A DNA stretch of 64,000 bases. Source: Hemiscyllium ocellatum (Eukaryota). The notes beneath the pieces are model-generated. The model was not told where the DNA came from. It searched no databases and worked only from the letters and a program-made list of their open reading frames with translations. The position numbers and the translations under genes were made by a program. The stretch lies in assembly GCF_020745735.1 (NCBI RefSeq), contig NC_083409.1, positions 15,719,873 through 15,783,872 on the forward strand. The letters run 5' to 3'. Shown here one piece after another: positions 1-64,000 of this stretch (position 1 is its first letter; each line of letters begins with the position of its first letter).

Positions 1-950
1 CATTAGTGCAGGTATTTTTTGAATACTTCTATTGTGTCTGCTTCCACCCCCTCCTCTGGCAGTGTGTTCCAGGTACTCAACTCCCTTTGTGTAAAATACT
101 AGCCTCGCACATCTCTTTTAAATTCCCCTCTCCCCCGCACCTTGAACCTCTGTCCCCGAGTAAGTGATCCCTCCATCCTGGGAAAAAGCCTCATATATTC
201 CATTATACCTATGCCATTCAAAACTTAATAAACTTCTTTGAGGTCACACCTCATTTTCTCTCATTCTGGTGAAAACAAACCCAGTCTATTCAACCTTTCT
301 TCAGAACTAAAATCCCCCATACCACACAAAATCTATGTAAACATTTTCTGCACCATCTTCAAAACATCCACCTCCTTCTGATGGTGTGGTGACCAGAACT
401 GTATGCAATATTCCAAGTGTGGCCGAACTAATGTTCGATAAAGCTGCAGCATAACTTGTCTATCCTTACACTCAATGCCCTTCCAATGAAGGCAAGCAGG
501 CCATAAGCCTTTTTTCTGCCTTACCTCCCTGTGCTGGCACCTTCAGTGATCTGTGAACATACACACCCAGATCCCTCTGCATATCAATACCCCAAAGGAT
601 TCTGCCATTCACTGTATAATTCCCACCTGTACATCACCTTTCAAAATGCATCACCTCACATTTGTCTGGATGAAACTACATCTGCCATTTTTCTGTCCAT
701 GCATCCAATTGATCTATATCCTGCTGTATCCTCTGACAATCCTTCTCATTCCCTGTAATTCTACCAATCTTTGTATCAACGGTAAACATTTAAGTAGACC
801 AGCTACACTTTCCTCTAAGTCATTTATGTAGACCACGTACAGCAGAGTTCCCACCACTGCTCCCTGTGGGACACTAGGAATCACAGCCCTCCATTCCAAA
901 AACCATCCCCCCCATCACTGCCCTCTGTCTCCTCTGACTCAGCCAGTTCT
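1..950 (-). mobile_element. Degenerate CR1-clade LINE fragment (RT and 3' region)
   Basis: Minus ORF 714..899 contains VPQGAVVGTLLYVVYINDLEE, a decayed form of the CR1 RT motif [18 protein letters not shown]. The flanks resemble the reverse complement of the CR1 3' regions seen elsewhere in the window. Confidence 0.85.
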
Positions 951-1318
951 ATATCCAATGCTGGAAACATTTTTGACAAGACACCTTGTTGCCAGATCCT
1001 TACTGCAACTTGATCCAGTTCATTCAGAAAGAGAAAAAGGACAATATGCAGATTGTTGAACAGGCCCCTACACCTGGGCCTGAGGCAGGGGCCCAAGCTC
1101 CAACACACTGGCCTCACTTCACACCAACCTTCACACAGAGTAAGGTCATGAACTCCAGCCAGCAATTCCTCTGGGACCGGGACGGAGTGAGGGAACAGGG
1201 ACAATGTCGAAAAATCAATAAGGAGTCAAGCAAGTTGGAGAGAGTGTGCTGGAAAGTGTTTGATGGAGGAAACGTTCTTTGTGATACCCAATACTGGCAT
1301 AGTCCATATGTCCTGCAT

Positions 1319-1443
1319 ATGGAATGCCCTGCCAGTAACAGTGGTGGACTCTCCCTCTTCATGGGCATTTAAACAGGCATTGGATAGGCATATGGAGGAT
1401 AGTGGGCTAGTGTAGGTGAAGTGGGCTTGGATCGGTGCAACAT
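1319..1443 (+). mobile_element. Short 3'-end fragment of the same CR1 family as 1795-5665
   Basis: Near-identical to 5491-5612 (ggaatgccctgccagtaacagtggtggactctccctct...ggcttggatcgg). Confidence 0.85.
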
Positions 1444-1840
1444 CAGTCAGTTGCTTCCTAGATATAATTTGATTCACCACCACTCTCTCCAGGGCAATTA
1501 GGGAAGGTCCGACACATCAACACACCCCCCCCCCACCCCACCCCCATCCCAGGAGAAATCAAAATAAATGGCGTATAATTCAAATGACCAAACTGGTGAG
1601 GCTTGAATTCATCTCTTTGAAAGACTGGAGTCTCGGCCAGAAACAGAGCCATGACATGGGTGAACCTGGTTTGTCAGACTGAAAGGGGGAGTATCCTTCA
1701 GATTGACACTGGGATCAGCAAAAAATGAATTACTCTCAAAGATCTAACAAATGGCTGTCAAAGTGTGCCCCCAAACTGCAGAGAACAGCACTTTACATGT
1801 TTGAGGTGAGGGATGCCATGGTCGTCCCTGCTGATTACAC

Positions 1841-2686
1841 TTGCAGGAAGTGCACCATCTCCAGCTCCTCCAAGACCGTGTTAGGGAACTGGAGCTGGGG
1901 TTGAATGAACTTCGGATCATTCGGGAGGCAGAGGCGGTCATAGATCGGAGCTTTAGGGAAGTAGTAACTCCAAAGATTGCAGACAGGTGGGTGATCAGAG
2001 GGGGACTGGGAGGAAGCAGCCAGTGCAGAGACCCCCTGCGGCCGTTCCCCTCAAGAACAAGTATACCGTTTTGGATACTTGTGGGGGGGAATGACTTACC
2101 AGGGGTAAGCAATGGGGTTCAGGCCCCTGGCACGGAGCCTGTCCCAGTTGCTCAGAAGGGAAGGGTGGAGAAAAGCAGAGCAATAGTTGTTGGAGACTCG
2201 ATAGTTCGGGGCACAGATAGGCGGTTTTGTGGGGGCGAGAGAGACTCACGTTTGGTATGTTGTGTCCCAGGTGCAAAGGTACGTGATGTCTCTGATCGTG
2301 TTTTCCGGGTCCTTAAGAGGGAGGGGGAGCAGCCCGAAGTCGTGGTCCACGTTGGCACCAACAACATAGGTAGGAAGAGGGATGAGGATGTTAGGCAGGT
2401 TTTCAGGGAGCTAGGTTGGAAGCTCAGAGTTAGAACAAACAGAGTTGTTGTCTCTGGTTTGTTACCCGTGCCACGTGATAGAGAGTCGAGGAATAGGGAG
2501 AGAGAGCAGTTAAATGCGTGGCTACTGGGATGGTGCAGGAGGGAGGGATTCCAGTTTCTGGATAACTGGGGTTCTTTCTGGGGAAGGTGGGACCTCTATA
2601 AACAGGATGGTCTATACCTGAACCTGAGGGGCACCAGGATCCTTGAGGGGAGGTTTGCTAGTGCTCTTTCAGGGGGTTTAAACTAA
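1841..2686 (+). pseudogene. CR1 ORF1: coiled coil plus SGNH/GDSL esterase domain
   Basis: Motifs AIVVGDSIVRG, VVVHVGTNNIG and DGLYLN (the usual DGLHLN His is Tyr here). The upstream CRKC zinc-finger remnant is in another frame. Confidence 0.9.
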
Positions 2687-2724
2687 CTCTGCAGGGGCAT
2701 GGGAACCTAGACTGTAGATTTAGG

Positions 2725-3744
2725 GTGCAGGACCTGGAGTGTAGGGAGGTTAGGAACATGGCATCAATCTCGAAGGAGGGTGCCTGTAAACAGGAAGGTG
2801 GCTTGAAGTGTGTATACTTCAATGTGAGAAGTATACGAAATGAGGTAGGTGAACTTGCAGCGTGGGTTGGTACCTGGGAGTTCAATGTTGTGGCTATTTC
2901 GGAGTCATGGGTAGAACAGGGGCAGGATTGGTTGCTGCAGGTTCCAGGGTTTAAATGTTTTAGTAGGGTCAGAGGTGGGAGTAAAAGAGGGGGAGGTGTG
3001 GCATTGCTTGTCAAAGATAGTATTACAGCAGTGGAAAGAACGATGGATAAAGACTCGCCATCTGAGGTAGTTTGGGCTGAGCTCAGAAATAAGAAAGGTG
3101 AGGTCACCCTGTTAGGAGTTTTCTACAGGCCTCCTAATAGTCCTAGAGATGTAGAAGAAAGGATTGCGAGGATGATTCAGGAGAAGAGTGAAAGTAATAG
3201 GGTGGTGGTTATGGGGGACTTTAACTTTCCAGATATTGACTGGGAAAGCTATAGCTCGAGTACGTTAGATGGGTCGGTGTTTGTCCAATGTGTGCAGGAG
3301 GGTTTCCTGACACAATACGTAGACAGGCCAACAAGAGGTGAGGCTATACTGGATTTGGTTCTGGCTAATGAACCAGGCCAGGTGTTAGAATTGGAGGTAG
3401 GTGAGCACTTTGGGGACAGTGACCACAATTCGGTGACTTTTACTCTAGTGATGGAGAGGGATAAGTGTGCACTACAGGGCAAGAGTTATAGCTGGGGGCA
3501 GGGAAATTATGATGCGGTGAGGCATGACTTAGGATGCGTGACTTGGAAAAGTAGGCTTCATGGGAAGGGTGCAATCGATATGTGGAGCTTGTTCAAGGAG
3601 CAACTATTGAGTGTCTTTGATAAGTATGTACCTGTCCGGCAGGGAGGAAAGGGTCATGTGAGGGAGCCGTGGTTTAATAAGGAATTGGAATCCCTTGTTA
3701 AAGGGAAGAGGGCGGCCTATGTAAAGATGACGCGTGAAGGTTGA
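2725..3744 (+). pseudogene. CR1 ORF2 N-terminal APE-like endonuclease
   Basis: Motifs YFNVRSI, VAISESW, GGGVALLVK, GVFYRPP, VMGDFNFPDIDW, ILDLVL, SDHN. Confidence 0.93.
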
Positions 3745-3888
3745 TTTAGGGTGATTGAGAGTTATAAGGTAGCCAGGAAGGATCTAAAGAGAGAGCTAAG
3801 AGCAGCAAGGAGGGGATATGAAAAGTCCTTGGTTGGTAGGATTAGGGAAAACCCAAAGGCTTTCTAAAGGTATGTCAGGAATAAAAGA

Positions 3889-5259
3889 ATGACTAAGGTA
3901 GGAATAGTAGTGGGAAGTTGCATGAGGAGTAGTCCAGTCAAGGATAGTAGTGGGAAGTTGCGTGTGGAGGCTGAAGAAATTGGGGAGACACTGAATGAAT
4001 ACTTTTCGTCAGTATTCACTCAGGAACAGGACATTGTTGCCGGTGTGAATCTTGAGTCACAATTAATTAGAATGGGTGGCTTTGAGATATGTAGGGAAGA
4101 GGTGTTGGAAATTCTGGAAAGGGTGAATATAGATAAGTCCCCTGGGCCTGATGGCATTTATCATTGGATTCTCTGGGAAGCAAGGGAGGAGCCATTGGCC
4201 TTGATTTTTATGTCCTTGTTGAATACAGGAATAGTGCCAGAAAACTGGAGGATAGCAAATGTGGTTCCCTTGTTCAAGAAGGGAAGTAGGAATAACCCTA
4301 GTAACTATAGGCCAGTGAGTCTTACCTCTGTTGTGAGCAAAGTCTTAGCGGGAATTGTAAGGGATAGGATTTATGAACATCTGGATAGGAATAATGTGAT
4401 CAAGGATAGTCAGCATGATTTTGTGAAGGGCAGGTCATGCCTCACGAATCTTATTGAATTCTTTGAGAAGGTGACTAAGGAGGTGGACGAGGGTAAAGCG
4501 GTAGATGTGGTGTATATGGATTTTAGTAAGGCATTTGATAAGGTTCCCCATGGTAGGCTACTGCAAAAAATACAGAGGTATGGCATTGAGGGTGAGTTGG
4601 AGGTTTGGATTAGGAATTGGCTGGCTGGAAGAAGACAGGGGGTAATAGTTGATGGTAAAGGTTCATCTTGGAGTGCAGTTACCAGCGGTGTTCCACAAGG
4701 ATCTGTTTTGGGACCATTGCTGTTTGTCATTTTTATAAATGACCTGGAGGAGGGACTAGAAGGTTGGGTGAGCAAGTTTGCGGATGATACGAAAGTCAGT
4801 GGAGTTGTTGACAGTGAGGAAGGATGTGGCAGGTTACAGCGGGATATAGATAAGCTGCAGAGCTGGGCAAAAAGGTGGCAGATGGAGTTCAATATAGGTA
4901 AGTGTGAAGTGATTCACTTTGGTAAGAGTAACAAGAAGATGGAGTACTGGGCTAATGGTCAGATACTTGGTCGTGTGGATGAGCAGAGGGTTCTTGGTGT
5001 CCACGTACATAGATCTCTGAAAGTTGCCACCCAGGTAAATAGTGTTGTGAAGAAGGCATATGGCGTACTGGCTTTTATTGGGAGAGGAATTGAGTTCCGG
5101 AGTCCTGAGGTCATGTTGCAGTTGTATAAGACTCTGGTGCGGCCGCATCTGGAGTATTGTGTGCAGTTTTGGTCGCCATACTATGGGAAGGATGTGGAGG
5201 CACTGGAACGGGTGCAAAGGAGGTTTACCAGGATGCTGCCTGGTATAGTAGGAAGATGA
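3889..5259 (+). pseudogene. CR1 ORF2 reverse transcriptase
   Basis: Motifs [49 protein letters not shown]. Homology continues after a stop in ORF 5281..5715. Confidence 0.95.
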
Positions 5260-6269
5260 TATGAGGAAAGGCTGAGGCACTTGGGGCTGTTTTCATTGGA
5301 GAAAAGAAGGTTTAGGGGTGACTTGATAGAGGTGTACAAGATGATTAGGGGTTTAGATAGGGTTGACCATGAGAACCTTTTTCCACGTATGGAGTCAGCT
5401 ATTATGAGGGGGCATAGCTTTAAATTAAGGGGTGGTAGGTATAGGACTGATGTTAGGGGTAGATTCTTTACTCAGCGAGTCGTGAGTTCATGGAATGCCC
5501 TGCCAGTAACAGTGGTGGACTCTCCCTCTTTATGGGCATTTAAACAGGCATTGGATAGGCATATGGAGGAAAGTGGGCTCGTGTACTTTAGGTGGGCTTG
5601 GATCGGCGCAACATCGAGGGCCGAAGGGCCTGTACTGCACTGTATTTTTCTATGTTCTATGTTCTATTTACTCTTCGCGCCCCCATTTCCATCCTTGCTT
5701 GTTGCCCTTCCCTAACTGTCCTGGAGAGGGCGGTGGTGAGCCATGGGTTTCTCGAAGAGGATCTGACAGAGGGACAAGGTCATGTCCTCGGCCTGAGCAC
5801 AACTGCCTGACCTGCTGTGCTTTTCCAGCGCCACATTTTTTGACTCTGAGCACAACGATCCCTCAGGAGAATGAGCTGTGACACAAGAGGAAACGTGGGA
5901 GTGTTGGAAAGGCACCGGCAGCCTGGTCAGCCTGCAGAGGGGCAGAAACAGATTTGATGAATGAGCTGATATCCTCCCGAGCTGAGATGCAGACTCAGGC
6001 TTTCAGAGCCACACAGTTTACATTGTTACTGACCGTGGCTCCATGGGCAATGTTCCTGCCTCATCGTCAAAATGGTCATCGGATTGAAAGCCACCTCAGA
6101 AATGAGAGCACAGAATCCAGGCTGAGACCGGGGTGCACTGCTGAAAGTTGCACAGTCTCTGGCACCATCATTTGAGGTTCCACCACCACCACACCCTGAC
6201 CACCCCCAAACCCACCTCAGGGGGCTCGACAATATCCCATTCTGAAGAGATTCTCTCGGGTATCCTGCT

Positions 6270-6900
6270 CAAAGGTGTTTGGTATGCTTTCTTTCATTGG
6301 TCAGAGTATTGAGTACAGGAGTTGGGAGGTCACGTAGCAGTTATACAGGTCATTGGTTAGGTCACTGTTGGAATATTGTGTGCAATTCTCGTCTCTTCCT
6401 ATCAGAAAGATGTTGTGAAACTTGATAGGGTTCAGGAAAGATTTACAAGAATGTTGCCAGGGTTGGAGGATTTGAGCTACAGGAAGAGGTTGGGCAGGCT
6501 GGGGCTGTTTTCCCTGGAGCGTTAGAGGCTGAGGGGTGACCTTATAGAGGTTTACAAAATTATGAGGGGTATGGATAGGATAAATAGGCAAAGTCTTTTC
6601 CCTGGGGTTGTGGAATCCAGAACGAGTGGGCATAAGTTTAGGGTGAGAGGGGAAAGATATAAAAGAGACCTAAGGGGCAAATCTTTCACACAGAGGGTGG
6701 TATGTGTATGGAATGAGCTACCAGAGGAAGTGGTTGAGGCTGGTACAATTGCAACATTTAAGAGGCATTTGGATGGGTGTATGAATAGGAAGGGTTTGGA
6801 GGGATATGGGCCGGATGCTGGCAGGTGGGATTGATTGGGTTTTGGGATATCTGGTTGGACTGAACGGTCTGTTTCCGTGCTGTACATCTCCATGACTCTA
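6270..6900 (+). mobile_element. CR1 3' fragment with ATGACTCT-type tail
   Basis: ORF 6562..6834 (MRGMDRINRQSLFP...FTQRVVCVWNELP) is the CR1 ORF2 C-terminus. Confidence 0.9.
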
Positions 6901-7039
6901 CGAATAGATTTATCTCGTCATTTGTTTCCTGTCTGTTGGACTCACCATCTTGTCCGTGAAAGTGACTGCACTGTGCTCACAGCTTTCAATATCCTGAGAT
7001 GATTAAAAAAAACTGCACCAGCAAGAGTTCTCTCTCCAT

Positions 7040-7640
7040 TATCATGTAAAAGGGGAGCAATGAGCAAGTGATAATACACACTGAGCGCAAACACTGAAGC
7101 TTCAGCTGTAAGGTTTTTTACACCATGTTAACCTGCTCCCTGGGCATTTCCTTCCAATGTCCGAGATGGTTATCAGGCTGGGATGGAGGCTGACAGATCA
7201 CATGGAATCCTTCAGACAAGGTACACAAGGGCACAGTCCAGGCTTGCTGCAAACATTGGCCTTCCTTCCATTGAAGGGCAGTGAGTTTGTCAATAGCGGT
7301 TTCCAGAGCACATCCTCCCTGGAAATATCACAGACTTTACTGAAATGGGATGAACTGAAAAAAGAGATAGAAATGGGAAGAATTAACCAGACAAGGGTGA
7401 GCATCAAGAGAGGTGGGAGCGTGTGGGAGATTCAATGCCATTAAAGAAATCCCAACTGGGTTACACAAGAAAATCTCAAATCGTTACCAGGAGAAAACAA
7501 GGAGAATCCTCACTGACATAAACATGCTGAGAGTCAGAGACCCTGAGCCTCCGGTGCCTGACTCTCTCTGAGGCATTACAGTCAAGGACTGTTCATGTGT
7601 CAATAAAGGGAGACTTGGTGACATGGGGTTATATTATAAT
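7040..7640 (+). mobile_element. Possible solo LTR or LTR-like repeat
   Basis: Non-coding segment ending in ...gtcaataaagggagacttggtgacatgggg, resembling the poly(A)-signal end of fish LTRs. Boundaries and TG/CA ends were not established. Confidence 0.3.
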
Positions 7641-9998
7641 CAATGATCGGAGGGGTACAGATTAAAGATAAATGGCCAAAGGTTAAGAGGGAACATAAGG
7701 AAAACGTTTTGACCTGAAGGGTGGTGGCAGTCTGGGACTCACTCCCTGTAAGGGTGGTTGAGGCAGGAGCTCTCCCATAACATTGACGTATTTTGATGTG
7801 CAGCTGTGATGCCAAGGTATACAGGGCTACGGGCCAAGTACTGGAACATGGAATTAGAATAGTGGGTGGTTGTTTTGACTGGCTTTGGCTCATTGGGCCA
7901 AAGAGCCTTGTTCTTGTAGACCTGTTGTAGATGTCTGACTCTGCCAGGACTCCAGCAATGTGGCTGACCCTTACCTGCCATTTGAAAGGCCGAGCAAGTC
8001 ACTCAGTTTCAGGGCAGTTAGGGATGGAGAACAAATACAGTGACACCCACATCCCAGGAAAGAATAAACAGCCTCAGTAACACCGTCCCCTGAACCTGCA
8101 GGTTTCAAGCCCCACTCCAGACACTGGAGCACGATCCTGAGGCTGGCAAAGGCAAAGACGCCATCTGCTGGATGATCGGTTAAACCACTGCCCTCTCAGG
8201 TCGATGTGAATATAAGGGCTTTGAGACCATGTCAGGGAAACTGTCCCCAGTGTGCTGGCCAATGCTTCTCTTATAACCAATGGCATTAAAACAGAGACAT
8301 AAACAAAATACTGCAAATCTCAAATAGAAGCACGATGCTGGAGAAAGGGAACAGGTGCAGCCTCTGTGGGGAGAGGAGGAGTTAATTTTTTGTTTTATCA
8401 AAAAGGCAGCACATTTTTATTTTATTTTATGTTGTCTTACACTATTTTATTTAAATCTCGTTGAAAAAAAATTAGCCCGCTTGATTGGTACCACATCCAC
8501 ACACATCCATTCCCTCCACACCGACGCTCAGTAACGGCTCTGTGTATTATTTACAAAATGCACTCCAGAGATTCACCAAAAATCCTGAGACAACATCTTC
8601 CAAAGTCATGATTACTTAAATCAAGGACAAAGGCAGCAGATACAATGGGAACATCACCCCAGCAAGTTCCCCTCCAAGCCATTCACTAGATTGACTTGGA
8701 ATTATAACACTGTTCCTTCATTGTCACTGGGTCAGAATCCTGGAATTCCCTTCCTAAATGCATTGTGTATCTACCAACAGCACACAGACTGCAGGGGGTC
8801 AAGAAGGCAGCTAATCACCACCTTGTCCAGGGCAATTAGACATGGACAGTAAAAAGGCTGGGAAAAGTAAGAGTAGGCGTGCTTAAGGACCAGAAAGTGA
8901 GACTGTGATGTTTCAGTTTTTCCTGAACATTGGTGTGACCACATCTCAAATACTGAGGGTAGTTTGGTCTCTTTATTGAAGGAAAAATATAAATGCATTG
9001 GAGGTGTTTCAGAGGAGTTTTACTCGATTGATCCCTGGAATGAGTGGGCTGTGTGATGAGGAAAGGTTGGAAAGACTGGCCTTGTTCTCAGTGGAGTTTA
9101 GAAGAGTGAAGGGTTTTCCTGTCCCATAGTATTCTCCAACTCCCTATCTGCCTCCCTCATGGGTCATCCCTTATTGAACTGTGCTGTCCTGAGGCCTATA
9201 ACTTCCTTCTGGAACAAAGTCTCCAGGTATCTCCGCCCCTCCCGGATGTATCATTTTTTTCAACTCAGCCTCCAAGTGGGAGTTCCGGTAGTTTTATACA
9301 TTCACTACACATGTATTTACACTGAATCATTTCAATTAAATAAATATATTGAGCTCACTTATAAATGAAAAATATCCATTCCTTCATTGGACCAGTAATT
9401 GTCTTCAATCTCTGTTTTGAAGTTTCAGTACTTTCAATTTATAAACCTTCCCTAATGGACATGTCCTGAAGCAATCTATTTAGACAGTCCCTCATACTGA
9501 ACAATTCCCAGCTGATCTGCTTACCAGACTCCTATTCTCTTGTTTATCATTTTGTTTCATTCAAACCAAGTGCATGTGCAGGCTCCCAGCAGCTGAAGTG
9601 ACAGTTCCAAATCCGTTTGGAAAAGCAAAGGTAGGCTCCGTCCCCAAATTCTCCGAACTTCCACACTGACCAAACTTCCCAGCATTCCCCTCTGTGTTGG
9701 CTGCACTCAGTGCTAGCTGCAGTATTAAGGCTGCCCTGTATTTATACTGTTTCTGACTTATATCACTCCATTCTGTTGTGCTGTTGTTCAGGATCTGGGT
9801 TAAGCTCACTAATTTCTCAGTGGAGAGCTTCCTTTCTTCAGCCTGAGAGAGACTTTACATGTGCAACCAGCAAATGGGACTACAATGTTGGAATCTGTTT
9901 TCAGGATTGATGGGCTCGATGGTTTGATTCAATGAGATGAGATATGAAGTACCTGTGACTCTTGTTGCAATCCAACCTTCTCTGTCTAACCTCTTCAG

Positions 9999-10035
9999 GA
10001 GTCGACATTTCAGGTGTAACCCTTCTTCAGGACTC
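9999..10035 (-). ncRNA. Minimal type I hammerhead ribozyme motif (Penelope-like element type)
   Basis: Minus strand reads GAGUC-CUGAAGA-A-GGG UUACA CCU-GAAA-U-GUC-GACUC: perfect 5-bp helix I, intact core, GUC cleavage triplet. A second CUGAAGA follows immediately. Confidence 0.7.
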
Positions 10036-10124
10036 AGGGTGGGTGTTGGGGGAGCTGTGTGGTGAGGTGGGGATAGGTTGAGAAAGGGAGAGAGTATGAC
10101 CTGATTGGTTGATGGGAGACATGA

Positions 10125-12338
10125 ATCTGGATGGCGTTATCGCGAATAATATGAAATTGAGTAATTTTGGTGTGGGGAGGGGCAGCTGACAGGGATGTTC
10201 CCTGTTGCCCCTACTGTTTACCTTGGTACTTGAACCACTGGCAGGGACTGTCTGAAAAGACCCTGAAATAACGGCACCGAAAGTGGGAGTTGGGGAAACA
10301 AAAATCACTCTCTACACGGACAATGTCCTCTTGTTTTTAGCTAACTCTGAAAAGTCCATACCTTGGCTAATAAAAAAAAATTAAATTATTCGTCAACCTT
10401 TCAGGATACAGAATAAATTTTCCAAAATCGGAAGTTCTGCCTGTGGGAGATTGGTGCAGGTACTGAAACTGGAGGACGGAATGGAGTTTCCTTTTAGATG
10501 GTCACAGAAAGGTTTTCCCTATCTGGGAATTTTTATTACCCCTCACTTCCCGCAACTGTATGGAGCTAACCTTGTGTCGCTGTTTGAGAGGGTAAAGCAG
10601 GACTTGCAGCGATGGGAGCGAATACCCAGATCATGGCTTGGCCGTATAGCCTTGATTAAAGTGAATGTTGTTCCTTGGTGGTTCTATTCTGTGAGGATGC
10701 TCCCTTTGTTATTACCCAACCAGGTGCTGCGGAGGTTTGTGGGATGGCTTGGATCATTTATTTTGCGCTGTCGGTGCAATTTAATTAAATTTACCAAATT
10801 GCAACTTCCGCAGGATATGGAGGGTGGGCGGTGGACCTCCCAGATCTGAAGAGTATCAAAGCAGCACCCTGTTGCTATATGTAGGTGAATGGGTGCGTAA
10901 TGACTCAAAGTCGATGTGGCTTGATGCAGAGGCCTCGCAGGTGAGATGTCCCTTTAGAAACTTACTGTTCATGGATAAGATGAGATCGGTAGGTGCGCAT
11001 TGTGAAAGTCTGATTATCATAAATACAGTAAAGCATGGAGGATAATGCGGCAGGGTGGAGGCTATTTGTAGTTCACCCCGTTAGTGGGAGCCCCAGGATT
11101 TAGACTGGGATCAAAGGACTCCAGCTTCAGAGCATGGGAGCGTAATCGAATACCCTGTCTGGGAGATTTATTTGAGGGAGGGGTCTTGATGTTTTTTTTC
11201 GCCAATTAGGTCAGAAATATGGAATCCCTAATTGGGATCTTTTCCGATATTTCCAGGTTAGGGATTACATACAGAAGAAGACTACGTTCTTGACCCAGCC
11301 CAACAAGTCGGATATAGAATGAAGAGTGCTCCGATGAGGGGGCGCTCTTTCAGTTAGTACCTCATATCATCTGCAGAGAGGGAATGCCTTGGGGGAATTG
11401 GAGAGAGTCAGGGAGATTTGGAATCAGGAGTTAAGGGAAGAAATCTCATCAGAAATGTAGGAGGATTAATGAGGGAATGTAAAGAAAATTTCAATCTACA
11501 ATAAGGCACAAGCAATGCAATTGAAGATCTTTCCCAGGACCCAAATGGAGCCAGAGAGGTTAGCAAAGTTTAAGAAAGGGTCTTCCCCAAAATGTCCCAA
11601 ATGTAAAAACAGTATTGACATCCTTACACATTGCTTTTGGTCCTGTTACAAGATCCGGGATCCTGGGGGGGCATAGTGAATGAGCTGGAGACAATCCTGG
11701 GAATGGAAGTTTGGGAGGATCTGGTGTCCCTCCTTTTGGGAATGACCGAAACTTCCCTCTTTGGGTGAGCATGGGAAGAGGTTATTCAACATTCTTACAC
11801 ATTGTGTGAGGAAGGACATACTAATGAATTGAATATCAGCAAAGCCTCCAGGTCTTTCAAGGTGGCACAGCCTTGTGATGGAGCACGTCCCTCAAGATTA
11901 CCTGACAGTATGGGGCACCACGGAATGGAGCAATTTTATAAGACAAGGCGGCCCTTTCTAATTTACATCAACATGGATCTGTCGGCAGTACTGATTAGGG
12001 CCTTTATAGAGGATCGAGGGCTGTATGTGGTGGTCCGGGGATCACGGGGATTTGGTGGGTGGTCTCATAAATATGGGTATAATCACTGTTGTTCCTGTGG
12101 ACAGGAACTTTGATGGAGAGTGCGGCGAGTGGAGCCATGTAATATAGTACAATGTAGTGCAATTTAATTTTAATGGATTGTACTTAAATTTAGTGTTATT
12201 TTATTTAATTTGAGTTTGTGCTGATTTGTTTTAAGTTAAGCAAAATATGAGACAACTGTATCTTGAACAGTAGCCGGCGGTTTATTCACATTACTGTATT
12301 ATAATATAATTTTTTTCAATAAATATTGACTAGAAAAA
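10125..12338 (+). mobile_element. Degenerate L1-clade LINE, 3' half
   Basis: Translation gives decayed L1 RT motifs (QGC.L.PLLF..V.EPLA, LY.D.VLLFL, SGY.IN..KS). ORF 10451..10849 has YLGI and WLGRIALIK.N..P. The element ends in AATAAA (12318) and an A-rich tail. Confidence 0.8.
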
Positions 12339-12431
12339 GAGGAACATTCGAGAAAATTAACAGACAGAAGCACCATGCAATAGAAATGATCAGGAGTGGT
12401 GAGAAAGGAGGGAGAAAAAGAGATTCCTGTA

Positions 12432-12434
<3 letters not shown>

Positions 12435-12463
<29 letters not shown>

Positions 12464-12520
12464 CAAAAGAGAATGAGTTCTGAAGGGGAGAGAGAGAGAG
12501 TTCTGAATGAGAGAGAGAGA
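12435..12520. repeat. (GA)n microsatellite cluster
   Basis: Several gagagaga runs. Confidence 0.9.
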
Positions 12521-13192
12521 GTTCAGAAGAAGTTCTGAATTAGTGCAAGTGATCTCAAAAGCTGCTCAAAGTTTTCAACGTTTTCCTGAAAATCACAAAT
12601 ACAGTCCACTTACATGAATAAAAATCAATTGTCCTTTCTGAAATAATTTAAAACCAAAAAATAAAATCAAGACTTATAATGAAGTAAGTGCAAGTATTTA
12701 AAATCCTCAATACTTCTGCCTTCCACTTCAGTCATGCAGATATAGTCCTCCTCACTCAGAGGGAGGATTCAGTGTCTGGTATCAGCCATTGTTCAGAGTC
12801 TCAGAGCTAACATACACCAAACACATATCATCGCACCACTAGATATACTTTTTAAAAAGGTAAACGTAGGTGTAAATACAAAAACAAAATTAAATGTGCA
12901 ATCTTCTTTGAATTCAAGTCTATGCTGCAGTTTGGATAAATAAATGGGATCGGGTTGTATATAAATAGGACAGGAGAAAGGTTGGCACTTTTGGTATCCA
13001 CATCCTGCCAATCGGCTGACTCCAGTAAGGATCGATATCCCAAACCACCTACTTATTGAGGAAATTCTATGCCAGATGTCAAAACTCAATCAGTGAGAGG
13101 AGTTTAGAGGCCGAGGTGGATTCTCCTCTGCTCGGGGCATGAGGTTTGGTTTTTTTCTGGAGTCCACAAGTTGGCCGATGGCATGGCCCATG

Positions 13193-13357
13193 TTAGGATA
13201 ACATGAGTTTTAACTGTTGCCCCTGAATCTGATTCAGTACATTTATTGTGTCTTTTATCAGAACTTCAAAAATATAATCTGCCAACTGCATCTTCACACA
13301 AAGCTCATCCTCATCATAATTCACCCATTGGGCTTCCTCCTCATAAAGCTCTTGAAC
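13193..13357 (-). CDS. CEP350-family (CEP350-like/CCDC187) terminal coding exon
   Basis: ttttttctggcag acceptor, then VQELYEEEAQWVNYDEDELCVKMQLADYIFEVLIKDTINVLNQIQGQQLKLMLS*. This matches the recalled CEP350 C-terminus VQELHEEEAQWVNYDEDELCVKMQLADGIFETLIKDT. Absent from the ORF track. Confidence 0.92.
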   Translation of the reverse strand, partial: VQELYEEEAQWVNYDEDELCVKMQLADYIFEVLIKDTINVLNQIQGQQLKLMLS

Positions 13358-15533
13358 CTGCCAGAAAAAACAGAGGGGGTGTTATTGTTTTTATATCAAG
13401 ATTTATTTGTTACAGCTCTTTCCTCTCGTACTGAGCAGCGTTTGCACTGAAATCACTCAGACTGCAGGCCTCCCACTTTCCTTGTGCCCAGTATCACACA
13501 ATTGGCCATTCCCACACAGCAAGTGGAGCTTGGACAGGAGTTCTGGAGGGCTCGCTGCGAGATCAATGGAGAGCCACTAGTTATTCTTGTACAAAACAAT
13601 ACCAAGTCTGAGAAGGTTAAGGACTGGCTACATAAATTAGGTCTGAGCTGAATATTTCCAGCATTTTTTACTTTTATTTGATAAACGAGGCCTGCATTCT
13701 CTTGAGTAAAGATGACTAGGGGATGGATCTATAGAAGTGACTGAGATGATTAAACGATTTCACAGCGAAGGAAGTGAGAAACTAGTTCCTTTGGCGAGGC
13801 ATGCCAGAAATAGGGCATGCAGGAAAATAAGACTTAGGTTGATTAGGGGGGTGATGTGAAGAAGCCTTTTGTCACACAAACAATACTAAAATAATCTGGT
13901 TCCTTCCAGCCTTAAAAACTATTGTGACTGTTACAGCATTTCAATATGAGTGTTGACAGATATTTGTAAGGTCAAATAACAGTTCGGAAAAATTAGGAGA
14001 TAAATATACAGAGGTAGATACAAATCAGCTATGATTAGGAGTACGAGAACAGAGTGAAGGGTGCTGCTGGCTTAATCCTGTTCCTACCTGGTTTTGAATT
14101 TGATTCCAATGCCACAACTCCTCAAACCAGTGAGATCTATCACCAATATTGCCAGTAACATCATAAACGAGTGGAGATGTTTTACTCAGTATGCACAACC
14201 AGAAAGGAATACCCACCACAAGGAAAGAGCTGGTGAGTGTAACTGAATTACACGTTTTAACTTTAGGCTGGCCCTCTGCCCTGGTGTAGCTGTGGCCTGA
14301 CGGTATCACTACTTGAGCTGGTGCAGAGCAGAGACTTCCAACCCTTGCCTAATGGACGCACACTATCAGCTGGAAATGTTTGATCCAAAGAGGGAAAAAA
14401 AGCAATGATTTTAAATTTTTGGCATACCAAGCACCCAATTTTTTAAAACTTCAGTGTTGGGATGCATGTTGCACCCCCGCCATTTCTCTTTGGAAAGATA
14501 TTTGTCTTGAAGTGCTACAGCCTGCGTGTTGAAGGTACTCCCACAGCACTGCAAGCTCAGGGATTCCAGGAGATTAACCATGTAAATATAAAAGGAAAGG
14601 TGATATCTGACCAAGTCAAGGTGGTGGTGTGGCCTGAAGATAACGGTGTTCTTACAGACCTGTTAAACTCATCAATCTGCTGACACATGTTGTGCTGTGA
14701 CACACCAACACATGGGAAGGACTGGAAAGGTCTGCAAAAACTGTCTTCTAATTTTTCTATACTTTTGATTTTGGACTCAAATGGGGATAAAGCAATTTTA
14801 AACCCCAAGGATTGTTCAGGGATTGCTGGCACTTTTCATTAGCAAGTTCCCTGACACACACTAAGTGCTACTCACTTTCAAACAAGCTCCAGCCAAGGGC
14901 TGTGTTCAATGGGAGCTTCAGTCAATAGTAAGTAGCTAACTAGTCACTAGGCCACAGACAAATATCCTTCGGACAAAAACGGAGATTGGCTCCCAGGTAA
15001 CTGATCAGCCGAGGCTGTATACAAGTGAATTGAGAAATCACCAGATCTCCACAAGTTGAGGATCTGTCTCCGCAGTGAAAAGTCGAAAGAAAACCAGCTT
15101 CTTTTCCCTTCAGCACTTGCTGTAAGCTGTGGCTATTAATTGATAAGTCGCAGACTTGTACATGTGTGAACTAGTCACCCTGTGCCTCCTGAAAACAAAT
15201 GGAAGCATCTGGAGAAGGAAGATCAAGGAACAGCATTCTGATCAGCACAAGGATTATCTCAAGAAAAGCCATCAATAGGTACCATGGAAGTACGTTCCCA
15301 GTCTTTCTCTTTATGCAAAACACCCAGTGCACTTTGTCCCTGTTTTTCTATCTGTGTATGTGTAATGAGGAATGCATGTGGGAGGGGTTGTTAGTTTTAG
15401 TTAGTAGTTATATGCCAGTAGTTGGTAATTGTTTGCATTTTTTGTAACAAACTGTAACTCTTGTTAAGCAAAGAACCCTGACCTGTACTTTCTGTAAAAC
15501 TGGGTCTAAAAGACAGGTAAGTGAGGAACCAAA

Positions 15534-15671
15534 AGAGAAAATGCTGGACAACCTCAGCAGGTCTGGCAGCATCTGTAAGGAGAGAAAAGAGCTGACATTT
15601 CGAGTCTAACTGACTGTTTTCTCTCCTTACAGATGCTGCCAGACCTACTGAGATTTTCCAGCATTTTCTCT
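15534..15671. repeat. Inverted-repeat (hairpin) short element, Penelope-terminus-like
   Basis: Arms of about 50 bp (aaaatgctgg...ctgtaaggagagaaaa and ttttctctccttacag...ccagcatttt) flank a loop of about 28 bp. Confidence 0.75.
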
Positions 15672-15992
15672 TCTGGTTTCAGATTCCTGCATCTGCAGTA
15701 ATTTGCTTTCATTAGGTGAGTGAGGAATTCAATGTACTTCTGAATTTCTTTGAAACTTTTGTGGCAACTAATGAATTTCAGCAAATTACTCCAGTGAGAG
15801 CCAAGTTTTCAATTCAGTCAGAAAGTTGAAGCATTTTCTGGACAAATGCAGGATAGCCAGACAGGTCAGCCAAAGACAGATAAAGCCTTTGTCATTTAAA
15901 ATAATAGAAAATTCAGATGTACAATGAGGTTTCGTAATTGTGATACAATGGTACAATATAAAACTGAACAGTTCCTAAACTGAAGCACCTAC

Positions 15993-16115
15993 CAAAATAT
16001 GGTCCACCCGATCACGTTGTTTGGTGCCAAATTTCTTCAACTTCTGCCAAGTCGTCTTCTGATGTTGCTCTTCATTCAACCCAAATAACTTCAAAACTTC
16101 ATTAGAAATGAAGAT
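15993..16115 (-). CDS. CEP350-family penultimate exon (123 nt, phase 0-0)
   Basis: cacag|IFISNEVLKLFGLNEEQHQKTTWQKLKKFGTKQRDRVDHIL|gtaggt, versus recalled CEP350 SFIASEVLKLFSL...WQKMMKFGRKKRDRVDHIL. Confidence 0.92.
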
Positions 16116-17699
16116 CTGTGGGTAGAAGCACAGGAGAAATGGCAGCTGTTGCACACACCCTAAATACACAGACAAAACCACTCCCAATCCATTATTCTTC
16201 CCTAAAACTGCTCAACGAAGACTTTGATGCTTCGACCTTCTGATTCTTCCCCCATTCAGAATTATGTAAAATTGGATGGAACTCAAAGCATGTTCAATGA
16301 AACAAAAATCTGCTTAATGCTTTAAAACTTAATTATAACTGAAATGAATAACATTAGTGAGATCCAAAATCCAAAAGTGAGATACAATACAACTTTAAGG
16401 TAACATGCGATGCTCCCAAATTGAAAGAAGGTTTGAAATGTTCCTTTGCCTAAGAACTCGGCTGAGAAATGATGAATTATTCACTGCATTACATGGTTCA
16501 GCACTTTGCCTACAGCATCTTCGAAGAAGCCTCTGCTTTGTCAAATTCCAAAAATGTTCTGCCTTTAATCGACTGTAGGCAGCCAACTGAAGATCAGCGC
16601 TGTGGGAAGTCTCACAATAAATATTGGGGCTGACATGGATTCATACAGCGCTCCCAGCATTTCAGGATGGTCAAATCATTCTCAATTTAACAGATGAGTG
16701 CTTCAAAGCTATATGACCTAGGCACTGACCACTGCCCACTGCCTCACATGGCTCCAGGCAGGAAGATTTTGATAGGTTTCTCGGCTAACACCATCAAAGG
16801 CAAGTAACATGCCCAGAAATGTTGGTGTGTGAAACAGTTCAGACTGAAGATACATTCGAGTCGAGTTATAAAGACAAAGCAAAGGAAATGAACAGTTCCA
16901 AATTTGCTCTGTGGATGAAAAGCTGATTTACACATGCCCATTCTCAGTCCCTGGCAAAGTGCAACACTTCACAAACTGTGCACAAAGGGAAGTCAGACAA
17001 TGAGTAGGTTGATGTCGACTTTAGACTGTGGTAAAAAGTTCACATTGCAGTGTTGCAAGTCTGCGCTACTGGAAGGAGTCATCCAGTGTACACTTCAATG
17101 TCAGTGCCACAAGAAAAGAGAAGTTGCATTGTTGGAATTGTAAAGAACTTGGTCTTTGTGCTGGACAATACTTTGTAACCAATGCTCAAGTCACCCACCT
17201 TAACCTCAAATTGTCAAAAACAGCATATCACTTATCTCACTTGTACCATGTTGTTCCCAACCTTTGAAGTACAGCCACTATTATAATATCATCAAAAGCT
17301 GCAACAAACTTTCACACAGCAAGTTCCCACAAATTATAGAAATGGTTCAGTAAACGTTTAGCCAGAACAACTCATGATTGACCAGGACCATGAGGGAGAA
17401 CTTCACTCCTCTTCAAAGTAGCACTAAAAATCTTTTTTTAAAGAAAAAACTCACCCAAGGGGGAAAATGGGGCCTCACTTTGAAAACAATACTTCAGTAC
17501 TGCACCAGGACTGTCATCCAGGACTTCACTTCAGCGTTTGCTTAATCCCCTCTGCTGACTGAGGAAGAGTGCCACTGAGCCATGGCTAACACTCAGAGCT
17601 ATTACATTGTGTCTCCAGTTTGGAGTAAAATGAGCTTCCTCGAGGATCAGAGTAAAATGGGGTTCCTCAGCTCCTGACCTTACTTCCATCTTAAGGTCA

Positions 17700-19771
17700 G
17701 AAGTGCGGATGGTTGCACAATATTCAGTACCATTCATAGACTGTTTCAATATCTGAGGAGTTATGTTCAAAGGCAACAAGATCTGAACAATATGTAGGTT
17801 TGGACTGGCAAGAGGCAAATAATATTCAGACCAAAACTGCCAGTCAATGACCATTCCCAGTAGGAGGCCTGTGACAAGTGGTGTGCCACAAGGATCGGTG
17901 CTGGGTTCACTGCTTTTCGTCATTTACATAAATGATTTGGATGTGAACATGGAACATAGTATGGTTAGTAATTTTGCAGATAACACCAAAATTGAAGGTG
18001 CAGTGGACAGTGAAGAAGGTTCAGAATCCAACAGGATCTTGTTCAGATGGGCTGAGGAGTGGCAGATGAAGTTTAGTTTACATAAATGTGAGGTGCTGCA
18101 TTTTGGAAAGGCAAATAAGGGCAGGACTTATACACTCAATGGTAAAGTCCTGGGGAGTGTTGCTGAGCAAAGAGACCTTGGAGTGCAGGTTCATAGTTCC
18201 TTGAAAGTGGAGTCACAAGTAAACAGGATAGTGAAGGTGGTGTTTGGTATGTTTGCCTTTATTGGTCAGAGCATTGAGTACAGGAGTTGGGAGGTCATGT
18301 TGCAGCTGAATAAGACACTGATCAGGCATCTTTTAGAATATTCTGTGCAATTCTGGACTCCCTGCTCTTGGAAGGATGTTGTGAATCTTGAAAGGGTTAT
18401 GCAAAGATTTACAAGGGTGTTGCCAGGGTTGGGGGGGTTTCTGGTCTAGGAAGAGAATGAATTGGTTGGGGTTACATTCCCTGGAGCACCAGAGGCTGAG
18501 AGGCGACTGTGAAAAGATTTATAAAATTATGAGTGGTATGGACAGGGTAAATAGACAAGTCTTTTCCCTGGTGAAGGCAATTCCAAAAATAGAGGGCATA
18601 GGTGAGAGGGGAAACATTTAAATGATACGTAACAGGTAATTGTTTCATGCAGGGGTGGTGTGTACATGGAATGAGTTGCCAGAGGAAGTGGAGGCAGCTG
18701 GCATAATGGCGATATTTAAAAGGCATCTGGTGGTGTATATGAATAGGAAGGGTTTAAGTGGAAATGGACCAAATGCTGGCAAATGGGACTAGATTTTATC
18801 TCGGATAACTGGTCTGTATGGACAAGTTGAACCGAAGGGTCTGTTTCTAAGCTGTCCATCTCTACGACTCTAAGAGACAATTTAACCAATGGCCCTTGAC
18901 ATTCAATGGTATTACCATCACTGAATCTTCCACAATGAACATCATGGGGATTATCATGGACCAGAAACTCATTTGGACTCATTATATAAATACTTTGGGC
19001 TACAAGGGCAGGTCAGAGGCTTGGAATACTGTGGTGTATAACTCACTTCCTAATTCCCCATAGCAAATCCACCGAGTACAAAGCACAAGTCAGGAGTCTG
19101 ATGGAATCCGCCCCACTTGCCTGAATGAGTGCAGCTCTAGTAAAACACAAAAAGCTCGCCACATCCAAGGCAAAGGAGCCCACTTGATTGGCACCACATC
19201 CGCAAGCAGCCATGCCCTCCACCACCCTCCACTCAGTAGCAGCAGTGTGTACAATCTACAAGATGCATTGCAGAAATTCAGAGATCTTTAGCCAGATCCT
19301 CCCAAATCTGTGACCATTTAGATCAAGAAGGACAAGAGCAGCAGACCGCCACCTGCAAGTTCCCCTCCAAGCCACTCATCATTCTGACTTCGAAAAATAT
19401 AATTGTTTCTTCAGGATTGCTGTATCAAATTCTGGGAATTCCCTCCCGAAGGACATTGTGGGTCTACCTACAGCTCATGGACGGCAGTGGTTACAAAAGA
19501 CAGCTTACCAGGTTCTCAAAAGCAACTAGGATCAGTGATTGAATGCTGGCCAGCCGGCGATGCCCAGACCCTCTGAGTCATTTAAAAAATGGTCATTGAG
19601 GAGTTTAGAATTAAAATGGAGTTCCTTGGTACTCAATGAGCATAGAGGAATTTTTTTTTGTTCATTCATGAAATGTGGATGTCACTGCCTGGCCAGCCCT
19701 TATTGCCCCTTCCTGGTTGTCTTTGAGAAGATGGTGCTGAGCTAGACCCACAATCTCATTAGGGAGGGACT
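17700..19771 (+). repeat. Segmental duplication copy 1 (CEP350-like intron); inverted partner at 27863-29842
   Basis: The same ordered mosaic of unique sequence, CR1 fragment and L2-like fragments occurs in reverse complement at 27863-29842. Confidence 0.9.
17850..18870 (+). mobile_element. CR1 RT and 3' fragment
   Basis: ORF 17847..18449 contains [22 protein letters not shown] and NFADNTKI. Confidence 0.9.
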
Positions 19772-19929
19772 TCCAAGAAGCAGTGACAGATTTCCAAGTC
19801 AGGATAGTGACCACTGTTTACAAGTTGAGTCACTCACTTACTCAATCTACATACTTTAACTCCAACCAGCATCACGTTTGTCACATTATTACTGACAAAT
19901 AGGAAAAAAGGATTACATGGAGTTATTAC

Positions 19930-20076
19930 CTTCACTTCATTTAAATTCTGTGGGTTCCTCGCTCGTTTGAAGAACAAAGAGCTAATTTGGCTTGGCTTCA
20001 TCCACGGGGCTGGGCTGGCACGGAGGTCGTCAGAAAGGACGTCAGCAAAGATTTCCCTTGTCACATTAAAGATAAG
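19930..20076 (-). CDS. CEP350-family exon (147 nt, phase 0-0)
   Basis: ttccag|LIFNVTREIFADVLSDDLRASPAPWMKPSQISSLFFKRARNPQNLNEVK|gtaata, versus recalled AVFDLTKEIF...PVWMKPCRINSSYFRRVKNPNNLDEIK. Confidence 0.9.
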
Positions 20077-21838
20077 CTGGAAGTAGTAAAAGTGTAACAA
20101 AGAAAATATTATATTAGATACGTCCTCTCCACCCAAAAAAAGCTTGTTAGATCACGACAGTGAAAATAAAAGGGAATACTGTTCAAAATATATAAAATAA
20201 CAACTGTTTGATTCACGATCTGAATCAAGGATAAATTTAGAATTTCATTGATTGCAGTAGAGAAGGCAAAAGAGAGATGAGAGAAGGGGTTTAAAAGGAT
20301 TGCAGAACTACCAAGGCTAGGTGCAGATGTATTAGACAAGATTACCTACATAATACTAAGGAAGGCACCACAACATAAAAGGAGGCAAATCTTTGAAACA
20401 AAATGAATGACATCTGTGGGACATGCTGTAAATAGAAAACAAACTATCATGGCTCCAATTATTACCTCCTAAAATTCGACCAGAGGGTTGGAGGGCAGCT
20501 AACTCCTCATTCAATAAGAAGAAAAACAGGAATTTCTCAATCAGTTAGTTTTGTGTCATTTGTTGGTAAATTAAGAGTAAACAACATGGAGTGAAAGACG
20601 AGCAGTTAAAGAGACAATAGCAATTAGCATGAATTTCTAATTAGCAGGTTGTGAACTAGCAAGCGATTTGACAAGGCTGTATTAGTAAAGGAGCAGATTA
20701 GTGGGAAAAAAGTGTACAGGGTTGACATGGATTTTCAGAAAGTATTTCAAGTAGTTACCTCTGAGAAGACCAAAGGCAAAACTCAGGGGCACCTCAAATG
20801 AAGGGGAGCACAGTCAAGTGAATAGAGGTAGTTGGGAAAATGCAGGTCAGGGGAAAATAAAGATTTCACACAAGAAAGGTGTGGAGAATGGAAGGGGTCC
20901 ACAGGAGCCCATACTCAGATCGTCCTTAATTGTTATCGTAATAAACACAATCTTGACTTGGGAATTTAAGAGAAAGGAATCAAATGATTCCAACTTGGGT
21001 TGAAGGGACAGAGATGGAACTATACTGCAGTGACAGTTACAGAAGAATATTTACCGGAAGATGGAATTGAAGTTAAGAGTGGGATGAAGTAATACATCGT
21101 GTGGATAAGAAAAGGAATTACACCTGAAATGGTAAGATCCTAATCAGATGAGAGCAAAGGCCACATAGACACAAACAATTACAGCCACGTTAAGCTGCAT
21201 AAGATCTTAGAATACTTTGGTCAACTTTGGGAATCTCAACATCGTGCAAATTCTCAAGATGTTATCAGGAAAAGAGGTACAGACATGATCACAGATTGAG
21301 AAGTTCAACTTCTCAGGCTTTCTTTATCTGAAAGTTACGGAATGACCTGTGATTCTAGCTTCTAGATCAAGATTCTAGAGAGTTTTAAGAAGGTGAATAA
21401 TAATCAAATATTGTATTATCAACCAATGGAAACAGCAATAGAAAGACAGAAACGATAGAGAAATTTTTGAAAAAAAACACTGAGTGGCTGGAAGGGACAC
21501 TATATATTATGTAAATAGAAACGGAATCTACAGATTCTCAGACTGGGCAAAGTTATGACAGATGGGATTTAACGGATAACAGTATGATGATGATGATGAT
21601 GATAAATTAATAATGGGAGAGTACAAACAGTGGAGGAGAAAGGGGCTTTGGATTTTTAGGGAAGGGGCAAAATGGTAAATTGAATTCAATGCAGTCATCA
21701 GGATCGAGATAATGTTTTTAACATGCTCTGTTATACATATCATCAATCAGAGCTGCAATGGAGCACTCTTAACCCATACGTTTCTTGCTTAACAAAGAAA
21801 AAATAATTTGGTTTTCAAATGCAAAATCTGGGTCTCAC

Positions 21839-22116
21839 CTCACAATAAGCTCTTCTGCTGACACTCTCATCATCCTTCCATTTATAATTCCCGAAGTCTG
21901 GGGGTATTTGCAAATCCCCCAAATCATGGCCAAGTTCCTGCCATTTGTACAGCTCCTCAGCCGCTCCATGAACCAGTGTCACAATCTCGACTGCATCTTC
22001 AGCAAAAGCAAAGTTAATTTCCCCTTGGATTTTTCGGGGCACATCTTTTCGGGACTGGGGCTCCTGCACTGGGCTGCCCTGTTGCAAAGTACACATACTG
22101 TTGGTCAATCTAGATA
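21839..22116 (-). CDS. CEP350-family exon (278 nt, phase 1-0)
   Basis: ttttgttcctgaccttcag acceptor; ...EIVTLVHGAAEELYKWQELGHDL...ESVSRRAYCE|gtgaga, versus recalled EVEILVHNAAEELWKWKELGHDL...ESTSKRVYKQ. The 5' boundary is inferred. Confidence 0.85.
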
Positions 22117-23439
22117 CTGAAGGTCAGGAACAAAAATGATGGAATTCATTTCAAAACATTAATGAACAATACATGGTTTTAATAAACTGTGAAATCAAAG
22201 CATGAAAACAGGAGACAAACGACAACCTTTGTTTTATATCTCAGAATATGTCTGACAAATCAGACACAGGCTGGAATTCATTTCCAATTTATTCTCAGCC
22301 ATGTAATGAAAGTCAAGGTTTCCACATGGAGTGAGATCCAGATCATTAACAGTATATTTTTTAAGACTGAGTACTCAAACTCAATACAAAATTTACTTGA
22401 TGGACTGAAAACAAAAGCTTTCTACTCCTTTTTAAGCTTCTTCTCAAAACTCCTCACAGCTTCCTTAACTTTTCCAAAACACTCATCATTCTTCTTATTT
22501 TACAATACTTTGAATTTCAACACCACACGCTCTTAGCACATAATCAAATTATTAAATGAACACCGGAAATAAAAGTGCCCCCAGAAGCAAAGCCAGAAAC
22601 CACGACTTTCTTGAACCACTCTGGAACTTCCCCAAGTCCTTTTCTATATTTCCACCCTTCTATCTGTTTAAATCCCGTTTGCTATCCCTGCCTTAATTCC
22701 TTGCCAATTAATCTCATGTATGACACGTTGTCAAATGTTTTTTTTAAAAAGTGCATGTACCCACCCATCATACCTCCACATCTGAAAGTTGAGGCTTTTT
22801 TAAGCACAGTCATCACTTTTGAAATCTGCTCAGATGCTTTATTTCACAGTTACCTGTTTTCTTCCTGTTTTATCTTTAAAAACTTGCATTGATAACAAAT
22901 CTTTCATATGATAAAACAAACCAAGTAGCTTCACAGAAATAGAATAAAACATGATACTGAGCCTCACAGAGATCCAAGGGCAGATGTGAAATCTGTCATA
23001 CAGTTCGAGTGTCTTGTAGGAGGAAAGTGACACAGACAGAAGTAAAGTTCAGGGAGGGGATTAAAGAGGTCACTGTCTTAGTAACTGAAGGCTTTTCCAG
23101 TAATGGAGCAATTAAAATTGAAATTCTCAAAGATTTAATTAAAGGAATACAAATAGCTTGCCTGCAATGTATAATCATATAAATTAATTTAAATGGTGCA
23201 AAGACTGGTTCTGGTATTATCCTTCACCAATCAGCTTTCTGGAATAGAACAAGTAGTATAATACAATCATCAAGTCTGGAAGTAAGACAGACATTGACGA
23301 GGTTTCTGCAGTGGAAGAACGGAGGTGGGACAGAGACAGATAATCAGAGATTCCGTAAAGTGTCGGAGCAGGTCATTTGGGCTTTTAAGTCCACATCAAC
23401 CCTCCGAGGACCAGCCCACCCAGAGCCCCCTCCCCCACC

Positions 23440-23745
23440 TGGATTTCCCATTGTTAATCCACCGAGCCCGCACATATTTCCCATGCCTTCACAAAATTCC
23501 TATTCTTTCCCACATTACATTTCTCATTCCCCCACAGAATTCCCATTCTCTGCCACTCCCGTTTCAAATTCCCTCTCAGAATTTCCATTTGATCCCACTC
23601 CCATGTTTCCCAACCCCACTCAGAATTCCCATTCCCCCCACACTTATATTTTCCATTCATTCGCAGAACTCCCATTCCCTCAGATCTCCCACCCCCCTCT
23701 CCATATTGTTTCCCATTCTCTCCACTTCATGTTTCCCTGGGACTG
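23440..23745. repeat. Degenerate ~43-bp-period tandem array
   Basis: The motif CA(G/A)AA(T/C)T(C/T)CCATT recurs at 23492, 23535, 23577, 23621 and 23664. Confidence 0.7.
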
Positions 23746-23858
23746 ATTTTGAGCAAAGCCAAGGATTTGCTATTCTCTGCAGCCTTATATGACATTCTTT
23801 ACTCATTAGAAACAGTTTTTGTAAAAAAGACAATGCAAAACATCTTTTACCATTTTAC

Positions 23859-24053
23859 TGTGTGTTGCAACAAAATCCTGGGAATAAACACCATCCGTGA
23901 AAATAGGATGGTCAGGACTGGTGGTCATCCGAAGGGCTGCTGATGGTGATTCCAGTGACTGAGCAGGTGAAATTCTAACTTCCTCAGGAACTGAACTGTC
24001 CCTGTGGGGCTGGGAGCAAGGCGGCACAGGACATTCTTCCTCACTGCCTGTGT
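23859..24053 (-). CDS. CEP350-family mid-gene exon (195 nt, phase 1-1)
   Basis: ttattttctgtag|DTGSEEECPVPPCSQPHRDSSVPEEV...SPDHPIFT...SQD, versus recalled SEEESPVPLYSHLNSESSIPEEL...SPDHSILT...SQE. The donor CA|gtaaaa is inferred; an alternative donor lies at 23851. Confidence 0.75.
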
Positions 24054-24905
24054 CTACAGAAAATAACAATACTTAGAACATTTATACAGCAATGGATTAA
24101 CAGTGCTTAAAGTGAGATGCACAATTCAGTATGACTGTCTTACAACTTCATCCTCCTTTCAATATATTCTTTACTTCAGATGCATGTAACAGTATCATAA
24201 GGGGAGTAGGTTAGAAACAATTAACCAGAGAAAGTTAAGTATGCACAGGTCACTGATGAAAAGCACCTTGAGCCAACTCAGATACTATCAGACATATCTG
24301 CTCATCATCAAAATACTCCGATACAACATTCTGTGCAGTCCTGGAGATAGTTTCATGTTGCTGCTAATGGGGAGGAATGAAATTAATTATCAATATTGCA
24401 AAGAAAATTAGATTTTTCCGTGTGAACAAAGTGGCCACATAGTCTTGTATAAACAACATCCAAGCTCTCACATTGATGACAACTTTTGCTGCTTCTCAAC
24501 TCTGCAAGTGATACGCAACCACCAGCAGTGAAAGGAATTAAAATCTGAAACTTCATTCTCCCTCGAGAGGGTGAGTGGGAAACTACACTGAGCTATCGTT
24601 TCAAGGTACCATTGAGAAAGATGATAATTCCAACATCTGACCTATTCTGTTTAAATGCATCACGGCAGATGCTTGGGAAATGTGATTTCCTTGAATTAAT
24701 GAGACAGGCTAAGTAAAAGGCCAGGTTTACACCTTGCTTCTTCTGCATTAATGCAGACTGATGACATTTACACATCAATACATCACCTCACACGTGCCAT
24801 GACAATCAGCCATACCAAAGTGCACTTGAAAGCAGTCAGAACCACAGTAAATGCATTACTGTCTTGAAGAAAAACAAACAAACAAGAAACAGAGGCTAAC
24901 ATTAC

Positions 24906-25102
24906 CGTTCAATTCGGGAATCTTCTTGCTTGCCTCTCTCTTTATCATGTTTGTTTTGAGCTGCTGGTCCCAAGCAGCCTGAGCCTGTTCTTCCATTTGC
25001 TGGATCGCAGCTTCCTCGGCATCGAGCCGCCGCTTCCACTCCAGCAGCTCCTCCGCACGCCGTCGCCGATGCCTCAGATTCTGCTCCCGTTTAGTGAGAA
25101 AC
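24906..25102 (-). CDS. CEP350-family coiled-coil exon (197 nt, phase 2-1)
   Basis: catcag|RFLTKREQNLRHRRRRAEELLEWKRRLDAEEAAIQQMEEQAQAAWD...|gtaatg, versus recalled FLTKREQKLMQRRQHAEELLEWKRRLDAEEAEIRQMEKQALAAWD. Confidence 0.92.
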
Positions 25103-26599
25103 CTGATGGACATGCAAGCAGGACGGGGGAGAGCGAAAGAAAGTGTCAGCTAGCGCTGATATTCATTTCTAAAATTGGACATTAACCTGCAGCTCAAAAT
25201 GTATAATTCTTACTTTTGAAATTCAACACTGTTTGGGTGATAATTTCACAACACAAACAAAATTCAGGGCAATGTCTCCTTGGCCCCTTCACACATCCTA
25301 GAACATTGTAGCACTACTGCATGTAAATAGGCTCAGTGCAGTTCATCAACACATTCAGAAGGATTTCCTCCAAGTTTGCTGACGCAATATTAGTCAAAAC
25401 CAACAACTTCAATCTGCAATGCTGCTCTTAAATAAAACTTCAGTCTGACACAGATTTCCCCACCCCACTGCAATTGGTAACCTGGCCCGGCCCAGGGGTT
25501 GGCACTGGGACATTTGTGGACTGTGATCTCAAAGGAAGCGTGCAAACAAAATTCTGATAGCCTGGTCCTCAAAGTTTGGGAAAAAGTTTGAGACCAGTCA
25601 GGTGCTATGCCTTCTTGTATTTAGCTCAACTGCATTTCCTATTTACACTACAGTGTTTTGTAAAGTGTAAAGAATTATGTGTTCTTTTGCTATGGTGAAG
25701 GATTTTTATCCTAGTTAATCACAGTTGCTGCCTCTCACTCCCCAAGTCAAATTATTAGGATTTGTAACAAAACAAAGAACTGCAGAAGCTGAACATCTGA
25801 ACCGAAGAAGCAAAGTGCTGGAGAAACTCAGCAGGTCTGACAGCATCTGTGAAGAGAAAGAAAAGTTATGTTTTAAGTTCACTAAATCTTCGTCTGAACG
25901 GACAACAGGTCACTGGACTTGAAACATATAATATCTTTTTCTCTTCAGTGATGCTGCTGGCATTTTCAATATTGAACTTTATTTATAAAACAGATCGGAA
26001 AAATACTCATCTGCAAAAGTGAAACAAAAGCGTAAACTTGAGCGTAGATTCCACACTTGAGTTACAGAAAGTCACCTCAGTTTAAAAACACGATTTAATT
26101 CAAAGTAGCATTCCATCCCAAAATGAGCCAAGTTACACCAGTAATAAAGCTCACCCAGCCAATTAGACACTTCTGCACAAAATCCTGTAGTGTTGGACAC
26201 AGCCACCTTTATCAAAGAATGACCACATGTCACAAAATTGTCGGCCTAGAGCATGTCTCTTTAAAGGAGCTGAAAACAAACTCTCAATTTTTACGAAGTT
26301 TTTTGATCATACCTAATTGAACACTTACATCTCAGAGAATAATCTTTGCTTTTTAAAAAATGTTTGTGGGACACATCCCACACCTTGCTAAAGGTTCGGT
26401 TAGGTCTGATCCATAGAGACAAAGGTCAAGCAAGCATCACACTTTCCATTCACTTCTACAAAGGGCTAGCATCACATTTCTTCAGGATTTAAAGAATTTT
26501 AGAAATTGTTTGTAAAATCAATGATCACATGAAAGAATTGGACAATAAATGTATGCGATAAGAGTGAAGCCTGCGACAGCAGATTTTTCTTTGGAGGGC

Positions 26600-27362
26600 A
26601 GTGTGCCCGCTTTCCAAATTCTGGGAGCAGATACATTTACAAGCTATATTGGCATACAGTCAAGTTTCTTACTGAACAGTGACAGGATTGGACAGAGTTG
26701 GCATGGATTTAAAAGAGGAGAATCATACTTAGCAAATCTACTGAAAGTTTGAGGATCTACCTAGTAGAATTGATAAGGGGCAACCCATGGGTGTTACTTT
26801 GACTTCAGAACTCTTTTGATCAGGTCCCACATAAGAAATTAGCATATAATGTAAGAGATCAGGGGTGGTGGGGGGGAATGTATTTGCATGGACAGAGCGC
26901 TAGTTGGCAGACAGGAAACAAAGAGCTGGAATAAACAGGCCATTTTCTGAGTGGCAGCCAGTGACCAGTGAGGTACTACAGGGATCAATGGTTCAAACCC
27001 AGTTATTCACAATATATACGAATGATTTAAATGAGGGAACTATTACTATTTCTAAGTTTGTGGGTGACACAAAGCTGGGTGGAAGGTAAACTGTGAGGAG
27101 GATGCAGAGATGCTTCAAGTGTGATTTACATAAGTTGAGTGATAAGGAAAATGCATGGCAGATGAAAGATAATTTTGATAAATGTGAGATTTTTTGGTTG
27201 CAAAAACAGACAGCGAGATTATCTGAATAGATTAGGAAAGGGAGAGTTACAACAAAGGGTGTCTTTGTACACCAGTCACTGAGAGTAAGCATGCAGGTGC
27301 AGCAGGTGGTGAAGACAAATGGTATGTTGGCCTTCATGGTGGGGTAGGCCAGAACCAGTGGT
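26600..27362 (+). mobile_element. Degenerate CR1 RT fragment running into the gap
   Basis: ORF 26904..27089 contains PVTSEVLQGSM...LFTIYTNDL...SKFVGDTKLGG. Confidence 0.85.
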
Positions 27363-27862
27363 NNNNNNNNNNNNNNNNNNNNNNNNNNNNNNNNNNNNNN
27401 NNNNNNNNNNNNNNNNNNNNNNNNNNNNNNNNNNNNNNNNNNNNNNNNNNNNNNNNNNNNNNNNNNNNNNNNNNNNNNNNNNNNNNNNNNNNNNNNNNNN
27501 NNNNNNNNNNNNNNNNNNNNNNNNNNNNNNNNNNNNNNNNNNNNNNNNNNNNNNNNNNNNNNNNNNNNNNNNNNNNNNNNNNNNNNNNNNNNNNNNNNNN
27601 NNNNNNNNNNNNNNNNNNNNNNNNNNNNNNNNNNNNNNNNNNNNNNNNNNNNNNNNNNNNNNNNNNNNNNNNNNNNNNNNNNNNNNNNNNNNNNNNNNNN
27701 NNNNNNNNNNNNNNNNNNNNNNNNNNNNNNNNNNNNNNNNNNNNNNNNNNNNNNNNNNNNNNNNNNNNNNNNNNNNNNNNNNNNNNNNNNNNNNNNNNNN
27801 NNNNNNNNNNNNNNNNNNNNNNNNNNNNNNNNNNNNNNNNNNNNNNNNNNNNNNNNNNNNNN
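27363..27862. other. Assembly gap (500 N)
   Basis: Exactly 500 N, a round number typical of a scaffolding placeholder. Confidence 1.
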
Positions 27863-29842
27863 AGTCCTTCTCTAATGAGATTGTGGGTCTAGATTAGCAC
27901 CATCTTGTCAAGATGAGAGTGGTACTGGTGGAGCACAGCAGGTCAGGCAGCATCTAAAGAGCAGAAAAATTCAACCTTTCGGGCAAAAGCCTTTCATCCT
28001 CGGATGCTGCCTGACCTGCTGACAACGCCAGCAATCACTCCTAATCTTGACTCTGATCTCCAGCAATTGCAGTACCTCCACTGCTCCATCTACCATGTTC
28101 TCAAGGACAATTAGGGAAGGGCAATAAATGACAGCCCACATTTATGTAAACACCCACATTCCATGAATGAACAAAAAAAAAATACTCAAAGCTCATTGAG
28201 CACCAAGGAACTCCATTTTAATTCTAAACTCCTCAATAAACATTTTTTAAATGACTCCTCGGCTGGCCAAAATTTATTGACTGATCCGAGTTGCTTTTGA
28301 GAACCTGGTGAGCTATCTTTTGTAACCAATGCAGTCCATGTGTTGTATGTAGACCCACAATGCCCTTATGGAAGGCATTCCAGGGATGTAATACAGCAAT
28401 CCTGAAGAATCAGTGATATTTTTCTAAATCAGAATGGTGCGTGGCTCGGAGGGGCTTTTGCAAGTGTCAGTCCTGTGTATCTGCTGTTCTTGTCCTTCTA
28501 AAGCTAAATGGTCATAGATTTGGGAGGATCTGGCTAAAGATCTTTGAATTTTATACGATGCATCTTGTAGATTGTACACACTGCTGCTACTGAGTGGGGG
28601 GGTGGTGGAGGGCCTGGCTGCTTGCGGATGTGGTGCCAATCAAGTGGGCTCCTTTGTCTTGGATGGTGTCGAGCTTTTAGTGTGTTACTGGAGCTGCACT
28701 CATCCAGGCAAGTGAGGCCTATTCCATCAGACTCCTGACTTGTGCTTTGTACTCGGTGGATTTGCTATGGGGATCAGGAGGTGAGTTATACACAACAGTA
28801 TTCCAAGCCTCTGACCTGCCCTTGTAGCCCACAATATTTAAATAATCAGTCCAGATGAGTTCTGGTCCATGTTAATCCCCATGATGTTCATAGTGGAGGA
28901 TTCAGTGATGGTAACACCATTGAATGCCAAGGGCCATTGATTAAATATTCTGAGAGTTATAGCGTTGTATAGCTCAGAAACAGACCCTTTGGTTCAACTT
29001 GTCCTTACTGACCAGTTATCTGAGATAAAATCTAGTCCCACTCACTAGCATTTGGCCCATTTTCCTCTAAAAACCTTCCTATTCATATACTCATCCAGAT
29101 GCCTTATAAATATCTTTTTACAGTCGCCCCTCAGCCTCCGATGCTGCAGGGAAAATAGCCCCAACCAAATCACCCTCTTCCTATAGCAGAAACCCCCCAA
29201 CCCTGGCAATATCCTTGTAAAGCTTTGCATAACCCTTTGAAGATTCACAAAATCCTTACGAAAGCAGGGAGTCCAGAATTGCACACGGTATTCTAAAAGA
29301 GGCCGAATCATGTTCATGTACAGCCTCAAATATGATGTTTCAACTCCTAAACTCAATACTTTGACCAATAAATGCAAGCATAACAAACACCGCCTTCACA
29401 ATCCTGTCTATCTGTGATTCCACTTTCAAGGAATGATGAACATACATTCCAAGGTCTCTTTATTCAGCAACACTCCCCAGGCCTTTACCATTGAATGTAT
29501 ACGTCTTGCCCTGATTTGCCTTTACAAGATGCAACACTGTCCACTACACCTCCAATTTTGGTGTCATCTGCAAACTTACTAACCATACTATGTTCCATGT
29601 TCACATCCAGATCATTGATATGAACGACAAAAAGCAGTGAACCCAACACCGATCCTTGTGGCACACCACTGGTCACAGGCCTCCTACTGGAGATGGTCAT
29701 TGACTGGCAGTTTTGGTGCAAAACTTACTTGCCTCTTGCCACTCCATCCTGCATATTGTCCAGATCTTGTTGCCTTTGAACATAACCCCTCAGATACTGA
29801 GTCTATGAATGGTACTGAATATTGCGCAACCATCCGCACTTC
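27863..29842 (-). repeat. Segmental duplication copy 2 (inverted copy of 17700-19771)
   Basis: End matches: agtccttctctaatgagattgtgggtctag is the reverse complement of 19742-19771, and aaccatccgcacttc is the reverse complement of 17700-17714. It carries a private ~170-bp insertion (~27920-28095) and a deletion in the CR1 part. Confidence 0.9.
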
Positions 29843-31064
29843 AACGTTTTGGGCAAAATCCCTTCATCAGGAATAGAAGTAGGGTGCCTGCAGAGTGGAG
29901 AGATAAATGTGAGGGGTTGGGGAGAAAGTAGCATAGAGTACAATAGGTGAATGGGGTGGGGATGGAGGTGATAGGTCAGAGAGGAGGGTGGAGTGGATAG
30001 GTGGAAAGGAAGATAAGCAGGTAGGACAGGTCATGAGGATGGTGCTGAGGCTGGAACATTGGAGCTGGGGTGAGGTGGGGAAGGGGAAATGAGGAAGCTG
30101 GTGAAATCCACATTGATGCCATGGGATTGAAGTGTTCAGAGGCGGAAGATGAGGTGTTCTTCCTCTAGATGTTGGGTGTTGAGGGAGCGGCGGTGGAGGA
30201 GGCCTAGGACTTGCATGTCCTCGGCAGAGTGGGAGGGGGAGGTGAAATCTTGGGCCACAGGGCAGTGGGGTTGATTGGTGTGCTTGTCCCAGAGATGTTC
30301 CCTAAAGCGCTCTGCAAGGAGGTGTCCAGTCTCCCCAATATGGAGGAGACTGCCTCGGGTGCAACGGATACAATAAATGATATTGATGGATGTGCTGATA
30401 AAAATTTGATGGGTGTGGAAGGCTCTTTTGGGGCCTTAGATGGAGGTGAGGGAGGAGGTGTGGGCAGAGGTTTTGCAATTCCTGCGGTGGCAGGGGAGGG
30501 TGTCAGGAAGGGAGGGTGGGTTGTTGGGGGACGTGGACCTGACCAGGTAGTCATGGAGGAAACGGTCTTTGAGGAAAGCAGGAATGGGTGGGGAGGGAAA
30601 TATATCCCTGGTGGTGGAGTCCGTTTGGAGGTGGCGGAAATGTCGTCGAATGATGTGGTTTATGCAAAGGTTGGTAGGGTGGAAGGTGAGCACCAGGGTG
30701 ATTCTGTCCTTGTTACAGTTGGAGGGGTGGGGCTTGAGGGCCGAGGGTCGGATGTGGACGAGATGCGTTGGAGCGCATCTTTGACCACGTGGGAAGGGAA
30801 ATTGTGGTCACTAAAGAAGGATGCCATCTGGTGTGGTGGTGTGGTTCTGTGGTGAAACTGGTCCTCCTGGGAGCAAATATGGTGGAGGCGGAGGAATTGG
30901 GAATACGGGATGGCATTTTTGCAGGAGGTAGGTTGGGAAGAGGTGGAACCCTCGGTGTCGGTAGATTTGTAAAAAATGTCAGTGTCAAGTGGGTCATCAT
31001 TAATGGAGATGGAGTGGTCCAGGAAGGGGAGGGAGGTGTCAGAGATGGTCCAGGTGGTCATTAA
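29843..31064 (-). mobile_element. Penelope-like retroelement, 3' part (RT C-terminus, GIY-YIG endonuclease, terminal region)
   Basis: Piecewise minus-strand translation gives LPFLD..I, DIFYKSTD, CKNAIPYSQFLRL..IC, CHRRNCKT and NIIYCIRCTR...HIGETG...RFREH. The element ends in a decayed hammerhead motif. Confidence 0.88.
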
Positions 31065-31280
31065 TGGAAATCTGTTTGGAATCTTGTAACCTCCAATGAT
31101 TCCAGATCAAAGGGATCATTTGAAAGTGATTGATGATTGGCTGTCAGTATCCTCTACAACGGATGTGTCATTGATTGACAGGCGAATAGCCAATTGTGAC
31201 AATGCCATGCTGAAATGTAGCCAATCAGCTGAATGGAGTGGTCAATCTCCAAAGGACACAGAGACTGAATCTTCTTCATC

Positions 31281-31286
31281 TTTATT
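31281..31286 (-). promoter_or_regulatory. Candidate polyadenylation signal (AATAAA) of the light-chain transcript
   Basis: tttatt on the plus strand, about 520 nt downstream of the C stop codon. It is the first such hexamer I found. Confidence 0.55.
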
Positions 31287-31806
31287 CCCTTTTCCAGATT
31301 GACATTGACAGAAAACAGTCAGCAATTAACAGCCCAGACAGAGGAAGCTGCTCAAATTCACAGCCACAATGGAGCTTGAGGAAAACACTTGTGGAGGTTT
31401 TCTCAATAGCACGAGAACCCTGTCCCTTCAAACAGTGACAAAACCTTAAATTGGAACTGGCGACTGAGCAGGAAGGAGATCTGGTTTACTGAAACAGAGA
31501 CTTCTGAGGTTCACATTGCTTTGTACAGCTCTTTAGCAACTTCAAGAGATTTTACTTGGCATCTCAAGTCAACTCTGTCCCCATCAAACACTCCCAGAAC
31601 AGGGACAGCATGGGGTTTGACACAGCGTAAAGCTCTGTCTACTCTGTCCCAATGACATGCCATAACCCCTGAACCTCAGAAATGTCTCTGAGCCGGTCCT
31701 GAGAAGGAAGAGAGTTGAAATTCAGTGCTGACAATGACCTTTGTCCTGCCAGCTCAGCCCTGTTCTATTTAAAGTTGTGTCTCCTCTGTGGACTGTCTCC
31801 GATACT

Positions 31807-32135
31807 CTACACACATTCTGATCTCCTGATGCTCTTGCTGAGGGGAGAGGGGAGGGTCACGTGGGTGAGGGCACAGGAGAAGCGAGCGTCGGACTCCCAG
31901 TCAGACCCAGAGAGGGTCAGCAGGCTGCTGACACTGTAGGTGCTGTCCGAAGCTCGCAGGTAGTTGCTGGTCTGAACCCCGTCTGAAATGACTGCACCGT
32001 CCTTCTTCCACTGCACCTCCAGCTCATCGGGATAGAAGTGATTGGCAAGGCACACCAGGGTGGCAGTGCCCTTGGCATTGACCTGCTCCGGGGAGGGGGG
32101 CAGCAGGGTCAGCTTGGGCTGAGAGTTGTCACCAC
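31807..32135 (-). CDS. IGKC: Ig light-chain constant exon (kappa/NS4-like), intact
   Basis: ttgtctttcag|(S)GDNSQPKLTLLPPSPEQVNAKGTATLVCLANHFYPDELEVQWKKDG...DSTYSVSSLLTL...FSCALTHVTLPSPLSKSIRRSECV*. Both C1-set cysteines, the Trp and the penultimate interchain Cys are present. Confidence 0.97.
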
Positions 32136-34429
32136 CTGAAAGACAAGAGAAACAATTTTAATCCCTGTTATTCGAAGGGATTTTAACTCTCTGAACATTC
32201 ACTGGCAAGACAATCCATTTGAACATTTGTAGCCAATACCTAACAAACCCCAGTAAAGAACAGGCATTGTTCAAATTGCTTCTTGGGATGTGAGTGTCAC
32301 TGCTAGGATCAGCATTCATTGCCCATCCCTAATCACCCAGAGGGCAATTTAGAGTCAACCACATCGCTGTGGGTCTGGAGTCACATGGTGAGGATGGCAG
32401 TTTCCTTCCCTAAAGGACATCAGGGAATCAGATGTTTTTTTCCTGACAATCAACAATTGTTTCATGGTCATCATTAGACTCTTAATTGCAGATTTTAAAA
32501 ATTGAATTCACATTCCACCATCTGCTGCGGCAGGATTCTAACCCTGGCCCCCAGAACATTAATCTGGATCTCTGGATGAACAGCTCAGCAATAGTACCAT
32601 TAAATCATCACCTCCTTTATCTGATTTTTAGTTGCGAGTGAAAGCAAGAAGTTTGTTTCTGAACAGGGTGCTTAGGAAAAGTACAACTGAAAGACTCCCA
32701 ATTCATCCCAAAAAAGATTAGTTCCTTGAAAGTGGAGTTGCAGGTAGGTAGGGGGGTGACGAAGTCATTTGGCATGCTTTCCTTTATTGGGCAATGCATT
32801 GAGTATTGGAGTTGGGAGCTGTTGCACCTGTACAGGACATCAGTTTGGCCCCTTTTGGAATACTGTGTGGAATTCTGGCCTTCCTGCTTTAGGAACATTG
32901 TTGGGAACATTAAAATGGTTCAGAAAAGATTTCCAAGGATGTTGCCAAGTTGGAGGGTTTGTGCGATCAGGAGAGGCTGAATAGGCTGAGGCTATTTTCC
33001 CTGGATCGCTGGAGGCTGAGGGATGACCATATCGAGGTTTCTAACATCATGAGGGGCATTGATCAAATGAAACAAGAAGATATTTTGCTCAGAGTGAAGG
33101 ATATGGGCCAAATGCTGACAAATGGGACTAGATTAATTTAGTTTATCTGGTCGGCATAGATGAGTTGGACAGAAGGGTCTGTTTCTGTGCAGTACATCTC
33201 TCTGACTCTATGACTCTATGTCTCTGTGGCTGGCATGGATGAGTCAGATCAAAGAGTCTGTTTCTAATTGTGACTCTAATTGTGTTTCAGTCAAGCCCTC
33301 AGCACCTCAGGCTCTCCCAAAACATTTACATTTTGTTTGAAAACCAGTCAATTTTGCAATTTCAGGAATGGGCAGACAATTTCTACACAGCAAGATCCCA
33401 CTGGAAGCAATGAGATCAAAGAGCATTCTTCATGATTTTGGTTCAAGGATAAATATTGTCCTGAACTCAACCCAAAGAGAAAGTAATTTGGTTCAGTTGG
33501 ATGGAAATTGAGAAAACGGAAGGGAAAGGAGAAGGTAGGATTGTAGTTAGTGATGGGATTGATTGTTACCAGAAAATAAAAGGAAGGGACAGGAGTTTTG
33601 AATATCAAAGGGATCATAAAAGTGCAGGGAAATCAATAATAGATCAAACTTAAAGACTTTGTGTCTAAATGCACGAAACATTTCGAGTAAGGGAGAAAAA
33701 TGATGTCACAAATCCAGGTAAATGTCTTCAAGGCCGAGATTGATAGATTCTTGTTGTCTCGAGGAATTAAGGGCTGCGGGGAGAACGCTGGTAAGTGGAG
33801 TTGAAATGCCCATCAGCCATGAGTGAATGGCGGAGTGGACTCGATGGGCCGAATGGCCTTACTTCCACTCCTATGTCTTATGGTCTTATGGTCTTATAAA
33901 TTGAGTTTCCAAGGAATTTAAACTAGTTAAAGTGGAGGAGGGCTCTGGAGAGATTATTCAAGATTCTAGAAGATGTAAAAGGACAGAGAGTGTGGAAAGG
34001 ATCAGGTATCGAACGTAAAGCACAGCAGATAAGAGGACAATGATGGGAAGGAGGGCAGTCAATGCAGGACTGAGGGTGTTGTACTTAAATGCACACAATA
34101 TACACAATGAGCTTGTAGTGCAGATTGAAACTGGCAGGTACGATGTTGTGGGTATCACAGAGACATGGCTGTAAGGGGATCCGGGCTGGGAACTAAATAT
34201 CCAAGGATACATTTCCATCAAAAGGACAGGGAGATGGGCAGGGGGGAAGAGTTGGCTTGTTAGTAAGAAATGACTTTAAATCAATAGCAAGAAATGATAC
34301 AGTCAGAAGGTGTAGAATCTGTGTGGGCAGAGTTGAGGAACCCAAGAAATAAAGAATCTGATGTAAGTTATGTTCAGGTCTCCAAGCAGTAACCAGGGTG
34401 TGGGGAAGAAAATCAATCAGGAGACAGAA

Positions 34430-34770
34430 AAGGGTAAGAACAATGACTGCAGATGCTGGAAACCAGATTCTAGATTAGAGTGGTGCTGGATTGGTACAGC
34501 AGTTGAGGTAGCATCCGAGGAGCAGGAAAATCAACATTTCAGGTAAAAGCCCTTCATCAGGAATAAAGGCAGACAGCCTGAAGGGTGGAGAGAAAAATGA
34601 GAGGAGGGTGGGGCTGCGGACAAAGTAGCATAGAGGACAATAGTTAAGTACAATAGGGGGTGGGAGGGTGGAGTGGATAGGTGCAAAAGAAGATAGGCAG
34701 GTAGGACAAGTTATGGAGACAGTGCTGAGCTGGAAGTTTGGAACTGGAGACAGAAAAGCCAAATACAAAA
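34430..34770 (-). mobile_element. Short Penelope-derived element with a decayed hammerhead motif (34529-34565)
   Basis: Similar to the 3' end of 29843-31064. Minus strand reads AUUC-CUGAUGA-A-GGGC UUUU ACCU-GAAA-U-GUU-GAUU. Confidence 0.75.
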
Positions 34771-37028
34771 TGTTATGCAGACTTCAATGGATAGGTGGAC
34801 TGGGTAGAGCATCTCAACAAAAGGATTTCATGGAATGTCTATGAGATGGTTTTTGAAACAGCTTGTGGTTGATCATTTGGAACAGGCAGTTTTGGATTCA
34901 GTGATGGGTAATGAGGCAAACTTGGTTAGTGAGCTGAAAATGAAAGTATCCCTCTGGATAAGTGACCATAATACGATAGAATTCCCCCTGCAGTTTGAGA
35001 GGGAGAAGCTGCAATCAGATGGAACAAGATTTCAATTGAGTAAAGGGAACGACAAAGACATGAGGAAGGAGCTGGCCAGAGTTGATTGGAAAGGGAGCCG
35101 AGCAGGTAAGATGGTGGGGCAGCAAATAGCAGGGCTTCTGGGGGTAATTCAGGAAGCAGAGCAGGAATTCATCCTGAAAAAGAAGGCACAGACTAAGGGG
35201 TGGACAAGGCAACCATGGCTGATGAGGGAGGTCAAGAACAGCATAAAAACAAAAGGAAAATGCATACAATGTGGTGGAAAATAGTGGGAAGCCAGAGGAT
35301 TAGGAAGTCTTTAAAAACTTGTAGAGGATAACTTAAAAAAAAACATTCAGGGGACAGAAGGTGAAATGTGGGAGAAAGCGAACCAGTAATATAAAAGAAG
35401 ATCGCAAGAGTTTCATCAGATATATAAAAAGGAAGAGGGAGGCAGAAATAGACATTGGAAAAAGAATAATAGGAAAATGAAGAAAAAGCCGAGGAATTGA
35501 ATACATACATGACATCAGTCTGCACAATGGAAAACATCAGCAGTGTCCCAGTACTTCAAGACTGTCAGGGGTCAGAGGTGAGTGTAGTGGCCATCACTAA
35601 GGAGGAGGTACTGGGGAAGCTGGAAGGTCTGAGTGTGGATAACTCACCCAGACTGGATGAATTACACCAGTGTGTTCTTAAGGAGATCACCGAGGAGATT
35701 GTGGGGACATTGATTCCTGAAAGATCATCACCAATGGAGTCAGGGTGTGGAGGTATTTTCTAAATAAGGAACGCCTTTGGAGATCTAAAGCACAAACCTT
35801 ATTCAGGTTTCTCTTAAGGTTAACAGGCAGATGCAGTTTGTGCTTGGGAAGGAAAATGAAATGTTTGCATTCATTTCAATAGTGCCAGAATACAAGGGCA
35901 GAGATGTACTGCTGAGGCTGTGTAAGGCTCTGGTCAGACTGAATTTGGAATATTGTGAGCAGATTTAGGATCCATATTGTAAGAAACAATGTGCTGGCAT
36001 TGGAGGGGTTTACAAGAATGATCCTGGGGATGAAGGGTTTGTCATATGAGGCATTGTTGAGGACTCTGGGTCTGTACTCAATGGAGTTTAGAAGCATGAG
36101 GAGGGACCTTATTGAAATTTACAGAATACTGATAGGCCTGGATAGAGTGGATGTGGAGAAGATGTTTCCAAAAACAGGAGAGACGAGGTAACCAAGGCAC
36201 AGCCTCAGAATGAAGGGCCGACCCTTTCGAGCTGAAATGAGGAGGAATTTCTTCAGCCAGAGGGTGGTGAATCTGTGGAACTCATTGTTACAGAGGGTAG
36301 GGAGGCCAAGTCACTGAGTGTATTAAAGACAGAGATAGATAGGTTCATGTTTGTAAAGGGGATAGAATGTTCCTGTGGAGTAGGCAGGAGAATGGGGGTG
36401 AGAAGCATATCTGCCAAGGTCAAATGGCAGAGCAGATTCCATAGGCTGAATGGCTGATTTCTGCGCCTATTACTTAAAGTCTTCTGGAGAATTTCCCCAA
36501 AACCCCGGAACACTGAACCCACTGGACTGTGAGCCCTGCTGTAGCTGTTTGTCATCAGAACTCTGCAAAGAGATAATCCAAGAGTGGAAAGAGTGTGCAT
36601 CCATGTGGGAACTTCAGAATGTTTCCCCGGTCCTGGAATACCATGAGCACAGGAAGTGAGGTCAGTGACAGCAGTTGGAACTCCGGGTTTCGGAGCTTGA
36701 GCAGCAGCTGGTGTCAGTGAGGAACGTCCGTGAGGCTGAGAGCTCCGTGGAGAGCACGTTTCTAGATGTGGTCACTCTGCAGCTTCAGAATATGCAGGGA
36801 GAGAGGGAATGGGGAAGCAGCAGACAGTCCAAAAGTCCCCTGAGTGCATCCCACTCTCCAACCAGGATTCAGTTCAGAATCCTGATGAGAATGTTGAGAA
36901 TAGGGGTCTTTAGTTTCTGAATATAGTTTGGGGTAGCAGCAGTGTAATGGGCAGAGAGGGGCCAGAGTTGCGAGAGTGTGTTCAGGTGAATTTTCAGGAG
37001 GCATCGGTGGCTTTGTGATGGTTCCGGT

Positions 37029-37339
37029 GGGGCAGCACGGTGGCTCAGTGGTTAGCACTGCAGCCTCACAGTACCAGGGTCCCAGGTTCAATTCCAGCCT
37101 TGGGTGAGTGGAGTTTGCACATTCTCCCTATGTCTGCGTGGGTTTCCTCCGAGTGCTCTGGTTTCCTCCCATGGTCCAAAGATGTGCAGGTCAGGTGAAT
37201 TGTCCATGCTAAATTGTCCATAGTGTTAGATGATTTACAGAGAGGGAAATAGGTCCGGGTGGGTTACTCTTCGGAGGATCGGTGTGGACTTGTTGGGCCG
37301 AAGGACCTGTTTCCACACTGTAGAGAATCTAATCTAATT
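37029..37339 (+). mobile_element. tRNA-derived shark SINE (HE1-like)
   Basis: A-box tggctcagtgg, B-box-like ggttcaattcc, conserved core and (AATCT)n tail. Confidence 0.85.
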
Positions 37340-37743
37340 AGTGGCAGCGAAGAAGGCTGTCTAAGAATACAATGGAATCTTGACCAACTGGGCCAGTGGG
37401 CTGAGGAATGGCAGATGGAGTTTAATTCAGATAAATGTGAGTGCTATATTTGGGTAAGACACAAGACGTGGGTGAGATCCCAAACAAATATTTCAGGTCA
37501 GTATTTGTTATGGAGAAAGCTAGGGAATTTGTAAAAATAGTGATGACTTGAAAAGAGACCACACACAAATGAGGAGATGCAAAAGATCTTAAAACACATA
37601 AAGGTAGATTAACCCTAGGACCTGATCATGTGTATCCCAGAACAGTGTGGGAAACTGGGGAAGAGATTGCTGGGCCCCTTGCTGAGATATGTGTATTACT
37701 GACAACCATGGGTAAGGTGCTAGAGAACCAGAGAGGTTGGCTA

Positions 37744-38011
37744 ATTAGATTAGATTAGATTAGATTACTTACAGTGTGGAAACAGGCCCTTTGGCCCAAC
37801 AAGTCCACACCGACCCCCCAAAGCACACCCTCCCAGACCCATTCCCCTACATTTACCCCTGCACCTAACACTACGGGCAATTTAGCATGGCCAATTCACC
37901 TAACCTGCACATTTTTTGACTGTGGGAGGAAACCAGGGCACCCGGAGGAAACCCAAGCAGACTCCGGGAGAATGTGCAAACTCCACACAGTCGGTTGCCT
38001 AAGGCGGGAAT
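37744..38011 (-). mobile_element. tRNA-derived shark SINE (HE1-like), 5'-truncated, inserted in a CR1
   Basis: (TTAGA)n tail and the reverse complement of the 37029 body. Confidence 0.85.
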
Positions 38012-40039
38012 AATGTTATGCCATTATTTGAGAAAGACTGTAAGGAAAAGCCAGGGAACTATAAACCAGTGAGCCTGATGTCAGTGCTGGGTAAGATGTT
38101 GGAGTGGATTCTGTGGGTTAGGATTTACGTTCTTTGGATAATCAATGTGGTTTTATGCATAGAAAATCATGTCTCCTGAATTTGATTGAGGAAGTGACAA
38201 AGAAGATTGATGAAGACAGAGCAGTAAACATTGTCTATATGGACTTTAGCAAAGTGTTTGACAAAGTTCCACATGATAGACTGGTTCGCAAGGTTAGACC
38301 ACATGGGATCCAGTGGGAGTGAGCCATTGGGGTAAAAAAATTGGATTGAAGATAGGAGACAGAGAGTGTTGGTAAAGGGTTGTTTTTCAGACTGGAAATC
38401 TGTGAATAGCTGTGTGCCACAAGCATTGGTGCTGGGTTCACTGCTTTTGTCTTTTAAAGAAATGATTTGGATGTGAATATAGGAGTTACAGTAAGTTTGT
38501 AGATGACATCAAAATTGGCGTGATAGTGGATAGTGAAGTAATTCATCTCAGGGTACAGCGGGATCTTGATCAGATGGGGCAATGGGCAGAGGTGTAGCAA
38601 ATGGAGTTCTGTTTAGTTAAATGCGAGATGTTACATTTTGGAAAGGCAAACCAAGGCAGGAGTTATACAGTTAATGGGAGGGCCCTGTGGAGTGTTGCTG
38701 AACAAAGAAACCTAGGGGTGAAGATGCAGGTGGATTATTCCTTGAAAGTGGGGTCACAGGTAGACAGGGTGATGAAGAAGGTGTTGGGTACGCTTGCCTT
38801 TATTGGTCACTGCATTGAGTACAGGAGTTGGGACATCATGGTGCAGCTGTACAGGAGATTGGTGAGGCCACTTTGGGAATGATGTGAACAATTCTGATCA
38901 TTCTGCGATAGGAAGGATGTTGTTAAACTTAAAAAGCTGCAGGAAATATTTACAAGGACATGGCCTGGAATTTGAGGGTTTGAGCTACGGGGAAAGGCTG
39001 ATGAAACTGTGGCTATTTTTCCTGCAGCATTCAAGGCTGAGGGATGGCCTTATAGATGTGTATAAAACCATGAGGGGCATGGACAGGTTGCATATCCAAG
39101 GTCTTTTCCTTTGGAAAGGGAGTCCAAAACAAGAGGGCATAGGTTTAAGGCGAGAGGCAAAAGATTCAAAAGGGATCTGAGCGGTAACTTGTCACACAGA
39201 GGGTGGTATGTGTATGGATCGAGTTGCCAGAGAAAGTGTTGGAGGCAGATACAATTACAGCATTTAAAACACATTGGGTTGGGTACACGGATAGGAAGGG
39301 TTTTGAGGGATGTAAGCCGAATGCTGGTTAATAGGATGAGGTCATTTAGGATATCTGGTTACCACGGACAAGTTGGACTGAAAGGTCTGTTTCCACGCTG
39401 TATGACTCCATGACTATAAGACGCTGGAAAAGCTGAGACTTTTTACTCTGATGCGTAAGAGTCTGAGGAGTGACTTATAAACCTTATAGAGGTTTATAAA
39501 ATCATGAGGGTCATAGAAAATGTGAATAAATCAGGAAGGAGGTGACGTTTTGTAGAAATGGCAAAAGAAATTCCCAAAGATCATTTCAGGGATGAGGAAC
39601 ATCAGTTATGAAGAGAGATTGGAGAATTTGGGACTGTCTTCTTTGGAGAAGGCTGAGAGGAGATTTGTTCGAGGAATTAAAACCAGGAGGGGCCTGGACA
39701 CAGTAAATAGGGAGAAAATGTTCCCAACTGAGAAATAATTGAGAGGGAGAGGCCATGGATTGAAAATAATTGGGAAAAGTAACAAAAGTGAGATAGGGAA
39801 CAACATTTTCAGGTAGTGTTTGGTTAAGGTGTGGAATGCACTGCCTGAGAGTGTGGTGGAGGCAGCTTCAATTGAAACATTCCAAAAGGAATGAGACTAT
39901 TATTCAAAAAGGAACAATGTGCAGGTGACAGGGAGAAGGCAGCAGAATGACACTCAGTGAATTGCTCATTCGGAGAGCCAGTACAGACAGGATGGACAGA
40001 ATGGCCTCCTTGTGCACTGTAACAATTCTCTGATTGTGT

Positions 40040-40440
40040 GATTGAGCAGAGTTAAAGCTGGGGGAGGTGGGAGCTCGGTGTCTCACTGTGCTGCTGCTGC
40101 TGCTGTGGTCAGTGAGATCAGAGACTGGGACAGGGAGCCAGAGCTCACATCAAACTCTACCCGTGTCCGTCACACTGAGACTGGCAGGAGGCTACTCACT
40201 GATTTCACTCCATGCTGCAGGAATGGGACCACAGGCTGCAAATGGACAGAGCTCCTCCACACGGTGAGTAAAACTTACTGACTTATATCTTGCTTTTAAA
40301 GGGGGCAATGGAACTAAAGAAATACAGGTGGATACGCTGTTAGACACAGTGCTCTTCAATCAACCATTTCATTCACTGCAGCTCCCTACTAACACCGTCA
40401 ACAATTCAGCATTTGTGTTTTAGAAAGTGTGTTTCAGTAT
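40040..40440. promoter_or_regulatory. Candidate J-C intronic enhancer
   Basis: The main non-repetitive island directly 3' of J. It has RUNX motifs (40104-40109, 40228-40233) and E-boxes (CAAATG at 40239, CAGGTG at 40325). Function is inferred. Confidence 0.35.
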
Positions 40441-40477
40441 TGACAGGGTTACTAACATTGGATTGAGGTTTACTTAC

Positions 40478-40806
40478 TCAGTCTGAGCTTGGTTCCTTTA
40501 CCGAACGTAAAGGCCAGCTGCTATGCTGCATACAGTAATAGTCAGCGACATCCTCATTCTGAACGTTGCTGATTTTCAGGGTAAAACTGGTCCCTGATCC
40601 ACTGCCGGTGAATCGATCGGAGACTCCTGTGAATCGATTTGTTGCATAATAGATCAGGAGAGAGGGCTTCTGACCTTCTCGTTGTTGGTACCAATCAAGG
40701 GAGCTGCTAATGCTTTGACTGGCCGTACAGGTGAGTGTTGCGGTCTGGCCCCGTCCCACTGACAGCACCGGAGGAGACTGGGTCATGGTGATGTCCCCAC
40801 TGATAC
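40478..40806 (-). CDS. IGKV: Fused V-kappa/J-kappa exon (329 nt, one base short of in-frame)
   Basis: ccctcag|[52 protein letters not shown]...[14 protein letters not shown], followed immediately by J ([11 protein letters not shown]|gtaagt) in a shifted frame. There is no RSS between V and J. Confidence 0.96.
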
Positions 40807-40992
40807 CTGAGGGATCAGAGAGAAACACAGTGAAGTCAGAACTGTCACAGAAAGAGCCTGTCAAATGAGAGATTGTTGGAGACACTGAGCATTCCTCTGG
40901 TTTCAGCATTTTCCCTTCAATCACAAGTCAGTGGAATTGGAGTGAAATGGAGAGCAGCTAAAGATTCAAGGTGGAAGGAGAGAGATTTGTAC

Positions 40993-41041
40993 CTGCGACA
41001 CAGAATGCCAGGGGCCAGATCAGCTGGATGTGTGAAATCAT
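40993..41041 (-). CDS. IGKV: Ig light-chain leader exon
   Basis: acaccATG ATT TCA CAC ATC CAG CTG ATC TGG CCC CTG GCA TTC TGT GTC GCA G|gtacaa = MISHIQLIWPLAFCVA. It is 49 nt, phase 1, compatible with the V exon. Confidence 0.95.
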
Positions 41042-41100
41042 GGTGTGTGCTCCTGTCCCTGTGCCTGGTTCCTAATAAACTCTCCCTTCACTGGGCTCTG

Positions 41101-41160
41101 CTTTATAAAGCTGCAGCCTGTGAGAGTCTGACTGGGTGTTCCTCAGTATGTAAATGGCAT
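41101..41160 (-). promoter_or_regulatory. V promoter: TATA box (TTTATAAA, 41102-41109) and variant octamer (ATTTACAT, 41155-41148)
   Basis: The TATA box is about 60 nt upstream of the ATG. The octamer-like 8-mer is about 40 nt further upstream, one mismatch from ATTTGCAT. Confidence 0.75.
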
Positions 41161-42149
41161 CAGGCAGGGAGGGCCATGTCAGTCCCTCACACTTCCTCTT
41201 CTCTCTCTCTCTCTCTCTCTCTCAGAGAATCATTGATGTGAACAGCACTGAATGAGGCCATTTGGCCCATTGTATCTGTGCTGTTAAAGAAAGATCTGAT
41301 GACACTAATCTCATCCTCCAGCTCTTGGTCCATTATCCTGGAGTCTGCAGCAACACAAGGGAATATCTAATCACTGCTCCACTGTCACGAGAGTTTGTGA
41401 CTCAACCAGCCTTTCAGGCAGTGAGTTCCAGACTCCCACCACCCTCTGGTTGAAAACATTTCTCCTCAATTCTCCTCTCTCTCTCGAACTCGACTGGGCT
41501 TGGACTCACTCGAATTCAGATGGATGTATAAAATTCTAACAGGGCTGGGCAGGGACGAGGTTTCCCCTGGTTGGGAAGTCTGGAACCAGGGGACACAGTC
41601 TCAGGGGGATACAGGGTAGTCCATTTTTGGACTGAGATGAGGAAACATTTCTTCACTCAGAGGGTGGTCAACCTGTGGAATTCTCTTCACTGAAGGCTGT
41701 GGAGGATAAGGAACTGAATATATTCAAGAAAAAGAGAGAGATAATTGTTTGCATTTTAACAGCATGAAGGGAATAGGGAGAAAGCACGAATATGGCTTTG
41801 AGATAGAGGATCAGCCATGATCATACTGAATGACAGAACAGGCTCAAAGGGCTGAATGGCCAACTCCTGCAGCAGTTTCTATGTGTCCATGTCTGTGTTA
41901 CCTACAATCTCTGTCCCAGGTTACTGAGTCCTTGTCTCATGCAAAAAGTGTCTTCCTACCCACCCTATCACTGCTCCGAATATTCTTATCCCTCTCTATC
42001 AGGTCCCATCTCAGCCGTCACTGCTCCAAGGAAAACAACCCCAACCTTTCCAATCTTTTCTCAAAGCTCAGATTCAGTCAGCATCCTGGGAAATCTCCCC
42101 TGTACCCTCTCAGGTACAATCACATCCTTCCGAGAATGTGGTGACCAGG

Positions 42150-42485
42150 ACATGTCCCTCTCTCTCTGTCTCACATCTGCCACATCTTTCTCTCCACCAC
42201 TCTCTCCCCCACTGTTAATCGCTCATGTTTTCTCTCTCTCTTTCTCACACTCTTGTCTCATAGTCACTCCCTCCAACTCACTGATGATTGCTCACTCCAT
42301 TTCATAATCTCTGTTTCTCCATCTCTCTGTCTCTGTCACTCGCTCCCTCTCTCACTTCAATTAAAAGCCTCCAACTGTTATCTTTCCCTCTATATTCCTC
42401 CCTCTGTCTCTCTCCCTCCCTCTCTACATCCCAATCTACAGTCGCTCTCCCTCCCTCTCTATCATTCTGTACCTACCCATACTCA

Positions 42486-42521
<36 letters not shown>

Positions 42522-42830
42522 TCCACCCTACCCTCTCTGTCAATTCTCTTCATGCTTAGTCTCACACCCATCCTATCTCTCACTCTCTCTCTCTCTCACC
42601 TTATCTCTTTGTCTCTCTCCATCCCTATCAGTCACACTGTCTCACATCTTGTTTCTCTCTCTTTATCCCTCAACTTCACCATTACGACCTCCCTTTACCT
42701 CTCTTTTGGTTTCATCACATATCTCACACTGTCTCAGATGTTCCTCCCTCCCTCTCTCTCTCTCACTCAAACACAAACCCAGACACTCTCATTCTATCTC
42801 TCTCTCTGTCTCGCTTCTCTCTCTTTCTGA
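42150..42830. repeat. Pyrimidine-rich (CT)n low-complexity tract
   Basis: About 680 bp dominated by ctctct and ctca repeats. Confidence 0.9.
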
Positions 42831-43439
42831 CAGTGTCCTGGGTGGTGACAGTTAAATGCAGGATAAATCTCCCTCTGCTCTGCCCCACAAATGGATGTTA
42901 CCCCTTGACCCCTGTCTTCTCCTGGAATAAAGCCCCATTTCCCACAATGACCAGGGTTTGGTCTGTCTCGGGAAGATGGACGATTCTTGTGAAATGAAGG
43001 GCAGTTCTGTGCTGTTCTGTTCTGTTGGCCTGTTCTCACTGGGGACTGGTTTGGACACAAACCTCATTCCATGAAGGCCCAGCAGAGAGAGGAGATCCTC
43101 AGGCCATCAGTGTGAGCTGGAGGGACAGGACAGACTCTGACCTACTGACCCATCCTGTCCATTCACAACATGTTCCAATCCCTTCCCCTCTCCTTCCCCT
43201 TCCACAGTCAGTCTTTTCTGAAATGGAGTGGTCCCTTCCCTGTCTCACACCAAGGAGGAGATGGACAGATATTTAATGGGTAATGGGTTAAAGGATGATG
43301 GAGAGTGGGCAGGAATGTGGAGTTGAGTCTGAGATGGGATCAGCCATGATTGTATTAAATGGTGGAGTGGGCTCGAGGGGCTGAATTGCCTGCTCCTGCT
43401 CCTAGTTCTTATGTTCCTCACCCCCTCCCCCATTCCTCT

Positions 43440-45320
43440 TACTGCAACTTTGTGAACCATCTCGGACCGTTTTGAACATTGAAGGTGCTATGTGACTTCA
43501 AGATTTGTGTGGATTTAATGTGGGGACAAAATTGTGCAGGGGGCTGTGATAGCTCCTGCAGTTGGATATCCTACTGGCAACCTCCAGCCTTCCACATTAA
43601 CAATGGGGAAGTGGGAGAGGACAGAATGTACTGCAGGGTCCATGGAACTGTACCCCAGCAATGTGGTTGACCCTTAACTGCCCTCTGAAATGGCCGAGCA
43701 AAGCTCTCAGTTGTATCAATTATGACAATATTTCAACAAAGAAATGAGACCGGACGGACCACAGGCATCGATCTAGACACAGAAAAGACAATGACAGAAA
43801 CAGTCCTGTCTACCCTGCTCCATCCTCCTTACTGACATCTGGGAGCTAGGGCCAAATTCAGGAGAGCTGTCTTACAGACTAGTCAAGCAACAGCCTGACA
43901 CAGTCATATTCACAGAATCATACAGACAATGCCCCAGACACTACCATCACTGTCCCTGCATGTGTCCTGTCCCACCAGAAAGGCAGACCCAGTAGAGCTG
44001 ATGACACAGTGGTCTACAGCCAGGAGGGAGTTACCCTGGGAAGTCTCAAAGTTGGCTCTGGACCCCGTGAAGACTCATGAAACTAAGTTAAACATGGGCG
44101 AGGAAACCTCCTGGTGATTACAAGATATCTTGCTCCCTCGGCTGATGAATCAGTCTCTCCTGGATGTTGAACAACATTTGGAGGAAGCACTGAGGGTGAT
44201 GACAGCAGAGAGTGTACTCTGGGTGGGGGGGTTTCAATATCCACCACCGAGAGTGGCTCGGCAGCAGCATTACTGATCGAGCTGGTTGGTTCCTCATGGA
44301 CGTAGCTGAGGACTGGCTCTGCAGCTGGTGGTGAAGGAACCAAAAATTTGGAAAAAGATGCTTGACCCCACCCTCACCAATCTTGTGGCTGTAGGTACAT
44401 CTATCCTTGACAGTATTGGTAAGAGTGACCATCACACAGTCCTTGTAGAAACAAAGTTTGACCTTCACATTGAGAATCCCTCCATTGTGTTGTGTGGTAC
44501 TATCACCGTACTGAATAGGACAGACTTTGGACAGATATTGCAACTAAAGTCAAGCTCATAAATGGGGATGATTGCCAAAGATTTCACAATGTTCAGCACC
44601 ATTCTCAACTCCACAGATACTGAAGCAGTCCATGTTCAAATACAACAATATCTGGACAATATCCAGGTTTCATCTCAGGAGCAGTCTTTCCTATCGGTGT
44701 CATGCAAATGCCAGCCAATGACCATCAGCAATAAGAGACAATCTAACCATCGTCCCTTGACAGTCAATGCTATTACCATCACTGAATCCCCACTATCAAC
44801 ATTCTTGAGATGCCATTGACCAGAAATACAACTGGACTCACCACAGAAGCATAGTGGTTACAAGAGCAGGTTAGAGGCTAGAAATACTGTATCGAGTAAC
44901 TCACCTCCTGATTCCCCCAAAGCCTGTCAACCAAGTCAGGAGTGTGAGCAAATACTCCCCACTTGCCTGGACAGGTGCAGCTCCAACAACATTCATAGAC
45001 TGATAGTGTCACAGAGTCATATGGCAGAGAAACAAACCCTTAAGCCAAACTATTCCATGCTGACCAGGGTTTCTGAAGTGAACGAGTCTCATTTGCCTGC
45101 ATTTGGCCCGTATCCCTCTAATCTATTCCTGTCTATGTCTTTCTCATCCAATCGAAAAGCTTGATACCATCCAGAGCCAAGCAACCTGCTTGATTGGCAT
45201 CATATTCTCAAAGCATCCACTCTCACCATTCCCGATGCTCAGTAGCAGAAGTGTGTATTATCGGTAAAATGCACTGCAGAAACTCACCAAAGGTCCTCAG
45301 ATAGCACCTTCCAAACCCAT
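43440..45320 (+). mobile_element. Degenerate, internally deleted L2/CR1-group LINE
   Basis: Endonuclease-like remnants (LDPTLTNL...SIGKSDHHTVLVETK in ORF 44328..44561). The 3' pieces are similar to 18880-19500. Confidence 0.65.
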
Positions 45321-46080
45321 GGACAAACATAGAAATCGCAGGAAAAGCTCAGTAGGACTGCCAGCATCTGGGGAGAGAAATCAGAGTTAATGTTTCGTGC
45401 TTGACCTGTGCATCTCTCTTCACAGATGATGCCAGACCTGCCGAGCTTTTCCAGCAATTTTGATCTTTATCTCGGATTCACAGCATCCGCATTTCTTTTG
45501 GTTTCCTTCCAAACCCACATCCACTTCTATTTCGGAGACCAGGAGCGGCAGACACATGGGAACACTATGAGCTGCAATTTCCCCTCGGAAAAGCTTAGCA
45601 TCCTGACTTGGAAATATGTTGTTGATCCCTCAGCCTTGCTGGGTTAAAATACTAGCATTCCCTCCTGAAGAGCATTGTGAGTCAACTTACAGCTTGTGGA
45701 CTACAGTGATTCAAGAAGGCAGCTTCCCACTGCCTTCTCCAGGGTAACTAGGGACAGGGTAGAAAATGCTGGGACAGCTGGTGAAGCCCACTTCCCACGA
45801 GTGAATATGCAAAACCGAATGAAGTGTTCCTCAGGAGGGGAGAGGGAATGTTCAGGATCCTGAGCTCCATTTCCCAGCCCAGGCAGTTTGTCTCCCAATG
45901 AATGAATGAGATACCAATTTGGAACCCAGATTAAGGGCAGTCTTGCGCTGTCTACCCAGGTCTACAAGAGACAATTAAGATCGAGCTGAAAAGGAAAGAT
46001 TTGCTAGATTATGGGGAGAGAGAGGAGTAGTAGGACTGCTTGGGTCACTCACAGACACAATGGGCTGAATGGCCTCCTCT

Positions 46081-46376
46081 TGTGCTGTCAGATTCCAGGG
46101 AGTGCAGATGGTTCACAGTTTTCTCCCGTCTCAGTAACAAAGGTCCAGCTGCTCTGAGCTCCTTCTTTCACTTCCTCTCTTGGTGAAGTTTCAACCTTGC
46201 GATCTGACAGTCTTTGCAGTTATTTTTTGCACTGGGGCTTTCTGCTGTGGTCAGAATCTCTAATAATAAGTGTCCAATCAGTGACAATCACAGCAGCTAA
46301 GAGCAGTCAGGACTGAGAAGCCAGGCTCACTGGGAAACACATTGAAAAGATCAAAGCCATCCCCTTCAGCTCCCAG
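46081..46376 (-). promoter_or_regulatory. Conserved block A: candidate light-chain enhancer (EICE, E-box, RUNX, CCAAT)
   Basis: GGAAGTGAAA on the minus strand (46175-46166), CAGCTG at 46146-46151, TGTGGT at 46246-46251 and CCAAT at 46274-46278. About 94% identical by hand alignment to the inverted block at 63618-63914. Confidence 0.55.
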
Positions 46377-46760
46377 ACTCTTTACTACCTTAGATTCATC
46401 TTTGAGGCTGATCTGATCTCCACATCCTCCACATCACAAAGATCAGACACTGCAAATCTCAGCTATGTGATGGGGACTCCAAACATGACCATTCCAATGT
46501 TATCCTGGCCCACATCACAGCCACCACCTTCGGTAAACATCAACTCATCCCAAACTCTGCTGCCAGTATCCGAACTCCCACCAAGTCCCATTCCCCCATT
46601 CCCTCCCCTTGTGCTCACTGACCAACATTGGCTCCTAGTCCAGCAACATCTTGATTTGCAAGTTCTCATCCTTGTTCTCAAACCTCTCGCCTCCTTCCAC
46701 CCTCCCCATCTCACCCTCCAAACCACCTCACTCAGAGTGATCAACAATCTTGGAAATATG
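46377..46760 (+). mobile_element. L2-like LINE fragment (homologous to the reverse complement of 63240-63617)
   Basis: Shared decayed sequence, for example ttctcatccttgttctcaa versus ttgagaacaaggatgagaa, with visibly lower identity than the adjacent block. Confidence 0.6.
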
Positions 46761-47814
46761 GTTCTCTATTTCTTCATCCAAGTCATTGAGAAATATTGTG
46801 TGAAGCTGAGGTCCCAGCACAGATCCCTGGGGACACCACTATTCACATCTTGCTCATTGGAGGACGTGCACATTATCCCTCCTCTCTGTCTCCTAGCTCT
46901 GGACCCAAGATAAATGCATTTCTCAAATTCCATCTGATTCCATGTCTCTTTTTAAATGTCTTGTGGAATTCCCTATGGACAATAGCCATCAACATTCCCT
47001 TCTATCCCACATTAGTGAGCTCCTAACAAAGTGTAATCAGGTTAGTTAAAGATGTTTGAACCTTTGTAAATCCATGCTGACTCTCTCGGAACAGTTCATG
47101 TTAGTTAATCATTTGTTAGTCATCCTGTCTCTAAAAACAGATTCAATCAATTCCTGACAACAGACATTCAATGGAGATGTTCATTGTGAATGAGGTTAAT
47201 ATACAGCCAGCACTGACACGAGGGGCTGAACAGCCTCCTCCTGTGCTGGAGCCTTCTCTGTCTCCTTGACAGAAATATTTTACAGATTAAAAAATAAAGA
47301 CCAACAGGAAATTTAAAAATACAAATTAAAACCGCCTCAAACAATTTCTATATACAGGGCCAGGTGACGTGTAATTGCGATGGGGAAGCTGGTGGAGCCC
47401 ATTGTAGCTCAGAGTGACCACATCTACAGCAAGTGTTGGTTGCTCAAGGCACTCCAGCTCAGAGTTGATGAGCTGGAATCTGAGCTTCAAACACTGTGAC
47501 ACATCAGGGAGGGGGAGAGTTACCTGGACACTGTGTTTGGGGAGACAGTTACATCTTGTAGGTTAAATACTTCAAATTATGGCCAGTGGTCAGGGACAGG
47601 AGGGTGTGACCAAAAGTGAACAGGTCGATGCAGCCTGGATTTAGCCTTTCAGGTGCCTCAGCTCCTTGTCCAACAGGAATGAGGTACTTGCTCCCTGTGT
47701 CAATGAGGAAAAGGATTGCTTTTGGAAACTAATGTGGATACACTGCAGAATGGTCAAGCGTGGTTTGGAGCATTTTGGCGATAGTGACCATAACTCTATC
47801 AGGTTCAAAGTCAT

Positions 47815-48131
47815 TAAGATTAGATTAGATTAGATTCCCTACAGTGTGGAAACAGGCCCTTCAGCCCAACAAGTCCACACCAACCCTCCAAAGAGTAACC
47901 CACCCTCGTCTGACTAATGCACCTAACAACCATGGACAATTTAACACGGGCTATTCACCTGACCTGCACATCTTTGGAATGTGGGAGGAGACCGGAGTAC
48001 CCAGAGAAAACCTATGCAGACACGGGGAGAACATGCAAACTCCACACAGACAGTTGGCCAAGGCCAGAATAAAACCTGGGACCCTGGCGCTGTGAAGCAG
48101 CAGTGCTAACCACTGAGCCACTGTGTCACCC
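47815..48131 (-). mobile_element. tRNA-derived shark SINE (HE1-like), full length
   Basis: (TTAGA)n tail; the head is the reverse complement of gtggctcagtggttagcactgctgcttcacag. Confidence 0.88.
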
Positions 48132-48235
48132 TTTACTTATGTTAAGTAAAGAGATAATGATAGAGCAGAAATTAAGTGTCAAAACAGGGGGAAGGCCAAT
48201 TTTGACACCATTAGCTAGGCTAACACAGGGGGAGA

Positions 48236-48826
48236 CAATGGCCATTGGTATTATCGCTGGACTATTAATCCAGAAACTCAGCTAATGTTCTGGGAACCTG
48301 GGTTCAAATCCTGCCATGGCAGACAGTGGAATTTGAATTCAAGAATGGTTCTGGAATTAAGAAGCTATTGGTGATATTAATCCATTGTTGATTGTGGAGA
48401 ATACTCATTCAGTTCACTAATAACCTTTAGAGGAGAAAATCTGTCATCCTTACCCAGCCTTAAATGTGACTCCAGACACACAGCAATGGGTGGTATTGTG
48501 ACTTAGTAGTTAGCACTGCTGCCTCTCAGTGCCAGGATCCCGAGTTTAATTCATTCTAGGGCGACCGTCTGTGTGGAGTTTGCACGTTCACCTGATTTCT
48601 ACAGGTGCTTTGGTTTCCTCCCACAATTTAAAGATGTGCAAGCTAGATGGATTGGTCATGCTAAATTACCCATAGTGTTCAGGGATGTGTAGATTAGGTG
48701 CATTAACCATGGGAGATGCAGGGATAAAGGGATACATCTGAATGGGATGCTCCTCAGAATGTTGGTGTAGACTCATGGGGTTGAATGGCCTGTTTCACAC
48801 TGTATGGAACCTATGATTCTATGATT
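48236..48826 (+). mobile_element. Two adjacent or nested tRNA-derived SINEs of different families (junction ~48488)
   Basis: First head: ggtattatcgctggacta...ggttcaaatcc. Second head: tagtagttagcactgctgcc, with a (CTATGATT)n tail. Confidence 0.7.
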
Positions 48827-48899
48827 TCATGTGGTTGTCTGTTAACTGCCCTATGGGCAGGAAATGCTGGCTTGGCCAGAGATGCCCATATCCTATGAA

Positions 48900-51075
48900 T
48901 GAATGAAAGAAAACCACTGCACCGTGGGCCAGGAGGCCATTCAGGCTGGGGGACCACAAAGGAAAGAGGGGGATTTGATAATGAGGGGCACTGATAGCAT
49001 CCTTTGTGAACAGGATTGAGTGTCCTGCATGGTGTGTTGCCTGCCTGGTGCCAAGATAAGGGGCATCTCGAACCGGCTTGAAAGTATAATGGAGTGCGGG
49101 GGTGGGGGAAATGGGGGAGGATCTAGTTGTTGTGTGTGTTGGGACCAACAACCTAAGTGAAAATTGGCAAAAGGTCATATTTGGGCAATATCAGGAAAGC
49201 TATCAGAAGAGAGAAGTAAGAAAGAGGTGAATACAGCATCAGTGCTGAGGAACAGATTCCAGTGAATGGACCAAATAAGAGTTTGAAATATACGAATGCA
49301 CTGAGTGTAAGGAATATATTCAATAATCTGCACGCACAAATTCAAATTAAAGATTTTGCTATAGGATCAATTACTGAGACATATTTACAGAATCGTTAGG
49401 ATTGGGAACTAAATTTATCCGGTTAGAAGGTTCACAGGATGGACATGGGGAAATGACAGAAGAGGTGGAGCAGCTATATTGATTAGAAACACAAAGACTT
49501 CAATGGTGAGGGAGGTTATAATGAGGGGAAAGCATTCAGTGCAACTGAGGACCAGAAAGGGATCTAAAACTGTCATAAATATTGTGTGCATCCCACCACC
49601 CCCCACCCCCCAGACACACACACACTCCGCCAACAGCAGCTCTGAGGTGCTGGATTGTAATATATACAAAAATTAGACAAGTGTGTAGCAAAGCCAGTGT
49701 ATTATTAATGGGGAAGTTTAACTTTAACTTAGATTGGGAGACAGACAAGCCCTCTGTCAGAAAGATAGTGAATTGCTGCTGAATAGTTTCCAACAGCAAT
49801 AGGTCCTGGATACAACAAGGGGACAAGCAATATTGGAATTAGTAATGAATAATGAGCCAGATTTAGTTCGTAACTATTTGTGCATGAATATTTATCAAAT
49901 AGTGATCATAACATGATCGAGTTCAGTGTCGCATTTGAAAGTAAAAAGCATGAATCAGCTGCTAGAGTTTGAGATTAAGGTAAGGGCCGACTTTAATGAG
50001 ATGCGACAGAGACTGTCCACAGTAATCTGGGAAAATCTGCTCATGGATAAAACAACTGAAGAACAGTGGGGAATATTTAAAGGAACATTCAACTCAAAAC
50101 AAAGCCAGTTTATACCTGAGAGGGAAAAGGTCCACTTCTTAGAACAAACAACAAAGGACAATTAAAGAGATAAGGAAAAGACAAGGGTTTACAATAAAGC
50201 AAATAAAATAACAGGTTCTGCTGAATGGGAAAGATACAAAGGGCCACAATGTAGCTAAGAGCCACCAAAAGGGATGCTGAAAGGGAACATATAAGGGAAA
50301 TCAAAATCAATAAGGAGAAATGCTACAGTTCCATAAAAGGGAAGCTGGGAGGTCAGGAGCAATGTTGGCCATTTTAAAACTGAAAGTGAGGGATCTTGTC
50401 AGTGACAATGGGGAGATGACAGCCATGTTAAATAAATACTTTACCTCAAGATTTGCAGTAGAAAAGGAAAAGGATTTGCCTGAATTCCCAAAGGAAATAA
50501 CAGAGGATCAGGCACAGGGATTGAATAAAATTTCATGTCAGTAAAATATCCATAATGAGGAAATTAATCGAACTAAAGAGTGACAAATTCTCAGAACCTA
50601 GGTTTCCATCTGAGGGTGATAAAGGTAGTAACAGATCACAGCGTAGACACCCTGACTATAATCTTTCAGAATGATTCCTGAAGAAGGGCTCAAGCCCGAA
50701 ACATCGATTCTCCTGCTCCTTGGATGCTGCCTGACCTGCTGTGCTTAACCAGCAACACATTTTCAGCTATAATCTTTCAGAGTTCCCTGGATACAGCAGT
50801 CATACCTCTGGATTGGAAAATTGCAAATATCACCTCACATTTAACAAGGATGTGAGAGAAAAACCAGGAAATTACAGGTCATTAAGCCAATATTTGTGGT
50901 GTGGAAATTGTTGTAGTCTATAATCAAGGATTGGGGGTAACTGAAGACCTTGAAAATGGTCAGTTAACCAGGGAGAGCATGGATTCATGACAAGTTGGTC
51001 ACGCTGAAAAAATCTCATTGAACATTTTTGAAGAGGATACAAAAGTCTTGGACACAGTAATGTCAATGGATGTTG
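48900..51075 (+). mobile_element. Old degenerate CR1 (end of ORF1, EN, start of RT)
   Basis: Decayed CCLPGA, VGTNNL, GKFNF.LDW, AILELV and SDHN-like segments. Confidence 0.75.
50673..50710 (+). ncRNA. Minimal type I hammerhead ribozyme motif in a short Penelope-derived insertion
   Basis: GAUUC-CUGAAGA-A-GGGC UCAA GCCC-GAAA-C-AUC-GAUUC: perfect stem II and intact core. The triplet is AUC, probably from GUC by CpG decay. Confidence 0.65.
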
Positions 51076-51429
51076 TTTACAGGGGCTTCCCTCTCTGCCC
51101 CACCTACCCCCCCCCCCCCGCAGTACTCCAGGTGTGGCCTCACCAACACCCTGTACAGCTGCAACATAACCTTCCCGCTTTTTAAACTCAATCCCTTTAG
51201 CAATGAAGGACAAAATTCCATTTGCCTTCCTAATTGTTTGTTGTACCTGTAACCAACCCTCTGTGATTCATGCATAAGGATACTCAAGGCACATGCCTTT
51301 CATTGTGTATATCCTTCCCTTATTAGACCTCCCAAGTTAGATCACCTCAGAGGTATCAGGATTAAATTACATCTGCCATTGCTCTGCCCAAGTTACCAGC
51401 TGACCAATATCAGACTGTAGCCTGAGACC

Positions 51430-52195
51430 CGGTAATCCAAGATGGCAGCAGAGTAGGATGCTTCAGCCCGAGTTCATCTGCTTCGTCTGTTTCCTTTTCT
51501 TCTTTCTATTCCACTTCTCTTTTCCTTTTCTTTTGTGTTTTTCTTTTGTTCTTCTCCCTTATTTCTTCTCCTGGGCACCGACTCCCAGCCTCAGTCGCCA
51601 GGCCTCTGACCAAGTGCAGACCTAATGATGTGGCCTCCTGGCTTGGTGTGGCAGTGTCCTGGCCTGGCAGGGAGATCTTCCAGCCCAACAAGACAGACTC
51701 TTGGTCCAACATGATGGCCTCTCAGTTCAATGTGGTGGCCTCTCAGCCCAGCATGCTAGACTGTCAGCCCAGCGCGATGGTCACTCGGCCTAGTGTAGCG
51801 ATTTCTGAGTGGCCCAGAGTGGGTGTCTCTCAGCCCACATAGTGGTCCTTTCTGTATATGGTGGCCTCTCCACCAGGGAAGGCCTCAGCCAGGACTTCTG
51901 GACTCGAGATGATTACTTAAAGTATGATCCCATGGTTGCTAAGTTCTAAAGAAAGGCTATAATTCTTGAACTTTCAGCTTTATTTCTTCATTTTCTACTT
52001 AAAACTAAAAAGATCTGCAACGTGTAACTTTGAACTTTATTCTTTCTTTCTACCTTGTTCTTACGATTCTGTACTGAGGTCCTTGTACCTAAGATGGCAC
52101 CTTGTGAGGTGACGTTACACACTTTTCACTGTACTCCAATACTTTTGCACTCGAGTACATGTGACAATAAACTAAAATAAAAATCAAATCAATAT
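51430..52195 (+). mobile_element. Possible internally deleted Rex1/Babar-like element
   Basis: caagatggc 5' motif, and a 3' end acttttcactgtac...gtacatgtgacaataaa with an (AAATC)n tail, resembling Rex1-type ends. There is no coding remnant to confirm it. Confidence 0.4.
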
Positions 52196-52419
52196 CAATA
52201 ACACCACCAATTTATGTGGCCTCTGAAAACTTTCTAATTATACAATCACAGTCAATTTGTTAATGTACATTACAAACAGCAAGGGTCCCAGCCCCAATCC
52301 CTGCCTAAAACCACTGGTCACAGGCTTCCAATCACAAAGACAACCCTCCACCATCACTCTTTGCCTCATATTTGGATCCAATTTGCCAAAATGCCTTGGA
52401 TCCCATGGGCTCTGACCAT

Positions 52420-55400
52420 AACTTCAGGAAAGGCCAGAGAGGTGCAGGTGTCTTCTGTGGCTATTCCCATTTCAAACAAGTATGCTGCTTTGGAAAATGT
52501 AGGGAGTGATGGAAACTCAGGGGTACTGAGCATGAGCAGCCAAGTTCCTGGTATTGACACTGGCTCTAATGTAATGGGACGTACGTCGGGTTCCAAATGA
52601 TCGACTGTGTTAGGGGACTCTCGAGCCCGAGGAACAGAAGACGTTTCTGTGGCCAGCAGTGAAAAATCAGAATGGTGTGTTGCTTCCCTGGTGCCAGGAT
52701 CAAGGATGTCTCAGGGAAGGTGCAGAATGTTCTTAAGGTGGAGAGGGACCAGCAGGAGGCCATTGTACACTTTGGAACCAACGACATAGGAAGGGAAAAG
52801 GTTGAGATTCTGAAGGGAGATTGCAGAGAGTTAGGCAGGAATTTAAAAAGGAGATCCTCGAGAGTAGTAATATCTAAATTACCCCCAGTGCTATGAGCTA
52901 GTGAGGGCAGGAATAGGAGGATAGAGCAGATGAATGCATGGCTAAGGAGCTGGTGTATGGGAGAAGGATTCACATTTTTGGATCTTTGGAAGCTGTTTTG
53001 AGGTAGAAGTGACCTGTACAAGAAGGACAGATTGCATCTAAATTGGAAGGGGACTAATATACTGGCAGGGAGATTTGCTAGAGCTGCTCGGCAGGATTTA
53101 AACTAGTAAGATGGGTGGGAGGGACCCAGGGAGATAGTGAGGAAAGATTTCAATCTAAGATTGGTACAGTTGAGAACAAAGGCAAGTCAAACAGTCAGGG
53201 CAGGCAGGGACAAAGCAGAGAACAAGGTAAGACTGATAAATTAAACTGCATTTATTTCAGTGCAAGAGGCCTAACAGGGAAGGAAGATGAACATAGGGCG
53301 CGGTTAGGAACATGGGACTGGGATAGCATAGCAATTACAGAAACATGGCTCGGGGATAGACAGGACTGGCTGTTTCATGTTCTAGGATACAAATGCTACG
53401 GGAAGGACAGAAAGGGAGGCAAGAGAGGAGGGGGAGTGGCATTTTTGATAAGGGATAGCATTACAGCAGTACTTAGGGAGGATATTCCCAGAAATACATC
53501 CAGGGAAGTTATTTGGGTGGAACTGAGAAAAAAGAAGGGGATAATCACCTTCTTGGGATTATATTATAGCCCCCCTCCAGTAGTCAGCGGGAAATTGAGA
53601 AATAGATTTTTAAGGAGATTTCAGTTATCAGTAAGAATAATGGGGTGGTTATAGTAGGGGATTTTAACTTTCCAAACATAGACTGGGACTGCCATAGTGT
53701 TAAGAATTTAGATGGAGAGGAATATGTTAAGTGTGTACAAGACAATTTTCTGATTCAGTATGTGGATGTACCTCCTAGAGAAGGTGCAAAGCTCGACCTA
53801 CTCTTGGAAATAAGGCAGGGCAGGTGACTGAGGTGCAAGTGGAGGAGCACTTTTGGTCAGCGACCATAATTCTATTCATTTTAAAATAGTGATGGAAAAG
53901 GATAGACCAGATCCAGAAGTTGAAGTTCTAAATTGGAGGAAGGCTAATTTTGCCAGTATCAGGCACGGTGGCACAGTGGTTAACACTGCTGCCTCACAGT
54001 GCCAGTGCCCCGGGTTCAATTCCCACCTCAGGCAACTGTCTGTGTGCAGTTTGCACATACTCCCCATGTCAGCGTGGGTTTCCTCCCCAGTCTAAAAAAG
54101 TGCAGGTTAGGTGAATTGGCCATGCTAAATTGTCCATAGTGTTAGGTGAAGGGATAAACATAGGGGAATGGGTCTGGGTGGGTTGCTCTTCGGAGGGTCC
54201 GTCTGGACTTGTTGGGCTGAAGGGCCTGTTTCCACACTAAGTAATCTAATCTAAAACTCTGAAAAGCTGATTGGGGGAAGTTGCTCACAGGTAAAGGGAC
54301 AGCTGGAAAATGAGAAGCCTTCAGAAATGAGATAACTTGAGTCCAGAGAAAGTATATTTTAGTTCGGGTGAAAGGAAAGGCTGGTAGGTGTAGGGAATAT
54401 TGGATGACAAGAAACATTGAGGGTTTGGTTAAGAAAAAGAATGGAGCATATGTCAGGTATAGACAGGATAGATCGAGTGAATCCTGAGAGGTATACAAAG
54501 GCAGTAGGAGTATTCTTAAGAGGGAAATCAGGAGGGCAACAAGGGGACATGAGAATGTTTTGGCAAATAAGGTTAAGGAGAATCCAGAGGGATTTTACGA
54601 ATACATTAAGGACAAGAGAGTAACTAAGGAGAGAATAGGGCCCCTCAAAGATCAGCAAGGCGACCTTTGTGTGGAGCCGCAGGAGATGGGGCAGATACTA
54701 AACGAGTATTTTGCTTCTGTTTAACTGTGGAGAAGGATATTGAAGATATAGAACGTAAAGTAATAGATGGTGACATCTTGAAAAATGTTCATATTTCAGA
54801 CGAGGAGGTGCTAGATGTCTTGAAATGCATAAAAGTGGATAAATCCCCAGGACCTAATTAGGTGTACCCTAGGACTCTGTGGGAAGCTAGGGAAGTGATT
54901 GCTGGGCCTCTTACTGTGATATTTGTATCCTCAATAGTCACAGATGATGTGCCAGAAGACTGGAGGTTCACTAATTGGTGCCACTATTTAAGAAAGGTGG
55001 TAAGGACAAGTCAGGGAATTGTAGACCAATGAGCCGGAATCCTGAGGGACAAATTGTCCATACATTTGGAAAGGCAAAGACTGATTAGGGTTGGGCAGCA
55101 TGGTTTTGTGTGTGGGAAATCATGTCTCACAAACTTGATTGAATCTTTTGAAGAAGTAACAGAAAGAATTGATAAGGGCAGAGCATTAGACAGGATCTGA
55201 ATGGACTTCAATAAGGCATTCGACAAGGTTCCCCATGGGAGACAGGTTAGCAAGGTTAGATCTCATGGAATACAGGAGAACTAGCCATTTGGATACAGAA
55301 CTGGCTCAAAGGTAGAATACAGAGGGTGGTAGTGGAGGGATGTTTTTCAGATTGGAGGCCTGTGGCCAGTGGATTGTCATAAGGATTGATGCTGGGTCAA

Positions 55401-56345
55401 CTACTTTTTGTCATTTACATAAATGATTTGGATATGAACATAGGCGGTAGAGTTAGTAAGTTTGCAAATGACATGAAAATTGGAGGTGAAGTGGACAGTG
55501 AAGAAGGTTACGTCAGATTACAATAGGATCTTGATCCAATGGGCAATTGAGCTGAGGAATGGCAGATGGAATTTAATTTAGATAAATGTAAGGTGTTGCA
55601 TTTGGGAAAGCAAATCTGAGCAGGACTTATACTCTTAATAGTAAGGTCCTCGGGAGTGTTGCTGAACAAAGAGACTTTAGAGTGCATGTTCATAGCTCCT
55701 TGAAAGTAGAGTAGTAGTTGGATAGGATAATGAAGAAGACATTCGATATGCTTTCCTTTAATGGTCAGATTATTGAGTATAGGAATTGGGAGGTCACCTA
55801 GGCCACTTTTGAAGTATTGCATTCAATTCTGGTCTCCTTCCTATCAGAAAGATGTTGTGAAACTTGAAAGGGTTCAGAAAAGATATAAAAGGATGTTACC
55901 AGGGTTGGAGGATTTAAGCTATAGGGAGAGGTTAAATAGGCTGGGGATATTTCCCCTGGAGTGTCGGAGGCTGAGGAGTGACCTTACAGAGGTTTATGAA
56001 ATCATGAGGGGCATGGATAGGGCAAAGAGACCAAGTCTTTTCCCTGGGGTGGTGGAGTCCAGTAATAGAGGGCGTAGGTTTAGGGTAAGAGGGGAAAGAT
56101 ATAAAAGAGACTTGAGGAGCAACTTTTTCATGCACAAGGTGGTGAGAGCAGAGGAAGTGGTAGAGGCTGGTACAATTGCAACATTTAAAAGGCATCTGAA
56201 TGGGTATATGAATTGGAAGGGTTTGGAGGGATCTGGGCCAGGAGTTGGCAGGTGGGACTAGATTGGTTTGGGATGTCTGGTCAGCATGGACAAGTTGGAC
56301 CGAAGGGTCTGTTTCCATTCTGAATATCTCTTTGACTCTGTGACT
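52420..56345 (+). mobile_element. Near full-length degenerate CR1 (esterase ORF1 and ORF2), interrupted by a SINE at 53962-54256
   Basis: ORFs 52672..52896 (CCFPGARIKDV...HFGTNDIG), 53115..53654, 53645..53827 and 55761..56261; GACTCT-type tail. Confidence 0.9.
53962..54256 (+). mobile_element. tRNA-derived shark SINE (HE1-like)
   Basis: ggcacggtggcacagtggtt head, ggttcaattcc box and (TAATC)n tail. Confidence 0.88.
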
Positions 56346-57220
56346 CTAGGAGGAGGCTGTTCAGCCCGTCATGTCAGTGCTAGCTGTTTACTAACCTCAC
56401 TCACAATGAACATCTCCGTTGAATGTCTATTGTTGGGAAGTAATTGAATCTGGTTTAGAGACAGAATGTCTGACAAATATGAACAGATCAGAGTAAGTCA
56501 GCATGGATTTAAAAAGGGTCAGACATTTTTAACTAACCTGGTTACATGTTTTAACGAGGTCACTAATGTGGGAGATAAGGGAATGTGTTGTTTATATGGA
56601 CGTCCAGATGACATTCAAGGAAGTTTCACATAAGTGTTATAATGTTATCGTTGGAACAAAGAGATGACAGATAAACATATTCTGGATCTTGCTGCACAAA
56701 TGAATTCTCAAATAAATCTCAGACATGTTGGTGAACTTGGGGTTTTATCAGAGGAATGAGCTGAAGGAAATCAGTTGTTGAGGAAAATGGTTCTGGGAAA
56801 ATTAAAGTGTGTTAAATCAGCAGGGCCAAATAATCTATTTTCAGGAGTGCTTCAGGAAGTGGGTTGTAAAATATTAGAAACATTGATGGTTATCTGTTTG
56901 TCGACTGTGGAATAGGTCAAACAGAGTGGAGGGAGCTAATTTAACACGATTATTGAAAGAGAGAGAGAGAGATAGAGAGGGGGAAAATCAAACATTTTAG
57001 ACCAATTAGCTAGAAATCAGCAGTGGAGAAAATGCTCAAGTTCATTACAAAATATTTGATAGCTTAGCACTTTGAAAACAGTGACAGAACTGGAGATAGT
57101 AAGCATGAATTTTCGAAAGGGAAATCATGCTTAAAAAATTGACTGGAATTGTTTGAGGATGTAGTGAGTGGATTTGATAAGGGGGGGCCATGGATATGGT
57201 TTGTTTGGACTTTGTAAAGG

Positions 57221-60200
57221 GAGTAGATCGGCGGTTCTGTGGTCAAAGACAAGACTCACGAATAGCATGTTGCCTCCCAGCTGTACGGCTCAGGGATGTC
57301 TCAGATCGGCTACAGGACATTCTGAAGGGGGAGGTAAACAGCTAACTGTGACTGTTCATGTAGGCACCGATGATATTGGTAATAAATGGGATGAGGTTCC
57401 GACAAGCAGAATTTAGGGAGTTAGGAACCATATTAAAATGTAGGATCTCAGAGGTAGTAATCTCAGGATTGCTCCCAGTGCCATGTGCTAGTCAGAGTCG
57501 AAATGAAAGTATAGGCAGGATGAATGCGTGGCCTGAGAGATGGTGCAGGAGGGAGGGGTTCAGATTTTTGGGACATTGGGACTGGTTCCTGGGGAGGTGG
57601 GACAATTACAAATCGAGTGGTCTACACCTGGGCAGGACTGAAACCAGTGTCCTGTGGGATATGTTTGATCACGTTCAAAATAGTGTAGCAGAGGGATGGG
57701 AACCAAATGAGGAAGTTAATGGACAATAAGGAGGGAGTAACTAAAGCCTGTCAGGAACTAGATATTGAAGTTAGCGTGACTAAGGTTAAGAGTAGGTCGG
57801 GGGCAGATGATGAAAGCAAAGGGACAGATGGTCTGAGGTGTATTGTTTTAATGTGAGAAGTGTAGTAGGTAAGGCAGAGGAATTTTGGGCTTGGATTAGT
57901 ATCTGGGAGTATGATGTTATTGCTATTACTGAGACGTGGTTGAGGGAAGGGCAAGATTGGCAACTAAATATCCCAGGATACAGATGTATCCGATGGGTTT
58001 GAGAGGGAGGTAAAAGGGATGGAGGAGTTGCATTATTGGTCAGAGTGGTTATCATAGGTGTGCTGAAGGAGGGCACTATGGAGGACTCGAGCAGTGGGGC
58101 AATATGGGCAGAGCTCAGAAACAGGAAGGGTGCAGTAACAATGTCGGTGCTATCCTACAAGGCTCTAAGAGTGAACGTGGGATAGAGGTACAAATATGTA
58201 AACAGATTATGGAAAGATGTAGGAGTAACAAGGTGGTGGTGATGGAAGATTTTAATTTTCCCAACATTGACTGGGATTCACTCAATGTTAGAAGTTAAGA
58301 TGGAGCAGAATTTGTAAGGAGCATCCAGGAGGATTTTACAGAGTAATGTGGAAATAATCTAACTCAGGAAGGGGCCAGGTATTGGGGAATGAGCCCGGCC
58401 AGGTGGTTGAAATTTCACTAGGGGATTATTTTGGTAACAGTGACCACAATTCCATAAGTTTTAGAATACTCATGGACAAAGACGAGAGTGCTCCGAAAGG
58501 AAGATGGCTAAACTGGGGGAAGGCCAACTATAGCAAAATTTGGCAGGAGCTGGGGAATGTGGATTGGGAATAGCTGTTTAAAGGGAAATCCATATTTGAT
58601 ATGTGGGAGGCTTTTAAAGAGAGTCAGGGCAGACATGTCCCTGTGAAAATAAGGGATTGAAATGGCAGGATTAGGGAACGCTGGATGATAGATGAAATTG
58701 TGAGCATAGCTAAGAGGAAAAAGGATGCATACATATGGTCGAGGTAGCTGAAAACAGGCAAAGCTTTGGAAGAATATCGTGAAAGTAGGACCAATCTGAA
58801 GTGAGGAATTAAAAGGGCTAAAAGGGGTCACAAAATATCATTAACAAATAGGATTAAGGAAAATCCCAAATCCTTTTATTCATATATAAGGAGCAAGAGG
58901 GTGACTAGAGAAAGGGTTGGCCCACTCAAGGAAAAAGGAGGAAAGTTATGTGTGGAGTCAGAGAAAATTGATGAGATTCTTAATGAGTGCTTTACGTCGG
59001 TATTCACCAAGGAGGGGGAAATGACAGATGTTGAAGTTGGGGATAGATGTTTGTTTATTCAGGGTCAAGTAGGTTTAAGGAGGGAGGAAGTGTTGGGTAT
59101 TTTAAAAGGCATCCAGGTGGACAAGTCCCCAGGTCGGGATGGGATTGATCCCAGGTTACTGAGGGAAGCAAGAGAGGAAATAGCTGGGGCCTTAATCAAT
59201 ATCTTTGTAGCAACTTTGAACATGGATGAGGTCCCAGAGGACTGGAGAATTGCTAATGTTTAAAGAAGGGTAGCCAGGATAATCCAGGCAACTATCAACC
59301 AGTGAGCCTGATGTAGTGGTAGGGAACCTGCTGGAGAAGATACTGAGGGATAAGATCTATTTACATTTGGAAGAAAATTGACTTATTAGTTATAGGCAGC
59401 ATGAATTTGTGCAGGGAATGTCATGTCTTACCATCTTTATAGAATTTTTTGAAGAAGTGATGAAGTTGATTGATGAGGGAGGGCTATGGATGTCATACAC
59501 ATGGATTTCAGGAATGCGTTTGATAAAGTTCCCCATGGCAGCCTGATAAAGAAATTTAAGTCGCATAGGGTCCAGAGTGTACTCACTAGATGGATAGAGA
59601 ACAGGCTGGGCAACAGAAGACAGACGGTAGTAATGGAAGGAGTTTCTCAAAATGGAGAACAGGAATCTGTGCTGGTACCGCTCTTGTTTATGATATACAT
59701 AAATGATCTGGAGGAAGGTATAGGTGGACTGATTAGCAAGTTTGCAGATGACTCTAAGATTGGTGGAGTAGCAGATATTGAAAGGGACCGTCAAAGAATG
59801 TAGCAGAATATAGACAGATTGGAGAGTTGGGCAGAGAAACGGACGGATGGAGTTCAAACCAGGCAAATGCGATCTGAAGAAATTTGGAAGATCCAAATCT
59901 GGAGTAAACTGTACGGTGAATGGAACACCCTGGGAAAATTGATGCCCAGAGAGACCTGGGTGTTCAGGTCCATTGTACCCTGGAGGTGGCAACACAGGTC
60001 GACAGAGTGGTCAAGAAGGCATATGGCATACCTTCCTTCACCAGACGTGGTATTCAGCACAAGAGTTGGAAGGTCATATTAGAATTATATCAGATTTTGG
60101 CCTGGCCACATTTGGAATACTGCGTACAGTTCTGGTTGCCACATTACCAGAAAGATGTGGATGCTTTGGAGAGGGTGCAGAGGAGTTTCACCAGGATTGC

Positions 60201-60660
60201 CTGGTATGGAGGGTGCTAGCTATGAAGAGAGGTTTAGTAGATTAGGATTATTTTCATTAGAAAGTCGAACGTTGCGGGGGGAACCTGATTGGGGTCTACA
60301 AAATCATGAGAGATATAGACAGGGTGGATAGCAAGAAGCCTTTTTCCCAGAGTGGGGGACTCAATTACTCTGGGTCATGAGTTCAAAGTGAGAATGGAAA
60401 CATTTAAGGGAGATATGTATGGAAAGTTCTTCACACAGAGAGTGATTGGTCCTGGAACACGTTGCCAGTGGAGGTGGTAGAGGCAGGTACAATAGCATCA
60501 TTTAAGATATATCTAGATAGATACATGGATGGGGAGGGAGCAAAGGGAGACAGACCATTGGGAAATTGATGACAGGTTTAGATGGAGGATATGGACCAGT
60601 GCAGTCTAGTAGGGCCGAAGGGCCAGTTCTTGTGCTGTAATTTTCATTGCTCTTTGGTCT
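57221..60660 (+). mobile_element. Near full-length degenerate CR1
   Basis: ORF1 remnant (HVGTDDIG), EN (MEDFNFPNIDW, GNSDHN) and RT (MDFRNAFDKVPH, SKFADDSKIGG). Confidence 0.9.
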
Positions 60661-60689
60661 TTGAACTGAGGAAGCTCAAAGGAACAGCG

Positions 60690-61950
60690 TGATCTTGGGG
60701 TGCTTCTCCACTGATCCCTGAATATGGTAAGACAGGTTAACAGAGCAGTTATGAAGGCATAGGGGACACTTGCCTTTGTCATGTCAGGTATCGGTTATAA
60801 AAGCAGGAGGAGATGTGGCAGTTAAGCAGAACATTGGTGAGGCCACAGCTGGAGTACTGTGTGCAGTTCAGGTCACCACACTGTAGGAAGGATGTGATTG
60901 CACTGGATGGGGTGCAGAGGGGAATCACCAGGATGTTGTGTGGGATGGAACCTCTCAGTGATGAAGAGAAATTGGATTAGCTCGGGTTGTTTTCTTCAGA
61001 GCAGAGAAGGTGGAGGGGGGATCTGATAGAGGTGTATAAGGTTATGAGGGGATTGGACAGGGAGGAGAGAAAGCAGCTGTTCTCCTTCTTGGGAGGGTCA
61101 ATAACAAGTTGGCTCACATTCAATGTCAAAGATAGGAGGTTTCAAGACGTTTTGAGAAAAGTGTTTTTTACCCAGAGGGTGGTGGGGGTCTGGAACGCAC
61201 ATCCTGGGAGGGTAGTTGACGTGGGAAACCTCACAAACTTTAAAAAGTAGTTGGGTGAGCAGTTGAAATATCAGAACATTCAAGCTATGGGCCTGATGTT
61301 GGAAAGTGGGACTGGTGTAGGTTTACTGTAGTTTGGCTAGTACACAGTTAATGGGCTGAAGGGCCTCTTCTATACTGTGTGATTTTATGTTTCTGTTGTG
61401 TGCAGTTTTGGTCTCCTTACCTGAGGAAGGATGTTCTGGTTGTGGAGGGAGGGCAGCGAAGGTTTACCAGACTGATTCCTGGGAGGACAGCACTTAGATC
61501 TGATGAGAAACTGGATCAGTTAGGATTATATTCACTGGAGTTTAGAAATTTGAGAGGAATCACATTGAAACCTGTAAAATCCTAACAGGACAAGACCAGA
61601 AAACACAGGAATTATGTTCATGATGACTGGAGAATCCAGAACCAGGAATTACAGTTTAAAGAAAATGGAAAGGCCATTTCGGACTGAGATAAGGAACAGT
61701 TCTTTAGCCAGAGAGTGGGAAGCTGGTGGAATATTCTGTCACAGAAAGCAGTTGAGCTCAAAACATTAAATGTTTTCAAGAAAGCGACAGGTATAGATCT
61801 TAGGACTAAAGGGATTAAAGGTTATGGAGAAAAAATGGGAACAGGAGACTAAGTTGGATGATCAGTCATGGTCATATTGACTGGCAGAGCTGACTCGAAG
61901 GGCTGAATGGCCTCCTCCTGCTCCTAGTTCCTCTGTTTCTATGTTTGAGA
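60690..61950 (+). mobile_element. Two tandem CR1 3' fragments
   Basis: ORFs 60987..61250 and 61379..61585 are CR1 ORF2 C-termini. Confidence 0.85.
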
Positions 61951-61989
61951 GACTGTTCATAAACATGGAAACATGTGGAATTGTAGAGT

Positions 61990-62960
61990 CATAGAGTCAT
62001 CGAGTCCTACAGCACAGATACAGGCCCTTTGGCCCAAACCAGACCATGCTGACCAAAATATCCATCCACACAAACCCCATTTGCCCTGCACTTGGCCCAT
62101 ATCCTTCAAATTACATACTATCTATGTATTTGTCCAAATACCTTTTAAATGTTGTTCATGTACCCTCCTCAATCATTCCATACGACTACCACCTTCTGTG
62201 TAAAAATGATGCCCCTCAGGTTCCCGTTTATTCTAACCTTCAACTGATGCCCTCTAGGCCTTGATTCCCCAACCCTGGGACAAAGACTGAGTGCATTCAC
62301 CCTATCCATGTTTCTCAAGATCTTATACACTTCTAAAAGATTCCCCTTTAGTCTCCAACATTCTTAAGAAAAATGTCCTAGCTGGCCCAAACTCTCCCAA
62401 AAACTCAGATGTTGAAACCTGGCAACATCCTTGTAAATTTATTCTGCACTCTTTCCAGTTTAATAATATCCTTCATATAACAAGGTGACCAAAACTGAAC
62501 ACAATACTCCAAGTGCAGCCTCACCAACGTCATGTACAATTGAAACATAACTTCCCAACTTCTACACCCAGTGCCCTGACTGATGACGGCCAGTGTGCCA
62601 AAAGCCTTCTTCACTGCCCTGTCTAACTGTGACTCAACTTTCAGAGAACTGTGCACCTGAACTCTGAGATCCCACTGTTTCACTACAGTCCTGAAGGCCT
62701 TACCATTCACCATGAAACTCCTACCTTGATTTAACTTTCCAAAATGCAAGACCTCATACTTATCTACATTAAACTCAATTTATCATTTCTTTTCCCACTT
62801 CCACAGCTGATCAAGGTCCTGTTACAATATCTGATAACCTTCCTCATTGTCCACAATACCGGCTATTGTAATGTCTTCTAAATCATTGATATTGATAACA
62901 AACAATAATGGGCCCAGCATCAATCCTGAGGCACTCCACTAGACTCAGGCCTCCAGTCTG
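61990..62960 (-). mobile_element. CR1 RT and 3' fragment
   Basis: ORF 62405..62749: MHFGKLNQGRSF...LVRLHLEYCVQFWSP. Confidence 0.88.
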
Positions 62961-63617
62961 ACAAGTATCCTTCCACTATGTCCCTCTGCTTTCTCCCATT
63001 CTCGCCAGTTAGAGAAAAGTATTTATCTTTGGTCAGAAATTAGTTTGGAGGTAGGAGACAGAGAGGAGGGATAATGTGTGTGCTCTCCAATGAGCAAAAT
63101 CTGGATAGTGGTGTCCCCAGGGAATTGGGCTGGAACCTCAGCATTTCACGATATTTCTAAATGACTTGGATGAAGGAATAGACAGCCATATATCCAAGAT
63201 TGTTGATCACACTGAGTGAGGCAGTTTGAAGGAGGTTACAGAGATAGGGAGAGTGGAGGACAGGGAGGGACTTGAGAACAAGGATGAGAATTTGAAAATC
63301 AAGGTGTTGCTGGACCAGGAACCAATGTAGGCACAGGGCGCAGGGGGTTGGAGGAATGGGATTTGATACGAGTTTAGATATGGGGCAGCAGAATTTGGGA
63401 TGAGCTGAAGGTTACGGAGGGCAGTGGCTGTGATGTGTGCAAGCGCAACATTGGTATGGTCATGTTTGGAGTCCCATGCACATGACAGAGATTTTCAGTT
63501 GCTGATCTTTGTGAGATGGAGGATATGGTGCTCAGATCAGCCCCAAAGATGAGGCCAAGTTTGTAAAGAGTCTGGTTGAGCAGCAGGCAGTGCTCAGGGA
63601 GAGGGATGGAATTTGTA

Positions 63618-63914
63618 CTGGGAGCTGAAGGGGAATGGCTTTGATCTTCCCAATGTGTTTCCCAGTGAGCCTGGCTCCTCAGTCCTGACTGCTCTTAGCT
63701 GCTGTGATTGTCACTGATTGGACACTTATTATTAGAGATTCTGACCACAGCAGAAAGCCCCAGTGTAAAAAATAACTGCAAAGACTGTCAGATCGCAAGG
63801 TTGAAACTTCACCAAAAGAGGAAGTGAAATAAAGAGCTCGGAGCAGCTGGATGTTTGTTACTGAGACGGGAGAAAACTGTGAACTGTCTGCACTCCCAAG
63901 AACCTGACAGCACA
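63618..63914 (+). promoter_or_regulatory. Conserved block B: inverted copy of block A
   Basis: ACCACA at 63744-63749, GGAAGTGAAA at 63820-63829 and CAGCTG at 63844-63849. Confidence 0.55.
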
Positions 63915-64000
63915 GGAGGCTGGTTCTGGGATTTTTCTTTTCAGAAACAGCACAGTGATGGGGAAAAAGGACAGTCACTCTCTCACAAACACATACACCT

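Follow-up and report, generated by a model that had tools for sequence, protein, structure and literature searches.

The window (the entire 64-kb stretch of Hemiscyllium ocellatum DNA that was analysed) contains a single, complete light-chain cluster of the kappa (NS4/type III) type, which lies on the minus strand and is laid out in Table 1. A six-frame motif scan of the 64 kb detected only one V and one J signature, and there is one C1-set exon. In Pfam searches the V part matched V-set (E 3e-18) and the C exon matched C1-set (E 1e-22). Both introns have GT-AG borders, and the promoter, leader, splice sites and C exon were all found undamaged, as the first-pass annotation of this DNA had stated. 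That annotation covered positions 40478-40806; the C exon is found outside them, 8.3 kb downstream of the V-J exon. The predicted leader peptide shows no difference from the nurse shark NS4 leader (protein P0009). The V domain possesses the canonical Cys/Trp/Cys residues, and at positions with a conservation of 85% or more among 26 relatives only L18R and T77K are unusual.

The sequence around the gene contains several low-complexity or repeat-like features. A CT-rich stretch (42253-42855), approximately 1.2 kb from the promoter on its upstream side, yields long spurious Ser/Leu-rich ORFs, and a (CT)n microsatellite is present at about 41200-41232. Approximately 4 kb downstream of the C exon there is a 500-base run of N (27363-27862), which is an assembly gap or mask. 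An ORF on the minus strand downstream of the C exon (30139-30435) matches GIY-YIG weakly, at a level that misses the Pfam cut-off (E 5e-4). This match suggests a remnant of a Penelope-like retroelement; the long ORFs neighbouring it (29048-31106) had no Pfam match.

Table 1. Features of the kappa light-chain cluster, in coding order, with positions in the window.
Feature	Position	Strand	Remarks
Octamer-like promoter element ATTTACAT	41155-41148	minus	Same in promoters of split Chiloscyllium punctatum clusters L001-L003
TATAAA box	41107-41102	minus	Kept in split C. punctatum clusters L001-L003
Leader exon, 49 nt, ATG at 41041, donor G/GTACAA	41041-40993	minus	Encodes MISHIQLIWPLAFCVA(G)
Leader intron, 186 bp, GT..AG	40992-40807	minus	Between leader exon and V-J exon
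Single V-J exon	40806-40478	minus	After acceptor CCTCAG, before donor GTAAGT
V-derived part, FR1 to CDR3, ends ...TGGCCT; T at 40510 ambiguous	40806-40511	minus	V-set match
Coding joint, TTT run, V (...GGCCTT) meets GC-trimmed J (TTACG...)	40511-40509	minus	Contig ends and two-block alignments
J-derived part TTACG TTC GGT AAA GGA ACC AAG CTC AGA CTG A	40510-40478	minus	Then donor GTAAGT
TGA stop of V frame, completed on final exon base	40480-40478	minus	Frame reading
J-C intron, 8342 bp, GT-AG, contains repeat-derived segments	40477-32136	minus	Between V-J and C exons
C exon, acceptor TTTCAG/GT, TAG stop at 31809-31807	32135-31807	minus	C1-set match
AATAAA, candidate polyadenylation signal by position, 523 nt past stop	31286-31281	minus	

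A RefSeq protein of the same species (P0001, GCA_020745735.1), named 'immunoglobulin kappa light chain-like', matches the V of the window gene at 100% identity. Compared with the product of a nurse shark NS4 cDNA (P0009), the V is 89% and the C 92% identical, and a horned shark 'kappa light chain' (P0032) is 70% identical to the window gene. The NS4 primers NSL, NS4A and JL5 (Lee et al. 2000) each have one site in the window with 0 mismatches; NSL matches the leader, and JL5 matches at 18/18 positions (40488-40505). The distance from NSL to JL5 is 552 bp. In nurse shark the NSL-JL5 product is ~550 bp from germline-rearranged NS4 genes and ~1,078 bp from split genes, and the NS4 leader intron is also 186 bp (PMC2193156). 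The NS4 identities, the primer matches, the 552-bp spacing and the leader intron of the same length together identify the window gene as a kappa/NS4/type III cluster. By its sequence it is therefore a member of elasmobranch kappa with the mini-cluster layout of a split leader, one V, one J and one C. This assignment was made through identity to NS4/type III sequences and through primer sites. PDB sequence searches were also conducted, but the names of the matches did not discriminate kappa from lambda and were not used for the assignment.

The V runs straight into the J with no heptamer, nonamer or spacer, and the sequence that had been quoted for this join in the first-pass annotation was confirmed on the minus strand. 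Between positions 30000 and 43000, no heptamer in coding orientation has a nonamer at 12 or 23 (+/-1) bp. Unrearranged kappa signals, a 12-RSS at V and a 23-RSS at J, are present in C. punctatum L001 and L002 and at the ends of contigs from H. ocellatum itself. In L001 and L002 the V is followed by CACAGTG-12-ACAAAAACC and the J is preceded by nonamer-23-CACTGTG. When the three unrearranged C. punctatum clusters (L001, L002, L003) are aligned with the window, each forms two collinear blocks of 85-92% identity. The V-side blocks end at 40507-40516 and the J-side blocks restart at 40508-40511, while 448-675 bp of RSS-bearing V-J spacer have no counterpart in the window.

Contigs from the same species allow the germline ends of both segments to be read. 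In all four runs (4/4), contigs matching the J cease to match at 40510; beyond it they read ...CTCT-CACTGTG-GC in reverse complement, which places the germline J start at CACTGTG|GCTTACGTTCGG. In run X2, contigs matching the 3' end of the V from 40510 upward run on into the reverse complement of CACAGTG-ATACAGAGCCAT. A germline V therefore ends ...TGGCCTT|CACAGTG-ATACAGAGCCAT, with an RSS of the 12-spacer type. The same 12-bp spacer, ATACAGAGCCAT, also follows the V of C. punctatum L003.

With both ends known, the joint of the window gene, GGCCTTTACG, has two equivalent readings: an untrimmed V joined to a J lacking 3 bases, or a V lacking 1 base joined to a J lacking 2. In either reading 2-3 bases were trimmed, one T is microhomology, and there are zero N or P bases. 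An alignment to unrearranged clusters had been proposed in the first-pass annotation as a check on trimming and on N/P nucleotides; it was conducted with L001-L003 and the same-species contigs, and no added bases were found. Both breakpoints are at most 3 nt from the heptamer borders. For an unguided deletion the chance of this is ~1e-4, assuming that each breakpoint is uniform over about 600 nt. Breakpoints at both RSS borders together with small trimming are the signature of a V(D)J (RAG-type) coding joint.

The earlier attribution of the join to RAG is in this way supported by the structure of the joint: it lies at the RSS borders, trimming is small and no bases were added, as in nurse shark NS4, where germline joints show 'little evidence of TdT activity' (PMC2193156), and both introns were kept. 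RAG as the agent, and germ cells as the place where it acted, are inferred. A retrocopy origin of the joined gene was ruled out, since the introns are retained. A chimeric misassembly between clusters was also ruled out, since it could not remove both RSSs to the exact base.

The first-pass annotation was silent on the reading frame, and the join is out of frame by one base. The V frame meets a TGA that is formed by the final three bases of the V-J exon. The J motif is found in a different frame from the V, and the C exon continues in phase from the J frame only. As assembled, the gene has a predicted product of 125 aa, which consists of the leader, the V and a ten-residue tail. With one extra T in the TTT run the V and J would be in frame, and an untrimmed V joined to a J lacking 2 bases gives exactly TTTT. 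A join that was out of frame from the outset, which takes one event, is preferred here over a later loss of a T. Being non-productive, the join most likely leaves a dead gene and not a ready-made light chain. A weaker possibility is that, with the stop falling on the final base of the next-to-last exon, a transcript should escape nonsense-mediated decay and could give rise to a free secreted V domain.

The frameshift is masked in the public annotation. The RefSeq model of the window gene (P0001) leaves the J after ...SVKEP and adds an 11-residue segment, IPLPPLKARYK; it contains no FGxG motif. The PLPPLKARY part of this segment maps, as a peptide, to the J-C intron (40311-40285, minus strand), and the region of the segment in the window is 40279-40313. 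The model stays open only through residues of the J-C intron and is an annotation workaround that hides the frameshift. Such RefSeq models are unfit for use as light-chain sequences, and the public protein of the window gene serves as a practical warning.

A joined kappa gene is also found in C. punctatum. The locus L004:3001-7428 (BEZZ01000502.1, protein P0031) carries a kappa gene that is complete and in frame, in which the V is fused to the J (...YYCMQDYSVPQTLSFGKGTKLQL|gtaagt). No RSS was found in 10.4 kb of this locus, both introns are kept, and the scaffold is 1.65 Mb long. However, its V is only 71% identical to that of the window gene, it spans about 4.4 kb compared with 9.2 kb, and it is in frame while the window gene is not. 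On this sequence comparison L004 is a member of a different subfamily and not the orthologue of the window gene. It may represent an old, conserved subfamily of joined kappa genes in hemiscylliids.

Three further C. punctatum protein models (P0002, P0004 and P0006; GCA_047496795.1) run continuously from V through J to C and contain no RSS-derived residues. P0002 and P0004 begin in a leader-intron ORF identical to that of the window, and the N-terminus of P0006 is unrelated. The CDR3 of P0002 (MQHYSWSLTFGSGTK) is similar to that of the window gene. All three are possibly joined genes, and P0002 is a possible orthologue of the window gene. A separate similarity was observed within the J-C intron, where a 182-bp stretch with a CTG run (39965-40146) is 96% identical to L002:4144-4325, and the neighbouring intron is 85-90% identical. 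Contig depth over this stretch is very high in every run, and the stretch is probably repeat sequence, with a conserved intronic element as the alternative.

The spleen is a lymphoid organ with B cells. It was also the source of the long-read DNA, of which 25 mg of tissue were taken from a pre-hatching male (PMC10587355). The H. ocellatum reference represents the paternal haplotype, trio-binned and assembled with TrioCanu from ~50x PacBio CLR data and polished with Arrow and two rounds of freebayes (PMC10587355). A single B cell's rearrangement cannot dominate a polished consensus of ~25 reads per haplotype, and by this argument the joined form is very probably heritable.

Logan contigs matching the locus in four runs of the same species are 60-115 nt long, and among those listed none spans 40510; such contigs drop the single-copy paths of multi-copy families. 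At 40510 they show split-type V-RSS and RSS-J sequences, which are expected from paralogues, and at 40509-40511 these short contigs, none of those listed crossing 40510, report neither a joint nor an indel. The lowest contig depths suggest a real whole-genome coverage of ~18-29 in three runs. In searches of sequence runs, no run contained even 50% of the sampled words, with shares barely above those found for other species. These low shares fit a multi-copy family whose single-copy variants drop out of Logan contigs.

Run X2, which comes from a resequenced individual, contains a split V that does not differ from the window gene at its 3' end up to 40510 and then continues into CACAGTG and the spacer given above. 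It is unlikely, though worth stating, that this split V is an unjoined allele of the window gene and not a paralogue, in which case the join would be a recent germline RAG event that is still segregating. In that case joined and split alleles would be visible side by side at one locus in the published pedigree of parents and offspring, which would provide a handle on the frequency of RAG activity in shark germ cells.

Three other accounts of the joined gene were weighed against a RAG-type germline join that is out of frame. Apart from the joint, no damage is seen in the V, the C, the splice sites or the promoter, a state that a functional gene carrying an assembly error of one base would also show. 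Under that account the gene is germline-joined and truly in frame, with the full V and the J lacking 2 bases giving exactly the TTTT that the frame needs, and one T was lost as a homopolymer error of the CLR reads. An assembly of CLR reads made by TrioCanu and polished with Arrow and freebayes, as here, is compatible with such a loss. The missing T would have been left unmended because short reads are hard to place in a family of many copies. Against this, ~700 coding bases of the gene contain no other frame error, random joins are out of frame in ~2/3 of cases anyway, and among the six joined NS4 genes of the nurse shark there are two pseudogenes. The contigs likewise have no inserted T at 40509-40511, with the caveat that none of those listed spans the joint. 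The truly in-frame gene is considered very unlikely.

Even less credence is given to a join that arose somatically, as a non-productive rearrangement of a B cell, at a locus that is split in the germ line. The tissue used for long reads was spleen, the joint is the sole defect of the gene, and the split V of run X2 matches it exactly up to the RSS, all of which are points in favour of such a rearrangement. It would, however, have had to set a haplotype consensus of ~25 reads from one clone in an embryonic spleen in which many clusters were available. Somatic light-chain joints in sharks also usually carry N bases (PMC2193156), and the window joint has none. In addition, the joined kappa gene L004 is present in an independent assembly of another hemiscylliid. 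A loss of the spacer through ordinary deletion without RAG, either replication slippage or end joining at the common T, is equally improbable. The one-base microhomology at the joint fits it, and there are no P nucleotides that would prove a hairpin intermediate, but the breakpoints lie 0-3 bases from both heptamer borders, and this placement has the ~1e-4 chance calculated above.

The best explanation is therefore an out-of-frame, RAG-type germline join of V and J, which left a heritable, non-functional and barely decayed relic (probability approximately 0.78). The window gene is one cluster of the large kappa (NS4/type III) array in the epaulette shark. In the germ line, RAG-type recombination between the 12-RSS of the V and the 23-RSS of the J would have deleted about 0.5 kb. 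The end of the V would have been left whole or have lost one base, the J would have lost 2-3, one T would have been common to both, and nothing would have been added. The resulting joint is one base short of frame. A transcript started at the undamaged promoter would code for the leader, the V and ten junk residues, and translation would stop on the final base of the V-J exon, so that in-frame reading would reach neither J nor C. Most likely the gene therefore has no function.

The main evidence for past activity of the V(D)J recombinase in shark germ cells, and for its having reshaped antigen-receptor loci, comes from antibody genes that are joined in the germ line. The present locus is a cleanly reconstructable case in a species whose genome is assembled to chromosome scale, whose mutation rate is the lowest measured in a vertebrate and for which a pedigree has been sequenced. 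Joined and split copies in H. ocellatum could be dated and counted across the array. On its own the locus leaves the established picture unchanged.

That cartilaginous fish carry Ig clusters already joined in the germ line, nurse shark NS4 included, was stated as established in the first-pass annotation and agrees with Lee et al. 2000 (PMC2193156). The nurse shark is estimated to have ~50 NS4 genes, of which about 10% are joined (Lee et al. 2000, PMC2193156). Six unique joined genes were cloned, four of them in frame (R4, R7, R18, RE18) and two pseudogenes (R6, R19) (PMC2193156). They were attributed to at least 5 independent germline events dated from 0-7 to ~49 Myr; joined genes were found in 7/7 sharks tested, and their expression was detected in pups (PMC2193156). 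A search for literature on Hemiscyllium light-chain loci or on joined kappa genes in Chiloscyllium found no paper.

Two other kinds of cluster frame the comparison. Split NS4/type III clusters (nurse shark S1, S10 and S31, horned shark type III, and C. punctatum L001-L003) are ~88-92% identical to the window gene in promoter, leader, intron and V, and in L001-L003 the J and the first ~230 bp of the J-C intron are 85-90% identical. The split clusters keep the V-12-RSS, a spacer of about 0.45-0.7 kb and the 23-RSS-J, whereas the window gene has none of these. The uniformly joined isotypes (NS3/type II lambda, and skate type I, PMC2192082) share with the window gene a VJ that is fused in the germ line. 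In those isotypes, however, every member is joined and expressed, while the window gene is a joined member of a mostly split family.

The joined NS4 genes of the nurse shark (Ginglymostoma cirratum) are the closest parallel. They are of the same isotype, from the same shark order, and have the same cluster layout, the 186-bp leader intron and the ~550-bp leader-J product. Trimming is likewise small, N addition is little or none, the promoter is as in split genes, and some members are non-functional. The window gene differs in belonging to the family Hemiscylliidae, and its germline origin is deduced from an assembly, whereas in the nurse shark erythrocyte DNA, Southern blots and several individuals were used. 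The species is new but the kind of gene, dead members included, is already known, and the window gene fits the description of Lee et al. 2000 in all features tested.

Follow-up and report, generated by a model that had tools for sequence, protein, structure and literature searches.

How the dozens to hundreds of separate antibody clusters of sharks are controlled is the question raised by this locus, and the sequence block described here makes it testable. The window, i.e. the whole 64-kb stretch of DNA from Hemiscyllium ocellatum that was analysed, includes a kappa light-chain cluster and, upstream of its V gene, a block of about 300 bp that recurs in the window as an inverted second copy. 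The original prediction, made from the letters of the window, was that this block is selectively conserved and that it represents a light-chain enhancer carried by each cluster and located upstream of V rather than 3' of C; whether it recurs at a fixed position upstream of kappa V genes was named as a check. Literature searches revealed no described shark light-chain enhancer, and according to a review, shark antibody promoters have been reported only at V segments (PMC5192425).

The kappa cluster in the window and the loci used for comparison

A stop-free translation at window positions 40481–40927 on the minus strand identified the gene downstream of the block, as its V-domain part (residues 46–143) is 100% identical to an H. 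ocellatum protein listed at NCBI as "immunoglobulin kappa light chain-like". The gene (40480–41240, minus strand) includes a promoter (41042–41240), a leader exon (40993–41041) with the ATG at 41041, a leader intron of 186 nt (40807–40992) and a germline-joined VJ exon (about 40480–40806), all on the minus strand, as is the kappa C exon of the same cluster at 31810–32157. The leader intron was found exactly spliced in contigs from two RNA runs, with joints at 40803–40805 to 40990–40992. In the closest clusters of Chiloscyllium punctatum and Stegostoma tigrinum, V and J are separated by about 500–700 nt, whereas the gap here is zero and the two segments are fused. Given the split V and J in the related clusters, the window gene is a germline-joined derivative. 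The V-J join at 40480–40520 is one base out of frame; the matching NCBI protein model is still 238 amino acids long. The window also contains a 500-N assembly gap at 27363–27862.

Kappa loci of related sharks were fetched via the V protein with up to 10 kb of flanking sequence, five from C. punctatum (designated L001–L004 and L006) and one from S. tigrinum (L005). All three species belong to the Orectolobiformes, and relative to the first block copy of H. ocellatum (designated Hoc1) L001 represents another genus and L005 another family. Locus L002 includes two block copies, L002a and L002b, the latter inverted.

Two inverted copies of the block

The first copy occupies positions 46077–46374 on the minus strand, in the orientation of the V gene and 5.0–5.3 kb upstream of the minus-strand ATG at 41041, in agreement with the 5 kb claimed for it. 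The second copy (Hoc2) is found on the plus strand at 63576–63919, including a V-distal extension of 45 nt at 63576–63620, and faces toward an expected V gene that would lie beyond the window end, outside the view. A repeat search of the window returned inverted arms at 46076–46364 and 63631–63919 (289 nt, 94% complementary), and alignment of 46077–46374 with 63621–63919 gave 16 mismatches over 297–298 aligned bases, which at 16/297 corresponds to 94.6% identity. The inverted pair of ~300 bp, ~94% identity and ~16 mismatches was therefore recovered much as it had been counted by hand.

On the V-distal side, homology between the arms continues to 46927 and 63009, with an identity of 81.4% for 46377–46677 and 83.2% for 46678–46927, both significantly below that of the block (Fisher p = 5e-7 and 2e-5, respectively). 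This V-distal flank (46377–46927, minus strand) is present in both arms, with 81–83% identity between them and 77–85% identity to C. punctatum, and its distal end is overlapped by an antisense LINE reverse-transcriptase remnant at 46734–47100. The adjoining shared LINE remnant region is thus more diverged than the block (81–83% versus 94.6%), as had been stated.

On the V-proximal side, similarity between the arms ends at 46076 and 63919. The abrupt stop that had been noticed is therefore real between the arms, but it does not mark the end of conservation in the family, as it arises because the arms bear different old flanks. In the first arm (type A), the V-proximal flank at 45821–46075 on the minus strand ends in the 3' tail of a transposable element (TE) at about 46050–46088, which abuts the block. 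This flank is 85–86% identical in L001 and L005 and 76% identical in L002a, and is absent from the second copy. In the second arm (type B), the V-proximal flank at 63920–64000 on the plus strand is homologous to the flank of the inverted C. punctatum copy L002b. Within this type B flank, at 63951–63995 (about 880–930 on the minus strand in L002), CACAGTG is followed 27 nt later by ACAAACACA; the pair resembles a recombination signal sequence with a non-canonical spacer and is kept in the C. punctatum copy.

The first copy is without 45 nt at its V-distal edge (46375–46377 as compared with 63576–63620). This is a clean deletion with CCAG at both ends of the deleted piece, and since the piece is kept in all five other copies and missing only from the first, the family element is ~345 nt long. 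At 46318, the first copy carries a private change to A, with G in the second copy and in nearly all contigs of two DNA runs. Large insertions are present at both block edges in L001, and none was found inside the block in any of the six copies.

Linkage of the block to kappa clusters in three genera

In C. punctatum, the block was located at 3323–3619 of L001, 6.4 kb upstream of the gene start, and at 5006–5313 of L002 (L002a), 4.7 kb upstream of V, with the second, inverted block of that locus (L002b) at 982–1300. In S. tigrinum, it was located at 7304–7650 of L005, 2.4 kb upstream of V. Loci L003 and L004 include too little upstream DNA and were left out of the linkage test. In H. ocellatum, C. 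punctatum and S. tigrinum alike, all placed copies share the orientation of the nearby V, except for the inverted L002b. The block-to-V distance ranges from 2.4 to 6.4 kb across the four clusters in which placement was possible, and this variation is due to TEs inserted between the block and V. Hence, the expected position upstream of kappa V holds for side and orientation in three genera but not for distance.

The expectation of one block per cluster is likewise only partly borne out. The block is present upstream of V in L001, L002 and L005, but is missing within 9.9 kb in one of the four testable clusters, L006, where none was found in the continuous upstream DNA (4170–14071) and an 884-N gap, 10–11 kb upstream, may conceal one. 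The L006 cluster carries V, J and C, and its C exon is 95.9% identical to that in the window. No block-like sequence was found downstream of C in L002 or L005, and the block lies upstream of V, and not 3' of C, in all four clusters where it could be placed, which confirms this part of the original prediction. Both H. ocellatum and C. punctatum have clusters paired head to head, and the two blocks of a pair point outward, away from one another. In L002 the paired blocks are separated by 3.7 kb, and in the window they are separated by 17 kb of DNA that is filled with LINE fragments.

Copy number of the block

Contigs of two DNA runs (X1 and X3) were placed on window positions 40640–46639 at 80% likeness, and their depths, which are summed word depths and not copy numbers, are to be read by order of magnitude only. 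For the block, the sums came to 2626 and 2262 (X1) and to 20465 and 21067 (X3), i.e. 4–8 times that of the neighbouring bins (365 and 635 in X1, 2501 and 2553 in X3). The bin of the V exon was of the same order as the block (1260 in X1 and 12475 in X3), and TE bins reached up to 80,000 in X1 and 190,000 in X3, far above it. The numbers of distinct contigs in the two DNA runs were 15 and 37 at 46318 in the block, and 11 and 28 at position 40772 in V. As an order-of-magnitude estimate, the block is about as repeated as the kappa V genes.

Sequence motifs and their retention

The ETS-IRF composite element (EICE) of the block, GAGGAAGTGAAA, is located at 46166–46177 on the minus strand in the first copy and at 63818–63829 on the plus strand in the second. 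Its 10-nt core GGAAGTGAAA, which fits the pattern GGAAnnGAAA, is at 46166–46175 (minus) and 63820–63829 (plus), respectively. An E2A-type E-box, CAGCTG (pattern CASSTG), is found 14 nt from the EICE at 46146–46151, and at 63844–63849 in the second copy. A RUNX-type TGTGGT at 46246–46251 on the plus strand lies inside a 15-nt run that is invariant in five of the six copies, and a CCAAT box at 46274–46278, also on the plus strand, is present in four of six, having been lost in both L002 copies. That GAGGAAGTGAAA, CAGCTG, TGTGGT and CCAAT are unchanged in the two window copies had been noted from the outset and proved correct. Two further calls on the plus strand are weak, namely an NF-kB-like GGGGCTTTCT at 46234–46243, which matches the consensus GGGRNWYYCC at 9 of 10 positions (no site in the block fits the strict pattern), and a MEF2-type CTAATAATAA at 46260–46269, which fits the consensus YTAWWWWTAR but is perfect only in the three closest copies.

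The motifs were originally picked from the two window copies, and they hold in independent copies. GAGGAAGTGAAA is intact in L001, L005 and L002a, and the EICE is intact in five of six copies from three genera, being lost in L002b, which has GTGGAAATGAAG instead. CAGCTG is kept in all six copies and the RUNX site (ACCACA) in five, and in L005 the EICE, E-box and RUNX sites are all intact. In L002a, these three sites show no changes in 24 positions at a background divergence of 20% (p about 0.005). Of the runs without variation in five copies, those with the EICE and the RUNX site are among the five longest. The EICE pattern is rare, at 0.12 per kb in the cluster, and its 7 occurrences in the window, against 4.4 expected, are no enrichment; the argument therefore rests on its conservation and not on its presence. 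For the E-box too, conservation counts and presence does not, as the string is common: CAGCTG (1.6 per kb), TGYGGT and CCAAT (2.3 per kb) each occur about one to two times per kb here. A second GGAAGTGAAA, at 21513 in L002, was rejected as a chance match, its surroundings not being block-like.

Conservation compared with neighbouring segments

Flanks, TE tail, V and C exons, promoter and introns of the same clusters served as yardsticks for the conservation of the block. Between Hoc1 and L001, identity was 94.6% in the block, 81.0% and 84.7% in the V-distal flanks, 86.1% in the TE tail, 83.8% in the V exon, 92.4% in the promoter, 98.7% in the leader exon with its intron, and 92.2% in the first 700 nt of the J-C intron. 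Between Hoc1 and L005, in which the V-distal flanks were not found, the corresponding values were 91.6% for the block, 85.0% for the TE tail, 86.5% for the V exon, 89.6% for the promoter, 94.9% for the leader exon with its intron, and 89.3% for the first 700 nt of the J-C intron, with 87% for the C exon and 70–82% for other colinear pieces of the J-C intron. The block exceeds its flanks in the comparison with L001 (p at most 0.001). In both comparisons, conservation of the promoter and of the J-proximal intron is on a par with that of the block, and the leader exon with its intron is kept better than the block as compared with L001 (p = 0.016) and does not differ significantly from it as compared with L005 (p = 0.17).

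Against the old paralogous pair in L002, no contrast was seen, with 80.4% and 78.6% identity for the block and 76–79% for the flanks, all segments of Hoc1 being about 76–86% identical to this pair. A site-level test of whether the same positions vary in the shallow and the deep comparisons gave no significant result (odds ratios 1.2–1.9, p 0.11–0.56). As judged by 31-mers sampled from the block, its sequence is present in runs under four organism labels (coded labels, shares up to 0.75, 0.67, 0.33 and 0.08), and 31-mers of an equally long adjoining flank were found under one organism label only, presumably that of the source species, in agreement with the better conservation of the block.

The claim of selective conservation thus stands in that the block is kept better than its TE-derived flanks and the V exon when compared with close relatives. 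It does not stand in that the promoter and the J-proximal intron match the block, the leader intron is kept equally well or better, and the excess over the flanks is zero as compared with the L002 pair. These sharks evolve slowly, and conversion may have given the block, the promoter and the two introns, leader and J-proximal, a recent history in common.

Two of these yardsticks deserve description of their own. The leader exon with its 186-nt intron (window 40807–41041; 10001–10235 in L001, 2337–2571 in L003, 2704–2938 in L004 and 10001–10235 in L005) is 97.4–98.7% identical between H. ocellatum and C. punctatum, and 94.9% identical between H. ocellatum and S. tigrinum, as compared with 82.5–86.5% for the adjoining V exon. 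A leader intron so much better kept than the adjoining exon is unusual and may reflect conversion tracts or unrecognised constraint. J together with the first 700 nt of the J-C intron (window 39800–40511, minus strand; 11223–11924 in L001, 3914–4460 in L004, 11004–11712 in L005 and 15323–16008 in L006) is 89–94% identical across the three genera, with 70–82% for more distal pieces of the intron. Besides the block, this is another island of conserved non-coding DNA; it is located where mammals have the kappa intronic enhancer, and includes E-boxes and RUNX strings but no EICE.

Gene conversion and constraint

In type A arms (Hoc1, L001, L005 and L002a), the block runs on into the TE tail, and in type B arms (Hoc2 and L002b) it is followed by another sequence, which shows homology between H. 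ocellatum and C. punctatum. As both types are present in both H. ocellatum and C. punctatum, the head-to-head A/B pair predates the split of the window family from the L002 family. Yet the block diverges by only 5.4% between Hoc1 (type A) and Hoc2 (type B), as compared with 20% between Hoc1 and L002a, both of type A. Some homogenisation between arms or clusters must therefore have occurred. The distances among Hoc1, Hoc2 and L001 are all 5.1–5.4%, and because these three copies are equidistant, the homogenisation was not species-specific.

When the block of a main-lineage copy was compared with L002a and L002b as a triplet, 12–14 changes were unique to the main-lineage copy, 35–38 to L002a and 45–46 to L002b. 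Accordingly, the main lineage has changed about three times more slowly (relative-rate contrast, p from 9e-4 to 8e-6). The largest block distance, 32%, is that between L002a and L002b, and both are 21–24% from the main group, so that no rooting fits equal rates. In the adjoining flank, the branches are equal, with 33 changes in L001 and 31 in L002b. By established theory, the neutral rate at which a family evolves in the long term is not reduced by concerted evolution. Together with the threefold slower main lineage this points to purifying selection on the main-lineage block and relaxed constraint in the L002 copies, provided that the block tree and the flank tree have central nodes equally old. 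The original prediction had allowed that recent gene conversion alone could account for the high identity of the arms. Conversion has a part in it, since the arm types require some homogenisation, but is not the whole story, given that L001 is equally similar and the main lineage slower. The 94.6% identity of the arms in the window is thus probably due to constraint combined with some homogenisation between the arms.

Probable function and alternative explanations

The block lies upstream of V in the orientation of V and is linked to kappa genes in three genera, and compared with close relatives it is better kept than both of its flanks. The main lineage changes more slowly in it, with retention of EICE and E-box. 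The best explanation, to which we assign a probability of about 0.5 from these sequence comparisons, is that in the block orectolobiform kappa clusters possess a conserved cis-regulatory element, most probably an enhancer of the B lineage acting on the V promoter 2–6 kb downstream. In such an enhancer, GAGGAAGTGAAA would be bound by a pair of PU.1/Spi-B and IRF4/8, and CAGCTG, 14 nt from the EICE, by an E-protein. Nearby RUNX-, Myb-, kB- and MEF2-like sites would join the complex, which once assembled would open the cluster and raise transcription of V. Against the enhancer reading, the window gene that the block would serve is a germline-joined VJ that is out of frame.

It is extremely improbable that the block is part of a dispersed TE or other repeat unrelated to Ig genes, even though both of its flanks are TE-derived, the TE 3' tail adjoins it at 46050–46088, and it is multi-copy in the DNA runs. 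The window holds no third copy of the block despite many LINE copies and several similar TE tails. The 122 kb of fetched loci contain no further copies either, every fetched copy being located upstream of a kappa V or representing the inverted partner of such a copy. Comparison of LINE ORF proteins with 45700–47100 detected similarity only at 46734–47100 and none in the block, and an Rfam scan of 45600–47000 gave zero matches at E values up to 1. A high-copy dispersed repeat, named in the original prediction as the result that would overturn it, is excluded by the window, contig-depth and fetched-locus evidence. We also consider it unlikely that the block has no function of its own and is a stretch homogenised among kappa clusters by conversion or unequal exchange, along with the promoter, the leader intron and the J-proximal intron, its motifs being chance passengers. 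Such a history would suit the mosaic of Hoc1-L001 divergence (1.3% in the leader exon with its intron, 5.4% in the block, 7.6% in the promoter, 7.8% in the J-proximal intron and 14–19% in the flanks), as well as the small difference between Hoc1 and Hoc2 relative to L002a despite arm types older than the L002 split, the lack of a block-flank contrast in the deep comparison and the non-significant site-level test. However, Hoc1, Hoc2 and L001 are equidistant, so that homogenisation was not species-specific; conversion is impossible between species, and the main lineage is ~3 times slower than L002a and L002b in the block, whereas branches are equal in the adjoining flank; and L002a retains its EICE, E-box and RUNX sites despite a background divergence of 20%. 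Should the block prove inactive, it would provide a clear example of mosaic concerted evolution within a multigene family.

A third explanation, which we regard as distinctly improbable, is that the block has a function other than that of a classical enhancer, serving as an upstream or sterile-transcript promoter, as a boundary between head-to-head clusters or mainly as an element that targets somatic hypermutation (DIVAC-like). The block does sit between two diverging clusters in both species, it includes a CCAAT box, and Ig enhancers bearing E-box, MEF2, NF-kB and PU.1-IRF4 sites act in the targeting of hypermutation (PMC3972084). However, the CCAAT box was lost in both L002 copies, and the presence of one copy per arm in a fixed orientation toward its V is more readily expected of an element directed at a gene than of a boundary shared between clusters. 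The contigs of RNA runs that cover the block, which could be taken for its transcripts, are unspliced and of low depth (9–129, as compared with about 1,100–700,000 in the bins of the V gene), and this fits DNA carry-over of a multi-copy sequence. Moreover, no splice joint or start was found at the block in RNA runs in which the spliced V leader is very deep. A joint from 41867 to 46051 in RNA run X17 was rejected as a cross-match between TE tails.

If the block is indeed an enhancer, a broader proposal is that the PU.1/IRF and E-protein logic of light-chain enhancers was already present in the common ancestor of sharks and bony vertebrates and took the form, in sharks, of a small upstream module that is duplicated along with each V-J-C cluster. 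We put this forward tentatively, as possible but somewhat unlikely. Were it true, stochastic activation of one module among many could explain the expression of few clusters per B cell, and the module might also steer hypermutation to genes joined in the germline.

Comparison with known light-chain enhancers

As a short, bounded element with a PU.1/IRF site that is present in three genera and has decayed in at least one old copy (L002b), the block would allow comparison of accessibility and expression from cluster to cluster, and of the grammar of antibody enhancers over some 450 million years. PU.1 and IRF4 bind EICEs at the kappa 3' and lambda enhancers (PMC13757776), and the core of the PU.1 site in mouse lambdaB is GGAAGTGAAA (PMC4872103). 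The set of E-box, NF-kB, MEF2 and PU.1-IRF4 sites is conserved in the human, mouse and chicken lambda enhancers, with little conservation between the sites, and is required for the targeting of hypermutation (PMC3972084).

The same 10-nt core GGAAGTGAAA is found in the block as in the Ig lambda enhancers (mouse E-lambda 2-4 and 3-1, human and chicken; DIVAC), and the block likewise has E-box, kB-like and MEF2-like strings nearby, within about 130 nt. Unlike the lambda enhancers, it is located upstream of V and not 3' of C, and the kB-like and MEF2-like strings come in the reverse order. The likeness is one of motifs. The kB-like string departs from its consensus at one position, and a perfect MEF2 string is limited to three of six copies. 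With the kappa 3' enhancer of mouse and human, the block shares an EICE for PU.1 and IRF4 (PMC13757776) and a close E-box (PMC3972084). The mammalian element, however, is 3' of C, as compared with 2–6 kb 5' of V here, and there is one per large translocon locus, as compared with one per small V-J-C cluster. Of the features of EICE-type light-chain enhancers, the block thus has the EICE and the close E-box, but not the location in the J-C intron or 3' of C. Hence, the block is a putative enhancer that resembles the EICE light-chain enhancers in its motifs and is set apart from them by its position 5' of V.

Per-locus enhancers are also known in teleosts, in which light chains are encoded in many V-J-C clusters (Atlantic cod light chain), as well as for the catfish heavy chain (E-mu 3'). 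These teleost enhancers have been reported inside the clusters or downstream of them, on the basis of reporter assays, and are not known to be related to the block in sequence.

Related fragments filed under bacteria

Three short shark-like Ig light-chain fragments (P0035, P0055 and P0061), 68–75% identical, were found filed under Salmonella enterica and Aeromonas veronii. They lie on contigs of 299–990 bp and most likely represent vertebrate contamination of bacterial assemblies.
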